Assembly (NCBI GenBank): GCA_031430615.1
Contig: JANPBV010000071.1
Coordinates: forward strand, 1 to 37,996
Length of the DNA stretch: 37,996 nucleotides
Source: Ignavibacteria bacterium
GTDB lineage: Bacteria > Bacteroidota > Ignavibacteria > Tepidaquicellales > OLB5
Reading direction: 5' to 3'
Part shown: positions 1-37,996 of the stretch, one piece after another
How positions within the stretch are numbered: position 1 is the stretch's first letter
Layout: every line of letters begins with the position of its first letter
Translations under genes and position numbers: made by a program
Notes under the pieces: generated by a model
What the model saw: the letters and a program-made list of their open reading frames with translations, nothing else
Databases searched by the model: none
Told to the model about the DNA's origin: nothing

Positions 1-44
1 AGTAAAACACGTAACCTTAAAAACGCGATAGATATTTCTTTCAT
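1..44 (-). CDS. 5' end of a gene running off the window (MKEISIAFLRLRVL...)
   Basis: ATG at 44-42, frame open to the window edge, signal-peptide-like start; only 14 codons visible. Confidence 0.35.
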   Translation of the reverse strand, partial: MKEISIAFLRLRVL

Positions 45-58
45 AGTATGATATATAA

Positions 59-108
59 TTTAAAAATGGTCACAACAATGCAATTACAGAGGTATGACCA
101 TTTTTAAA
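59..108 (-). promoter_or_regulatory. 14-bp perfect inverted repeat (leader hairpin or terminator)
   Basis: TTTAAAAATGGTCA (59-72) / TGACCATTTTTAAA (95-108), 22-nt loop, 14 nt upstream of the ATG at 44. Confidence 0.5.
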
Positions 109-217
109 TCTATATGTTCTTACCGTATAGCAGTTTAACCTATACATGTAAGTAAATGTTCCCTAAAAAACTATAAAAAAACCTTAAAAACAGTTAATTT
201 TTGCATAAAAGGAAATA

Positions 218-1657
218 TTATGAGTGTTGTAATTCCTTTGTTTCAAGTTCCGAGAATTTATCCCAGAACCAGCCTGTACAGCTTACGCTATGAACTTTTG
301 CAAGTTGTATCTTAAATTCAGAGACCCTGCTGTAGTCATCCTTTATTTTCATTTTGATGAGATAGTTTAAAAATTTTATAAAACTCCTGTATTCAGATCT
401 TTTGAATTCAGGGATTTTTTTATCATTTGATAAAACGTGTTTGTATGAATCGATCAGCGAGATGAGCGGCTCGGTATCATCGAGTTCATAATAAACCCGC
501 AGCATGTAGCAGTAAACATCAAGCTTATGATAATACCCGTTGAATTTCAGCTTGCTTAAGCTTTGCATAGATTCGTTGTAATCTTTCCTGAAGAAGCAGA
601 GCATTGCCATAGAAAAGTTAAGGGTGTTATCGCGGTAACTGGGCTCTATTTCAAGGATATAACAGCATATAAAATTTTCAACCCAATCAAATTTTTTTAA
701 CCTGATACCGGTTCTTACAATATTGAGAAAAAGAGTTGGATGCATAAAATTTTCTATCTTAAATACATCTTTTGAAAGCTGCATTCTGTACATGTCAAAC
801 AATTCGGTTACATACAATGAACTGCCATTATCCAGTATTTTTCTGTAGTAATTGTTCATTACAAAATACGCGTTGTAAATATCAAGTTTCTCGAGTGATT
901 TACTATCAGAAAGAATATTTTTTATGTTAAGCAGTGATTCTTTGTTCTCTTCGTAAAGCATTAACATGATAACATTATAGTAAAGCTGTATTGCAGGGAT
1001 ATCATCGTACCTGTTTACCTTTAGAAATAGAAGAATCTCATCAAGAAAATCAAGCTTATAATTTGAGTTTAATTCGTAGATCTGTTTATTAAGGATTTGC
1101 GTGTATCTCCTCAGTATTTTCAGGAGGAAGTATTTTATAAGGTAATTCGATTCGTTGAGAAGACTTTCATCGAACAGGAATTTATTTTTCTTTAAGAACT
1201 GTGTGTTCTTTTCAAGCTCAAGCGAGTGTTTGTAGTCAAGCATTTCCTCCGAGCCAAATGAATACTGAAGAGCGTCTTCTGCATCTCTATAGCTCTCTTC
1301 AAAATATTTATCAGCATTTCTTTTGTTAAGCTCGCTTATTAAATGTTTATTTTGCTCTAGCCTATCCTGTGTATAATTAATATAAGCAAGGAATTCAAGT
1401 ATTTTCACCGAAAGTTCCGAGAGTACTTTTCTCATCATGTTATCCCTGTATTTTTCATCGGGGAAAAGTGTTAAGTGCAGTGTTTGTTTTGTAAACTCAT
1501 CGCCCGAAAAATCAGGGTAATAGTTCTGCAATATGCCGTAAAGTTCAAGAAGCCTGCGGTTTTTGTTGTGCAAGGGCGAATCCAGGAACTCACCAAACAT
1601 TTTAAACTCCCTTTGATTAAGAATATACAATAGGTCTAATGCTTTACTTTTTATCAT
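218..1657 (-). CDS. uncharacterised ~480-aa all-helical (TPR-like) protein, putative regulator; paralog of 25180-26616
   Basis: 479-aa ORF, no signal peptide; aligns by eye with the 481-aa ORF at both ends (EF..F..F..S...NK; GWF..K..EL). Confidence 0.8.
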   Translation of the reverse strand: MIKSKALDLLYILNQREFKMFGEFLDSPLHNKNRRLLELYGILQNYYPDFSGDEFTKQTLHLTLFPDEKYRDNMMRKVLSELSVKILEFLAYINYTQDRLEQNKHLISELNKRNADKYFEESYRDAEDALQYSFGSEEMLDYKHSLELEKNTQFLKKNKFLFDESLLNESNYLIKYFLLKILRRYTQILNKQIYELNSNYKLDFLDEILLFLKVNRYDDIPAIQLYYNVIMLMLYEENKESLLNIKNILSDSKSLEKLDIYNAYFVMNNYYRKILDNGSSLYVTELFDMYRMQLSKDVFKIENFMHPTLFLNIVRTGIRLKKFDWVENFICCYILEIEPSYRDNTLNFSMAMLCFFRKDYNESMQSLSKLKFNGYYHKLDVYCYMLRVYYELDDTEPLISLIDSYKHVLSNDKKIPEFKRSEYRSFIKFLNYLIKMKIKDDYSRVSEFKIQLAKVHSVSCTGWFWDKFSELETKELQHS

Positions 1658-2108
1658 AAAATTATACTTAAATTTTTACACCGGGTATAAATACCATTAC
1701 TTGGCTACCGTAACAAAATTGAATTTTATTTTCGAAGAAACATCAAAAACAGACAAATTTTAGCGTTTTAAGCCAAAAAAAAGAATTTCGCGCCCATTTT
1801 TCATAGTGCACATAAGAAAAACTCTCTTTGCCAAATTAAACTCTTAAAACTATTTTATTAAAAATATTTATTGATAACGAAGGCTAAAACGAGGGCGGAA
1901 ATAATTACGAGGACTTAATGCAGAAAATTTCAATAACAAAGCTAAAGTAAGAACTGTGGAAACAAATTTAAAAGATTTAAATTAAATATCAAATACAATT
2001 GCACAGTAAAATATTTTTTTTCAACACCATTTAGTATGGATTTTAATTACAGTGAAATATAAGGCATATAAAAATTGCATCTAACACTTTAAAACTTTTT
2101 TAAATTTA

Positions 2109-2990
2109 ATGGAGGGGTATATAGTATTGAATATTAATTACTTTGTTTCAAAAGCCCGTAACACGTTTTTGTTTTCATTATTCATTTTATCGTTATTTTC
2201 AATCAGCACAGTTTTTTCGCAGGATTGGTGTAATCCGAACATTACCCAGACATTCAGTCACGGGATAAACTCGGTTGCTCTAAACGGCACACCACCACTT
2301 GAAAGGTTTTCGGGGAGGCTTGAAGGCTATGTTAATACAGGTGTATCAACATCACTTTCAAGAGGCGGTTCATATACTCTGACTATGGTACAGGGATTTG
2401 GCGCTTTTTGTACGGCTGGAAATTTGAGAATATGGATTGACTATAATCATGATTTCGATTTTGATGATGCGGGAGAATTGGTTGGCTCGATGGACCAGGT
2501 ATTTTCAACCGGACCGAATGTATTTAACTTTACTGTACCCAATACTGCTGTTCTTGGAACAACGAGGATGAGAGTTGGAGATAAAATGAGGGAAGCATGC
2601 GGTCACACGGGGGTTACACCCTGTAACGACCCGCCTGATCCTGCAGGTTATCATGGCGAGATGGAAGACTATGATATCATAATTGTTCTTCCGACCGGAA
2701 TTTCAAACGTAAGCGGTATTACACCGGAAAAATTCGGATTGTATCAGAATTACCCGAATCCATTTAACCCTGTTACAAATATTAAATTCGATGTTGCCTC
2801 GACATCACAGGTAAAAATTACAGTGTACGATCTGCTTGGCAATGAAGCTGCGCAGCTTGTAAATGAAAGATTGCCCGCAGGGACATACAAAACAGATTGG
2901 GATGCTTCAAGCTACCCAAGCGGTGTGTATTATTATAAAATTACTGCCGGTGAATATTCAGAGACACATAAAATGGCGCTGGTGAAATAA
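2109..2990 (+). CDS. GEVED-domain protein with T9SS type A C-terminal sorting domain
   Basis: signal peptide; WIDYNHDFDFDDAGE and GEMEDY motifs; QNYPNPFNP...KMALVK CTD; real start may be TTG 2127, downstream of GGAGG at 2111. Confidence 0.85.
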   Translation: MEGYIVLNINYFVSKARNTFLFSLFILSLFSISTVFSQDWCNPNITQTFSHGINSVALNGTPPLERFSGRLEGYVNTGVSTSLSRGGSYTLTMVQGFGAFCTAGNLRIWIDYNHDFDFDDAGELVGSMDQVFSTGPNVFNFTVPNTAVLGTTRMRVGDKMREACGHTGVTPCNDPPDPAGYHGEMEDYDIIIVLPTGISNVSGITPEKFGLYQNYPNPFNPVTNIKFDVASTSQVKITVYDLLGNEAAQLVNERLPAGTYKTDWDASSYPSGVYYYKITAGEYSETHKMALVK

Positions 2991-3098
2991 TTTCTGAATA
3001 CGAATAATTCTTAAGGACAAGGGTTACATCCTCATCGTTATTTTTTGACTTAACTTGGACTCCTTGTCCTTCAGGTTCGTAAATATTATACATTACTG

Positions 3099-3917
3099 AT
3101 GAAAAAATTCTCGGGCAGTTCAAAAAAAACAGCGATATACTTTATTATGTTTCTGGCAGTAACTGCTTTTTTAAGCTATGGTTATTTTGCGGGTATCAGC
3201 GGCAGAACAAAAAAGGGAGGGTTTACCGCAGGTTGTGAGTGTCATGGTAAAACCCCTTTTAGTAATGTGAATGTAGTTATATCAGGTCCTGATACAATTT
3301 CCCCCGGCGAGACTGTGAATTTCCTCCTGAGCATAACCGGGGGACCTTTAACAAGAGGCGGAACCGATATAGCTGTAATAAGAGGTACGCTGAATACAGT
3401 AACTGGTTCTGGTTTAAAAAAACTAGATGGAGAGCTGACACATGAGCAGCCAAAGGCGCCTGTTTCAGGGAATGTCAGTTTTCCGTTCAGTTATACCGCT
3501 CCTCTTACTGAAGGAACAGATACAATTTTTGCAAATGGCAATAGCGTAAATTTTGATATGCTTCCTTATAATGATAACTGGAATTTTGCCAATAATAAGA
3601 TACTCGTTATTAAAAACCCAATTGGTATCCATGTCATTTCTTCTGATACACCGGAATCATTTGAACTTGAACAAAATTATCCCAATCCTTTTAATCCAAC
3701 AACAAAAATCCGGTTCAGTATCCCGGCTTCTTCGGATGCAAATATTACGATCTATGATGCAGCAGGGATAGAAGTAACTACTCTCATAGATGAAAGGTTA
3801 ATGCCGGGATCTTTTGAAGTAGATTGGAATGCCTCAAATTATTCAGGCGGTATTTACTTTTATGTTCTGCGTTCCGGAAGTTTCAGGGAAACAAGAAAGA
3901 TGGTTCTTATAAAATAA
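3099..3917 (+). CDS. Reeler-like/choice-of-anchor V type protein with T9SS type A CTD
   Basis: signal peptide, GCECHG motif, LTH..PK and F.YTAP segments, QNYPNPFNP...KMVLIK. Confidence 0.75.
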   Translation: MKKFSGSSKKTAIYFIMFLAVTAFLSYGYFAGISGRTKKGGFTAGCECHGKTPFSNVNVVISGPDTISPGETVNFLLSITGGPLTRGGTDIAVIRGTLNTVTGSGLKKLDGELTHEQPKAPVSGNVSFPFSYTAPLTEGTDTIFANGNSVNFDMLPYNDNWNFANNKILVIKNPIGIHVISSDTPESFELEQNYPNPFNPTTKIRFSIPASSDANITIYDAAGIEVTTLIDERLMPGSFEVDWNASNYSGGIYFYVLRSGSFRETRKMVLIK

Positions 3918-4264
3918 TACACGTGTTCCGGCAGCTTCAAAAAATTTAATGTTAACTTACTGTCACACTTAATATTAATTATAGTCAAAGAGAGTGAAAG
4001 GTTAGAGAGTGTTTTTTTATTTTAAGTTATTTAATGACCGAAATATCAAGGTGTTATTTACAAACTAAAAAAGTGGTTCTTGTAAAATAGAAGAATGTGC
4101 GATATTGCAGCGCTTGATCGAGGGCTCAGGCGAGTAGGCAGTTTAGATAAAAGTGAACTGCTGCCTGACTCAAAATAAATTCCATGATTGACCCAAGGCG
4201 GGATCTTTTGAGACAGGTGTCGCACATTTTTTTTAATGATGTAAACAGAGAACTTTGGTTTTAA

Positions 4265-5080
4265 ATGAACTATAGAACTTATATTCCCAACCCGGCACTA
4301 TCAAAATATATTAAGTGCTATTGGACACTGGAAAATCTTTACAAAGAGATCACTTTTTCGAAAGAGAAAGTTTTTCCTGATGGGTGCATTGAATTGGTTT
4401 TTCATTTTGGTGATTTATATAGAAAATATAAACGGGACGATTCAAGTGAACTAATGCCCAAAAGTTTTATACACGGTCAATTGAAGGAATTTATTGAAAT
4501 TGAAGCAACCGGGAAAACAGGGATTTTAAGTATTAGATTCCACCCGAATGGTTTAAGACCCTTTATGGCATTTGATATTAATGAGATTACAGGGCAAACA
4601 TTAAGCCTACAGGATCTTTGGGAAAAGGAAGGCGAAATACTTGAAGAAAAAATTTTAAATGCTGCATCTAATGAACATCGAATATCATTACTTGAGATTT
4701 TCCTGTTAAATAAATTGAAAAGAGCTGTAGAAAATGATAGCGTAATTGAACATTGCGTTAATTCAATAATTAAAAATGATGGAAACATTTCGATTAGCAA
4801 ACTTGCAAATAATCTGAATATTGGAAGACGCCATCTTGAACGTAAGTTTATTTCCATTGTTGGCATCAGCCCGAAATTACTTTCAAGAATCATTAGATTT
4901 CAAAATACGCTTAATTTAATTGAACATGAAAAATTTAGTAACTTAACTATGGTTGCTTATAAGAGTGGTTTTTATGACCAGGCTCATTTTATAAAGGATT
5001 TCAAAGAATTCACAGGACTCAACCCAAAGCAGTATTTCTCAGAAAATTTTCCTTTGGTAAAATATTTCAATTTAATGTAG
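4265..5080 (+). CDS. AraC family transcriptional regulator (DUF6597-type N-terminus)
   Basis: FPDGCIELVF N-terminal motif; C-terminal RHLERKF...GISPK and GFYDQAHFIKDFKEFTG HTH signature. Confidence 0.92.
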   Translation: MNYRTYIPNPALSKYIKCYWTLENLYKEITFSKEKVFPDGCIELVFHFGDLYRKYKRDDSSELMPKSFIHGQLKEFIEIEATGKTGILSIRFHPNGLRPFMAFDINEITGQTLSLQDLWEKEGEILEEKILNAASNEHRISLLEIFLLNKLKRAVENDSVIEHCVNSIIKNDGNISISKLANNLNIGRRHLERKFISIVGISPKLLSRIIRFQNTLNLIEHEKFSNLTMVAYKSGFYDQAHFIKDFKEFTGLNPKQYFSENFPLVKYFNLM

Positions 5081-5083
5081 AAA

Positions 5084-5127
5084 GTCGCATTTTTACAATT
5101 TTTATTTTTTTAAAAGTCGTAAATTTG
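5084..5127 (+). promoter_or_regulatory. putative AraC-activated promoter
   Basis: GTCGCATTTTTACAAT directly after the AraC stop, over the expected -33 region; TAAATTTG (-7 box) at 5120-5127. Confidence 0.45.
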
Positions 5128-5163
5128 TATCTCAAGAAGGAGCATTATTTAATCAATTAAAAA

Positions 5164-5688
5164 ATGGAAAAATTTAAAATGAAACCTTATTTCAAACTCA
5201 ATATAGTTTTTGCAATATCAGTCATTATAATATCCTGTAGTAATTCTAACCAAAAAATTAACGAAAACAGCAAAAGCAGTTTCACTCAAATTGAAAATGC
5301 CAGCTGGTTAATTGGAGAATGGCAAAATATTACCGAGAAAGTCTATGTTTCTGAAATTTGGATTAAGAAAAATGACTCTACCTACATTGGTAAAGGGTAT
5401 TCTGTTGCAGGCAAAGACACGGTTTCAGAGGAATCCATCCTTCTTGAGCAAAAAGGAACACAACTATTTTATACCTCAACAGTTAAAAACCAAAACAATA
5501 ACCAGAGTATAAAATTTACACTTACATCATCTGCAAATAATCAATTAGTTTTTGAAAACCCTGAACACGATTTTCCTCAAAAAATCTCATATACACTAAT
5601 AACAAATGATTCCTTGCTTGCCGAAGTTTCAGGTATGATGAATAGTAAACAGCGTTCAGAGAAATTTCCAATGACAAGAATAAAGTAA
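5164..5688 (+). CDS. DUF6265-like lipoprotein
   Basis: lipobox IISC; WLIGEW and VFENPEHDFPQKISY motifs. Confidence 0.8.
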   Translation: MEKFKMKPYFKLNIVFAISVIIISCSNSNQKINENSKSSFTQIENASWLIGEWQNITEKVYVSEIWIKKNDSTYIGKGYSVAGKDTVSEESILLEQKGTQLFYTSTVKNQNNNQSIKFTLTSSANNQLVFENPEHDFPQKISYTLITNDSLLAEVSGMMNSKQRSEKFPMTRIK

Positions 5689-5724
5689 AAAAATTGAACC
5701 AAAACAACTAAATACAAATATAAA

Positions 5725-6117
5725 ATGGAAATGTTAACACATGCAATAAGCTGGGCTGAAATTCCCGTTTCTGATTTTGACAGGGCAAAGAAGTTTTACA
5801 GTGCAATATATGATTTTGAAATGCCCGAAGCTATGATGGGTCCTAATCGGATGGGTTTTTTGTTGTTTGACCAAAAGGGCGGCGGCATAGGCGCTGCCAT
5901 TGTTTGCGGTGAAGGTTACATACCGTCACAAAACGGAACAAAGTTATATCTCAATGGCGGTGCCGACCTGAATACAGTATTAAATCGTATTAAAAATGCA
6001 GGTGGTAACGTGACTCTGCCGAAAACTCAAATTGCACCCGAAGCACCTGAACTAGGATACTTCGCTATTTTTGAAGATACAGAAGGCAATCAAATTTTAC
6101 TGCACTCTAATAGCTAA
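5725..6117 (+). CDS. VOC (glyoxalase/bleomycin resistance) family protein
   Basis: WAEIPVSDFDRAKKFY ... GYFAIFEDTEGN. Confidence 0.9.
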   Translation: MEMLTHAISWAEIPVSDFDRAKKFYSAIYDFEMPEAMMGPNRMGFLLFDQKGGGIGAAIVCGEGYIPSQNGTKLYLNGGADLNTVLNRIKNAGGNVTLPKTQIAPEAPELGYFAIFEDTEGNQILLHSNS

Positions 6118-6179
6118 TATCATATTGAGAAAATTGATATTGCTCCAGGGATTTGATAATTCAAATAAAACATCAGAAT

Positions 6180-6623
6180 ATGTCTATTAAAAATTTCTTC
6201 ATCGTATTGATAATAGCATTGGCTTCGTGTAACACAAAAGAAAATGAAGAGCTGAAAATGCAGGAGCAAAATGTGCTTATTGCGAAAAATTATTTTGAGA
6301 TATTTAATAAACACGATTGGGATAAAATGGCTGATTTTTATTCTGACCCAGCTGAATTTAAAGACCCATCGTTAGGTGAAGGAATTATAAAACAAACCCG
6401 GCAGCAAACAGCAGAAAAGTATAAGAAGTTAGCTGAGATATCCTCCGACATACGGGATGATATTATTCAACTGTATCCCTCAAAAGACAAATATGTAATA
6501 GTTGAATTTGTTTCATCAGGAACAGCGCCCGATGGCACAAAGTGGAAATTACCTCTATGCACTATTTTTACAATTGAGAATAAACAAATAACAAAGGACT
6601 TTACATACTACGATAATGAATAA
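6180..6623 (+). CDS. SnoaL/NTF2-like lipoprotein
   Basis: ATG 6180 gives lipobox LASC; FNKHDWDKMADFYS...ITKDFTYYD NTF2 pattern. Confidence 0.8.
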   Translation: MSIKNFFIVLIIALASCNTKENEELKMQEQNVLIAKNYFEIFNKHDWDKMADFYSDPAEFKDPSLGEGIIKQTRQQTAEKYKKLAEISSDIRDDIIQLYPSKDKYVIVEFVSSGTAPDGTKWKLPLCTIFTIENKQITKDFTYYDNE

Positions 6624-6727
6624 CTATAATAACCATAAAACATCACATAACTGCGGGTGAAGTGGAAGTATTAAATTTTATGCGTCTAAATCAACCGCTC
6701 TTAAATCCGCAAAACGCTGTAATTCTG

Positions 6728-7990
6728 TTATCCTATAACTTCAAATCCTGTATATTTATGCAATACTTTTGGAACAATAATTTTACCCTCAGGTGTCTGG
6801 CTGGATTCAATTAAAGATACATAAAGTCTTGAGGTAGCAAGTCCCGACCCGTTCAATATATGAACATATTCAGTCTTCTTATCACGTTTAAAGCGTATCA
6901 TAGCTCTTCTGGACTGGAAATCGGTGCAGTTGCTAACACTTGATGCCTCGAGCCATTTACCCTCGGCAGGTGACCAGACTTCGATATCATACTGCTTACT
7001 GGCAGCAAAACCCATATCACCCGTACAAACGTTTACAACACGATAGTGGATATTCAGCGCTTCCAAAATTCCAGTTGCGTGACCCAGCATTTCTTCCATT
7101 TGTGAATATGATTCTTCAGGCAGGCAGAAATTGATGAGTTCAACTTTATTGAACTGGTGTACCCGCAAAAATCCCTTGGTATCCTTGCCGTAGCTTCCTG
7201 CTTCCCTGCGGAAACAAGCTGTATAGCCGCAATACTTCACCGGCAAATTTTTTACGTCCATTACTTCATCACGGTGAATGTTCACAATAGGTACTTCGGC
7301 AGTTGGTATTGCAAACAGGTCATCAGGCTCGGTGCGGTACATATCTTCTTCAAACTTGGGTACTTTTTCGGCGGCTTCCATTGATGCGCGGTTTACAAGA
7401 TAAGGTACACCAACTTCAGTGTAGCCGTTAGCTTTGTGAGTATCAAGCATGAAGTTTATCAAGGCTCTTTCAAGCATTGCGCCTTTGCCTTTGTAAAAAG
7501 GAAAGCCGCTTCCTGATATTTTAGCGCCGATACCGAAATCGAGGATATCAAGTTTTTTGCCAAGCTCAACATGATCAAGATATTTAAAATCACCGGAAGC
7601 TTTATCTCCCCATATTTTGAACTGAACATTATCATCACTTGATTTACCTAACGGAACTGAATCTTCCGCAAGGTTAGGGATATCACGCTGGAAGTTATCG
7701 ATTTGCTTTTCTGCCAGAGCAAGCTTATCATCAATTGCTTTGATATCATCGGATACTTTCTTCATATCGGCAATTTTATCATCAGCATTAGCGCCGTCTT
7801 TTTTCATTTTGGCAATTTCCTGTGATACTGTATTTCGCAGGCTTTTGAGTTTTTCAACCTCACCTATATATTCCCTGCGTTTTACATCAAGCTCAAGGAT
7901 CTTATCTACCATATCTAAGGTCATATTGCGCGCCTGGAGCTTTTGTTTTATCAGCTCTGGGTTTTCTCTTATTACTTTTAGGTCTAACAT
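6728..7990 (-). CDS. serS: serine--tRNA ligase
   Basis: MLDLKVIR start, PTAEVP, FRREAGSYGKDTKGFLRVHQFNKVE, NGSGLA. Confidence 0.98.
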   Translation of the reverse strand: MLDLKVIRENPELIKQKLQARNMTLDMVDKILELDVKRREYIGEVEKLKSLRNTVSQEIAKMKKDGANADDKIADMKKVSDDIKAIDDKLALAEKQIDNFQRDIPNLAEDSVPLGKSSDDNVQFKIWGDKASGDFKYLDHVELGKKLDILDFGIGAKISGSGFPFYKGKGAMLERALINFMLDTHKANGYTEVGVPYLVNRASMEAAEKVPKFEEDMYRTEPDDLFAIPTAEVPIVNIHRDEVMDVKNLPVKYCGYTACFRREAGSYGKDTKGFLRVHQFNKVELINFCLPEESYSQMEEMLGHATGILEALNIHYRVVNVCTGDMGFAASKQYDIEVWSPAEGKWLEASSVSNCTDFQSRRAMIRFKRDKKTEYVHILNGSGLATSRLYVSLIESSQTPEGKIIVPKVLHKYTGFEVIG

Positions 7991-8077
7991 AATTTATATA
8001 ATTAGGAATTAACTGCCAGAGGCAGTCAAGTGAATTAAAAATTAGGAATTTTTACAACAAATTAAAAAAACAAATAA

Positions 8078-8170
8078 TAAGACTACAAAGGTCTGATATT
8101 ATTTCAATACATAAAAATATTATCATGTTATAACTGATCTACAATATACGTTAAGACTTTTGTAGTCTTA
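8078..8170. repeat. inverted pair of small palindromes (REPIN-like doublet)
   Basis: TAAGACTACAAAGGTCT (8078-8094) vs AGACTTTTGTAGTCTTA (8154-8170), 16/17 complementary. Confidence 0.6.
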
Positions 8171-8193
8171 CAACTTAGCTAATTACTTTTTTT

Positions 8194-8252
8194 GTGTCGG
8201 GAGGAAACTCCCGACGCCACTTCGTGTGGTGTCAGGACTTACGTCCGGACAC
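8194..8252. repeat. tandem GTGTC(A/G)GG palindromes, REP-like; may also terminate rfbD
   Basis: GTGTCGGGAG-GAAA-CTCCCGACGC and GTGTCAGGAC-TTAC-GTCCGGACAC. Confidence 0.6.
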
Positions 8253-8259
8253 GGTTAAT

Positions 8260-9165
8260 TTATAAGCCGAGCTGGACTTTCAGCAGGCTAAGTCCATCGG
8301 TTACATCAAGCGTTTTCAGGTCAAGGTCGGTTTCAGCTTTCAGCAGGATGAAGCTAGAGTTCATCGGTCTCAAGGCAGATTGGTTAAGATCACTGGTTTT
8401 AATTGGCTTTATAAGGTTTTCATTCAGCTCAAAAGCTTCAGCAAGTTTTATGGCAAACTCATACCTGCTTAAATATTCGCCGCCGCATATGTGATACAGA
8501 CCGGATTTATTCAGGTCAACCATTTTAACTAATGACCACCCAAGATCATCAACCATAGTAGGCATGCCAAACTGGTCATCAACAATTGTTACCTGATTTT
8601 TTTCAGAAAGCATATTAATAAGCCAAACGGCAAAGTTAGGTCTTAAATTCTTACCTGTTCCGTAAATTATCATAGTGCGTACAATTGCAAAATTTATTCC
8701 GCTTGTTATCAGCGCATTTTCACTGGCAAGCTTGCTTTTACCGTAATAGCTCAGAGGATTAGGTTTTGAGCTCTCGCTGTAGTTGCCTGATTTGCCGTCA
8801 AAAACATAATCAGTTGAAATGTGTATTATCTTTGATGAATTAACCCTTGAAGCGATTATAAAATGTTTTACTGAATCTACATTTACTTTCCAGCTCATTT
8901 CACGGTCAGTTTCACAGCCATCAACATTTGTGTAAGCCGCCGTGTTGATGATAATATCAGGAAGGTATTTTTTAACGGCATCCTTAACTTCTTCCTTTTT
9001 GGTTATATCCATTGGGAAGTAATCAAAGCCTTTAGAATCAAAAGCGTTATCATGCAGGTCTGTGAGTATAAGCTCGTGGGCTGATTCATTCCTGAATATT
9101 TCCGTGGCTTTTTGTCCCAGCAGTCCGTTTGCGCCGGTTACAAGTATTTTTTTAGGTTTGTTCAT
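8260..9165 (-). CDS. rfbD: dTDP-4-dehydrorhamnose reductase
   Basis: VTGANGLLG, HISTDYVFDG, YGKSK, VDDQFGMPT. Confidence 0.93.
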   Translation of the reverse strand: MNKPKKILVTGANGLLGQKATEIFRNESAHELILTDLHDNAFDSKGFDYFPMDITKKEEVKDAVKKYLPDIIINTAAYTNVDGCETDREMSWKVNVDSVKHFIIASRVNSSKIIHISTDYVFDGKSGNYSESSKPNPLSYYGKSKLASENALITSGINFAIVRTMIIYGTGKNLRPNFAVWLINMLSEKNQVTIVDDQFGMPTMVDDLGWSLVKMVDLNKSGLYHICGGEYLSRYEFAIKLAEAFELNENLIKPIKTSDLNQSALRPMNSSFILLKAETDLDLKTLDVTDGLSLLKVQLGL

Positions 9166-9169
9166 TTGA

Positions 9170-9222
9170 CCTCACCCCTTTACAAGGTTGTAAACCCAGC
9201 CCCTCTCCTAAGAGGAGAGGGG
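9170..9222. repeat. CCTCACCCC...CCCCTCTCCT/AGGAGAGGGG REP-like element with inserted hairpin
   Basis: 10-bp stem 9200-9209/9213-9222; internal TTTACAA-GG-TTGTAAA. Confidence 0.7.
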
Positions 9223-9245
9223 AGAGGATTATTTAAAAATTAATT

Positions 9246-10205
9246 TTAATCACTAAGTTTATGCAAGTCTTCAACACCGTGAAGAGATGCATTTAAGCTT
9301 GCCATTTTATTTGCGAAATTTAAAGCAAGATGCTCCTCACTCTGCTTAAACGCAGCATTTTTATAAAAGAAACTTGACGCAAAAACATCGCCACAGCCGG
9401 TTGAATCAACAAACATCGGACTATCTATCCTTGGCATATCTGTTCTATCAAGATCATAATATGATTCACCCGCTGCTTCTTTATGCATTAACCGGTACAT
9501 GCTTACACCTGAGCGGCCACGGGTAACTACAAGTGAACTTACTTTTTTATCCATCAGAATTTTTTCTGCTGTTTCATACTCAGTTACATTATCACCGGTA
9601 AAAATTGAAAGCTCTGATTCATTCATTTGTATAGTATCAGACAGTGAAACCCAGTTTTGCCAGTTTTTAACAGGCATTTGTTTTCTTGCGCCGTCGGGAA
9701 AGGTCTGCATTACAAGGTTATGAAGATCCATATGTATGTAACCTTTAAAATTATCACGTATCATTATAAAAGCATCAAGTGTGATATCTACACCGGATAC
9801 GAGATTAACCAAAATTCCATCCAAGGACCCAAGAAGATCCTTTACCTGTTCAAATTCCACAGGCAGCGTTGGCAGGGTTGAGTTTTCTTCTCTGTCATAA
9901 GTTTTCTTAGTCGATACATTCAGTATAGAATTCTTATCCTTATAAAACAGGTTAACAACCCTCGTCTTATGAGATGTTCTATTTATATAAGAAAGATCAA
10001 TATTACTGAAGGTACTTAAGAATCCGGTAATGTTATCAAATTCATCTTCACCTAAGTTCATTACAGGATAAACGGTTGCGCTGCCTTTTGAAATTACCGC
10101 AAGAGATACAAGAGAATACAAAATTCCGCCAAACTGTTTGGTTGTTGTTTCGCCCCCCCTGTGAATATAATCCATACATGGTTCACCAATAACTGCCAGC
10201 TTCAC
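9246..10205 (-). CDS. PfkB family carbohydrate kinase
   Basis: QMNESE, VVTRG, DSTGCGDVF signature; GTG start abutting the upstream stop. Confidence 0.85.
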   Translation of the reverse strand: MKLAVIGEPCMDYIHRGGETTTKQFGGILYSLVSLAVISKGSATVYPVMNLGEDEFDNITGFLSTFSNIDLSYINRTSHKTRVVNLFYKDKNSILNVSTKKTYDREENSTLPTLPVEFEQVKDLLGSLDGILVNLVSGVDITLDAFIMIRDNFKGYIHMDLHNLVMQTFPDGARKQMPVKNWQNWVSLSDTIQMNESELSIFTGDNVTEYETAEKILMDKKVSSLVVTRGRSGVSMYRLMHKEAAGESYYDLDRTDMPRIDSPMFVDSTGCGDVFASSFFYKNAAFKQSEEHLALNFANKMASLNASLHGVEDLHKLSD

Positions 10206-11165
10206 TTAATTAAATATCTCCTTTACCTGTACTTCAAGCGCCGGTGAGAAATCAATATCCGCTGCTCCGCAATTTTCAATTACCTGTTCAGGCTTAGATG
10301 CGCTTGTAATAGTACTGGTAATATTATCTTTTCTTAAACACCATGCCAGCGCAAGCTGTGAAGGGGTTGCGTCAATACTGTGAGCAAGCTCTACAAACTT
10401 ATCAACCTTCGCCAGAAGCTCTTTATCACTTACACTTTCTTTTATAAAATGGTTGACCTTATCATTTGCGGCGCGTGAATCTTCAGGCACTTTACCTCCG
10501 GAATACTTTCCGCTTAATAAGCCCTGAGCAAGCGGTGACCAAACCACTTCACCCATGCCATATTTTTCACATGCTTTCATTACGCCGTTTGTTTCAATCT
10601 GCCGGCGGATGATATTATACTGCGGCTGATTACTTACAGGTCTATGCAGGTTATGTTTTTCACAGATAGCAGCAGCTTCATTAATATTTTCGGCTGACCA
10701 CTCACTTACGCCCCAGTATAAAAGCTTACCCTGCAGAATAAGATCGTTGAACGAACGGCAGATCTCTTCCATTGGAGTATAGAGGTCATGGCGGTGGCAT
10801 TGGTATATATCAATATAGTCAGTTTTAAGTCTAACCAAAGATTTATGTACCGACTCAAAAACATGTTTGCGTGATAAACCCTGGTCATTTGGATTTGATG
10901 TCATTGGCCAGAAACATTTTGATGCTATCACAACATCTTCACGCCTAACTTTGAGTTCATCAAAAAATATTCTGCCAAGCGAAAGCTCTGCTTCACCCTT
11001 ATTATAGATATCAGCTGTATCAAAAAATATTATGCCGCTCTCGATAGCTGTTTTTATGCAATTTAAGGCAGTTTTGTCCTCTATGGACATTCCATAAGTA
11101 AGCCAGCTTCCTATTCCAACGGCTGAGAGTTTTATTCCATGTTTGCCAAGCTGTCTATATTTCAT
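10206..11165 (-). CDS. aldo/keto reductase (Kv-beta-like subfamily)
   Basis: GIGSWLT, FDTADIY, LKTDYIDIYQCHR, WSPLAQGLLSGKY. Confidence 0.93.
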   Translation of the reverse strand: MKYRQLGKHGIKLSAVGIGSWLTYGMSIEDKTALNCIKTAIESGIIFFDTADIYNKGEAELSLGRIFFDELKVRREDVVIASKCFWPMTSNPNDQGLSRKHVFESVHKSLVRLKTDYIDIYQCHRHDLYTPMEEICRSFNDLILQGKLLYWGVSEWSAENINEAAAICEKHNLHRPVSNQPQYNIIRRQIETNGVMKACEKYGMGEVVWSPLAQGLLSGKYSGGKVPEDSRAANDKVNHFIKESVSDKELLAKVDKFVELAHSIDATPSQLALAWCLRKDNITSTITSASKPEQVIENCGAADIDFSPALEVQVKEIFN

Positions 11166-11351
11166 ATTTTTATAGGTATAAGTTACAAATATACAAATTC
11201 ACAAATGCTTATTGTAGTCAAGTTTATGGTTATGATAACAAAATGTAAAATCGTTTAATTAGGTAAAGGTCTTTTAATTGCTATATGTATGTTTTTTGGT
11301 TAGTTTTGTTAACCTGCATATGGTTAATATATTGCTAATTTAAGTTAGAAA

Positions 11352-12224
11352 ATGGACTTTTTGGTTTACGTATTGTTTGTACTTCTTAAGGTAATGATAC
11401 CAATTTTTCCTTTAAAGTTTGTTCAGTTTGCGGCAAAGGTAAAAGGAAAGATGTTCTATTATATTCTGCCTATTAGAAAGAAAACTGCAATAAGTAATTT
11501 AATGATTGCATTTCCCGAAAAAAATGAAAATGAAATTAAAGAAATTGTTAAGGGCTGCTATGTTAATGTGATAACTGTAATTGCAGAGTTCTTTTATATG
11601 AAGAAATTATCAATTGAAAGACTTGGTGGTTTTTTGAAAGTTGAAAATATTGAATTGATAGATGAAAAATTGAAACAGGGAAAAGGGTTAATTTTCATAA
11701 GCGGGCATTTTGGGAATTGGGAGCTCACTGCTTATGGTATTCCTAAACTTTTAGACAAAAGTTTAAATGTAGTTGTGAAAGAACAGACGAATAAGAAGGT
11801 AAGTGCAGAAATAGACAGGATTAGAACATCAGGCGGCAACAGAATGATAGACATGAGGAATTCCATACGTGAAATTTTAACCGCCTTAAAAAATAATGAG
11901 ATGGTCGCAATGCTTGGTGACCAGGCTGCGCCAAGGGAAAATGTAAAGGTTGATTTTTTTGTAAAAAATGTTCCAGCATTTGAAGGAACTGCAAAGATTG
12001 CCATAAAAACAGGAGCAGCAGTATTGTTTGGTGTATCAACTAGAAATGATGACGTGACATACTCGCTCAGGTTTCATGAAATTGATACATCAAAGTATAA
12101 GGATACTTCGGATGAAAACGTGAGGGCATTAACACAGGAGCATGTGGATTTACTTGTTGAGTATATTAAATTAAGACCGGACCACTGGCTATGGTTTCAC
12201 AGGAGATTTAAGAATGTGGGGTGA
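11352..12224 (+). CDS. lipid A biosynthesis acyltransferase (LpxL/HtrB family)
   Basis: GHFGNWE, LGDQ, PDHWLWFHRRFK. Confidence 0.9.
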   Translation: MDFLVYVLFVLLKVMIPIFPLKFVQFAAKVKGKMFYYILPIRKKTAISNLMIAFPEKNENEIKEIVKGCYVNVITVIAEFFYMKKLSIERLGGFLKVENIELIDEKLKQGKGLIFISGHFGNWELTAYGIPKLLDKSLNVVVKEQTNKKVSAEIDRIRTSGGNRMIDMRNSIREILTALKNNEMVAMLGDQAAPRENVKVDFFVKNVPAFEGTAKIAIKTGAAVLFGVSTRNDDVTYSLRFHEIDTSKYKDTSDENVRALTQEHVDLLVEYIKLRPDHWLWFHRRFKNVG

Positions 12225-12338
12225 GGGGACCCTCAGTTATCAAATCACGAAGGAGCATAATTAAAAATCCCCGTTCGAGATATTTAGTTTGGCATTAATT
12301 TATGACAAATTATCAATTGTAGAACATTTGAGCTAATA

Positions 12339-12362
12339 CTCCCCCTTTACAAGGGGGATTAA
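12339..12362. repeat. CCCCCTTT-AC-AAGGGGG REP-like palindrome
   Basis: 24 bp identical to 16621-16644. Confidence 0.8.
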
Positions 12363-12363
12363 A

Positions 12364-13383
12364 ATGAAGAATAAGAAAATATTAATAATACAGACGGCAT
12401 TTTTGGGTGATGTGATACTTGCATTGCCGATGGCGCAGACAATAAAAGCGCATTTACCTGACGCGCTTGTTGATTTTCTTTGTATTCCCGCAACATCGGG
12501 AGTACTTGCAAATCACCCCGCAATTAATAAGGTAATACCCTATGATAAAAAGGGTGGCGATAAGCTTGATAAGTTTATTGAGGTGCTTTCGGAATTAAGG
12601 GAAGAAGAATACGATATAGTTATTTCTCCTCATAGATATTTAAGAAGCGCCTTGTTGACGTATTACAGCGAATCAAAAGTAAGGATTGGTTTTGAAGAGA
12701 ATTCACTCGCTTTTTTGCTCACCAATAAAGTAAAGTATATAAAAGATAAGCATGAAATATACCGTAACCTAGAGCTTGTTAAACAAATTCCCGGGTTAAA
12801 TTATGATGAGAAGAAAGTATCGCTAAAGCCAGAGTTGTATCCATTACCGGAACAAAAGGAACATGTAAGACATTTATTTCACAGGTCAAATTTGATCAGT
12901 TTTGCACCGTGCTCAAGGTGGTTCACAAAACAATTACCGATTGAAAAATCCGCTGAAATTGCCAAAAAACTGCTGATAAATGGCTATAATGTAGCATTAA
13001 TTGGAGGTGAGTCAGATACGGATTATTGCAAGGAGGTTGAAAATACACTTAAGGATGATGCGTTGGTAAACCTATGCGGGAAGACGAGTCCGCTGGAATC
13101 ATACGAAGTTATGACACAATCAAAAGCATTAATTACGGTTGATTCCGCAGCGCAGCATTTAGGTTCAGCAAGCGGGATCCCGATCATATTGATATACGGC
13201 TCGACTGATATATCATTCGGGTTTTACCCGCTTACATCGAAATATAAAATTTCTGAAATTGATTTACTTGAGTGCAGGCCATGTACTGATCACGGCAGGG
13301 ATAAATGTCCATTAGGGCATTTTAAATGTATGGCTGATCTGAGCGCTGAGAAGATAGTGAACATGATGGAAGAAATTATATAG
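12364..13383 (+). CDS. GT9 family LPS heptosyltransferase (WaaF-like)
   Basis: IQTAFLGDVIL, NLCGKTS, DSAAQHL, CRPC...CPLGHFKCM. Confidence 0.9.
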   Translation: MKNKKILIIQTAFLGDVILALPMAQTIKAHLPDALVDFLCIPATSGVLANHPAINKVIPYDKKGGDKLDKFIEVLSELREEEYDIVISPHRYLRSALLTYYSESKVRIGFEENSLAFLLTNKVKYIKDKHEIYRNLELVKQIPGLNYDEKKVSLKPELYPLPEQKEHVRHLFHRSNLISFAPCSRWFTKQLPIEKSAEIAKKLLINGYNVALIGGESDTDYCKEVENTLKDDALVNLCGKTSPLESYEVMTQSKALITVDSAAQHLGSASGIPIILIYGSTDISFGFYPLTSKYKISEIDLLECRPCTDHGRDKCPLGHFKCMADLSAEKIVNMMEEII

Positions 13384-13490
13384 ATGCGAAATGTCATAGT
13401 CTAAAGCTAAAATGTCATAAGAAGCACTGACCACGTCATAGCCGGGCAAGCACAGTCAGTGCACTCCAAAGAAAAGAATAATTTATGGTG

Positions 13491-13618
13491 GTGTCAGGTA
13501 TTAACCTGACACGTCAGCTTTGCTGACAGTTTTTGAAAAAAACAATTACTTTATAGGTTTAAGAGTAATTTAGAATTTTTTGCAAGCTTTGTCTGCACGT
13601 CAGGTGAATACCTGACGT
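13491..13618. repeat. GTCAGGT...ACCTGAC palindrome pair, REP-like
   Basis: GTGTCAGGT-ATTA-ACCTGACAC (13491-13512), GTCAGC-TTT-GCTGAC (13513-13527), ACGTCAGGT-GAAT-ACCTGACGT (13597-13618). Confidence 0.65.
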
Positions 13619-13627
13619 CACTTCTGA

Positions 13628-16468
13628 TTACTTCAGTTCGGGTTTAAGGAATTTTGCTGTAATGGAATTTTTCATGTTATTCTTCACAAGATCTTCAGGT
13701 GTGCCTTCTGCGATTATCTTTCCGCCTGCATCGCCGCCTTCGGGACCAAGATCGATTATCCAATCCGCAGTTTTTATTACATCAAGGTTATGCTCAATTA
13801 CTATAACAGAATTGCCTTTATCAACCAACTGGTTCAGCACTTTTAGTAACATACTAATATCTTCAAAATGCAGTCCTGTTGTGGGTTCATCAAGAATATA
13901 TATCGTTTTACCTGTTTGAATCTTTGATAGCTCGGTAGAAAGCTTTACACGCTGCGCCTCACCACCTGAGAGCGTTACGGCTGATTGTCCAAGCCTTATG
14001 TATCCCAAACCAACATCAAATAATGTTTGCAGCTTTCGTTTTAGAGATGGTATTGCTTCAAAGAACGAAACCGCTTCTTCAACTGTCATTTCAAGCACAT
14101 CAGAAATATTTTTCCCTTTGTATCTGACCTCAAGTGTTTCCCTGTTATAACGCTTGCCGCGGCAAACATCACATGTTACATATACATCCGGGAGGAAATT
14201 CATTTCAATTTTCTTCTGCCCTCCGCCCTCGCAGGCTTCACACCTGCCGCCTTTTACGTTAAAGCTGAACCTGCCTACTTTATATCCGCGAATTTTTGCT
14301 TCAGGCAGAGTTGAAAACAAATCACGTATGAATGTAAATAAACCCGTATATGTTGCGGGATTGCTTCTTGGAGTTCTGCCTATTGGCGACTGGTCAACTT
14401 CTATGACTTTGTTTACATTCTTTAATCCTTCAATTGTATCATACGGTAGAGGAGGCTCAGGGGATTTAAAAAATTTTCTGGATAGCACGCGGTACAATGT
14501 TTCATTGATAAGCGATGATTTACCTGAACCGCTGACACCTGTTATACAAATAAATTTCCCTAACGGAACTTCAAGATTTACTTTCTTTAAGTTATTCCCC
14601 GATGCGCCTTTTAGAACCAGTTTTTGCCCGTTACCAAATCTTCGTTTCTTAGGGACCTCAATGTTTTTTTTCCCGGAAATATATAATGAGGTGAGTGAGC
14701 TGCCATTCAATGAGCCGGGTTTGCCAAAAGCTACAATGTGACCGCCATGCTCACCAGCGCCCGGACCCAGATCAACAACGAAATCAGCTTCTTCCATCAT
14801 CTGTTTATCATGCTCAACAACTATGACCGTGTTGCCAATATCACGCAGGTTTTTAAGTGATTTTATCAGCAGTTCATTATCGCGCTGATGCAAGCCTATA
14901 CTGGGTTCATCAAGTATATATAGTACGCCGCGCAACTGTGAGCCAATCTGTGTTGCAAGCTTAATTCTTTGCGCTTCACCGCCTGAGAGTGTCCTTGCGT
15001 TTCTATCAAGCGAAAGATAATGCAAACCTACATTAAGCATAAACTCAAGTCGCATTTTAATTTCTTTTAGTATCTGCTTTGCTATTATTTCCTGTCTCTC
15101 GTTAAGGATTAGTGTATCGAAATAATCACGCGCTTTTTTGATTGATAACAGAGATACTTCATAAATATTTTTTTTGCCTTCGGTGGAATCAACCAACACA
15201 GCTAAACTGGATTGCTTCAGTTTGCCTCCTTTGCATGTATCACATGTATTGGATGTCATAAAGCCTTCAGCCCAGTTTGAAATATACTCAGATGTCTGGT
15301 TGCGGTAGTAATCCAGAATAATTTTCTTCACACCCTGGAACTTGTGCGAGTACTCCCGCTGTATGCCGCGTGAATCAACATATTTATATTCACGTTTCTG
15401 GTCATCACCATTTATAATGATATTAAGTTGTTCTTTGGATAATTTCTTAAGTGGTGTATCAAAATCATAGCCCCATGATTCAATAAGCTGCTTTAATACC
15501 GTGAAGGTCCAGTTAGTGCGGGGTTTGCCGAGTGGTGCAATTGCACCTTCAGCAATTGTAAGGTCGTAATCTGTGATAAGCAGCCTGTCATCAAGTTCTT
15601 TTCGCGCGCCAAGTCCAAGGCAATCAGGGCACCAGCCGTAAGGTGAGTTAAATGAAAATGAATTTGGCGCAGGTTCATCAAAACCTATGCCGCATGTGGG
15701 ACATGCAAGTTTTTCGCTGAATAATTTATCCTTCGAGCCATCGCTATCTGACTCGGTTACAATAACAATCCCGCCTCCAAAACGCAGGGCGGTTTCAATT
15801 GAATCTGTCAGTCTTAGCGAGGTAGCTTTTGTTACCATTATTCTATCAACAACAATTTCAATATCATGAATTTTATACCGGTCAAGCTTCATTTTGGGGG
15901 CGATATCCTTTATCAGTTTATCAACCCTAACTTTTGTGAATCCGTCTTTTTCTATCTGCTCAAACAGTTCCCGGTAATGACCTTTGCGCCCTTTTACAAC
16001 TGGAGCTAATATGTTTATTCTTTTTGTATCGTGATTTTCTCTGATGTGGTTTATTATCTGCTGCACACTTTGCCTTTGTACGGGGCTTCCGCAGTTTGTG
16101 CAGTGCTGGGTTCCGCATTTTGAAAATAGCAGGCGCAGGAAATCATAAATTTCTGTCACCGTGCCAACTGTTGAGCGCGGGTTATGTGATATTGTTTTCT
16201 GCTCGATTGAAATAGATGGCGAGAGTCCTTCAATTTTATCAACATCGGGGCGTTCAATCCCCCCAATGAACTGTCTAGCATAGGAGGAGAGTGTTTCTAC
16301 AAAACGCCTCTGACCCTCGGCATAAATGGTATCGAATGCGAGGGATGATTTGCCCGAGCCGGATATTCCCGTAATTACTACAAACTTATCGCGGGGGATA
16401 TCGATATCAATATTTTTAAGGTTGTGTACCCGCGCGCCTTGTATGGATATTTTATCTAAAAATGACAA
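13628..16468 (-). CDS. uvrA: excinuclease ABC subunit A
   Basis: GARVHNLKN, two Walker A (GxSGSGKSS), two LSGGEAQR signatures, zinc fingers. Confidence 0.98.
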   Translation of the reverse strand: MSFLDKISIQGARVHNLKNIDIDIPRDKFVVITGISGSGKSSLAFDTIYAEGQRRFVETLSSYARQFIGGIERPDVDKIEGLSPSISIEQKTISHNPRSTVGTVTEIYDFLRLLFSKCGTQHCTNCGSPVQRQSVQQIINHIRENHDTKRINILAPVVKGRKGHYRELFEQIEKDGFTKVRVDKLIKDIAPKMKLDRYKIHDIEIVVDRIMVTKATSLRLTDSIETALRFGGGIVIVTESDSDGSKDKLFSEKLACPTCGIGFDEPAPNSFSFNSPYGWCPDCLGLGARKELDDRLLITDYDLTIAEGAIAPLGKPRTNWTFTVLKQLIESWGYDFDTPLKKLSKEQLNIIINGDDQKREYKYVDSRGIQREYSHKFQGVKKIILDYYRNQTSEYISNWAEGFMTSNTCDTCKGGKLKQSSLAVLVDSTEGKKNIYEVSLLSIKKARDYFDTLILNERQEIIAKQILKEIKMRLEFMLNVGLHYLSLDRNARTLSGGEAQRIKLATQIGSQLRGVLYILDEPSIGLHQRDNELLIKSLKNLRDIGNTVIVVEHDKQMMEEADFVVDLGPGAGEHGGHIVAFGKPGSLNGSSLTSLYISGKKNIEVPKKRRFGNGQKLVLKGASGNNLKKVNLEVPLGKFICITGVSGSGKSSLINETLYRVLSRKFFKSPEPPLPYDTIEGLKNVNKVIEVDQSPIGRTPRSNPATYTGLFTFIRDLFSTLPEAKIRGYKVGRFSFNVKGGRCEACEGGGQKKIEMNFLPDVYVTCDVCRGKRYNRETLEVRYKGKNISDVLEMTVEEAVSFFEAIPSLKRKLQTLFDVGLGYIRLGQSAVTLSGGEAQRVKLSTELSKIQTGKTIYILDEPTTGLHFEDISMLLKVLNQLVDKGNSVIVIEHNLDVIKTADWIIDLGPEGGDAGGKIIAEGTPEDLVKNNMKNSITAKFLKPELK

Positions 16469-16620
16469 ATTTTACGTGTTTTTGTGAAAATTATTGACTA
16501 TTATTACTTTGTTATGTCTTTGGTATAAATGCTGCTTAATTAATTTTTAAATCCCCATTACAGATATACAATGGATATTTAAAAATGTTAAATTTTCAAT
16601 TTTGGATTTTCAAGCTAAAT

Positions 16621-16644
16621 CTCCCCCTTTACAAGGGGGATTAA
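16621..16644. repeat. CCCCCTTT-AC-AAGGGGG REP-like palindrome
   Basis: 16613-16644 matches 12331-12362 at 30/32 positions. Confidence 0.8.
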
Positions 16645-16798
16645 GAAACAAAATTCGACTAAGAGGGTAAGTTAACGGAAAATGTTTGAAGAAAAAATGA
16701 ATGAATTTGGTTGGAAGGGTAAGAGCATTATAAATAGTGAAATAGAGAAGGTTATAATTTTACTTGCTTAAGTATTAATTTACGTATATTTTTGGAGT

Positions 16799-17581
16799 AT
16801 GAATTTTATATTAAACTGGCATCCGGCGTTATCAATACTTTTTCTTTGCGGGGTAACTGTATTTATTTCTTATGTGGGATTAAAGCTTGTGAGGAAATGG
16901 TTTACTGAAGATGTTTTGAAGCAAAACCATGAAGTCGGCGGGATGATATTCAACGCGTTCGGGATAATTTATGCTGTGCTGATAGCATTTGTAGTGTTTG
17001 CTACGTGGACTGAATATGATGAATCAAAAAAGAATGTTGATCAGGAAGCAATTGAGCTTTCAGATATTTATCATAACTCAAAAGCGCTGCCTGAACAATA
17101 TAAATCACAGGTTGCTCCATTACTAAAAGCATATATTGATGATGTGATTAATGATGAATGGAAAATGCTTGATGATGGTGAGCCAAGCGGCAAAGCCAGG
17201 GATAGCTTCAATAAAATATGGACATTTTTTACAACTATTGAGAGATCACAAATTAAAAACGAAATTGCTTACCAGGAAACCTTAAAACATTTAAACGATG
17301 TAAATGAAAAACGAAGAATGAGGATATTTGACAGTAAGAATAATATCCCCGGTATTATTTGGGTTGTTCTGCTGTTTGGCGCTGTAGTAATTGTGATATA
17401 CACATATTTTTTCTTTGCGAAAAATATTCGTCATCAATTTGTGATGACTTCTGCACTAACAATATTAAATACTTTGATATTGTATATGATAGTATTGCTT
17501 GATAATCCTTTCAGGGGTTATATGAAGATTGATTTTTCTCCGTTTGAATATACAATGCTTGTGATAACAAGCGGAATGTAA
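16799..17581 (+). CDS. DUF4239 (bestrophin-like) membrane protein
   Basis: four hydrophobic helices; IYAVLIAFVV..TW and LDNPFRG motifs. Confidence 0.75.
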   Translation: MNFILNWHPALSILFLCGVTVFISYVGLKLVRKWFTEDVLKQNHEVGGMIFNAFGIIYAVLIAFVVFATWTEYDESKKNVDQEAIELSDIYHNSKALPEQYKSQVAPLLKAYIDDVINDEWKMLDDGEPSGKARDSFNKIWTFFTTIERSQIKNEIAYQETLKHLNDVNEKRRMRIFDSKNNIPGIIWVVLLFGAVVIVIYTYFFFAKNIRHQFVMTSALTILNTLILYMIVLLDNPFRGYMKIDFSPFEYTMLVITSGM

Positions 17582-17595
17582 GGGGATTCGTTTTA

Positions 17596-17646
17596 TCCCC
17601 CTTTGTAAAGGGGGAAGACACACTTTAGTGTGTCAGGGGGTTGTTG
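17596..17646 (-). repeat. left REP-like palindrome flanking the DUF559 gene
   Basis: TCCCCCTTT-GT-AAAGGGGGA + GACACACT-TT-AGTGTGTC + GGGGGTTGTTG. Confidence 0.8.
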
Positions 17647-18010
17647 AAGTGCGATTTTCAAATTCAATTATCCATTTATTTAAGACATCAATTACTCTTT
17701 CCATATTTGTTTTCACTTCATCATCAGTAAACCTTATTACATTCAATCCAATTGATTCCAAATAATCCTGTCTTACTTTATCTTTTTCCTCTTTACCAAT
17801 ATGAGATATCCCGTCTATTTCAATTACTAATTTTAATTTACTGCAATAGAAATCCGCTACATATTCTCCAATTGGCTTCTGTCTCGCAAACTGGTAACCC
17901 TTTATTTTTCTTCCTTTGTTCTGCTGCCATAATAATACTTCAGCTTAGGTACCGTTGTTTCGCAGGTTTCTTGAAAATTGTTTCAGATCATTGTTGTAAT
18001 GGATTTTCAT
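17633..18010 (-). pseudogene. DUF559 / Vsr-like endonuclease with a premature TAA at codon 22
   Basis: hand translation MKIHYNNDLKQFSRNLRNNGT*AEVLLWQQNKGRKIKGYQFARQKPIGEYVADFYCSKLKLVIEIDGISH...RQDYLESIGLNVIRFTDDEV...; stop at 17945-17947. Confidence 0.88.
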
Positions 18011-18057
18011 GATTTAACTTTTCTGTCACACTTATTTTTCAATTATTAATATAGAAG

Positions 18058-18092
18058 CAACAACCCCCTTAGTCCCCCTTTATTAAGGGGGA
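18058..18092 (+). repeat. right REP-like palindrome flanking the DUF559 gene
   Basis: CAACAACCCCCTTAG-TCCCCCTTTATTAAGGGGGA, inverted relative to 17596-17646. Confidence 0.8.
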
Positions 18093-18101
18093 AGATATAA
18101 T

Positions 18102-19076
18102 CTACCACGGAGTTTTTAATCCCAAACCGGAGAGCTTGTCTTCAAACTCTAAGCGTTCGCGGTTCTTTTTGGGTTCGCCGGTAGTCTTATCAAGCCAGTT
18201 GAATGATTTACCAAGCTCAATTGCCTGCTCTTTATCACCTTTGGTGAGCGCAGTTAGTACTTCCATTTCAAGCCTGGTAAGGCTGTTTGAATTTACACGG
18301 TAATCCATGAATGCTTCCCATACAGCGGGGCACCACTTTGCAACAATTTCGTGACCCATAATTTCAGCATAACGCCTAATTTCATACTGCGCATGTGAAT
18401 CCATACGTAAATACAGGAAGTGAAGCAGGTTATGAAGGTCAACTTTCCAGTATGCTTCTGTATAGGTCGAGAGCGGCAGATCTTTCCTTGCCTGCTCTCG
18501 CGCAATACCCATCTTAAGCCGTTCATCATATATTTCACGCGCAAGTGATTGGAGGTAGCGTTCTTTTTCTGTGAGCGTTTTGCCTTCGGAATCACCTGCA
18601 AATCCGCCTGAACCCTGGCGGTTGCCGGAAGCCTGCAGGCGCCACTCAGTTTCACTTGTGGTTTGTGTGGAGTCAATTGCAACGCTATAGCGTGTTGAAT
18701 ATTCATTTACGTTTGCCGTACGGTGGCGTATCCATTGCCGCCAGCAATCCATCGGTACACGCACATGGAATTTTATCTCGCACATTTCAAACGGTGTTGT
18801 GTGATGATGGCGCATTAAGTAGCGTATCAAACCGCGATCTTCGTGGACCTTTTTTGTGCCTTTGCCGTATGAAACTCGGGCTGCCTGAACAATAGATTCA
18901 TCAGAGCCCATATAATCTATTACCCTGATGAAGCCATCATCGAGCACTTTGAATGGCTGCCCCAGGACGTCATCAAGCGCTGTGACATTTGGGCGCACAA
19001 GTGACTCCATCACCGGGTTGGTTTCAGGCGCTTCAATATATTCTTTATTGGTATTTTCTTTATTTTCTGATGTCAT
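18102..19076 (-). CDS. thyX: FAD-dependent thymidylate synthase
   Basis: AARVSY, H.TPFE, RHRTANVNEYSTRY ThyX motif, HAQYEIR; ATG 19076 preferred over TTG 19133. Confidence 0.95.
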   Translation of the reverse strand: MTSENKENTNKEYIEAPETNPVMESLVRPNVTALDDVLGQPFKVLDDGFIRVIDYMGSDESIVQAARVSYGKGTKKVHEDRGLIRYLMRHHHTTPFEMCEIKFHVRVPMDCWRQWIRHRTANVNEYSTRYSVAIDSTQTTSETEWRLQASGNRQGSGGFAGDSEGKTLTEKERYLQSLAREIYDERLKMGIAREQARKDLPLSTYTEAYWKVDLHNLLHFLYLRMDSHAQYEIRRYAEIMGHEIVAKWCPAVWEAFMDYRVNSNSLTRLEMEVLTALTKGDKEQAIELGKSFNWLDKTTGEPKKNRERLEFEDKLSGLGLKTPW

Positions 19077-19180
19077 ATTAAAATTTTGAGTCGGAATTTT
19101 TAAATTATTAAATGCAAAATAGTCAATTGGCAAAGAAGATTAAAGTCTTAAAAGTTAAAAATAGAGGGTTAAAGTTTTTA

Positions 19181-19206
19181 CATTCCCAAACTGGAGTTTG
19201 GGAATG
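19181..19206. repeat. perfect 12-bp stem palindrome, REP-like
   Basis: CATTCCCAAACT-GG-AGTTTGGGAATG. Confidence 0.6.
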
Positions 19207-19215
19207 AGAAATATG

Positions 19216-20490
19216 TTATTTAATATTGTTCTTCCTGAATTTCTGCCACACCGCTTCAGCCACAAATGAAGCAATTAGCAATGCTATCATAGTATAGACA
19301 GCCTCGGGGGCTTTGCGGTAGGTGTAGACTTCAAGTATAAAGAACATAATAACGCAAAGTATTAATGAAATAATCACTATCCATGCTTTTGCTCCTGTCT
19401 GTTTCAGGATTCTCAAATGTCCGGCATTAACTGCTGCATAGACAAGTAAAAATGCTCCTGAACCCATCATTGCAATTCCTGCAAGATCAAAAAATAATAT
19501 AAAGCAAATTACCATAAGCGAAGTTATCAATAGTCCCCCTGTTGCGCCTTTAATTTCATCACGCGCAAATACTGCGGGAAGTCCGCCTTCTTTTGCGACC
19601 ATATAGCTTACATTAGAGCCGCCAAAAAGTGTTGCGTTAATAGCCGATGCAGTTGAAAAAAGCGCGGCTACAGCTATGAGTTTAAAACCAAACATACCAA
19701 GGAAAGGTTTTGCTGCTTCAGCCAGAGCAAAATCACGGGCTGCTGCTATTTGACCTGTGGTAAGATTACCGGTAACAGTTATTGATACGGCAAGATAAAT
19801 TAATATTACTATAAATACCGCAAAGTATAATGCCTTCGGCAGGTTTTTGGCAGGGTTATCCATATTTCCGGCAGCATTGGTAATTAAACCGAATCCTTCA
19901 TATCCAATGAACAGCACACCTGCGCCGAAGAATACATATTCAGTTGAGTTCCAGTGAACGGGTGATAGATTTTCAGGATGGATGAAAAATAATCCCGCGC
20001 CTGCAAAGAGAACAAGTATGGTTACTTTAACAGTTACAATGAATGTTTCAGCTTTGCCAACATCACCTGCGCCAAGCATGTTAAGCATTGTGAAAAGTAT
20101 AACAGCTCCGCATGCAACTGCTTTTGTAACAAGAGGTGAGGAGGTGCCTGCAAAGAAAGTCATCGCGTATGATGCAAAGCCTTGCGCATACAATGCGATA
20201 GCTATAACATATCCAATCCACATGAAGAGGTTAAGTCCGCCTGAAGTAATTCCGCTGCCCCAGCCTTTTACTAAAAACTCAACAGCTCCGCCTGCAGTTG
20301 GGAATTTTGCACCCAGCTTTGCATAGGAATATGTTGAAAACAAAGCGACTACCCCGCCAATTAAGAATGAAAGCCACATTGCCCCGCCTGATGCTTCAGC
20401 GACAACCCCTAATATAGAGAAAACACCTGCGCCTATCATTCCCCCGATACCTATAGAAATTGCCGCTATGAGTGATATTCGATTCTTCAT
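19216..20490 (-). CDS. APC family amino acid permease
   Basis: GGMIGAGVF, FIGYEGF, about 12 hydrophobic helices. Confidence 0.92.
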   Translation of the reverse strand: MKNRISLIAAISIGIGGMIGAGVFSILGVVAEASGGAMWLSFLIGGVVALFSTYSYAKLGAKFPTAGGAVEFLVKGWGSGITSGGLNLFMWIGYVIAIALYAQGFASYAMTFFAGTSSPLVTKAVACGAVILFTMLNMLGAGDVGKAETFIVTVKVTILVLFAGAGLFFIHPENLSPVHWNSTEYVFFGAGVLFIGYEGFGLITNAAGNMDNPAKNLPKALYFAVFIVILIYLAVSITVTGNLTTGQIAAARDFALAEAAKPFLGMFGFKLIAVAALFSTASAINATLFGGSNVSYMVAKEGGLPAVFARDEIKGATGGLLITSLMVICFILFFDLAGIAMMGSGAFLLVYAAVNAGHLRILKQTGAKAWIVIISLILCVIMFFILEVYTYRKAPEAVYTMIALLIASFVAEAVWQKFRKNNIK

Positions 20491-20531
20491 ATAACGAATT
20501 TAATGTAATATTTACAATAATTTAAAGGTAT

Positions 20532-20557
20532 AAAAAGCGGGAGATAATTCCCGCTTT
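20532..20557 (-). terminator. rho-independent terminator of the T9SS cargo cluster
   Basis: minus strand AAAGCGGGA-ATTATC-TCCCGCTTTTT, about 30 nt after the stop. Confidence 0.8.
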
Positions 20558-20588
20558 AAAATTACATAAGCTTAGCAAAGTTTAATTT

Positions 20589-22763
20589 TTATTTGATCAA
20601 AACCATCTTTCGTACCTCAGTGAAATCACCTGCAGTCATCCTGTAAAAATACACTCCGCTTGAAAGATGCGAGGCATTGAAATCGTAGTTATATGTTCCG
20701 GCACCCATAGTTTGATTTATCAATTCAGCAACTTCTCTGCCTGTGATATCAAAAATTTTCAGTGATACCACAGATGTTTTTGGAACTGAGAATCTGATGT
20801 TGGTTACAGGATTGAACGGATTTGGATAATTTTGTGAAAGCAAATATTGTTTGGGAATTTCATGGGTTGTTTGAGTAATCCCTATTGGTGTGCCGCCGTT
20901 TGTTGTTTTAAGAATAGTTCCTGCCTCACCGACAGCAAATCCAGTTGTAGAGTTAATAAATAATATTGAGCTTAATATATTATTCGTACCGGAGTTTTGC
21001 CTTACCCAGTTTAATCCACCATTTGTGGTTTTAAGAACAGAAGCATCGTTGCCAAGGTTTGTGCCGCAGGCGTAACCCGTATTGACATCGGCAAAACTGA
21101 TGCTGTATAGAGCATTCAGCGTAATCTGGGGAAGCTGAACCCAGTTTAATCCGCTGTTTGTTGTTCTGTACATAACGCCGTTTGAGCCTACGGAAACTCC
21201 GGTGTTTGCATTAATGAAGTCCACACCGAACTGTGTATCGAAAAATGCGCCTGAATTAACCTGAACCCAGTTAAGGCCGGCATTTGTGGTGCGGAATATC
21301 CTTCCTGCCTCGCCAACAGCAATACCTTTAGTTGAGTCAAGAAAGTACAGCTTATTTAAAGTCCATGTAACCCCGAAGATACTACTCCAATTCTGACCTG
21401 AGTTGGTAGTTCTTAAAATTACACCGAAGTTACCAACTGTAATACCTGTAGTTTGATTAAAGAAATGTAAATCATTTAAATTATTTGAGTTTGCAGTATG
21501 CTGAGTTACCCAGTTAATGCCGCCGTTGCTAGTCTTCAGAACAATGCGCTGCAGCGGGCTTGATTTACCACCCACGAGCCAGCCTGTCTGGCTGTTAACA
21601 AAAAAACCTGATTTAAGGTCGAGGGTTGTTCCGGTATTATATGTAGCCCATGTGTTACCTGCATTTGTAGTTTTAGAAAACAACCCGGAATTTCCTACAG
21701 CGAATAATGAGTCGCCATCAGAAGAATTAAAATGGTCATCATCATAATCATAAGTTGGAAACATAAGACTAAAACTCAATCTTATGGCAGTTTCGTCTGT
21801 CCATGTAACACCAGCATCAGTTGATGTAAGCTTTATTCCTTTCTCACCCCAGACAAAGATAAAATCAGGGGTAACGGGGGTATTGCTGGTTAAGTAAAGA
21901 TCAAACTGGGAAGGATGAGAATAAATTTCTGCCCAGTTGCTGCCTCCGTCTGTTGTTCTGAAAATCTTCCCGTTAGCACCTGTAGCAAGGGCGGTATTTG
22001 CATCAAGCATTCTTACATCATATAGGTCCTGGTTGGACCCTATTACCTGTAGATACCAGTTTACTCCTCCGTTTGTGGTTTTAAGCACTTTTCCATATGC
22101 TCCTACAATCATACCTGTATTGGCATTTGCGAATGAGAACCCGAAAAGATCTGCTCCTCCCGAAGGGTTAGTGACTTCTCCCCAAAAGTAACCTCCGTTG
22201 AAAGAATAAAAAATCTTCCCGTTTGTTCCAATTGCAAATACACCAATACCTACGGGCATATAAATAATCCGTTTAAAGTCAGTGTAGCCCGGACTGTTTA
22301 GGGTTTCGCTGAATGTTTCCCCTGAATTTGAAGAGGTAATAATTTTACCGTTATCTCCGCCGATTACAACATTATTGTTTTTTTTATCAATGCAGTTCAG
22401 GTTTGTATATCCCGGCGCATAGCTCACCCATATACCGCCCCCGTTTGTGGTAAGCCTTGCCCCGTCTTCACCTACTACAACAACCTTAAGTGAATTTTCA
22501 ATTACTATAATTTCATTTAATTCTTTCTCACCCACCGGCGTCATGGGAGTATATGTATTTCCGTTATCTGTTGACTTGAGCAGTGTACCATGCTCACCGC
22601 AAAGATAATCAGTTCCGTCCGGAGCAATTGAATGGCTGTAAATTCCGTTTCCCTGCGGTATTGGATTATACCACGTCCACCCTGAGCCTGAAGTTGATAC
22701 CTGCGCAAAACTGATTGAAACTAAAGAAATAGCTAATAAAGTGATGTATAATATATTTTTCAT
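20589..22763 (-). CDS. YCF48/BNR (Asp-box) beta-propeller protein with T9SS type A CTD
   Basis: signal peptide; many G..G.I.(K/R)TTNGG.NW repeats; QNYPNPFNP...KMVLIK. Confidence 0.9.
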   Translation of the reverse strand: MKNILYITLLAISLVSISFAQVSTSGSGWTWYNPIPQGNGIYSHSIAPDGTDYLCGEHGTLLKSTDNGNTYTPMTPVGEKELNEIIVIENSLKVVVVGEDGARLTTNGGGIWVSYAPGYTNLNCIDKKNNNVVIGGDNGKIITSSNSGETFSETLNSPGYTDFKRIIYMPVGIGVFAIGTNGKIFYSFNGGYFWGEVTNPSGGADLFGFSFANANTGMIVGAYGKVLKTTNGGVNWYLQVIGSNQDLYDVRMLDANTALATGANGKIFRTTDGGSNWAEIYSHPSQFDLYLTSNTPVTPDFIFVWGEKGIKLTSTDAGVTWTDETAIRLSFSLMFPTYDYDDDHFNSSDGDSLFAVGNSGLFSKTTNAGNTWATYNTGTTLDLKSGFFVNSQTGWLVGGKSSPLQRIVLKTSNGGINWVTQHTANSNNLNDLHFFNQTTGITVGNFGVILRTTNSGQNWSSIFGVTWTLNKLYFLDSTKGIAVGEAGRIFRTTNAGLNWVQVNSGAFFDTQFGVDFINANTGVSVGSNGVMYRTTNSGLNWVQLPQITLNALYSISFADVNTGYACGTNLGNDASVLKTTNGGLNWVRQNSGTNNILSSILFINSTTGFAVGEAGTILKTTNGGTPIGITQTTHEIPKQYLLSQNYPNPFNPVTNIRFSVPKTSVVSLKIFDITGREVAELINQTMGAGTYNYDFNASHLSSGVYFYRMTAGDFTEVRKMVLIK

Positions 22764-22821
22764 TTTTAAATACTCCTGGATAAATTATTTTATTTATATC
22801 CCCCGATTGACCGGGATTTCA

Positions 22822-22846
22822 GATTAAGTAACAAGGTTACTTAATC
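22822..22846 (-). other. 11-bp hairpin covering the stop codon
   Basis: GATTAAGTAAC-AAG-GTTACTTAATC; stop at 22837-22839. Confidence 0.7.
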
Positions 22847-24909
22847 AACAACATTTTTTTGGTTTCAGTAAAGTCTCCTGCTGTAAGCTTATAGAAATAT
22901 ACACCGCTTGAAAGATGCGATGCATCGAAATCATATTTGTAAATACCTGCATTCATCGTTTGATTTATAAGCTGTTCAACTTCCCTTCCGATTATATCGT
23001 AAACCTTAAGCGTTATCAATCCTGATTTTGGAATTGAGAATTTAATGTTTGTTACGGGGTTAAACGGGTTAGGATAATTCTGTGAGAGGCTGTATTTACC
23101 CGGAATTTGATTTGAAACAGGCGATATACCTATGGTATTTTCATCAACTTCAAAACGAATGCTCCACCTGTTGAGCATTCCGCTTTGACCGCCTGTATTT
23201 TTAATTCTGAGTATCCACTCGCCCTCTGCCTGATGCCCGCTGAATAACGAGAGCGGATGGTACGGCCTGAAAGATCCTGTAAAAGGCGCGCTTCCGCCGG
23301 TAATGGGTGAATCTGCTGAATCACTGAGCTCAGTCGATATAAAATTATCACCTGAGCCGCCCTGGTGATAAATGAGAGTATCAATAACGCCGTTGTGCTG
23401 AAGGTAAATCTCAAGGTCGCCATCCTGCGGAAAGATAATTGAATCAAGTGTGACGGTTACTTTTATAATGCCGGTTGCATCACCGTAATTTCCCCATGTG
23501 TGAAAAGCCCTCATGGTATCTATTACATCCATAAAAGGTGCAATAGCTTTCCTGTTAGTGCTTGTAGAAGTACCTGCAAAAGAATTAAACTTAACAGTCA
23601 GCATATCGGAAGAGTGCCCGGTAGTATCGCTTGAGCCGGTAACAACAATACCCTGGTAAGATATATCCATAGCGCTTGTAAAATCACTGAAGGTGCTGTT
23701 ATACTGCTGAAGATTTGCAAATCCTTCGTGATCAATTGAAACCAGCATAAAATTGTTACCCTGTCCAAATGCAGAATCGAATCCGGTCGCTGAAATATAA
23801 GCATGTCCCGAATTGCTGACTTTCATATCAGTCGGGATATTCTGTGAAGTAAAATTGCCCGTTCTGGAAGCGTAGGTGGTTTTCCATAAAAGCTGGCTCG
23901 ATGAATCAATACCGAGCACAAGCCCCATAAACTGGCTCATATTCGATTCATTACTGTATGCTGATACATAAATGAGATCGCCAATAGATTCAACATCACA
24001 CCCAATTGCAGTTCCGCCTGTAACAGGGCAGTCATACCTTGAAACCCATCTCTGGTCGCCATTTTTTTTATAGCAAATTGTGGTAATTCCAACACCGGTA
24101 CCTGTATTCTGGCACTTTCCTGTTATGTAAAGATCTTCTGTATAGATATTATGTCCAATCGATTCAGCTACATCTTCCTCGTTTGCTGTGCCGCCGTGTG
24201 TTCTTACCCAACCCAGGCTCCCTGATGCATTTATCATCAGGGTAATGTAATCTGTATAATTATTGCCGGTGTACCCTGTAACAAAAACTTCGCCTGTGGC
24301 TTTATTTACATACATATCCTTCGGCATTTGGATTTGGGGACTTTCATATTGTTTTCTCCACACCTCATTACCAAGCCCGGTATATTTTATCACTATGATA
24401 TCAAAATCTCCTGCAGGCGCTGTAGTAATTCCCATAACGTAAACGTTCCTGTTATTGTCGGTCATTATTTTCAAGCCCTGATCTGTAGCGTATCCTGTCC
24501 CAGTAAATTCTTTCATCCATCTTGTGCCGCCGGATTCAGTGATGCTCATTGTAAACATATCAATGCTGCTTGGGTTGCCGTTATTTACCGAACCGGTTAT
24601 GTACAAGTAACCCCAGGAATCAGCTGTGATGGAATTAGCATTATCGGAGCCGCTATCCGGTGCATTGAATCTATAAGCCCATTCCTGCGCTCCTGTTTTA
24701 AGGTCATACTTGATTATTGCCAGATCTGTATTTGTGCCCTGCCCCCAAGATGAGCCGGCAGCATATACTTTGTTGTTCAGGATCTTAACAGCTGCTGCGT
24801 AATCAAGGTTATGCGCCTGTCCGTCATACCTTTTAACCCAGCTTATCTGTGCAAACAAGGAGTTTGCCGCGAACATTAAAGTGATTAATGATAAAATTAA
24901 TGATTTCAT
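22837..24909 (-). CDS. SBBP-like beta-propeller + proprotein convertase P-domain + T9SS type A CTD
   Basis: signal peptide; D..G..Y(I/V)TG and IKY...G...W repeats; DLEIYL...GEWILRI...LNRWSI P-domain; QNYPNPFNP. Confidence 0.85.
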   Translation of the reverse strand: MKSLILSLITLMFAANSLFAQISWVKRYDGQAHNLDYAAAVKILNNKVYAAGSSWGQGTNTDLAIIKYDLKTGAQEWAYRFNAPDSGSDNANSITADSWGYLYITGSVNNGNPSSIDMFTMSITESGGTRWMKEFTGTGYATDQGLKIMTDNNRNVYVMGITTAPAGDFDIIVIKYTGLGNEVWRKQYESPQIQMPKDMYVNKATGEVFVTGYTGNNYTDYITLMINASGSLGWVRTHGGTANEEDVAESIGHNIYTEDLYITGKCQNTGTGVGITTICYKKNGDQRWVSRYDCPVTGGTAIGCDVESIGDLIYVSAYSNESNMSQFMGLVLGIDSSSQLLWKTTYASRTGNFTSQNIPTDMKVSNSGHAYISATGFDSAFGQGNNFMLVSIDHEGFANLQQYNSTFSDFTSAMDISYQGIVVTGSSDTTGHSSDMLTVKFNSFAGTSTSTNRKAIAPFMDVIDTMRAFHTWGNYGDATGIIKVTVTLDSIIFPQDGDLEIYLQHNGVIDTLIYHQGGSGDNFISTELSDSADSPITGGSAPFTGSFRPYHPLSLFSGHQAEGEWILRIKNTGGQSGMLNRWSIRFEVDENTIGISPVSNQIPGKYSLSQNYPNPFNPVTNIKFSIPKSGLITLKVYDIIGREVEQLINQTMNAGIYKYDFDASHLSSGVYFYKLTAGDFTETKKMLLIK

Positions 24910-24927
24910 TATTTGATTCTCCTTTTT

Positions 24928-25042
24928 AAAATTTCAGGACAGCCTTCTGAGGTCATCGGGGCAATTCCGATGCAGCTAAAAATTTCTGCTGCGGTGACCT
25001 TTAATGCTGTCCTGTATAAAATTTTCAATTACGGAATTGCCC
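24928..25042 (-). promoter_or_regulatory. candidate structured 5' UTR (multi-way junction with alternative pairing)
   Basis: CAGGACAGC/GCTGTCCTG, AGGTCA/TGACCT, GCAGC/GCTGC, CATCGG/CCGATG stems, plus GGGCAATTCCG/CGGAATTGCCC. Confidence 0.6.
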
Positions 25043-25058
25043 TTTCCTTAAATCTGCT

Positions 25059-25091
25059 CAAACATACATTTTAATTAGAGGGTTTTGCAAA
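25059..25091 (-). promoter_or_regulatory. Bacteroidota-type primary sigma promoter
   Basis: TTTG (25091-25088)-N21-TATGTTTG (25066-25059). Confidence 0.6.
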
Positions 25092-25179
25092 GAAAAAATT
25101 GTATATTTGCACCTTAGAATAGCTACATTATTGTTGATTTAGGTATATCTTTAACATAAATAGCCGTAAATTGCATCTT

Positions 25180-26616
25180 ATGATAAGCCATAATTTAATA
25201 GTAATTTTAAGTGGATTTAGTAAGAGTGAATTTTTAAAGTTCGATGATTTTGTTAATTCATCGTATTTCAATAAAGAGCAGCAGGTTAAACTGCTTTGGA
25301 GCAATCTTAAAGGATTCTCTCCTGATTATAGTAACATAAAAAAAGAGGATATTTTCAGAAAGATGTATCCGGGAGAAAATTGTGTTGAAAGCAGGATAAG
25401 AAATCTTTGCTCAGACTTAAAGATGCTTGCCGAGAAATTCCTGATGGTTGAGGCTTTAATGAATGACAAAAGCGGAAGTGAAATTTATTTGCTTGAATCA
25501 TTTATTGCAAATAGGCATTACGATCTGTTTAACAGTAGATATGAAAAAGCTTATTTACGGAATACAGATATTACCCTGCAGGATGAATGGAGAATAGAAA
25601 ACAGCCTAAAACTAAACAACCTGAAGTATGCATATCTTAATGCGGGAAACGGAGAAGCTGAGGAAAATGAAGAGGTTTTTAAAAAGATAAACCAGGAATC
25701 GGTTAAGTTTTTTCTTTCAGTATACTTTAAGAACTGCCACAGGATACTGAATAAACGAAGAGCTTTTTTTAAATACGGCTACATGCCTAAGTATTTTAAG
25801 GAAGCATGCGAAATTTTAGAAAGTAATATTGAAGAGCTAAAAGACGAAACATACCTGCTGCTTCAGTATTATGCAGTAATGCTTTATATGTACTATGACG
25901 TGAAAAATTTCCATGTTTTATATGACTTTATCTTTGAGATTAATTTTGACAAGCTGGGAAAGGGAGATGTTACAGATATAATTATAGCTTTAGTAAATTA
26001 CTGCCGAACCGAATCATTAAGCGGGGATAAACAATACGAGTATAAAGCATTAGAGTTATATAAATTAATGAGCAATAATAATATTTGGGACAGTGAAAAC
26101 CTCCTCAGACCCTCGGTTTACAGGGCAACTGTAAGCGTTGCATGCAATTGCTGTGATTTTGAGTGGGCTGAATACTTTATCAATAAGTTCAAAAATTTTC
26201 AGCCGAAAGAACATATTGAAAGTAACAGCAACCTTTGTTACGGCAGACTTTACTTTGAAAAAAAGGAGTTTAGTAAAGCCCTGGATGCGCTTGCAAAGGC
26301 AGAGGCACTGGATTCAACCTACAAATATGAGGCAGATACACTTACAATAAGAATATTTTATGAAACATCTGAAACAGAAGCGTATATATCTAAAGTAAAT
26401 TCATTTAAGAAATGGGTAACCAATAACAAAACTGTAATTTCGGAAAGATACAGAAATATATTTAAGAAAATGTCGGGCTATTTTTCTCTGCTTATCAAGC
26501 TGAAGCTTGAGCCTGATGAATTTGCCGCGCAAAAAATGAAATCTGAAATTGAAGAAAACAAAACACTAGTTAACCGCGGGTGGTTTCTTGAGAAAATAAA
26601 TGAGCTTTTAATGTAA
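25180..26616 (+). CDS. uncharacterised ~480-aa all-helical (TPR-like) protein, putative regulator; paralog of 218-1657
   Basis: ATG 25180 aligns with the paralog start; TPR-like LYFEKKEFSKALDAL; C-terminal GWFLEKINEL. Confidence 0.8.
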   Translation: MISHNLIVILSGFSKSEFLKFDDFVNSSYFNKEQQVKLLWSNLKGFSPDYSNIKKEDIFRKMYPGENCVESRIRNLCSDLKMLAEKFLMVEALMNDKSGSEIYLLESFIANRHYDLFNSRYEKAYLRNTDITLQDEWRIENSLKLNNLKYAYLNAGNGEAEENEEVFKKINQESVKFFLSVYFKNCHRILNKRRAFFKYGYMPKYFKEACEILESNIEELKDETYLLLQYYAVMLYMYYDVKNFHVLYDFIFEINFDKLGKGDVTDIIIALVNYCRTESLSGDKQYEYKALELYKLMSNNNIWDSENLLRPSVYRATVSVACNCCDFEWAEYFINKFKNFQPKEHIESNSNLCYGRLYFEKKEFSKALDALAKAEALDSTYKYEADTLTIRIFYETSETEAYISKVNSFKKWVTNNKTVISERYRNIFKKMSGYFSLLIKLKLEPDEFAAQKMKSEIEENKTLVNRGWFLEKINELLM

Positions 26617-26661
26617 AAGCGCTGGATATCAAATGACCATGCAAAAGATATTTCTTTATTC

Positions 26662-28545
26662 TTATTTAAACAACCAGTAATTGTTGGTTGTATCAGCATC
26701 GGGTATATACTGGTTCCCAAGCTCAATAGATAACGGTTTTTTATCAATTTCCATTTCTATCCATATCGTTTCATCATCCTCATTTTTCCATGCTGAAGCA
26801 GTGCGGTAAGCCCGTTTAACACTTCCATCTTTAAATTTAACCGTTACTGCAACGGGTATGGGAAGCTCACCTTCCTTTGATATGGCGATTTTCAGCAAGT
26901 CATCTTTAATAGATACGGTATCAATACCAATATCGGGGTAACCTTGCTCAAAGAACCATGGCCGGTAGAACCAGTTAAGGTCATCATCAGTGGCATCATC
27001 AAATGTAAAGAAGAAATCATATGGTGTGGGATGTTTACCGTTCCACCTTTTCATGTATTCCTGTAAAGCTTTCTTGAATGAAGCATCGCCCATAAAATCC
27101 TTCATGATATTATACGCATTTGCCGGGCGGAAGTAAGCATGATTGCCGTACATTTCGCCTTTTATCATGTAGCTTGGATACATCATAGGAAATTCATCAA
27201 ACTGACCAGAGTAATCAAGATAGCGTTTTACATTCCTTGCGCGGAAATCTATAGTTTTATCAATTTCATACTGCACATATTCAGAGAGCATTTGTGTCAA
27301 GCCTTCATCCATCCATGCATATTTACGCTCGTTAATTCCCATATAAAAAGGGAAGTATGAATGCGCAACTTCCTGAACTACCGTGTGAACTGTCCAGATA
27401 CGCTGTTCTCCAGAACCCATGTTAACCATCATTGGGGATTCCATTCCGCCCTTTCCGTCAAATACAGTGATCTTTGGGAACGGGAACGGTATCCCCGGGA
27501 GATCTTTTGACATCATTTCTACAGTCTTAGCCGCAATGTCAGACACTTCATAAAATGTTATTGATGTGGGATCATAAGCAGAACTAACAAATACTATTTT
27601 ACCGCCTGAATCAGCTAAGCGGGCATCCCACAAATAGTTTGCGGAAGTTGCGAAAGTGAAATCAGGTACGCCCTTTGCAATAAAATGCCAGGTGTTGGAA
27701 TCATTTGAGATGTTAAATAGCGGCGTGTCTGTAAGGTAATCATCTGCGGTAATAACATTTACAGTTTTAAAAGAAACGGAAGCTTCCTTATATCTTGAAA
27801 GAATTTGAGGGGAAAACAATTCGTCAGGATTTTTTAGCTCGCCTGTTGCCCAGATACAATAATTATTGGGTACTGAAATTTTTATATCATAGTTATTGAA
27901 ATCATTATAAAACTCCGCATTGCCTGTGTATTCATTCAGGTCCCAACCATCGATATCATCATATACTGCAACCTGTGGATACCAGTATGCAATGAAGAAA
28001 ACGGTAGAGTCATACTGACCCATCCTCACACCTTCTTCTTTTGGTACTTTAAACTCCCAGCTTATATTAATAGATACCTGTTTGCCCGGACTGATGTTCT
28101 GGTTCTTTATTATCAGGTTTGTTCCTGTATTTTCAAGGTTAGTATCGGTTTTAACATCAAAGTTTTTTTTACCTATTTGCAGAGATTGAAGTATTATTCC
28201 GTCATTATCTGAAGCATTTTTTAAGGGGTAATCTCTCATAGCATCGCGCTTGTTGATATTCTGGTACATTCTAAAAACAAGTCTATCAAGGGTATCGGGG
28301 CTTGAATTGAAATATATAATATTTGCTGAGCCTGAGATAATTCCTTTAAAGGGATCTAGCTTAACGGAAATTATATAGTCTGTGTGATTTTGCCAGTAAT
28401 CTGCCCCGGGTTTTCCGTCAAGTGAACGGGTACCGTTTTCGTATGCTTCCTGGAATTCCAACGGAACAGAGATTGATTGCGCGTAGACTCCCGCAGAAAT
28501 AAGGAATAGTAAAACAAGTATCAGATTTCTGTTTATCATCGCCAT
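26662..28545 (-). CDS. secreted M1 family metallopeptidase homolog with variant QEXXH motif
   Basis: signal peptide from ATG 28545/28539; GGMESP, QEVAH-X18-E (AWMDEG), KHPTPYDFF. Confidence 0.88.
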   Translation of the reverse strand: MAMINRNLILVLLFLISAGVYAQSISVPLEFQEAYENGTRSLDGKPGADYWQNHTDYIISVKLDPFKGIISGSANIIYFNSSPDTLDRLVFRMYQNINKRDAMRDYPLKNASDNDGIILQSLQIGKKNFDVKTDTNLENTGTNLIIKNQNISPGKQVSINISWEFKVPKEEGVRMGQYDSTVFFIAYWYPQVAVYDDIDGWDLNEYTGNAEFYNDFNNYDIKISVPNNYCIWATGELKNPDELFSPQILSRYKEASVSFKTVNVITADDYLTDTPLFNISNDSNTWHFIAKGVPDFTFATSANYLWDARLADSGGKIVFVSSAYDPTSITFYEVSDIAAKTVEMMSKDLPGIPFPFPKITVFDGKGGMESPMMVNMGSGEQRIWTVHTVVQEVAHSYFPFYMGINERKYAWMDEGLTQMLSEYVQYEIDKTIDFRARNVKRYLDYSGQFDEFPMMYPSYMIKGEMYGNHAYFRPANAYNIMKDFMGDASFKKALQEYMKRWNGKHPTPYDFFFTFDDATDDDLNWFYRPWFFEQGYPDIGIDTVSIKDDLLKIAISKEGELPIPVAVTVKFKDGSVKRAYRTASAWKNEDDETIWIEMEIDKKPLSIELGNQYIPDADTTNNYWLFK

Positions 28546-28675
28546 AAGATATTTAATATCATAATTATATAAAAGGTTCTTTTTAAGGTGTGGAAAATTG
28601 ATTGTATCGCCTAGCAAGGGTGGTTTAACCTTTGTTGATGATTTGAGCAATAAAGTATGATGATTATAGTTGATT

Positions 28676-28730
28676 AGCCCCGCTCTTTAGAGCGGGGGTT
28701 AAGGAATGAAAAAATTGGGGCTTTAGCCCC
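28676..28730. repeat. two-hairpin GC-rich palindromic element
   Basis: AGCCCCGCTCT-TT-AGAGCGGGGTT and GGGGCT-TT-AGCCCC. Confidence 0.6.
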
Positions 28731-28797
28731 CGATAAATAGTAATAATATTCCAACTTTCCCTGTTTTCAAAAGTTCTTGGGGAATTAATATGATTCC

Positions 28798-29078
28798 TGA
28801 TCACATAGTGGTCATATATTGATAGGCTATACATTAAATGTTAATTGACCCCATAGGGTCACACAGGTTTAGTAAGATTAGATGCGTTCGACTCCGATGG
28901 AGTCGTTATATTTTGGGGATTATTTTCTATAAATGTTTGACTCCTACGGAGTCATTCTTTGTATAGTTCTATAGTTTTTTCTATCATGTGTCTGTAATTT
29001 ATTTGGATCTTGACCGCGTAGTGGTCACACATTTATAGAATTAGCGCCAATGTTTATTTTGTGACCCATAGGGGTCAC
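28798..29078. repeat. cluster of six related (T/C)GAC-n-GTC(A/G) palindromes
   Basis: copies start at 28798, 28846, 28889, 28938, 29011 and 29061. Confidence 0.75.
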
Positions 29079-29126
29079 ACATGCTTTTAAGAATTCTTAA
29101 TAAAAGATTTGTTATTTAAATAAATG

Positions 29127-29162
29127 AAAAACCCCCGCTCTGTAAAAGCAACGGGGATTTTT
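29127..29162 (-). terminator. rho-independent terminator
   Basis: CCCCG/CGGGG stem followed by a U-run on the minus strand, 15 nt after the stop at 29178. Confidence 0.75.
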
Positions 29163-29177
29163 CCTGAGGGGAAATGC

Positions 29178-29867
29178 TTATTTCTTTTTCCTGTTAACTC
29201 TTGTTATCAGCATCATTCCTAATGCAAATATGAGCGGCATTTCTATACCAAAGAGCCCGCATTTTTTACCGCCTTCATCTTTAATAGTAGCAGTCATATC
29301 AACATCTTTATTCAGGTCAGCCAGTGTTTTTTCCCAAACAACCGATTTACCGTCTTTACGTCCATCTGTCTTAATAACTTCGCCGGGGAATTCAAATGTA
29401 TAGGTCAGCTTGTAATCGCTTGAACCCATTGTCTTTGCATTTGATGTATCCTGCAGCAGGGTGAACATAAAATCCTTGCCTTCTTTTCCTTCTTTGTATG
29501 ATGCTTTTGTTTTTTCAAATCCTTTTGCTGAGGTGAGGTTGTTGAAATCTTTGAACTTTATATCCATGTAAACATGTTTAGTCGAGTCATCAAGCTTGTC
29601 TTCCATTTTAAAGCTAGTAACTTCGCTGTTTGAAGATGTGTAATTCTTCTTTGCGGTTTCTTCTTTGAAGCTGAATGAGCCAAGTTCTGTAGATGATTTG
29701 AGGTTTGTCATCTTAGCCCAGTACTCAAGCTTAATTGTACCGGAGCCATCACTGTTAAGTGTTGTTTTCTGGTTAACATTAACGCATGCTGAAAAATAAA
29801 ATGCCAGTCCAAAAGCCAGCGTGAATACAAAAAGCGATTTAATCAAATTGTTCTGTGTAATTTTCAA
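29178..29867 (-). CDS. LppM/DUF3153-like lipoprotein with a C-terminal anchor
   Basis: lipobox FSAC, LNSDGSG, FPGEVIKTDG...VVW; tail KKCG-hydrophobic-RKKK. Confidence 0.7.
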   Translation of the reverse strand: MKITQNNLIKSLFVFTLAFGLAFYFSACVNVNQKTTLNSDGSGTIKLEYWAKMTNLKSSTELGSFSFKEETAKKNYTSSNSEVTSFKMEDKLDDSTKHVYMDIKFKDFNNLTSAKGFEKTKASYKEGKEGKDFMFTLLQDTSNAKTMGSSDYKLTYTFEFPGEVIKTDGRKDGKSVVWEKTLADLNKDVDMTATIKDEGGKKCGLFGIEMPLIFALGMMLITRVNRKKK

Positions 29868-30112
29868 TTTTCCCTCCGGAATTTTAATAGTTTATTGAAC
29901 GATACGAAATTAGAGAATTATAAAGCAATTTACAAAGAAGAAAAAATATAACTGTGAGTTGGATATATCTGGATATTATTGTAAATAGTGAGTTTTAGTT
30001 GTAAAAACGAGATTTTTAGTGAGTCAGAAAACAATAAGGACACAAAATTAATTTATGTTTTAAATGAATTTTTCAGTATATCATTAATTAATGATAGATA
30101 ATATCAATGAAA

Positions 30113-30298
30113 CCACCTTCCTTTACTTCCTTCCTCCGCTTACGCGTAGTAATGCGAGGCATTCAGTAAGGCAAGAATCCGCCCCTCATCCGGTTTCAAG
30201 CGGGCTCTTCCCCAAACTCTGATCCCGTCTAGGCGTTAACTGGCAAAGCCAGTCCTTCGGCTGCGAAAGCACTGTGTGCTTTCTTGAAAGGAGGGGAG
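30113..30298. other. GC-rich composite structured intergenic element
   Basis: pyrimidine-rich left end, AAAGGAGGGGAG right end; internal ACTGGC/GCCAGT and GAAAGCAC/GTGCTTTC stems. Confidence 0.45.
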
Positions 30299-30318
30299 CT
30301 AATTAAGTAAAATATAAC

Positions 30319-30876
30319 TTATCTCGAGAAAAACCCAAAGCCTACACCGAGCAAAACTTCAAAAACACCGGGTAAATTATCATTCATAAATGTTTTGCGG
30401 AACTTGATGTTAGGGTGTATAGCAATTGCATCGTTAAAGCCAGTTGAGGCGAAGAGTCCGATTGCCACTTGTCCGAAAAATCCTTTACGTGTCATATCAG
30501 TGTAATATCCCGCCCCGGGTGAAATCATAAATAATGAAGGACTGGAAAAATTGCCGTTCATTGGAATATCAAAATTATATGATAAGTGTATTGCGCTTGA
30601 GCGCTCATTTCTGATTATGTAGGTGTAATCAAATTCCGCTCTTCCATAAGGAAATTTACCTGCTGATAGCTCTTTTGAAAGTCCGAAGTAAGCTTTGCTA
30701 TCTTCCAGAATTAGTGACGGGCTGATTACGAGTATTGAGCTTAATATTAAAGTGTTGCCGGCATCAGCAGATGATGACTTGTTATACATAAGTTTATCCT
30801 GATGAAGTTTAACCTGTGAAAATGCTGAGTTCGCTGTAATCAGGAAAAATAAAAGCAGGTAAAAAGTTTTACTCAT
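30319..30876 (-). CDS. hypothetical exported protein, possibly a small outer-membrane beta-barrel
   Basis: signal peptide, alternating aromatic/Gly strands, C-terminal LGVGFGFFSR. Confidence 0.6.
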   Translation of the reverse strand: MSKTFYLLLFFLITANSAFSQVKLHQDKLMYNKSSSADAGNTLILSSILVISPSLILEDSKAYFGLSKELSAGKFPYGRAEFDYTYIIRNERSSAIHLSYNFDIPMNGNFSSPSLFMISPGAGYYTDMTRKGFFGQVAIGLFASTGFNDAIAIHPNIKFRKTFMNDNLPGVFEVLLGVGFGFFSR

Positions 30877-31018
30877 ACAGCAAATATAACTAATTACCTG
30901 CTTAACATTCTACCCGGCAGCTTTATTGCTTCGCCGGGCTATTGGGGGAATAAAGGAAATTGTTATTTTATTTAATAAGTACTCCCGCTAAAGACGGGAT
31001 TGACCCAGAGGGTGCCCC

Positions 31019-31045
31019 TAATCAAGTAACTCCGTTACTTGATTA
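31019..31045 (-). other. 12-bp hairpin covering the stop codon
   Basis: TAATCAAGTAAC-TCC-GTTACTTGATTA; stop at 31035-31037. Confidence 0.7.
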
Positions 31046-34000
31046 TCAACATTTTTAAGGTTTTTGAAAACTTTTGGGTACTGCTTGAGGCTGTTATCCT
31101 GTAAAAATATACTCCGCTTGCAATATTTGAGCCGTTGAAATCAACCGTGTAATAACCCGCAGTTTTATTTTCATCCATCAGTTGTGCCACTTCTTTTCCT
31201 GTCAGATCGTAAACTTTTATGTTAACCTTCATATCTGACGGCAGCTCAAAATCAATTTTTGAATTCGGGTTTGAAGGATTGGGATAATTCTGGTTCATTT
31301 CAAAAGATTTCGGAGTACCAACAATAACATCACTTGTCAATTCATAATATTCAAAGCTGCTGTTATAATCAATTTGTTTTAAACGGTATTTGTATTTTCC
31401 TGTTGATAATTTTTTATCAAGGTATGTGTATGTATGCGGATTGTTAGATGTGCCATGCCCGCTGATAAATGAAATCTTTTGCCACTCGCCGGTTTGTTTA
31501 TTATCAATTATCAATTTTTTTTCAATATCAAACCCGCTGTTGTTTATTTCTGACTCTGTGACCCAGCTTAAATTAATATCCCTTCCGCTTAAGGATGCCC
31601 AGAATGAGGAAATAGAAACCGGCAGGGCTAAAGAACCATCAGTCAGCGCAAAGTCAGAAAAGCTGTGCAGTGAATCAACCTTAATTGTTTTAGCTGTCCA
31701 GTTTAATTGTGACTTCCAGTTTGTCTGACCTGAAGAATATGCCGCAAATACTTCCCACACAGTTCCATCTTTCTTGGCAAGAAGTGTATTTGAGCTTGGC
31801 GTTGAAATGTTATAAGTTTCGTTATCACCAAAATTAAATGTTATGCAGTATTTACCGTTTAGTGTACCTGATGAAGGAGTTACAGTCCAGTATGAGTATG
31901 ACGAGCGTCCGCTTCCAACAACATTAGAAGGTAATACACCGGAGTTGTACTTTACTGACATACCGGTTGGGTAAGTTCCGTTTGGTCTCCAGTCAATGCT
32001 GCAAATAACCCTGCCATAAAGTGTATATGTAGTGGTTGTCCCTGCTGCCGGCGGAGCTGATTCCGTTGCTGATGGACTTGATGGCGGAGTTGCAGCAAAT
32101 TCATCCGAGCCGATATCAGTTACTCCGCCTGTTACTACAACCTGGCGTGTAGTGCCTTCATAATCAACACTCTGACCCGTTATAAATATACCCTTGCCTG
32201 CAACTATCCATGCTGCTGCATTGCCGGATTGGATAAGCAGGTTGCCGCTTGAAATTGAATTGAAAAGATTAGCTGCAGGTATCACAGATGAAGTTGTGCT
32301 CCATGTTTGCGGGTCACCTGCCGAAGAAGTGCGCCATTCATCAATTGTTCTGCCTAAGCTGCTTACCCATTCACCGATTCTTGAGCTGTTTGGCGCGATA
32401 AATACATTATAGTTAGAGGAAGTTGATGAAAAACCTGTCGCATTTGTATTCCCGATTGCATAATGAAAACCTGTGCCGCCGGTGCGCGCATTATAGAACA
32501 GGTTATTCTTCAAATTTAATGTTGCAGTACCATCTCTATAGTAACAATATGAATTAACAGAGCCGCTTGAGGTGCTTCCGCTAATGTAAATTGAATTGTA
32601 ATAAATGTTTGATGTACCGTTTGTAGAATTATCATAAATACCCCTGATGATTACACTATTTGTACTTGCGTCGCTATTTTCTATAATATTCTTAGAATTA
32701 CTGTTATCAGAAGTTTCTCCGTTTGTTAAAGTTACCTGGTTATTGTTTACATTCCATCCCGGTGTATTTGTAAATATGCCGTATATAGCGGTGGCTGTGC
32801 CTGTTGCGGCGTTGGTAAGATCATAAATTCTGTTTCTTGAAACTATGCTGCCGGCCGAGGCGGAGGCATTCATACCTATCCCTGTAACTATTATGTTAAG
32901 CAGTGATGTATTTGTGCTTCTTAGCGAATAAATTTGATTTGTTGAAATTGTCTGGCTTGAAGCCCCTGAAGTTGAAAGTATCCCGACAATATTATTTCCA
33001 TTAGCGGCAGTGCCTGTGTTTGTTGAAGCCGTTGAAAGGTCGCGGATTGTATTGCCGGTTATTGAAGTTGTAACAGTGCCGGAATAAACAATTCCGGTTA
33101 CTTGTCCGTTTATAGCTGTGCTTGCATTTGTAAAGTTGGCTATTGTGTTATTTGTTGTACTGTTTGTACTTGATGTGAATCCGCATGTGATACCGTTCAA
33201 GTAAGCGGGCATGGTTGAGGATGTAGTTTGTATGCTTCCGGCAGTTGAAGTGCTTCCAATGGTATTGCCCGAAATGCTGAAGGCTGAGGAGGGAATCCCC
33301 CCTGTGTTAATACCTGTGAATGTCATTAACCCTCCCGATGTACCTGCAATTGTGAATGAACCTATAACATTATTGGCAATTGAGCCTGAAAAAGACGAAG
33401 CGCTTGACATATCTATTCCTCTTACATGGGTTGTAATTGATACAGAATTGGCAAATGTAATGCTGATTGCGCCGTTTCCTGTTGTGCCCCCTATAATATT
33501 CGGAGTAACGTTTCCTATGTCAGCTCCACCATTAACATTAATTCCTGTGAACCATACGATACCCGCAGCGCTTGGGAATGTTGTGAGGCTGAAATTTTTT
33601 ATAATGTTGTTTTGAATACTTGAAGCCAGCGAACCGGAAGTTGGATTCACCCTGATGCCGCTAATTGTGTTTCCTGCACCGGAAGTTGAAGTTGTAAAAG
33701 TCCAGGGTGTTCCCCCTGCATTCGGCTCTGAGCCTCCAATATAATTGCCGGTTATTGTATAACCGTATGAGCCTGAGCCGGAAGCAACATTAATTCCATT
33801 AGTGGTTGTTGATACCGTAGATGTTCGTGTTGCAGTCTGGTAGAAATGATTATTCGTTATAGTCCATTGTGTATTACTTCCTGACAGGTAAATTCCCGCT
33901 GAGTTGCCCCCATTAAGGAAATAATTATATATGTTATTATTTGTAATAATATTACCGCTGTTATCTGGACCGAAGGCTCCTGAGCCTGTTGCCGATATTC

Positions 34001-35735
34001 CATAATTTGGAGTTGCCGAAGCATCGGTTCTGTCCCTGATATCGCAAAAGCTTATTGTATTATTATCATTCCCGGTTGAAACAGGGGTTGCAAAGTATAT
34101 ATTACCCCCTGTACCCGAATTATTAGTCGAAGAGCCTTCAATTATACAGTATGTAATTAAGTTATTCTGGGCGTCATTAATTAACCTAATAGTTGATGCT
34201 GTTGTAGCAGTGCTTGTGTTCCTTAATGTCAGCCCTTTGGTTGTTCCTGTTCCGCCCGGCCTTCCGTCAAACGTTACATAATCAGCGCCATTGATATCAA
34301 TTAGCATCGTAGATGATGAGCCTGAAATAACAGGTGCAACCGAACTGTTTGCCAATGCAGCGTTGAGCATGAATTTAACAGTATTTGTTGAGCTTCCTCC
34401 GGGAATTGAACCTATTGTAATCGGGAATGTTTCGGATGTATATGTTGCATCATCAAGAACAAATGTTATGGGCGCTGAAACTCCGCGGATATTAAGATTA
34501 CTCACAGCTGATGTGAGTGTAGTGAAATCTTTTCCAACTCCTATATGAAGCGTTCCTGACATAGGTCCGACAATTTTCCTGCTTCCCGAAGGTGCAGTAA
34601 CCGTTGGCGTATAGGGAGTTCCGTTTATTGTTATTGAAGTGCATTCCGCGTCAATAAAATTGCCTGCAGTCGAGCCCGAATTTACATCATAACTCAGCCA
34701 AAGGTAGTTTGGGCCGGGTGTCAGCGTCAGGCTGAACCCATTTATAGTAAAAGCTCCGTTTGGTGAAGATATTGTTGATCCCTGCTGGCTTGTTACAGCG
34801 TAGCTGCAGCTGCCTGATGTTGACCAAAGCCTGGCATTGGAAATATCAGTTATAGGATTTGTTGTGCCTGTTGTGTTAAAGCTTACGCTTGAAAGCGACT
34901 GCGCTGAGAGCTCGCCTGTCATTACTATCTGGATTCCCACTATTTCCGTATTGGCAGTGCCCTGTAATACGTCAGCAATATTTGTTTGTGCAAGTGTTGA
35001 TGAAACATAAGTCATTGAAGCTGATGGCATCCACCTGTGCTGCAAATTATTCATAGGGAACCTTGTTGTTGCAATTTCAGTAGCGCAGTTACAGCTTGTA
35101 ACCGATGTTGTAAGCCATGTCTGCCCGACAAGCATCCACCTGCCTGCATAATCTGCATTTGTTGTGCCTCTTAAGCCAACCTGCGGATTCTTGGTTGTTG
35201 TAACCGTAAAGCTGCCGTAGTTTACATCTATACGGTTTGATGTTTCATATAAAACTATTTGGAAATTATACATTTCTGTTATGTTTACAGTAGGTCCAAA
35301 ATTTTTATATTGTACAGTAAAAGTGCGGTTTGGTGCGGTTCCCTGGGTTTGCACCCGAAGCTCTCCGCCTGCGCCTGGCTGCTCGCGGATGTTCATACCC
35401 ACAGCAGAAATACAGCCCGCATATCCTTCAGTTGATGCAAGAGGGACATAATTATTATAAGTTGGTGCTGTAGCTCCGAATGTAATAAATCCGTTTGTTG
35501 AAATATTACATGTGGAATAGCTTATTCCGTTGAAGGTAAAATTGAATCCTAAAGCAATGCCCGCATGAATCCAGTCATCATTACCGTTAACTGAGTAAGT
35601 TGTCCCGCCTGTTATTGGCGTGTAGGTATTGCCGCAAACAAACTGATCAAAATAATAGCTTGTAACCACAGAGTAGGCTTCCTGAGCAAAAAAGAAGGTT
35701 ACTGAAATTATTGAAAGAAATAGAGTCTTTTTCAT
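31035..35735 (-). CDS. large Ser/Thr/Asn-rich surface protein (BNR-associated N-terminal-like domain, parallel beta-helix repeats) with T9SS type A CTD
   Basis: signal peptide; L..G.NYLWLSYD; repeated I.NN.I; LPV....F.A linker, W.T.SE.NNSGF.IE, YRLKQIDY, QNYPNPSNP. Confidence 0.85.
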   Translation of the reverse strand: MKKTLFLSIISVTFFFAQEAYSVVTSYYFDQFVCGNTYTPITGGTTYSVNGNDDWIHAGIALGFNFTFNGISYSTCNISTNGFITFGATAPTYNNYVPLASTEGYAGCISAVGMNIREQPGAGGELRVQTQGTAPNRTFTVQYKNFGPTVNITEMYNFQIVLYETSNRIDVNYGSFTVTTTKNPQVGLRGTTNADYAGRWMLVGQTWLTTSVTSCNCATEIATTRFPMNNLQHRWMPSASMTYVSSTLAQTNIADVLQGTANTEIVGIQIVMTGELSAQSLSSVSFNTTGTTNPITDISNARLWSTSGSCSYAVTSQQGSTISSPNGAFTINGFSLTLTPGPNYLWLSYDVNSGSTAGNFIDAECTSITINGTPYTPTVTAPSGSRKIVGPMSGTLHIGVGKDFTTLTSAVSNLNIRGVSAPITFVLDDATYTSETFPITIGSIPGGSSTNTVKFMLNAALANSSVAPVISGSSSTMLIDINGADYVTFDGRPGGTGTTKGLTLRNTSTATTASTIRLINDAQNNLITYCIIEGSSTNNSGTGGNIYFATPVSTGNDNNTISFCDIRDRTDASATPNYGISATGSGAFGPDNSGNIITNNNIYNYFLNGGNSAGIYLSGSNTQWTITNNHFYQTATRTSTVSTTTNGINVASGSGSYGYTITGNYIGGSEPNAGGTPWTFTTSTSGAGNTISGIRVNPTSGSLASSIQNNIIKNFSLTTFPSAAGIVWFTGINVNGGADIGNVTPNIIGGTTGNGAISITFANSVSITTHVRGIDMSSASSFSGSIANNVIGSFTIAGTSGGLMTFTGINTGGIPSSAFSISGNTIGSTSTAGSIQTTSSTMPAYLNGITCGFTSSTNSTTNNTIANFTNASTAINGQVTGIVYSGTVTTSITGNTIRDLSTASTNTGTAANGNNIVGILSTSGASSQTISTNQIYSLRSTNTSLLNIIVTGIGMNASASAGSIVSRNRIYDLTNAATGTATAIYGIFTNTPGWNVNNNQVTLTNGETSDNSNSKNIIENSDASTNSVIIRGIYDNSTNGTSNIYYNSIYISGSTSSGSVNSYCYYRDGTATLNLKNNLFYNARTGGTGFHYAIGNTNATGFSSTSSNYNVFIAPNSSRIGEWVSSLGRTIDEWRTSSAGDPQTWSTTSSVIPAANLFNSISSGNLLIQSGNAAAWIVAGKGIFITGQSVDYEGTTRQVVVTGGVTDIGSDEFAATPPSSPSATESAPPAAGTTTTYTLYGRVICSIDWRPNGTYPTGMSVKYNSGVLPSNVVGSGRSSYSYWTVTPSSGTLNGKYCITFNFGDNETYNISTPSSNTLLAKKDGTVWEVFAAYSSGQTNWKSQLNWTAKTIKVDSLHSFSDFALTDGSLALPVSISSFWASLSGRDINLSWVTESEINNSGFDIEKKLIIDNKQTGEWQKISFISGHGTSNNPHTYTYLDKKLSTGKYKYRLKQIDYNSSFEYYELTSDVIVGTPKSFEMNQNYPNPSNPNSKIDFELPSDMKVNIKVYDLTGKEVAQLMDENKTAGYYTVDFNGSNIASGVYFYRITASSSTQKFSKTLKMLIIK

Positions 35736-35766
35736 ATATTTTAGATTTAATTTTTATCTTTTTCTA

Positions 35767-35900
35767 TGAAGTTGCGGACTTTGCCCTCAATTACGAGGGC
35801 ATTTAGCCCGTCTGCTTTTAGCAGACCTCTGTGAGATGAGGAAAATTGATAAAGCCGGGAGATATTGCTGGAATCGTCTTTCTCACAGAGCGAATTTTCA
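35767..35900 (-). promoter_or_regulatory. candidate structured 5' UTR (three contiguous stems in a junction)
   Basis: CTCTGTGAGA/TCTCACAGAG, GTCTGC/GCAGAC, TGCCCTC/GAGGGCA; outer CGGGCU/AGUCCG needs a G-U pair available only on the minus strand. Confidence 0.55.
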
Positions 35901-35908
35901 TTTTTAAG

Positions 35909-35940
35909 CAAAGTTATAAACCGGTCATTGTATATGCAAA
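35909..35940 (-). promoter_or_regulatory. Bacteroidota-type primary sigma promoter
   Basis: TTTG (35940-35937)-N20-TAACTTTG (35916-35909). Confidence 0.65.
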
Positions 35941-36150
35941 GAGACTTTTTTCAAATTGTCCCATATCTAATTAATTCCTAAAACACTAAAACCTTAATTT
36001 TTCATTGATTTTAAAGATTTTTAAGTTCACTTTTACAGAGAAATATCCCACAGAAATGGTGTAAACTTTCCTTTAGAGAGTGAGATATTTGCCATAAAGT
36101 TAATTAACAGGGAGTTTTTTGTTAACATTAAATATTATTTTGCATGTAAA

Positions 36151-37218
36151 TTGAATGGATTTGTAAAAAATACTAGTGGCAGTTTTTCACTTGATGGCAA
36201 ACCTTTCAGGTTTATTGGAGCTAATGTATATGAGCTGGCTAATCTGGATTCATCAATTACCAAAAAGATAATTGAAGAGTGTGCTGTAGCGGGTTTTAAA
36301 GTTATTAGATTCTGGTTGTTTGAAAATAAACCGGTATCAGAGCAAATTAAAAAGCTAAACGAAATATGTGAAACCGCTTATCCTTACGGAATTAAATTGA
36401 TTGTTTCACTGGCTGATAAATGGGGTTACCTGCAGTATTACAAAATTGATGAAGATTGGTACCGTGAAGGATACGGGAGCAATTACATGAGATATGTTAA
36501 AGCCTTAACGGGTGAACTTGTCCATAGAAACGAAATAATGATATGGGAGCTTATCAATGAACCCGAAACAGACAACTTTGATGTTTTTTATGATTTCGCA
36601 AAAACCGCATCGGAAGAAATAAAGAGTGTGAATTTAAATCATATGTTATCAGTTGGAACTGTTGGCGGTATTGGCGATAAGTTCGGTTCAAATTTTTCAA
36701 TCTTCAAAAAAAGTAATTTCAGGAAACTGTACTCACTTGAAACATTGGATGCAATATCACTTCACGATTACAGTTATGATTCAGGTATATTTGAAAGGCT
36801 GGATATGCTCTACAGATTTAAAGGTGAGCTAAGGAAAGCCGGGCGGTATTCAAGGATTGGCGGCTCAATTGAAAAACCATTTGCAGGATTGGATAAATAT
36901 TTTCTGAAAAACGGAAAATTATTCAGATTCCCGTTAACCCTTCGGTGGCTTTGGAACATCTATAATAAGAAGGATATAAATTTTGCTAAAGAAGTTGGTA
37001 AGCCAGTATATTTAGGGGAAATTGGTTTTAAGAGTATTCACGGCAGGAACAGGATAAAGATAATGGAGCAGGATATTGAAAGTAAATTCAATAGTGGAGT
37101 GGGCGGTTACATTCTTTGGTCATTTGAATCCGGCGGGTGGAATAAAGATGGGCATGATTATGGCTTTGGGTTGGGTGAGGGATTTGAAGAGGTTGTTAAG
37201 AAGTGGAATATGAAATAA
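36151..37218 (+). CDS. glycoside hydrolase, GH5/clan GH-A (mannanase-like)
   Basis: LDGKPFRFIGANVY, WELINEP acid/base, SLHDY, KPVYLGEIG nucleophile; TTG start. Confidence 0.85.
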   Translation: MNGFVKNTSGSFSLDGKPFRFIGANVYELANLDSSITKKIIEECAVAGFKVIRFWLFENKPVSEQIKKLNEICETAYPYGIKLIVSLADKWGYLQYYKIDEDWYREGYGSNYMRYVKALTGELVHRNEIMIWELINEPETDNFDVFYDFAKTASEEIKSVNLNHMLSVGTVGGIGDKFGSNFSIFKKSNFRKLYSLETLDAISLHDYSYDSGIFERLDMLYRFKGELRKAGRYSRIGGSIEKPFAGLDKYFLKNGKLFRFPLTLRWLWNIYNKKDINFAKEVGKPVYLGEIGFKSIHGRNRIKIMEQDIESKFNSGVGGYILWSFESGGWNKDGHDYGFGLGEGFEEVVKKWNMK

Positions 37219-37238
37219 AACAGTAAAGGTTATCAGTT

Positions 37239-37784
37239 ATGAATAGTTATCCAAACGAAACATTTGAAACCGAATCATTATTCTTTCGCAGAATGACAGT
37301 TGGGGATGCCGAAACTGAATTTGAAATGTTCGGGGACCCGGAATATACATGGTTCCTCGGCAGGACTTATACTCTGGAAGAGATCCAAAAAGGCATTCAG
37401 TGGCAAATAGATAAAAAAATTTACGAAAACGGTTTAGGGAAGTGGGTAGTAATCTTTAAGGAAAACAACGAAATGGCAGGAAGCTGTGCGATTGGGAAAG
37501 TAAAAAACAAAGAAGAAATAGAAATAGCATATTTTTTAAGAAAGAAATACTGGGGTAAGGGAATAGGCACAATTGCCGCAACAATATTGCTGAACTACGG
37601 CTTCAGGCATTTAAATATACAAGAGATCATTATCCGTGTGCATCCTATGAATACTGCTTCTATTAATATAGTGAATAAGCTTAAAATGAATTTTAAATGT
37701 GTTAAGGAATACCCTGACGAAAATGCTATTCTTAATGTCTATTCAATGACAATACATGAGTATAAAACATTGTATCCGGAATAA
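37239..37784 (+). CDS. GNAT N-acetyltransferase (RimJ/RimL-like)
   Basis: ETESLFFR, EIAYFLRKKYWGKGIGT, NTASINIVNKL. Confidence 0.88.
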   Translation: MNSYPNETFETESLFFRRMTVGDAETEFEMFGDPEYTWFLGRTYTLEEIQKGIQWQIDKKIYENGLGKWVVIFKENNEMAGSCAIGKVKNKEEIEIAYFLRKKYWGKGIGTIAATILLNYGFRHLNIQEIIIRVHPMNTASINIVNKLKMNFKCVKEYPDENAILNVYSMTIHEYKTLYPE

Positions 37785-37996
37785 TGATTAAAAAAAATAT
37801 TATAAAAAATAATTATATCATAATGAAAATACTTGAAACCGAAAGATTGCTGCTGAGAAATCAGCAGCCTGAAGATATAGATGTAATTGCGAAAATGTTC
37901 GGCGATGAGGAGGTAATGAGATTTATTGGTGACGGGAAAACATTCACAAGATCCGTTGCAGAGCAATCAATTACAAAATGGAATGACTATGAACGT
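37784..37996 (+). CDS. second GNAT N-acetyltransferase, truncated by the window end
   Basis: hand translation ...MKILETERLLLRNQQPEDIDVIAKMFGDEEVMRFIGDGK...; ATG 37784 (TAATG overlap) or 37823. Confidence 0.8.
   Translation, partial: MIKKNIIKNNYIIMKILETERLLLRNQQPEDIDVIAKMFGDEEVMRFIGDGKTFTRSVAEQSITKWNDYER

Follow-up and report, generated by a model that had tools for sequence, protein, structure and literature searches.

Why should two related genes in a 37,996-nucleotide stretch of an Ignavibacteria genome (the window) each lie back-to-back with two genes for proteins that carry a type IX secretion system (T9SS) C-terminal sorting domain (CTD)? Our data lean towards both gene products being cytoplasmic, dimeric, all-helical regulators of local transcription from an unnamed family, with a proposed binding to paired DNA boxes and inheritance as cassettes. 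The original prediction described the layout as occurring twice, around full-length but divergent paralogs that lack signal peptides, and all of this holds. The open reading frames are present (Table 1), the two proteins align end to end with 109 of 483 positions identical (23%; E 1e-24), and their N-termini, read directly from the translations, contain no hydrophobic signal-peptide-like stretch. The longest frame of the second protein (P0002) opens with a TTG at 25171 (481 aa); we favour the ATG at 25180 because it fits the alignment to the family N-terminus. For the first (P0001), the AlphaFold model shows a helical domain at the N-terminus (about residues 1-100) and then a TPR-like solenoid. 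The sorting domain is present in all four facing genes, scoring 35.7-47.8 bits against TIGR04183 and 35.3-48.5 bits against PF18962 (Por_Secre_tail; curated cut-offs of 23 bits for TIGR04183 and 27 bits for PF18962), and all four matches stop no more than a few residues short of the C-terminus. Also nearby is an ordinary AraC-type gene (4265-5080).

Table 1. Features of the two modules, in window coordinates.
Feature	Position	Strand	Basis
Family member 1 (P0001), 479 aa	218..1657	-	ORF and translation
Divergent spacer of module 1, 451 bp	1658..2108	.	sequence
GTGCAC in module 1 spacer	1806-1811		sequence
-33-like TCTTTG, cargo side of module 1	1825-1830	+	motif position
Weak -7-like TATTTTAT, cargo side of module 1	1851-1858		sequence
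Cargo 1a: signal-peptide-like N-terminus, GEVED, T9SS type A CTD	2109..2990	+	PF20009 60, PF18962 43.6, TIGR04183 42.2 bits
Cargo 1b: choice-of-anchor V and T9SS CTD	3099..3917	+	NF041895 141.3, TIGR04183 35.7, PF18962 35.3 bits
Cargo 2b: Ycf48/BNR-type beta-propeller repeats and T9SS CTD	20589..22763	-	PF14870 110.5, PF18962 48.5, TIGR04183 45.2 bits
Cargo 2a: SBBP beta-propeller, P-domain-like (P_proprotein) segment, T9SS CTD	22837..24909	-	PF06739 37.7, PF01483 21.4, PF18962 45.7, TIGR04183 47.8 bits
Stable stem-loop inside predicted 143-nt 5' leader of cargo 2a	24937..25013	-	RNA fold
Putative cargo-side promoter of module 2, Bacteroidota type: -33 TCTTTG (25088-25093), 21 nt, -7 TATGTTTG (25059-25066), both as reverse complements	25059..25093	-	sequence
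Distal box of module 2 (TTGCACCTT), -73 from ATG	25107..25115	+	direct repeat of proximal box
Proximal box of module 2 (TTGCATCTT), abutting the ATG at 25180	25171..25179	+	direct repeat
Family member 2 (P0002), likely ATG start	25180..26616	+	translation; family HMM 432 bits

The family has no Pfam or NCBIfam model in profile searches of P0001 and P0002, and it is expanded, as had been supposed: there are 41 copies in the 3.5 Mb genome holding the window (G000) and 49 in a complete genome from its genus, and public data contain 12,698 representatives at 50% identity. Paralogs are 22-32% identical and tandem arrays of family genes occur. Regulators are otherwise scarce in this genome, which has only 13 ECF-type sigma region 4 matches and 4 OmpR-type matches. 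The original prediction had offered an enrichment of divergent T9SS-CTD neighbours as its own refutation test, and the outcome is in its favour: among the 37 family genes with a known upstream neighbour in the window's genome, 31 are divergent from it, compared with 565 of 2601 other genes (p 3e-15), and 16 face a T9SS-CTD gene, compared with 41 of 2601 (Fisher p 2e-18), these counts not being independent because the paralogs share ancestry. The layout is far beyond chance. Seven of the 15 other divergent neighbours are signal-peptide-like by a crude pattern and three more by eye, and of 20 family genes from distant lineages, 18 have a divergent upstream neighbour, a CTD gene in 10 cases and a signal-peptide-like gene in 6. 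Genome-wide, no more than 27 of the 287 CTD genes lie next to a family gene, so that most cargo has no family neighbour.

Family gene and cargo also change together. A chromosomal slot flanked by a permease gene (88-89% identical within the genus) and an M1 peptidase gene (71-76%) is in every case occupied by a family gene with adjacent cargo genes. G139 and G134 have slot genes that share 64% identity, whereas G000 carries another family gene there (25% identity) and other cargo. This shows that regulator and cargo are replaced together at one conserved slot. Among 29 genomes of the host's family, a relative at E ≤1e-90 is found for P0001 in one and for P0002 in three, and in the genus genomes in which the flanking genes were located, these are 71-89% identical.

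What is new at these loci is a pair of helically phased direct-repeat boxes, different at each locus, upstream of many family genes. Direct-repeat scores are higher than in 376 control upstream regions (median 10 vs 8; MWU p 9e-6) and 8 of 32 family upstream regions exceed the control 95th percentile; box pairs are not universal among family loci. The 17 best pairs are spaced 53, 64, 66, 74-76, 85, 87, 93 and 97-98 bp, along a series of whole helical turns (53, 64, 75, 86, 97 bp), with a Rayleigh R of 0.79 at 11 bp that none of 2000 resamples of control spacings reached, and with a phase near zero at a period of 10.7-10.8 bp. In the window's genome, 16 of the 17 loci with a proximal box scoring at least 10 have its start between -10 and -38, and the long boxes have no other occurrence in that genome. 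With period and phase fixed beforehand from G000, the phasing was replicated in G134 (V-test p 3e-6 to 6e-6, n=19) and in G155, a member of a different family in the order (p 6e-4 to 4e-3, n=15); it was borderline in G142 (p 0.05-0.06, n=6), and no such pattern was seen in 20 loci of distant lineages. Five ortholog pairs between G000 and G134 (52-88% protein identity) keep the same boxes as islands in diverged spacers, and the automatic top repeat is the same box in four of the five, with spacings of 97/97, 64/65, 75/76 and 97/101 bp. A WTGY core stands in register in 19 of 36 family boxes compared with 5 of 87 control repeats (p 2e-8). The matched boxes suggest that each family member is a private switch for its neighbour gene.

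Within the window, the module 2 pair fits the family-wide series with its 64 bp spacing and scores 9, near the control median of 8; a 44%-identical relative in G128 has TTTGTATCTCA twice upstream, about 65 bp apart by eye. The P0001 spacer holds no convincing box pair, its best direct repeat scoring 7, and has two TTGT-containing islands at -99 and -59 that are 40 bp apart, off helical phase; islands of this spacer are conserved with a 63%-identical ortholog in G128. The -33 and -7 elements are labelled by what we take to be the Bacteroidota promoter consensus. Aligning 25 TCTTTG/GCTTTG occurrences from 23 family loci gives the same -33/-7 architecture as in module 2, and CAAAGA is present in 22 of 32 family upstream regions compared with 32 of 446 controls. 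Of the 23 loci with the motif, 10 have the cargo-side -33 box between -107 and -113 relative to the start codon of the family gene, which places the distal box between two back-to-back promoters. The predicted leader of cargo 2a (24910-25052, minus strand) folds at -39.5 kcal/mol (z -3.74; none of 200 shuffles is as stable), and its stem-loop has no second copy in the genome and no Rfam family.

The AlphaFold model of P0001 (pLDDT 87.8) is all helical, with 23 helices that form a predicted right-handed solenoid of helix pairs, as in the TPR fold. The best structural match of residues 137-479 is Rap of phage phi105 (Z 16.3, rmsd 5.2, 286 aligned); over residues 103-479, the Rap and NprR matches reach Z 16.3, 15.3, 14.7, 14.5 and 14.0, exceeding those of unrelated, generic TPR proteins (Z 10-13) by only 1-3 units and lying, as the comparison tool warns, in a range that helical repeats attain. 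Altogether 174 chains match the model at Z of at least 8, and among the matches listed nearly all are TPR-type; designed PPR proteins also occur (Z 10.3-10.8), below the TPR receptor matches. On the question of a Rap/NprR/PlcR peptide-binding TPR fold, the best Foldseek E was 3e-3. In the Pfam search P0001 matched no TPR profile and P0002 matched TPR_2 at residues 356-383 with 14.8 bits, under the cut-off of 27; positions 331-370 of the family profile match designed consensus TPR proteins (E 1.1e-6). The TPR-like helices that had been placed after the N-terminal domain are borne out by the helical model, the Rap match and the consensus-TPR match.

The N-terminal segments themselves had been read as winged helix-turn-helix (HTH) domains of OmpR/SARP type, to be checked by structure prediction and Foldseek, and the assignment is not supported in that form. 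Residues 1-130 are helical only, both in the full model and in a separate N-terminal model (pLDDT 93.9), and since neither contains beta strands the domain has no wing. Trans_reg_C (PF00486) is not matched by P0001 or P0002 at E up to 1, nor BTAD (PF03704) in profile searches, nor sigma-70 region 4 (PF08281/PF04545) in Pfam, and hhalign gives the N-terminal alignment a probability of 0.5% against three OmpR-type domains and of 0.2% against nine sigma region 4 segments of the same genome. A Foldseek search with the domain found no match (best E 0.61), and neither did a profile search of PDB sequences (best E 0.12). In structural comparison the best match is sigma-H (3mzy_A; residues 14-99, rmsd 2.4, 70 aligned) at Z 5.9, below the tool's caution level of 8, as are CadC, ArlR, AdeR, GlnR, PhoP and others at Z 4.4-5.4 (rmsd 2.4-4.5, 55-75 aligned). 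By chain titles, counted by hand, 40 of the 50 listed matches are sigma region 4 or response-regulator, ToxR, LuxR or Fur DNA-binding domains. The modelled domain weakly resembles, at fold level, the cores of sigma region 4 and of OmpR DNA-binding domains.

The homodimer model scores 0.67, a mark reached by 20 of 30 proteins solved as one-chain pairs and by 1 of 23 solved as single chains, and the best of three controls scored 0.00; at least 84% of contacts agree between runs, with a partner pLDDT of at least 82. The predicted interface covers residues 5-30, 87-122 and 162-215, taking in a portion of the N-terminal domain and leaving free its helix 57-64 and the first half of its helix 72-97. 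This domain is the most conserved part among paralogs, and its near-invariant S27-P28 loop falls inside the predicted interface. A conserved N-terminus is not the simplest expectation if every paralog reads a different box, nor is a two-fold symmetric dimer an obvious fit to direct repeats. In ortholog pairs that share a box, residues 66-86 show no greater likeness (0.70) than the rest (0.56-0.69).

A dimeric regulator of local transcription is, we infer, the best reading of the family. The conserved N-terminal domain (about residues 1-100) would bind DNA, the first part of the solenoid would form the dimer, and its hypervariable middle (about 120-320) may sense a locus-specific signal. The protein would occupy two copies of the locus-specific box (8-17 bp, often with the WTGY core) before its own gene, one just 5' of the start codon and the other 5 to 9 helical turns upstream, beside the -33 element of the divergent promoter. 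One dimer on both boxes, probably looping the DNA across its own promoter, would regulate its own gene and at the same time switch the adjacent one, whose product is secreted by T9SS or exported in another way, and the two would be inherited and replaced jointly as a cassette. That the family protein itself occupies the boxes we infer, as we do which way it regulates and what kind of signal it senses. The claim that these proteins are regulators of adjacent secreted proteins is strengthened by the phased locus-specific boxes and the joint replacement, while the DNA-binding fold that went with it is tentative.

A rather unlikely alternative sees in the family protein a TPR scaffold or adaptor with no DNA binding of its own, partnering for example a sigma factor, RNA polymerase or another regulator, with the boxes bound by some other factor and the gene pairing reflecting co-expression or a post-transcriptional role. 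TPR proteins typically bind proteins, no HTH is seen here at sequence level, the N-terminal fold match is within the noise range, and the conserved N-terminus with its S27-P28 loop in the predicted interface would suit a protein-protein surface. However, the family protein is the only locus-specific gene product at hand, and divergent genes with back-to-back promoters are how a DNA-binding regulator and its target are classically arranged. The boxes are locus-specific, the long ones unique in the genome; no single other factor common to the loci could recognise every one of them. T9SS cargo pass through the inner membrane via Sec, which gives no reason to expect a cytoplasmic chaperone dedicated to them.

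The proximal box, lying 10-38 nt before the start codon, is probably transcribed, the predicted cargo leader of module 2 is long and strongly structured, and designed PPR proteins are among the fold matches, all of which would suit a PPR/TPR-like helical-repeat regulator that binds RNA, either its own 5' leader or long cargo leaders. We think this very improbable: whole-turn spacing of about 10.7-11 bp is a property of double-stranded DNA, not RNA, the distal box lies upstream of the family gene's likely promoter in the loci inspected, and the PPR matches score under those of TPR receptors. The replacement at a conserved slot, the tandem arrays and a turnover that is very fast beside that of the flanking genes could also point to cassette mobility instead of regulation, with the direct repeats as recombination sites and the protein aiding cassette exchange at the slots, but we give this only the slimmest chance. 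The proteins match no nuclease, integrase or transposase family in Pfam or NCBIfam and have a helical-repeat fold with no evident catalytic site, recombination between direct repeats 53-98 bp apart would irreversibly delete the promoter, and the paralogs are, at their level of identity, ancient and not recent copies.

Our preferred reading, a dimeric transcription regulator, invites comparison with the RRNPP proteins (Rap, NprR, PlcR, PrgX, AimR), which likewise are cytoplasmic, with a small N-terminal helical domain before a TPR-type solenoid, supply the top fold matches (Rap and NprR), form dimers, as predicted for the family protein, and occur as numerous divergent paralogs within a genome, every one linked to an adjacent gene whose product is exported. 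It is conceivable, and in our view quite unlikely, that the family is the Gram-negative counterpart of RRNPP, the hypervariable TPR groove of each paralog sensing a peptide from its own neighbouring secreted protein, such as a sorting domain or propeptide cleaved during type IX secretion. If true, each cell would hold 40-50 private channels for feedback or cell-to-cell signalling, one per cassette, and regulator-cargo cassettes would be swapped between species as units. In contrast to RRNPP proteins, the family has no sequence similarity to any RRNPP Pfam family, AimR is a weak language-model neighbour (0.75), and the family protein is about 100 aa longer than Rap and NprR. Its neighbours are large T9SS cargo proteins, not propeptides: in the two window loci, which the check covered, neither spacer holds a small propeptide gene (ORFs of 20-58 aa have no signal-peptide-like start by eye), and the 45-bp gap 3' of the P0002 gene is too small for one. 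RRNPP systems are placed in Gram-positive Firmicutes and their mobile elements in the abstract of PMC10075063, whereas the hosts here are Ignavibacteria or Bacteroidota.

Likeness to SARP/OmpR regulators such as AfsR lies in a DNA-binding-like helical core followed by TPR-like helices, and OmpR-family domains are among the N-terminal fold matches cited above; OmpR-type proteins also read direct repeats. The family models differ in having neither a beta hairpin wing nor an N-terminal beta sheet, the profile and hhalign comparisons set the two apart, and AfsR itself ranks 46th among the N-terminal matches (Z 4.5, rmsd 12.7). In AraC-type looping, the two DNA-reading domains of a dimer sit on direct-repeat sites whole helical turns apart, with an in vivo periodicity near 11 bp, divergent promoters, and control of both the regulator's own gene and the neighbouring operon. 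The family loci share the direct-repeat sites, the whole-turn spacing of about 11 bp and the divergent promoters, looping being proposed here from the spacing alone; unlike AraC, the proteins have no AraC/XylS HTH (no PF12833 or PF00165 match), and their loops would span 53-98 bp, compared with about 210 bp for araO2-araI1. SusR-like proteins and hybrid two-component PUL regulators are locus-dedicated regulators of Bacteroidota that span the membrane and have recognisable LuxR/AraC-type HTH or two-component domains. The family resembles them in having one regulator per locus, many paralogs, a matched box pair in the spacer and co-inheritance with the target, whereas its members are soluble, match no known DNA-binding family, and are encoded divergently from their cargo instead of upstream and co-directionally.

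The layout put forward in the original prediction, an unnamed helical protein encoded opposite two T9SS cargo genes and repeated twice in the window, is borne out by the ORFs, by the alignment of the two proteins and by Pfam and NCBIfam matches. Both family genes, P0001 in module 1 and P0002 in module 2, are divergent from a co-directional gene pair, and their products share 23% identity (E 1e-24) in an alignment that spans the whole length. In all four adjoining cargo proteins the T9SS C-terminal sorting domain (CTD; TIGR04183/PF18962) lies C-terminal to the other domains. The remaining window is ordinary chromosome (seryl-tRNA synthetase, UvrA, ThyX, RmlD, lipid A acyltransferase); no Rfam family was matched anywhere in the window, and a terminator scan gave no excess over shuffles (3 vs 2.9; 8 vs 5.0). 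A 1566-aa protein with BNR_assoc_N and a T9SS sorting domain is encoded at 31035-35735(-) and has no adjoining family gene. Just downstream of module 1 lies a gene for an AraC-type regulator with an N-terminal DUF6597 (4265-5080, +), followed by DUF6265 and SnoaL-like genes, which looks like an ordinary, separate regulatory unit.

Features of the two modules, with window positions and strand
Feature	Position	Strand	Remarks
P0001, family gene of module 1	218-1657	-	ORF, 479 aa
P0002, family gene of module 2	25171/25180-26616	+	ORF, 481 aa
Module 1 cargo, GEVED + T9SS type A sorting domain	2109-2990	+	Pfam/NCBIfam, above curated cut-offs
Module 1 cargo, choice-of-anchor V + T9SS type A sorting domain	3099-3917	+	Pfam/NCBIfam, above curated cut-offs
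Module 2 cargo, SBBP propeller + T9SS type A sorting domain	22837-24909	-	Pfam/NCBIfam, above curated cut-offs
Module 2 cargo, Ycf48/BNR propeller + T9SS type A sorting domain	20589-22763	-	Pfam/NCBIfam, above curated cut-offs
Module 2 distal box, TTGCACCTT	25107-25115	+	64 bp from proximal box
Module 2 proximal box, TTGCATCTT	25171-25179	+	repeat score 9, by itself not above controls
Module 2 cargo promoter, predicted	-33 = reverse complement of 25088-25093; -7 at 25059-25066	-	sequence
Module 2 leader fold, predicted	24937-25013, within 24910-25052	-	5' leader of cargo 22837-24909
GTGCAC	1806-1811		also on contigs C347, C412, C445 and C500 of the same genome

Neither P0001 nor P0002 matched a Pfam or NCBIfam family (the sole TPR_2 match of P0002 was sub-threshold), and Pfam searches with 29 relatives returned weak matches only, to ARM_TT21 in four and to ARM_TT21_5th in one. 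The claim of an expanded, uncharacterised family stands, as a profile built from relatives found 41 family ORFs in this genome (G000; 3.53 Mb, 527 contigs, 94.9% complete), 35 of them at least 440 aa long; a single-protein search found 38, and a complete genome of the same genus holds 49 copies. The family is present in 40 of 41 relative genomes (genus 20/20, family rank 24/24, second family of the order 15/16), many of them with at least 39 matches each, and, in a sample spread evenly over the phylum, in only four of 121 genomes, G000 counted. Scanning species-representative genomes gave five further loci, four titled Saprospiraceae MAGs. Among 1.84 billion representative proteins the profile matched 12,698 at E ≤ 1e-3 and 7,878 at E ≤ 1e-30, the best 150 all being 445-499 aa in length. 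Members are named only 'hypothetical protein' at source, in language-model space they neighbour unnamed clusters from Ignavibacteriota and Bacteroidota, and the listings and abstract openings returned by a literature search contained nothing on such a family. Word-based searches, weak because each had a single query, gave no fused or split form, either at 30-262 aa (with residues 1-115) or at 840-2395 aa.

Genomic neighbours were compared in a set of 3158 non-overlapping ORFs of at least 90 aa from G000, which is crude because no gene caller was used, with a sorting-domain HMM built from the four window cargo proteins and then iterated. The sorting domain was found in 287 of these 3158 predicted genes (9.1%), and the T9SS secretome of G000 is unusually large for 3.5 Mb. 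Where the upstream neighbour was known, it was divergent for 31 of 37 family genes, compared to 565 of 2601 other genes, and 16/37 family genes faced a sorting-domain gene compared to 41/2601 others (odds ratio 48, p 2e-18). With divergent pairs alone the proportions were 16/31 and 41/565 (p 6e-10), so the genome-wide enrichment of T9SS cargo beside the paralogs that follows from the original prediction was indeed found. Most cargo genes have no family neighbour. In four more family genes the upstream neighbour was another family gene in tandem, and downstream cargo was also enriched (11/33 family genes vs 193/2591 others), at least some of which belongs to the following module where modules are arrayed as cargo< family> cargo< family>. 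Among the remaining 15 divergent neighbours, a crude pattern picked out 7 with a signal-peptide-like start and inspection by eye another 3, and 2 are truncated at contig ends. A similar arrangement was seen in distant lineages (two loci from Saprospiraceae plus three further genomes from the phylum), where 18 of 20 family genes were divergent from the upstream neighbour, this neighbour being a sorting-domain gene in 10 cases and a signal-peptide-like gene in 6. Family-poor genomes of the genus (6, 8 and 16 matches) gave 178-215 first-look CTD candidates and two family-rich ones 304-338 (best 150 scored), which is only a hint that family and cargo numbers co-expand. Tandem pairs or arrays of family genes, some of them 1-50 bp apart with no cargo gene in between, occur on contig C306 of G000 (6423-9403; 24301-27271) and at three loci (L041, L042, L044) of the genome G079.

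In many upstream regions a locus-specific word was seen by eye to occur twice, and the 150 bp preceding each start codon were then scored for their best direct repeat with a spacing of 40-110 bp. Family loci had a median repeat score of 10, compared to 8 in 376 control genes with divergent neighbours (MWU p 9e-6), and 8 of 32 exceeded the control 95th percentile. The 17 repeats scoring at least 10 had spacings of 53, 64, 66, 74, 74, 75, 75, 76, 76, 76, 85, 87, 93, 97, 97, 98 and 98 bp, which are phased (Rayleigh R 0.79 at 11.0 bp; reached by 0/2000 control-spacing draws, even when maximised over 8-14 bp); the phase is about zero at 10.7-10.8 bp, so that the box spacings correspond to whole helical turns. 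In all but one of the 17, the proximal copy began between -10 and -38. Boxes of at least 12 nt were confined to their own spacer in G000, the exceptions being one box common to two near-duplicate loci and one extra copy of the box of locus C415. Loci with clear boxes include C429, where TAATCGCAAAT occurs twice, 75 bp apart, and C336, with TACCTGACC twice, 74 bp apart. A WTGY core was in register in 19 of 36 family boxes from G000 and a second genome, G134, compared to 5 of 87 repeats from controls (p 2e-8). No enrichment was seen for direct repeats at short range (8-45 bp; p 0.17).

With period and phase fixed from G000, the pattern was replicated in G134 (score p 2e-7; V-test p 3e-6 to 6e-6, n=19) and in G155, which belongs to a different family within the order (score p 0.003; V-test p 6e-4 to 4e-3, n=15). 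In G142 the score was not significant (p 0.19) and the phase was borderline (p 0.05-0.06, n=6), and at 20 distant loci (G079, G067, G071, Saprospiraceae) repeat scores and spacings resembled background. Between G000 and G134, the same boxes persist in five ortholog pairs as islands within diverged spacers; in four of the five, the top repeat chosen automatically contains that box, at spacings of 97/97, 64/65, 75/76 and 97/101 bp. For module 2, a relative of 44% identity in a further genome (G128) has TTTGTATCTCA twice upstream, with a spacing of about 65 bp counted by eye; module 1 has no convincing box pair. Because paralogs and orthologs have common ancestry, the loci do not count as independent, but at 22-32% protein identity spacer DNA under no constraint would be expected to have lost such features. 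At residues 66-86, tested as a candidate recognition helix, ortholog pairs that share boxes were no more alike than elsewhere.

Aligned on corrected start codons, the family upstream regions were also enriched in CAAAGA, with 22 of 32 containing it, compared to 32 of 446 divergent control regions. On the cargo strand the motif reads TCTTTG, and TAnnTTTG follows it by ~19-21 nt; the two make up the Bacteroidota-type -33/-7 promoter. Among the 23 loci in which the motif occurs, 10 have their -33 box between -107 and -113 relative to the start codon of the family gene. In distant lineages, the strict promoter pattern was matched on the cargo-side strand only at L046 (G067), besides L035 and L036 from the same genus; matches at L033 and L048 were on the strand of the family gene itself. 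The position of the module 2 promoter implies a predicted cargo leader of 143 nt, and within it a stable multi-stem fold is predicted (-39.5 kcal/mol, z -3.74; 0/200 shuffles as stable) that has no second copy in G000 and no Rfam match. This structured leader may be an element of leader-level control.

The AlphaFold model of P0001, built with 29 sequences, has 23 helices (pLDDT 87.8, pTM 0.77), and the N-terminal 130 residues modelled alone reach pLDDT 93.9. Foldseek found no PDB match at E ≤ 1e-3 with either model. An exhaustive aligner ranked Rap and NprR receptors first (8rte_B, Z 16.3, rmsd 5.2, 286 aligned, residues 137-479), with the next such matches at Z 15.3, 14.7, 14.5 and 14.0 and generic TPR proteins at up to 13.2, a small margin at scores that helical repeats reach. 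The best match of the N-terminal model was region 4 of sigma-H (Z 5.9, rmsd 2.4, 70 aligned; below the tool's caution level), and 40 of the 50 matches listed were, by title, sigma region 4 or DNA-binding domains of response regulators, ToxR, LuxR or Fur, every score being under that level; the common DNA-binding theme is suggestive. The family profile matched only designed TPR proteins in the PDB, the N-terminal profile matched nothing there, and hhalign found no similarity to the sigma-4 and OmpR domains of G000. The segment originally read as part of an OmpR/SARP-type winged HTH (residues 56-82) comprises a helix at 57-64, a 7-residue loop and the start of a helix at 72-97, and that assignment was not upheld, given the missing profile match and the absence of strands, and hence of a wing, in both models. 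Conservation among 35 full-length paralogs is high in 1-100 and 320-479 and low in 120-320, with R76 and S80 conserved on a helix whose neighbouring positions vary. The homodimer model scored 0.67, the best of three controls 0.00, on a mark reached by 20/30 proteins solved as one-chain pairs and 1/23 solved as single chains; at least 84% of contacts agreed between runs and partner pLDDT was at least 82. This pass may partly be due to likeness to solved TPR dimers.

The two family genes also turn over rapidly, with relatives at E ≤ 1e-90 in only 1 (P0001; 63% identity, partial) and 3 (P0002; 42-45%) of the 29 other genomes of the taxonomic family, and the flanking window genes are far better conserved within the genus (M1 peptidase 71-76%, permease 88-89%). 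Within the slot flanked by the genes for the amino-acid permease and the M1 peptidase, a family gene stands beside the peptidase in G000 and in two other species of the genus, G139 and G134, and window 20491-26661 was compared with L035 (G139) and L036 (G134). The G139 and G134 slot genes are 64% identical to each other and either is only 25% identical to P0002, and their cargo resembles window cargo (31035-35735, outside the slot, included) over short segments of 89-197 aa only. Since family gene and cargo both differ between flanks that are 72-89% identical, putative regulator and cargo have, at this one slot, been replaced together at a fixed chromosomal position.

The simplest account, to which we lean by a modest measure, is that the family protein is a dimeric, sequence-specific DNA-binding regulator. 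Such a putative regulator would read both boxes and regulate its own gene, could also control the divergent promoter, and would have its sensor in the variable TPR middle. The weak link in this reading is formed by the inferred binding of the boxes by the family protein and by the tentative DNA-binding fold. An adaptor that does not bind DNA is an unlikely alternative, an RNA-binding regulator appears improbable, and a function in cassette mobility very improbable. Compared with known systems, a dimeric DNA-binding regulator of this kind would be most like RRNPP receptor-regulators in build, like AraC in having direct-repeat sites at helical phase, and like locus-dedicated Bacteroidota regulators in genomic logic, but by sequence the family is a member of none of these. 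New in this analysis are statistics on a genome-wide scale, the locus-specific box pairs with their helical phasing and its replication, the footprints kept between orthologs, a homodimer model and the slot replacement. Should the regulator reading prove correct, the family, with 41-49 copies, would outnumber every other regulator family in these genomes (G000 has 13 ECF-type sigma and 4 OmpR-type matches) and would govern part of the very large Ignavibacteria T9SS secretome. The box pairs represent dozens of candidate orthogonal protein-operator pairs per genome, which could serve in deciphering a DNA-recognition code or as orthogonal switches; the representatives, at least 7,878 at E ≤ 1e-30, form a natural specificity set, and slot replacement bears on the diversification of surface and secreted repertoires among species.

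Two further upstream motifs were considered. GGAAT-N10-14-TGTTT was rejected as a family motif, being upstream of only 2 of the 41 family genes, both on C306. The palindrome GTGCAC was enriched in family spacers (8/32 vs 0/446) and is rare in G000, where 27 of its 102 occurrences are intergenic and 10 of these 27 lie within five spacers adjoining family genes. The eight family genes with GTGCAC within ~250 nt upstream belong partly to one subclade in a quick, unfinished tree (5 changes vs 7.3; 11/500 shuffles as low). The motif is often paired, 11-32 bp apart, at or just past the cargo-side -7 box, and could be either an operator or part of the leader.

Follow-up and report, generated by a model that had tools for sequence, protein, structure and literature searches.

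A DUF559 nuclease gene bracketed by palindromic modules points to a selfish DNA cassette in Ignavibacteria and other bacteria

A small nuclease gene of the DUF559 family, enclosed by inverted palindromic repeats, forms a unit in the DNA of an Ignavibacteria bacterium analyzed here (37,996 nucleotides, hereafter the window), and this unit is an insertion between a gene for a bestrophin-like protein and thyX. Together with its relatives in the genus and in other phyla, the gene-plus-palindromes unit points to a previously undescribed kind of selfish DNA. The explanation that we place first, and to which we give an even chance, is a selfish nuclease cassette that would act on its own palindromes, most likely through homing-like break and repair, the window copy being in decay.

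Results

The nuclease gene lies on the minus strand at positions 17633 to 18010, in a frame (18010 to 17633) of 125 codons plus TGA that is interrupted by a single in-frame TAA at codon 22 (17945 to 17947, TTA on the plus strand). Its translation, searched with the in-frame stop entered as X, matches the Pfam profile PF04480 (DUF559, Vsr-like PD-(D/E)XK) with an E value of 7.1e-34 and 116.4 bits, against a curated cutoff for membership in the family of 20.6. This bears out what had been proposed in a sequence-only reading of the same DNA, namely, a minus-strand DUF559/Vsr-like gene with one internal TAA, and the motifs RQKPIGEYVADFYC, IEIDGISH, and VIRF named there were all found in the translation. 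The catalytic motifs AE..LW, VADFYC, IEIDG..H, and D are kept in the window copy, but the TAA at codon 22 cuts it. Across the genus, no variation is seen at residues E15, D44, E55, D57, H61, and D68 in any of the 17 aligned domains, those embedded in other proteins included. By profile match, the closest solved structures are 3HRL (E value, 5.8e-30) and the homing endonuclease I-Bth0305I (3R3P; E value, 3.5e-5), and the classification of Steczkiewicz 2012 (PMC3424549), in the part that treats these enzymes, places Vsr, DUF559, and I-Bth0305I in one group. Cleavage data for a DUF559 protein were absent from the literature that we found on DUF559 and YcjD.

The premature stop was followed in orthologues and in contigs from four sequencing runs at the window locus. 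It corresponds to Leu (TTA) in the orthologue of genome G001, and this orthologue and that of G004 are both intact and end, like the window gene, in TTP and a stop codon. The TAA occurs in the contigs of two runs (X1 and X2), and those of a third (X3) carry a T-to-A change at 17945 that yields TAT (Tyr). The earlier suspicion that the copy was recently inactivated thus agrees with a TAA/TAT polymorphism in a sister sample and with two intact orthologues, and by its looks the window cassette is a decaying copy that lost its function recently. In-frame stops are present in 6 of the 87 DUF559 match rows of the genus.

Repeat pairing, pattern searches, and predicted folding delimit two composites around the gene. 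The left one (17596 to 17646) consists of an outer palindrome A, TCCCCCTTTGTAAAGGGGGA (17596 to 17615), a small hairpin B, GACACACTTTAGTGTGTC (17617 to 17634), supported by the sequence, by relatives, and by its predicted fold, and an inner inverted-repeat arm, AGGGGGTTGTTG (17635 to 17646, plus strand). The right one (18058 to 18092) consists of the matching arm CAACAACCCCCT (18058 to 18069, plus strand), the trinucleotide TAG, and the second copy of palindrome A, TCCCCCTTTATTAAGGGGGA (18073 to 18092). The composites are inverted relative to each other, their 12-nt arms being 100% complementary and their 20-nt palindromes 90% alike, so that the gene indeed sits between inverted palindrome copies. 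Its final stop also falls within the left copy as claimed, codon 17633 to 17635 running out of hairpin B into the 12-mer by one base; arm AGGGGGTTGTTG accordingly encodes the C-terminal TTP of the nuclease, its first base being common with the stop codon. Hairpin B is found only at the 3' end of the gene and is identical in G000, G001, and G004.

Solo palindromes are dispersed in the window. One, TCCCCCTTTACAAGGGGGA (16622 to 16640), lies in the spacer between the divergent uvrA and bestrophin-like genes and is lineage specific, being present in none of the corresponding spacers of 16 relatives; another, at 12340 to 12358, belongs to a 24-nt identity with it (12339 to 12362 equals 16621 to 16644), as had been noted. 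The supposed relative at 9170 has to be reassigned: the solo module at 9170 to 9226 belongs to another palindrome family (CCCCTCTCCT..AGGAGAGGGG) and closely matches the module that follows a UvrC-embedded DUF559 domain on contig C503. The palindrome pattern occurs at four window sites versus none in 100 shuffles, CAACAACCCCCT occurs twice versus a shuffle mean of 0.11 (two occurrences being reached in 0 of 100 shuffles), and all four palindromes are predicted to form hairpins, with z scores from -2.8 to -4.3. On the basis of these shuffles and of the excess of hairpins beside DUF559 genes described below, a chance origin of the palindromes was rejected.

The genes on either side of the cassette encode a bestrophin-like domain protein (PF14023, formerly DUF4239; 16799 to 17581, plus strand; E value, 6.9e-53) and ThyX (PF02511; 18102 to 19133, minus strand; E value, 6.8e-53). 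The cassette is present between them in 3 of 18 related genomes, where the spacer measures 526 (G000), 511 (G001), or 606 nt (G004). The empty sites that the sequence-only reading had suggested looking for exist: in seven genomes, the spacer is 31 to 52 nt long, and in two of these (G017 and G010, 39 nt) it is one degenerate palindrome, the halves of which align with the outer halves of the two palindromes of G000; of TCCCCCTTTATTAAGGGGGA, it is the right half plus the next ~12 nt that takes part in this alignment. A palindrome thus flanks the cassette on each side and is single at empty sites, a layout inspected for target site duplication, and the flanking copies differ, in loop sequence at the window locus and by a compensatory pair at locus C301. 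Between G001 and G000, nucleotide identity is 78% over the whole region and the flanking proteins are 77% and 87% identical; the cassette has therefore diverged about as much as its flanks, which fits an old insertion with repeated loss and does not need homing. Occupancy is scattered on a tree of the LeuRS core, and presence/absence polymorphism at defined sites in collinear DNA, as expected of a homing gene, was found at thyX, in LeuRS, and in UvrC.

LeuRS, UvrC, and a DNA methylase also carry cassettes within their reading frames, with presence varying between sister genomes. The nuclease gene stands either alone between genes or as an in-frame fusion to a host protein. Translation of the in-frame modules adds peptide segments such as PTPLLEGEGS and LPFGEDLGGV; inspection of the LeuRS and UvrC inserts showed no intein motifs, and Rfam detects no introns at the window locus. 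Gain and loss are bounded by the modules. Host-gene alleles lacking the nuclease gene often retain a solo, half, or joined module: the UvrC allele of G002 equals that of G006 minus the stretch between two direct modules, and lone modules persist in LeuRS and UvrC (G019 and G007). At loci C301 and C461, the nuclease genes are 69% identical, the flanking modules are nearly identical, and homology ends at the outer module edges. The two modules of C301 are direct repeats that differ by the compensatory pair, located in hairpin B, which argues against a simple duplication. Since the nuclease gene is inserted together with the modules in LeuRS and UvrC, the gene moves too.

Some features could suit expression signals, with the palindromes serving as terminators, insulators, RNA stabilizers, a ribosome-binding region, or on/off inversion repeats. 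An ATG follows 6 nt after the end of the 12340 solo copy, a G-rich arm precedes the ATG by 9 to 17 nt in C301 and C461, and the section of PMC9881135 concerned with predicted programmed inversions counts DUF559 among the enriched families (odds ratio, 14.3). We nevertheless hold such a role to be very improbable. No T-run follows the solo hairpins at 12340 and 16622, and the hairpins in tandem, divergent, and convergent spacers (119, 32, and 26) are roughly proportional to spacer length (252, 87, and 45 kb), leaving no terminator bias; a main role as terminator was rejected on this ground. Moreover, modules are translated in frame in LeuRS and UvrC, no recombinase gene adjoins the window locus, and strand-switch joints were absent from the run contigs, which is weak evidence.

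The association between DUF559 genes and palindromes was quantified with "C-first" hairpins, i.e., those with the pyrimidine-rich arm first, on either strand. In this genome, 14 of 244 such hairpins lie within 150 nt of the nine DUF559 matches, versus 0.38 expected from random windows (maximum of 6 in 5,000 trials) and 1.0 from the intergenic hairpin density. Both ends are occupied in only 12 of 2,818 complete ORF-genes, comprising 4 DUF559 genes, 3 genes resembling RAYT transposases, and 5 others; DUF559 genes are thus bracketed more than other genes, and among the enzyme families of this genome, only DUF559 and the RAYT-like Y1 transposases are bracketed in this way. Within the genus, hairpins are present at 56 of 69 DUF559 loci with full flanks (on both sides at 35 and on one side at 21), and these flanks hold 105 C-first hairpins versus 1 G-first hairpin. 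Across phyla, 80 DUF559 loci show 2.88 hairpins per kb up to 150 nt from the gene versus 0.25 per kb beyond 400 nt, an 11.5-fold difference, and within the shorter distance, 67 of 69 hairpins are C-first. Next to DUF559 genes, the TCCCCCTT..AAGGGGGA palindrome is found repeatedly in metagenome-assembled genomes labelled Bacteroidetes, Delta- and Gammaproteobacteria, Acidobacteria, Planctomycetota, and Scalindua, with the same sequences whatever the host G+C content (0.31 to 0.67). With the criteria used here, 13 of the 69 genus loci and 36 of the 80 cross-phylum loci have no perfect hairpin. The arrangement put forward earlier, an enzyme gene with palindromes on its flanks and as scattered solo copies, is therefore real, specific, and general, and DUF559 genes share with RAYT/REP systems the flanking by inverted copies of a dispersed palindrome.

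Palindrome type follows the nuclease lineage. On the DUF559 tree, hairpin type requires 15 label changes, when 300 shuffles require 36.6 on average and never fewer than 32, so that the anticipated covariation with protein clade holds. Solo counts behave differently, and DUF559 as the disperser of solo palindromes is unsupported, since these counts do not track the cognate gene. The CCCCTCCWWWGGAGGGG type reaches 16, 8, and 7 copies in G011, G012, and G002, all devoid of the cognate clade, and has 1 to 5 copies, nearly all beside the gene, in the five genomes that possess it; for the simple TCCCCCTT type, the means are 9.0 copies in 8 genomes with the clade and 5.7 in 13 without it. The dependence of palindrome abundance on a cognate enzyme that characterizes RAYT/REP systems was thus not found in this crude comparison of 21 related and partly incomplete genomes, kinship being ignored. 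The proposal that a PD-(D/E)XK nuclease drives a REP-like unit is consequently supported for the layout and the clade-specific palindromes and unsupported for solo spread by DUF559. A search for near-identical cassettes at different sites found none; the best pair shares 86% identity over 363 nt, and as identity between sites never exceeds this value, no recent self-copying is seen.

These data bear on a RAYT-like division of labor, in which a low-copy and mostly vertically inherited DUF559 protein would act in trans on its cognate palindromes, nicking or processing them and spreading or maintaining them, without copying itself, as the kind of non-HUH REP system that the sequence-only reading had suggested. 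In its favor, the layout is that of the RAYT-like genes of this genome, the two kinds together making up 7 of the 12 with two-sided bracketing; each DUF559 clade has its own palindrome type; cassettes differ by at least 14% between sites, when solo palindromes are identical and lineage specific, as at 16622; the genus-wide maximum of TCCCCCTT palindromes (43) is found in G000, where two DUF559 genes belong to the cognate clade; and RAYTs are likewise described as typically single copy in the portion of PMC5581495 that deals with them. We judge this division of labor unlikely, as solo counts do not track the cognate clade and the gene itself is inserted with its modules in LeuRS and UvrC. DUF559 sites are also poorly conserved, the 76 genus loci falling into 33 sites of which 19 are unique to one genome each, and no site is shared by more than 8 of 21 genomes. 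Furthermore, we know of no strand-transfer chemistry for a 125-residue PD-(D/E)XK hydrolase.

Conversely, the palindromic modules might be independent mobile or structural repeats moved by other means, with DUF559 a bystander or cargo, such as a repair or defense nuclease, around which repeats pile up or which two repeats carry along. That just 14 of the 244 hairpins lie beside DUF559, that solo copies are plentiful in genomes lacking the cognate gene, that modules are far better conserved than the gene they enclose, and that lone modules occur in LeuRS and UvrC would all fit. Set against this are the cross-phylum link, with the same palindromes over a wide range of host G+C, the near confinement of two-sided bracketing to DUF559 and RAYT-like genes, and the match between palindrome type and DUF559 clade. 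The RAYT-like genes of this genome (PF01797, HUH Y1) lie elsewhere, with other hairpins, and none of the eight examined (of nine matches, the weakest, C481, being left out) carries DUF559-type palindromes; a RAYT as mover of these palindromes is unsupported, and no other candidate enzyme is seen. Taken as a whole, with both of its variants, we find the cargo explanation quite unlikely.

Discussion

Our working model remains the selfish, homing-like cassette, built as an outer palindrome and an inner arm on each side of a small Vsr-like PD-(D/E)XK gene. The DUF559 protein would recognize and cut palindromes of its own type, whether these are present as a symmetric duplex or extruded as hairpins; the break would be repaired by copying the occupied site through short palindrome or module homology, by a route resembling intron-less homing or synthesis-dependent strand annealing. 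In this way, the window cassette may have entered a palindrome that separated thyX from the bestrophin-like gene. If the two flanking modules recombined with each other, the gene would be lost and one module would stay, so that single palindromes may represent targets or scars, and the cassette would pass through a cycle of invasion, decay, loss, and reinvasion, of which the window copy probably illustrates the decay stage. The homology arms measure 8 to 40 nt, which is short for recombinational repair and was counted against this model.

A broader proposal, which we advance tentatively and consider possible rather than probable, is that DUF559 with C-first palindromes constitutes a widespread, undescribed class of bacterial selfish elements, whose single-domain Vsr-like nuclease would home into its cognate modules and also seed them, and whose modules would double as translatable linkers that let the nuclease settle in frame in essential proteins without an intron or an intein. 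DUF559 is a large family without a function, and the cross-phylum link to palindromes provides it with a testable substrate; reciprocally, DUF559 is a candidate for the many bacterial palindromic repeat families and in-gene palindromic inserts that have no known enzyme. If correct, in-frame nucleases in LeuRS and UvrC without intein or intron would be a novel means by which selfish genes settle in essential genes, and in-frame nuclease domains a source of new protein domains. Homing combined with seeding, if true, would mean that REP-like repeat families can arise by a second route that uses no HUH enzyme and that homing genes have a third way of residing in essential genes. As a tool, a small nuclease directed to a defined palindromic site could also be of use. 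Our literature search, which ran outside subscription journals and supplementary files, yielded no published link of DUF559 to flanking palindromes or to in-frame insertion.

Several known systems invite comparison. One is 3HRL, an "endonuclease-like protein" from Neisseria gonorrhoeae (DUF559/PF04480), of whose family the window gene is a clear member. The left module (17593 to 17645) gave the one Rfam hit on the repeats and recalls the whalefall-1 RNA motif (RF01762) in its succession of a C-first hairpin, a second hairpin, and a G-rich tail, with a score of 19.7 bits versus a gathering score of 37 that makes it a lead only and not a member; no whalefall-1 match was found by Rfam in 18 other DUF559 loci. 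Other weak Rfam matches (snoRNA, miRNA, and CRISPR-DR7) were taken as chance.

In-frame insertion into protein genes is also a feature of Rickettsia palindromic elements and other MITE-like repeats, as covered in the relevant part of a review (PMC10969869); like our modules, these are short palindromic units in coding regions that are read through as extra peptide. The DUF559 modules differ by bracketing an enzyme gene that is carried in frame. To our knowledge, Rickettsia palindromic elements have no linked enzyme.

The likeness to RAYT (TnpA-REP)/REP-REPIN systems, in the features treated in the portion of Bertels and Rainey 2011 (PMC3116915) that we draw on, lies in a small, low-copy enzyme gene bracketed by inverted palindromes that are also dispersed as solo copies, with one palindrome family per enzyme lineage, and this genome harbors bracketed genes of both kinds side by side. 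The differences are that DUF559 is a Vsr-like PD-(D/E)XK hydrolase and not a PF01797 HUH Y1 transposase, that its palindromes are of the C-first CCCC(C/T) type, unlike the hairpins at RAYT-like genes, and that solo numbers do not track DUF559, whose gene is itself insertion polymorphic.

Intron-less homing of free-standing endonuclease genes is a known mode. The EDxHD/Vsr-like prototype, I-Bth0305I, has a pseudopalindromic target centered on the cut, according to the target site data of Taylor 2011 (PMC3239194). DUF559 cassettes share with such enzymes the catalytic fold and residues, as judged from the 3R3P profile match; in both, occupancy of fixed sites within conserved genes is patchy, and copies decay through nonsense mutations. 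They differ in being single domains of ~125 residues without an intron, intein, NUMOD, or HTH DNA-binding region and in carrying palindromic modules at both ends, and the cassettes are mostly intergenic and are translated with the host protein when intragenic.

Results

Between the left-hand bestrophin-like gene (PF14023, formerly DUF4239) and the right-hand thyX lies a DUF559 gene on the minus strand (18010..17633), which comprises 125 codons plus TGA and carries a single TAA at codon 22. Its translation, MKIHYNNDLKQFSRNLRNNGT*AEVLLWQQ...NRTSTTP*, with X placed at the internal stop, matches Pfam DUF559 (PF04480) with an E value of 7.1e-34, in agreement with the sequence-only reading, which had proposed a DUF559-type gene with an internal TAA, inverted palindromes on both sides, and a stop codon inside the left copy. 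The repeat coordinates bear out the latter two points as well: the left composite repeat (17596-17646) consists of palindrome A TCCCCCTTTGTAAAGGGGGA, hairpin B GACACACTTTAGTGTGTC, and then AGGGGGTTGTTG, the right one (18058-18092) consists of CAACAACCCCCT, TAG, and palindrome A TCCCCCTTTATTAAGGGGGA, and the two are mutually inverted, with the gene's stop codon falling within the left composite. Four sites in the window fit the palindrome pattern and none does in 100 shuffles, the 12-mer of the inner arms is present twice where shuffles average 0.11, and all palindromes of the set are predicted to fold into hairpins; these counts and the folding exclude a chance origin of the repeats. The left end module (17593-17645) weakly resembles the Rfam motif whalefall-1 (19.7 bits; gathering score, 37), with which it shares a plan of C-first hairpin (pyrimidine-rich arm first), second hairpin, and G-rich tail, and such modules and this orphan RNA motif may be related.

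The inactivation of the window copy, presumed recent from the outset, indeed appears so. The orthologous genes of two related genomes, G001 and G004, are intact, both ending in TTP*, encoded by the 12-mer, and codon 22 in G001 is Leu (TTA). Among contigs of public sequencing runs, X1 (the probable source) and X2 carry the TAA, and the sister sample X3 shows T>A at position 17945, giving TAT (Tyr). The stop is thus genuine, and it is still polymorphic.

Seventeen relatives (16 of the genus and G022, of a neighboring genus) yielded the convergent bestrophin-like/thyX pair, making 18 genomes with G000, the window's own. The stop-to-stop spacer with the cassette, i.e., the gene and its flanking modules, measures 526 nt in G000, 511 nt in G001, and 606 nt in G004; eight genomes have 97 to 519 nt of unrelated sequence, and the empty sites sought at this position were found in seven relatives with short spacers of 31 to 52 nt (G017, G010, G020, G019, G014, G002, and G009). 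The 39-nt spacer of G017 and G010 is a single degenerate palindrome, whose left half aligns to the left half of the G000 left palindrome and whose right half, with the next ~10 nt, aligns to the G000 right palindrome and the sequence that follows, so that the occupied site is a palindrome on either side of hairpin B, 12-mer, gene, and 12-mer. Beside the orthologous cassette of G004 (L023, G004:C60, ~13190-13310), the right-end module stands in three tandem copies of a 39-nt unit (ACAACCCCCT, 3-4 nt, palindrome, AGATTA). The three carriers share an identical hairpin B and a nearly identical adjoining G-rich arm, although their genes are only 69-78% identical. In a LeuRS-core tree the carriers are not mutual closest relatives, their sisters G013, G016, and G005 being without the cassette, and the divergence of the cassette is about that of its flanking genes; the thyX site is best explained by an old insertion that was lost several times.

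G000 (3.53 Mb, 527 contigs) contains 244 perfect C-first hairpins (stem of at least 7 with CCCC, loop of 3-9) versus 24 of opposite polarity, with no bias to terminator positions. Fourteen lie within 150 nt of the nine DUF559 matches, against 0.38 for random windows and 1.0 predicted from intergenic density. Of the 2,818 complete ORF-genes, only 12 are flanked at both ends by hairpins no more than 120 nt away: four DUF559 genes, three RAYT-like Y1 transposases, and five others. Classical RAYT-like Y1 transposase genes (C257:6365-6901, C235:992-1536, C114:1380-1927, and C398:3581-4281) each have their own REP-like hairpins on either side, and G000 therefore holds RAYT/REP systems beside DUF559 cassettes. 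The hairpins of RAYT-like genes are of other sequence (CGACCCC.., CGATGGGC.., GTCAGGTCC..), and DUF559-type hairpin classes stood beside RAYT-like genes of this genome in none of the eight examined.

The association extends through the genus, where 21 genomes have one to nine DUF559 matches each (76 loci analyzed). Among the 69 loci with full flanks, hairpins occur on both sides at 35, upstream only at 11, downstream only at 10, and at neither side at 13, and they are C-first in 105 cases versus G-first in 1. Loops of paired hairpins are often mutual reverse complements, i.e., the hairpins are inverted copies, and some pairs are direct (C301, L086). Hairpin class tracks the DUF559 tree (15 changes versus a mean of 36.6 and a minimum of 32 in 300 shuffles), a test that overstates independence because many rows are orthologues. 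With orthologues included, the expected flanking palindromes (56 of 69 loci) and their covariation with protein clade were thus both recovered. Two paralogous cassettes of one genome (C301 and C461) have genes 69% identical and nearly identical flanking modules, at whose outer edges homology ends. One module type follows a fixed plan of GACCCCCTC, small hairpin B, and CTCCCCCTT-loop-AAGGGGGAG, and differences in the hairpin B stem are compensatory. Judged by outer-flank similarity, the 76 loci represent 33 sites, 19 of them confined to a single genome and the commonest occupied in 8 of 21; the closest cassettes at different sites are 86% identical in nucleotides, so no fresh copy was caught. 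Outside the genus, 80 loci from a wide range of phyla were examined, with DUF559 sequences 42-66% identical to the orthologue in G001. Perfect G/C-rich hairpins there reach 2.88/kb within 150 nt of the gene versus 0.25/kb beyond 400 nt; at least one is nearby at 44 loci and both sides have one at 23, 67 of the 69 nearby hairpins being C-first. The palindrome TCCCCCTT..AAGGGGGA was found again beside DUF559 in distant lineages.

Cassettes also occur in frame inside essential proteins. In G000 LeuRS (C293, ~3900-4450; L006/L030), a DUF559 domain separates the catalytic core from the editing domain and is bordered by the palindrome-encoded peptides NP(T/S)PxLPEGEGAE (left) and VLPFGEDLGGV (right). 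The insert is present without stops in 7 of the 23 genes compared (G000, G013, G011, G009, G007, G022, and a copy on contig C23 of G024, an assembly with 7% contamination and, outside the 23, a second LeuRS without insert) and absent from 16. Some empty alleles retain a solo left module (G019), the right half-module AGEDLGGV (G010, G014, and G003), or joined ends (G012), and six have no module. UvrC in six genomes holds DUF559 and several palindrome-encoded modules within its RNase H-like endonuclease domain (G000 C503:1764-2780, L216; also L060-L064; proteins of 848-935 aa); five genomes have none, and G007 has one solo module. The G002 allele equals that of G006 with all sequence between two direct TSPPTPLL(E/K)GEGSK modules removed, and so has the look of a deletion that took out the nuclease from module to module. 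A third host is an N6/N4 DNA methylase (L065, G013:C10), with DUF559 in frame between palindrome-encoded peptides. Occupancy of all three protein sites differs between sister genomes, and the catalytic residues are invariant, embedded copies included.

The two solo palindromes, one at 12340 and one at 16622, share 24 identical nt, as originally noticed; the supposed relative at 9170 is palindromic but belongs to a separate family, the one accompanying the UvrC-embedded DUF559 on C503. The solo of 16622 is missing from the equivalent spacer in 16 of 16 relatives examined. At 12340-12367, the G-rich arm of the solo palindrome (AAGGGGGA) stops 6 nt short of the next gene's ATG, for which reason it could double as a ribosome-binding region. 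Elsewhere in G000, TCCACAA lies ~25 nt after several TCCCCCTT solo copies. Upstream of the bestrophin-like gene, a stretch at ~16655-16745 (taagagggtaagttaacggaaaatgtttgaagaaaaaatgaatgaattt...) is kept in most genomes of the genus, the remainder of the spacer being variable, and may be a leader or regulatory element. G040, of another genus in the same order, has six short, scattered matches (90-97%) to the right-end module of the window (CAACAACCCCCT and palindrome; e.g., C2:544683-544725), so that dispersal of the composite module is not confined to the genus.

Discussion

The features noticed from sequence alone are confirmed, and their interpretation in part: the identification of the window feature as a selfish DUF559 cassette, recently inactivated, holds. 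The sequence-only reading had further suggested that the nuclease may drive a unit analogous to RAYT/REP systems. Dispersal of the solo palindromes by DUF559, as proposed for RAYTs, may still occur but gains no support from copy numbers, a crude test: three genomes that lack the cognate DUF559 clade hold 16, 8, and 7 copies of CCCCTCCWWWGGAGGGG, which in the five genomes with the clade occurs almost only beside the gene, and copies of the simple TCCCCCTT type average 9.0 where the cognate clade is present versus 5.7 where it is absent.

By fold, the enzyme is a Vsr-like PD-(D/E)XK nuclease. Among solved structures it is closest to 3HRL (function unassigned) and to the catalytic domain of I-Bth0305I, a homing endonuclease described as dimeric, with a pseudo-palindromic cut site (PMC3239194); Vsr, DUF559, and I-Bth0305I are placed in one group by Steczkiewicz 2012 (PMC3424549). 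We propose that DUF559 would recognize the palindrome of its own clade and cut it, and that the break would be repaired from an occupied site via palindrome or module homology. Such a scheme would reproduce the two full palindromes around the gene versus one in the empty site, the module-bounded gain or loss in UvrC, and the patchy, decaying distribution. Cleavage of the palindrome, and the direction in which sites change (the palindrome as target or as scar), are inferred.

Within the openly accessible literature searched on DUF559/Vsr-like nucleases, we found no link to flanking palindromes or in-frame insertion; the nearest published hint comes from PMC9881135, where a table includes DUF559 in the families enriched for predicted inversions, i.e., flanked by inverted repeats. 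The cassette shares its gene-palindrome layout with RAYT/REP systems but lacks the enzyme that defines RAYTs. It shares its enzyme fold with EDxHD homing endonucleases; the intron, intein, and DNA-binding region of the known Vsr-like homing enzymes were not seen in the cassette. Its in-frame modules recall Rickettsia palindromic elements.
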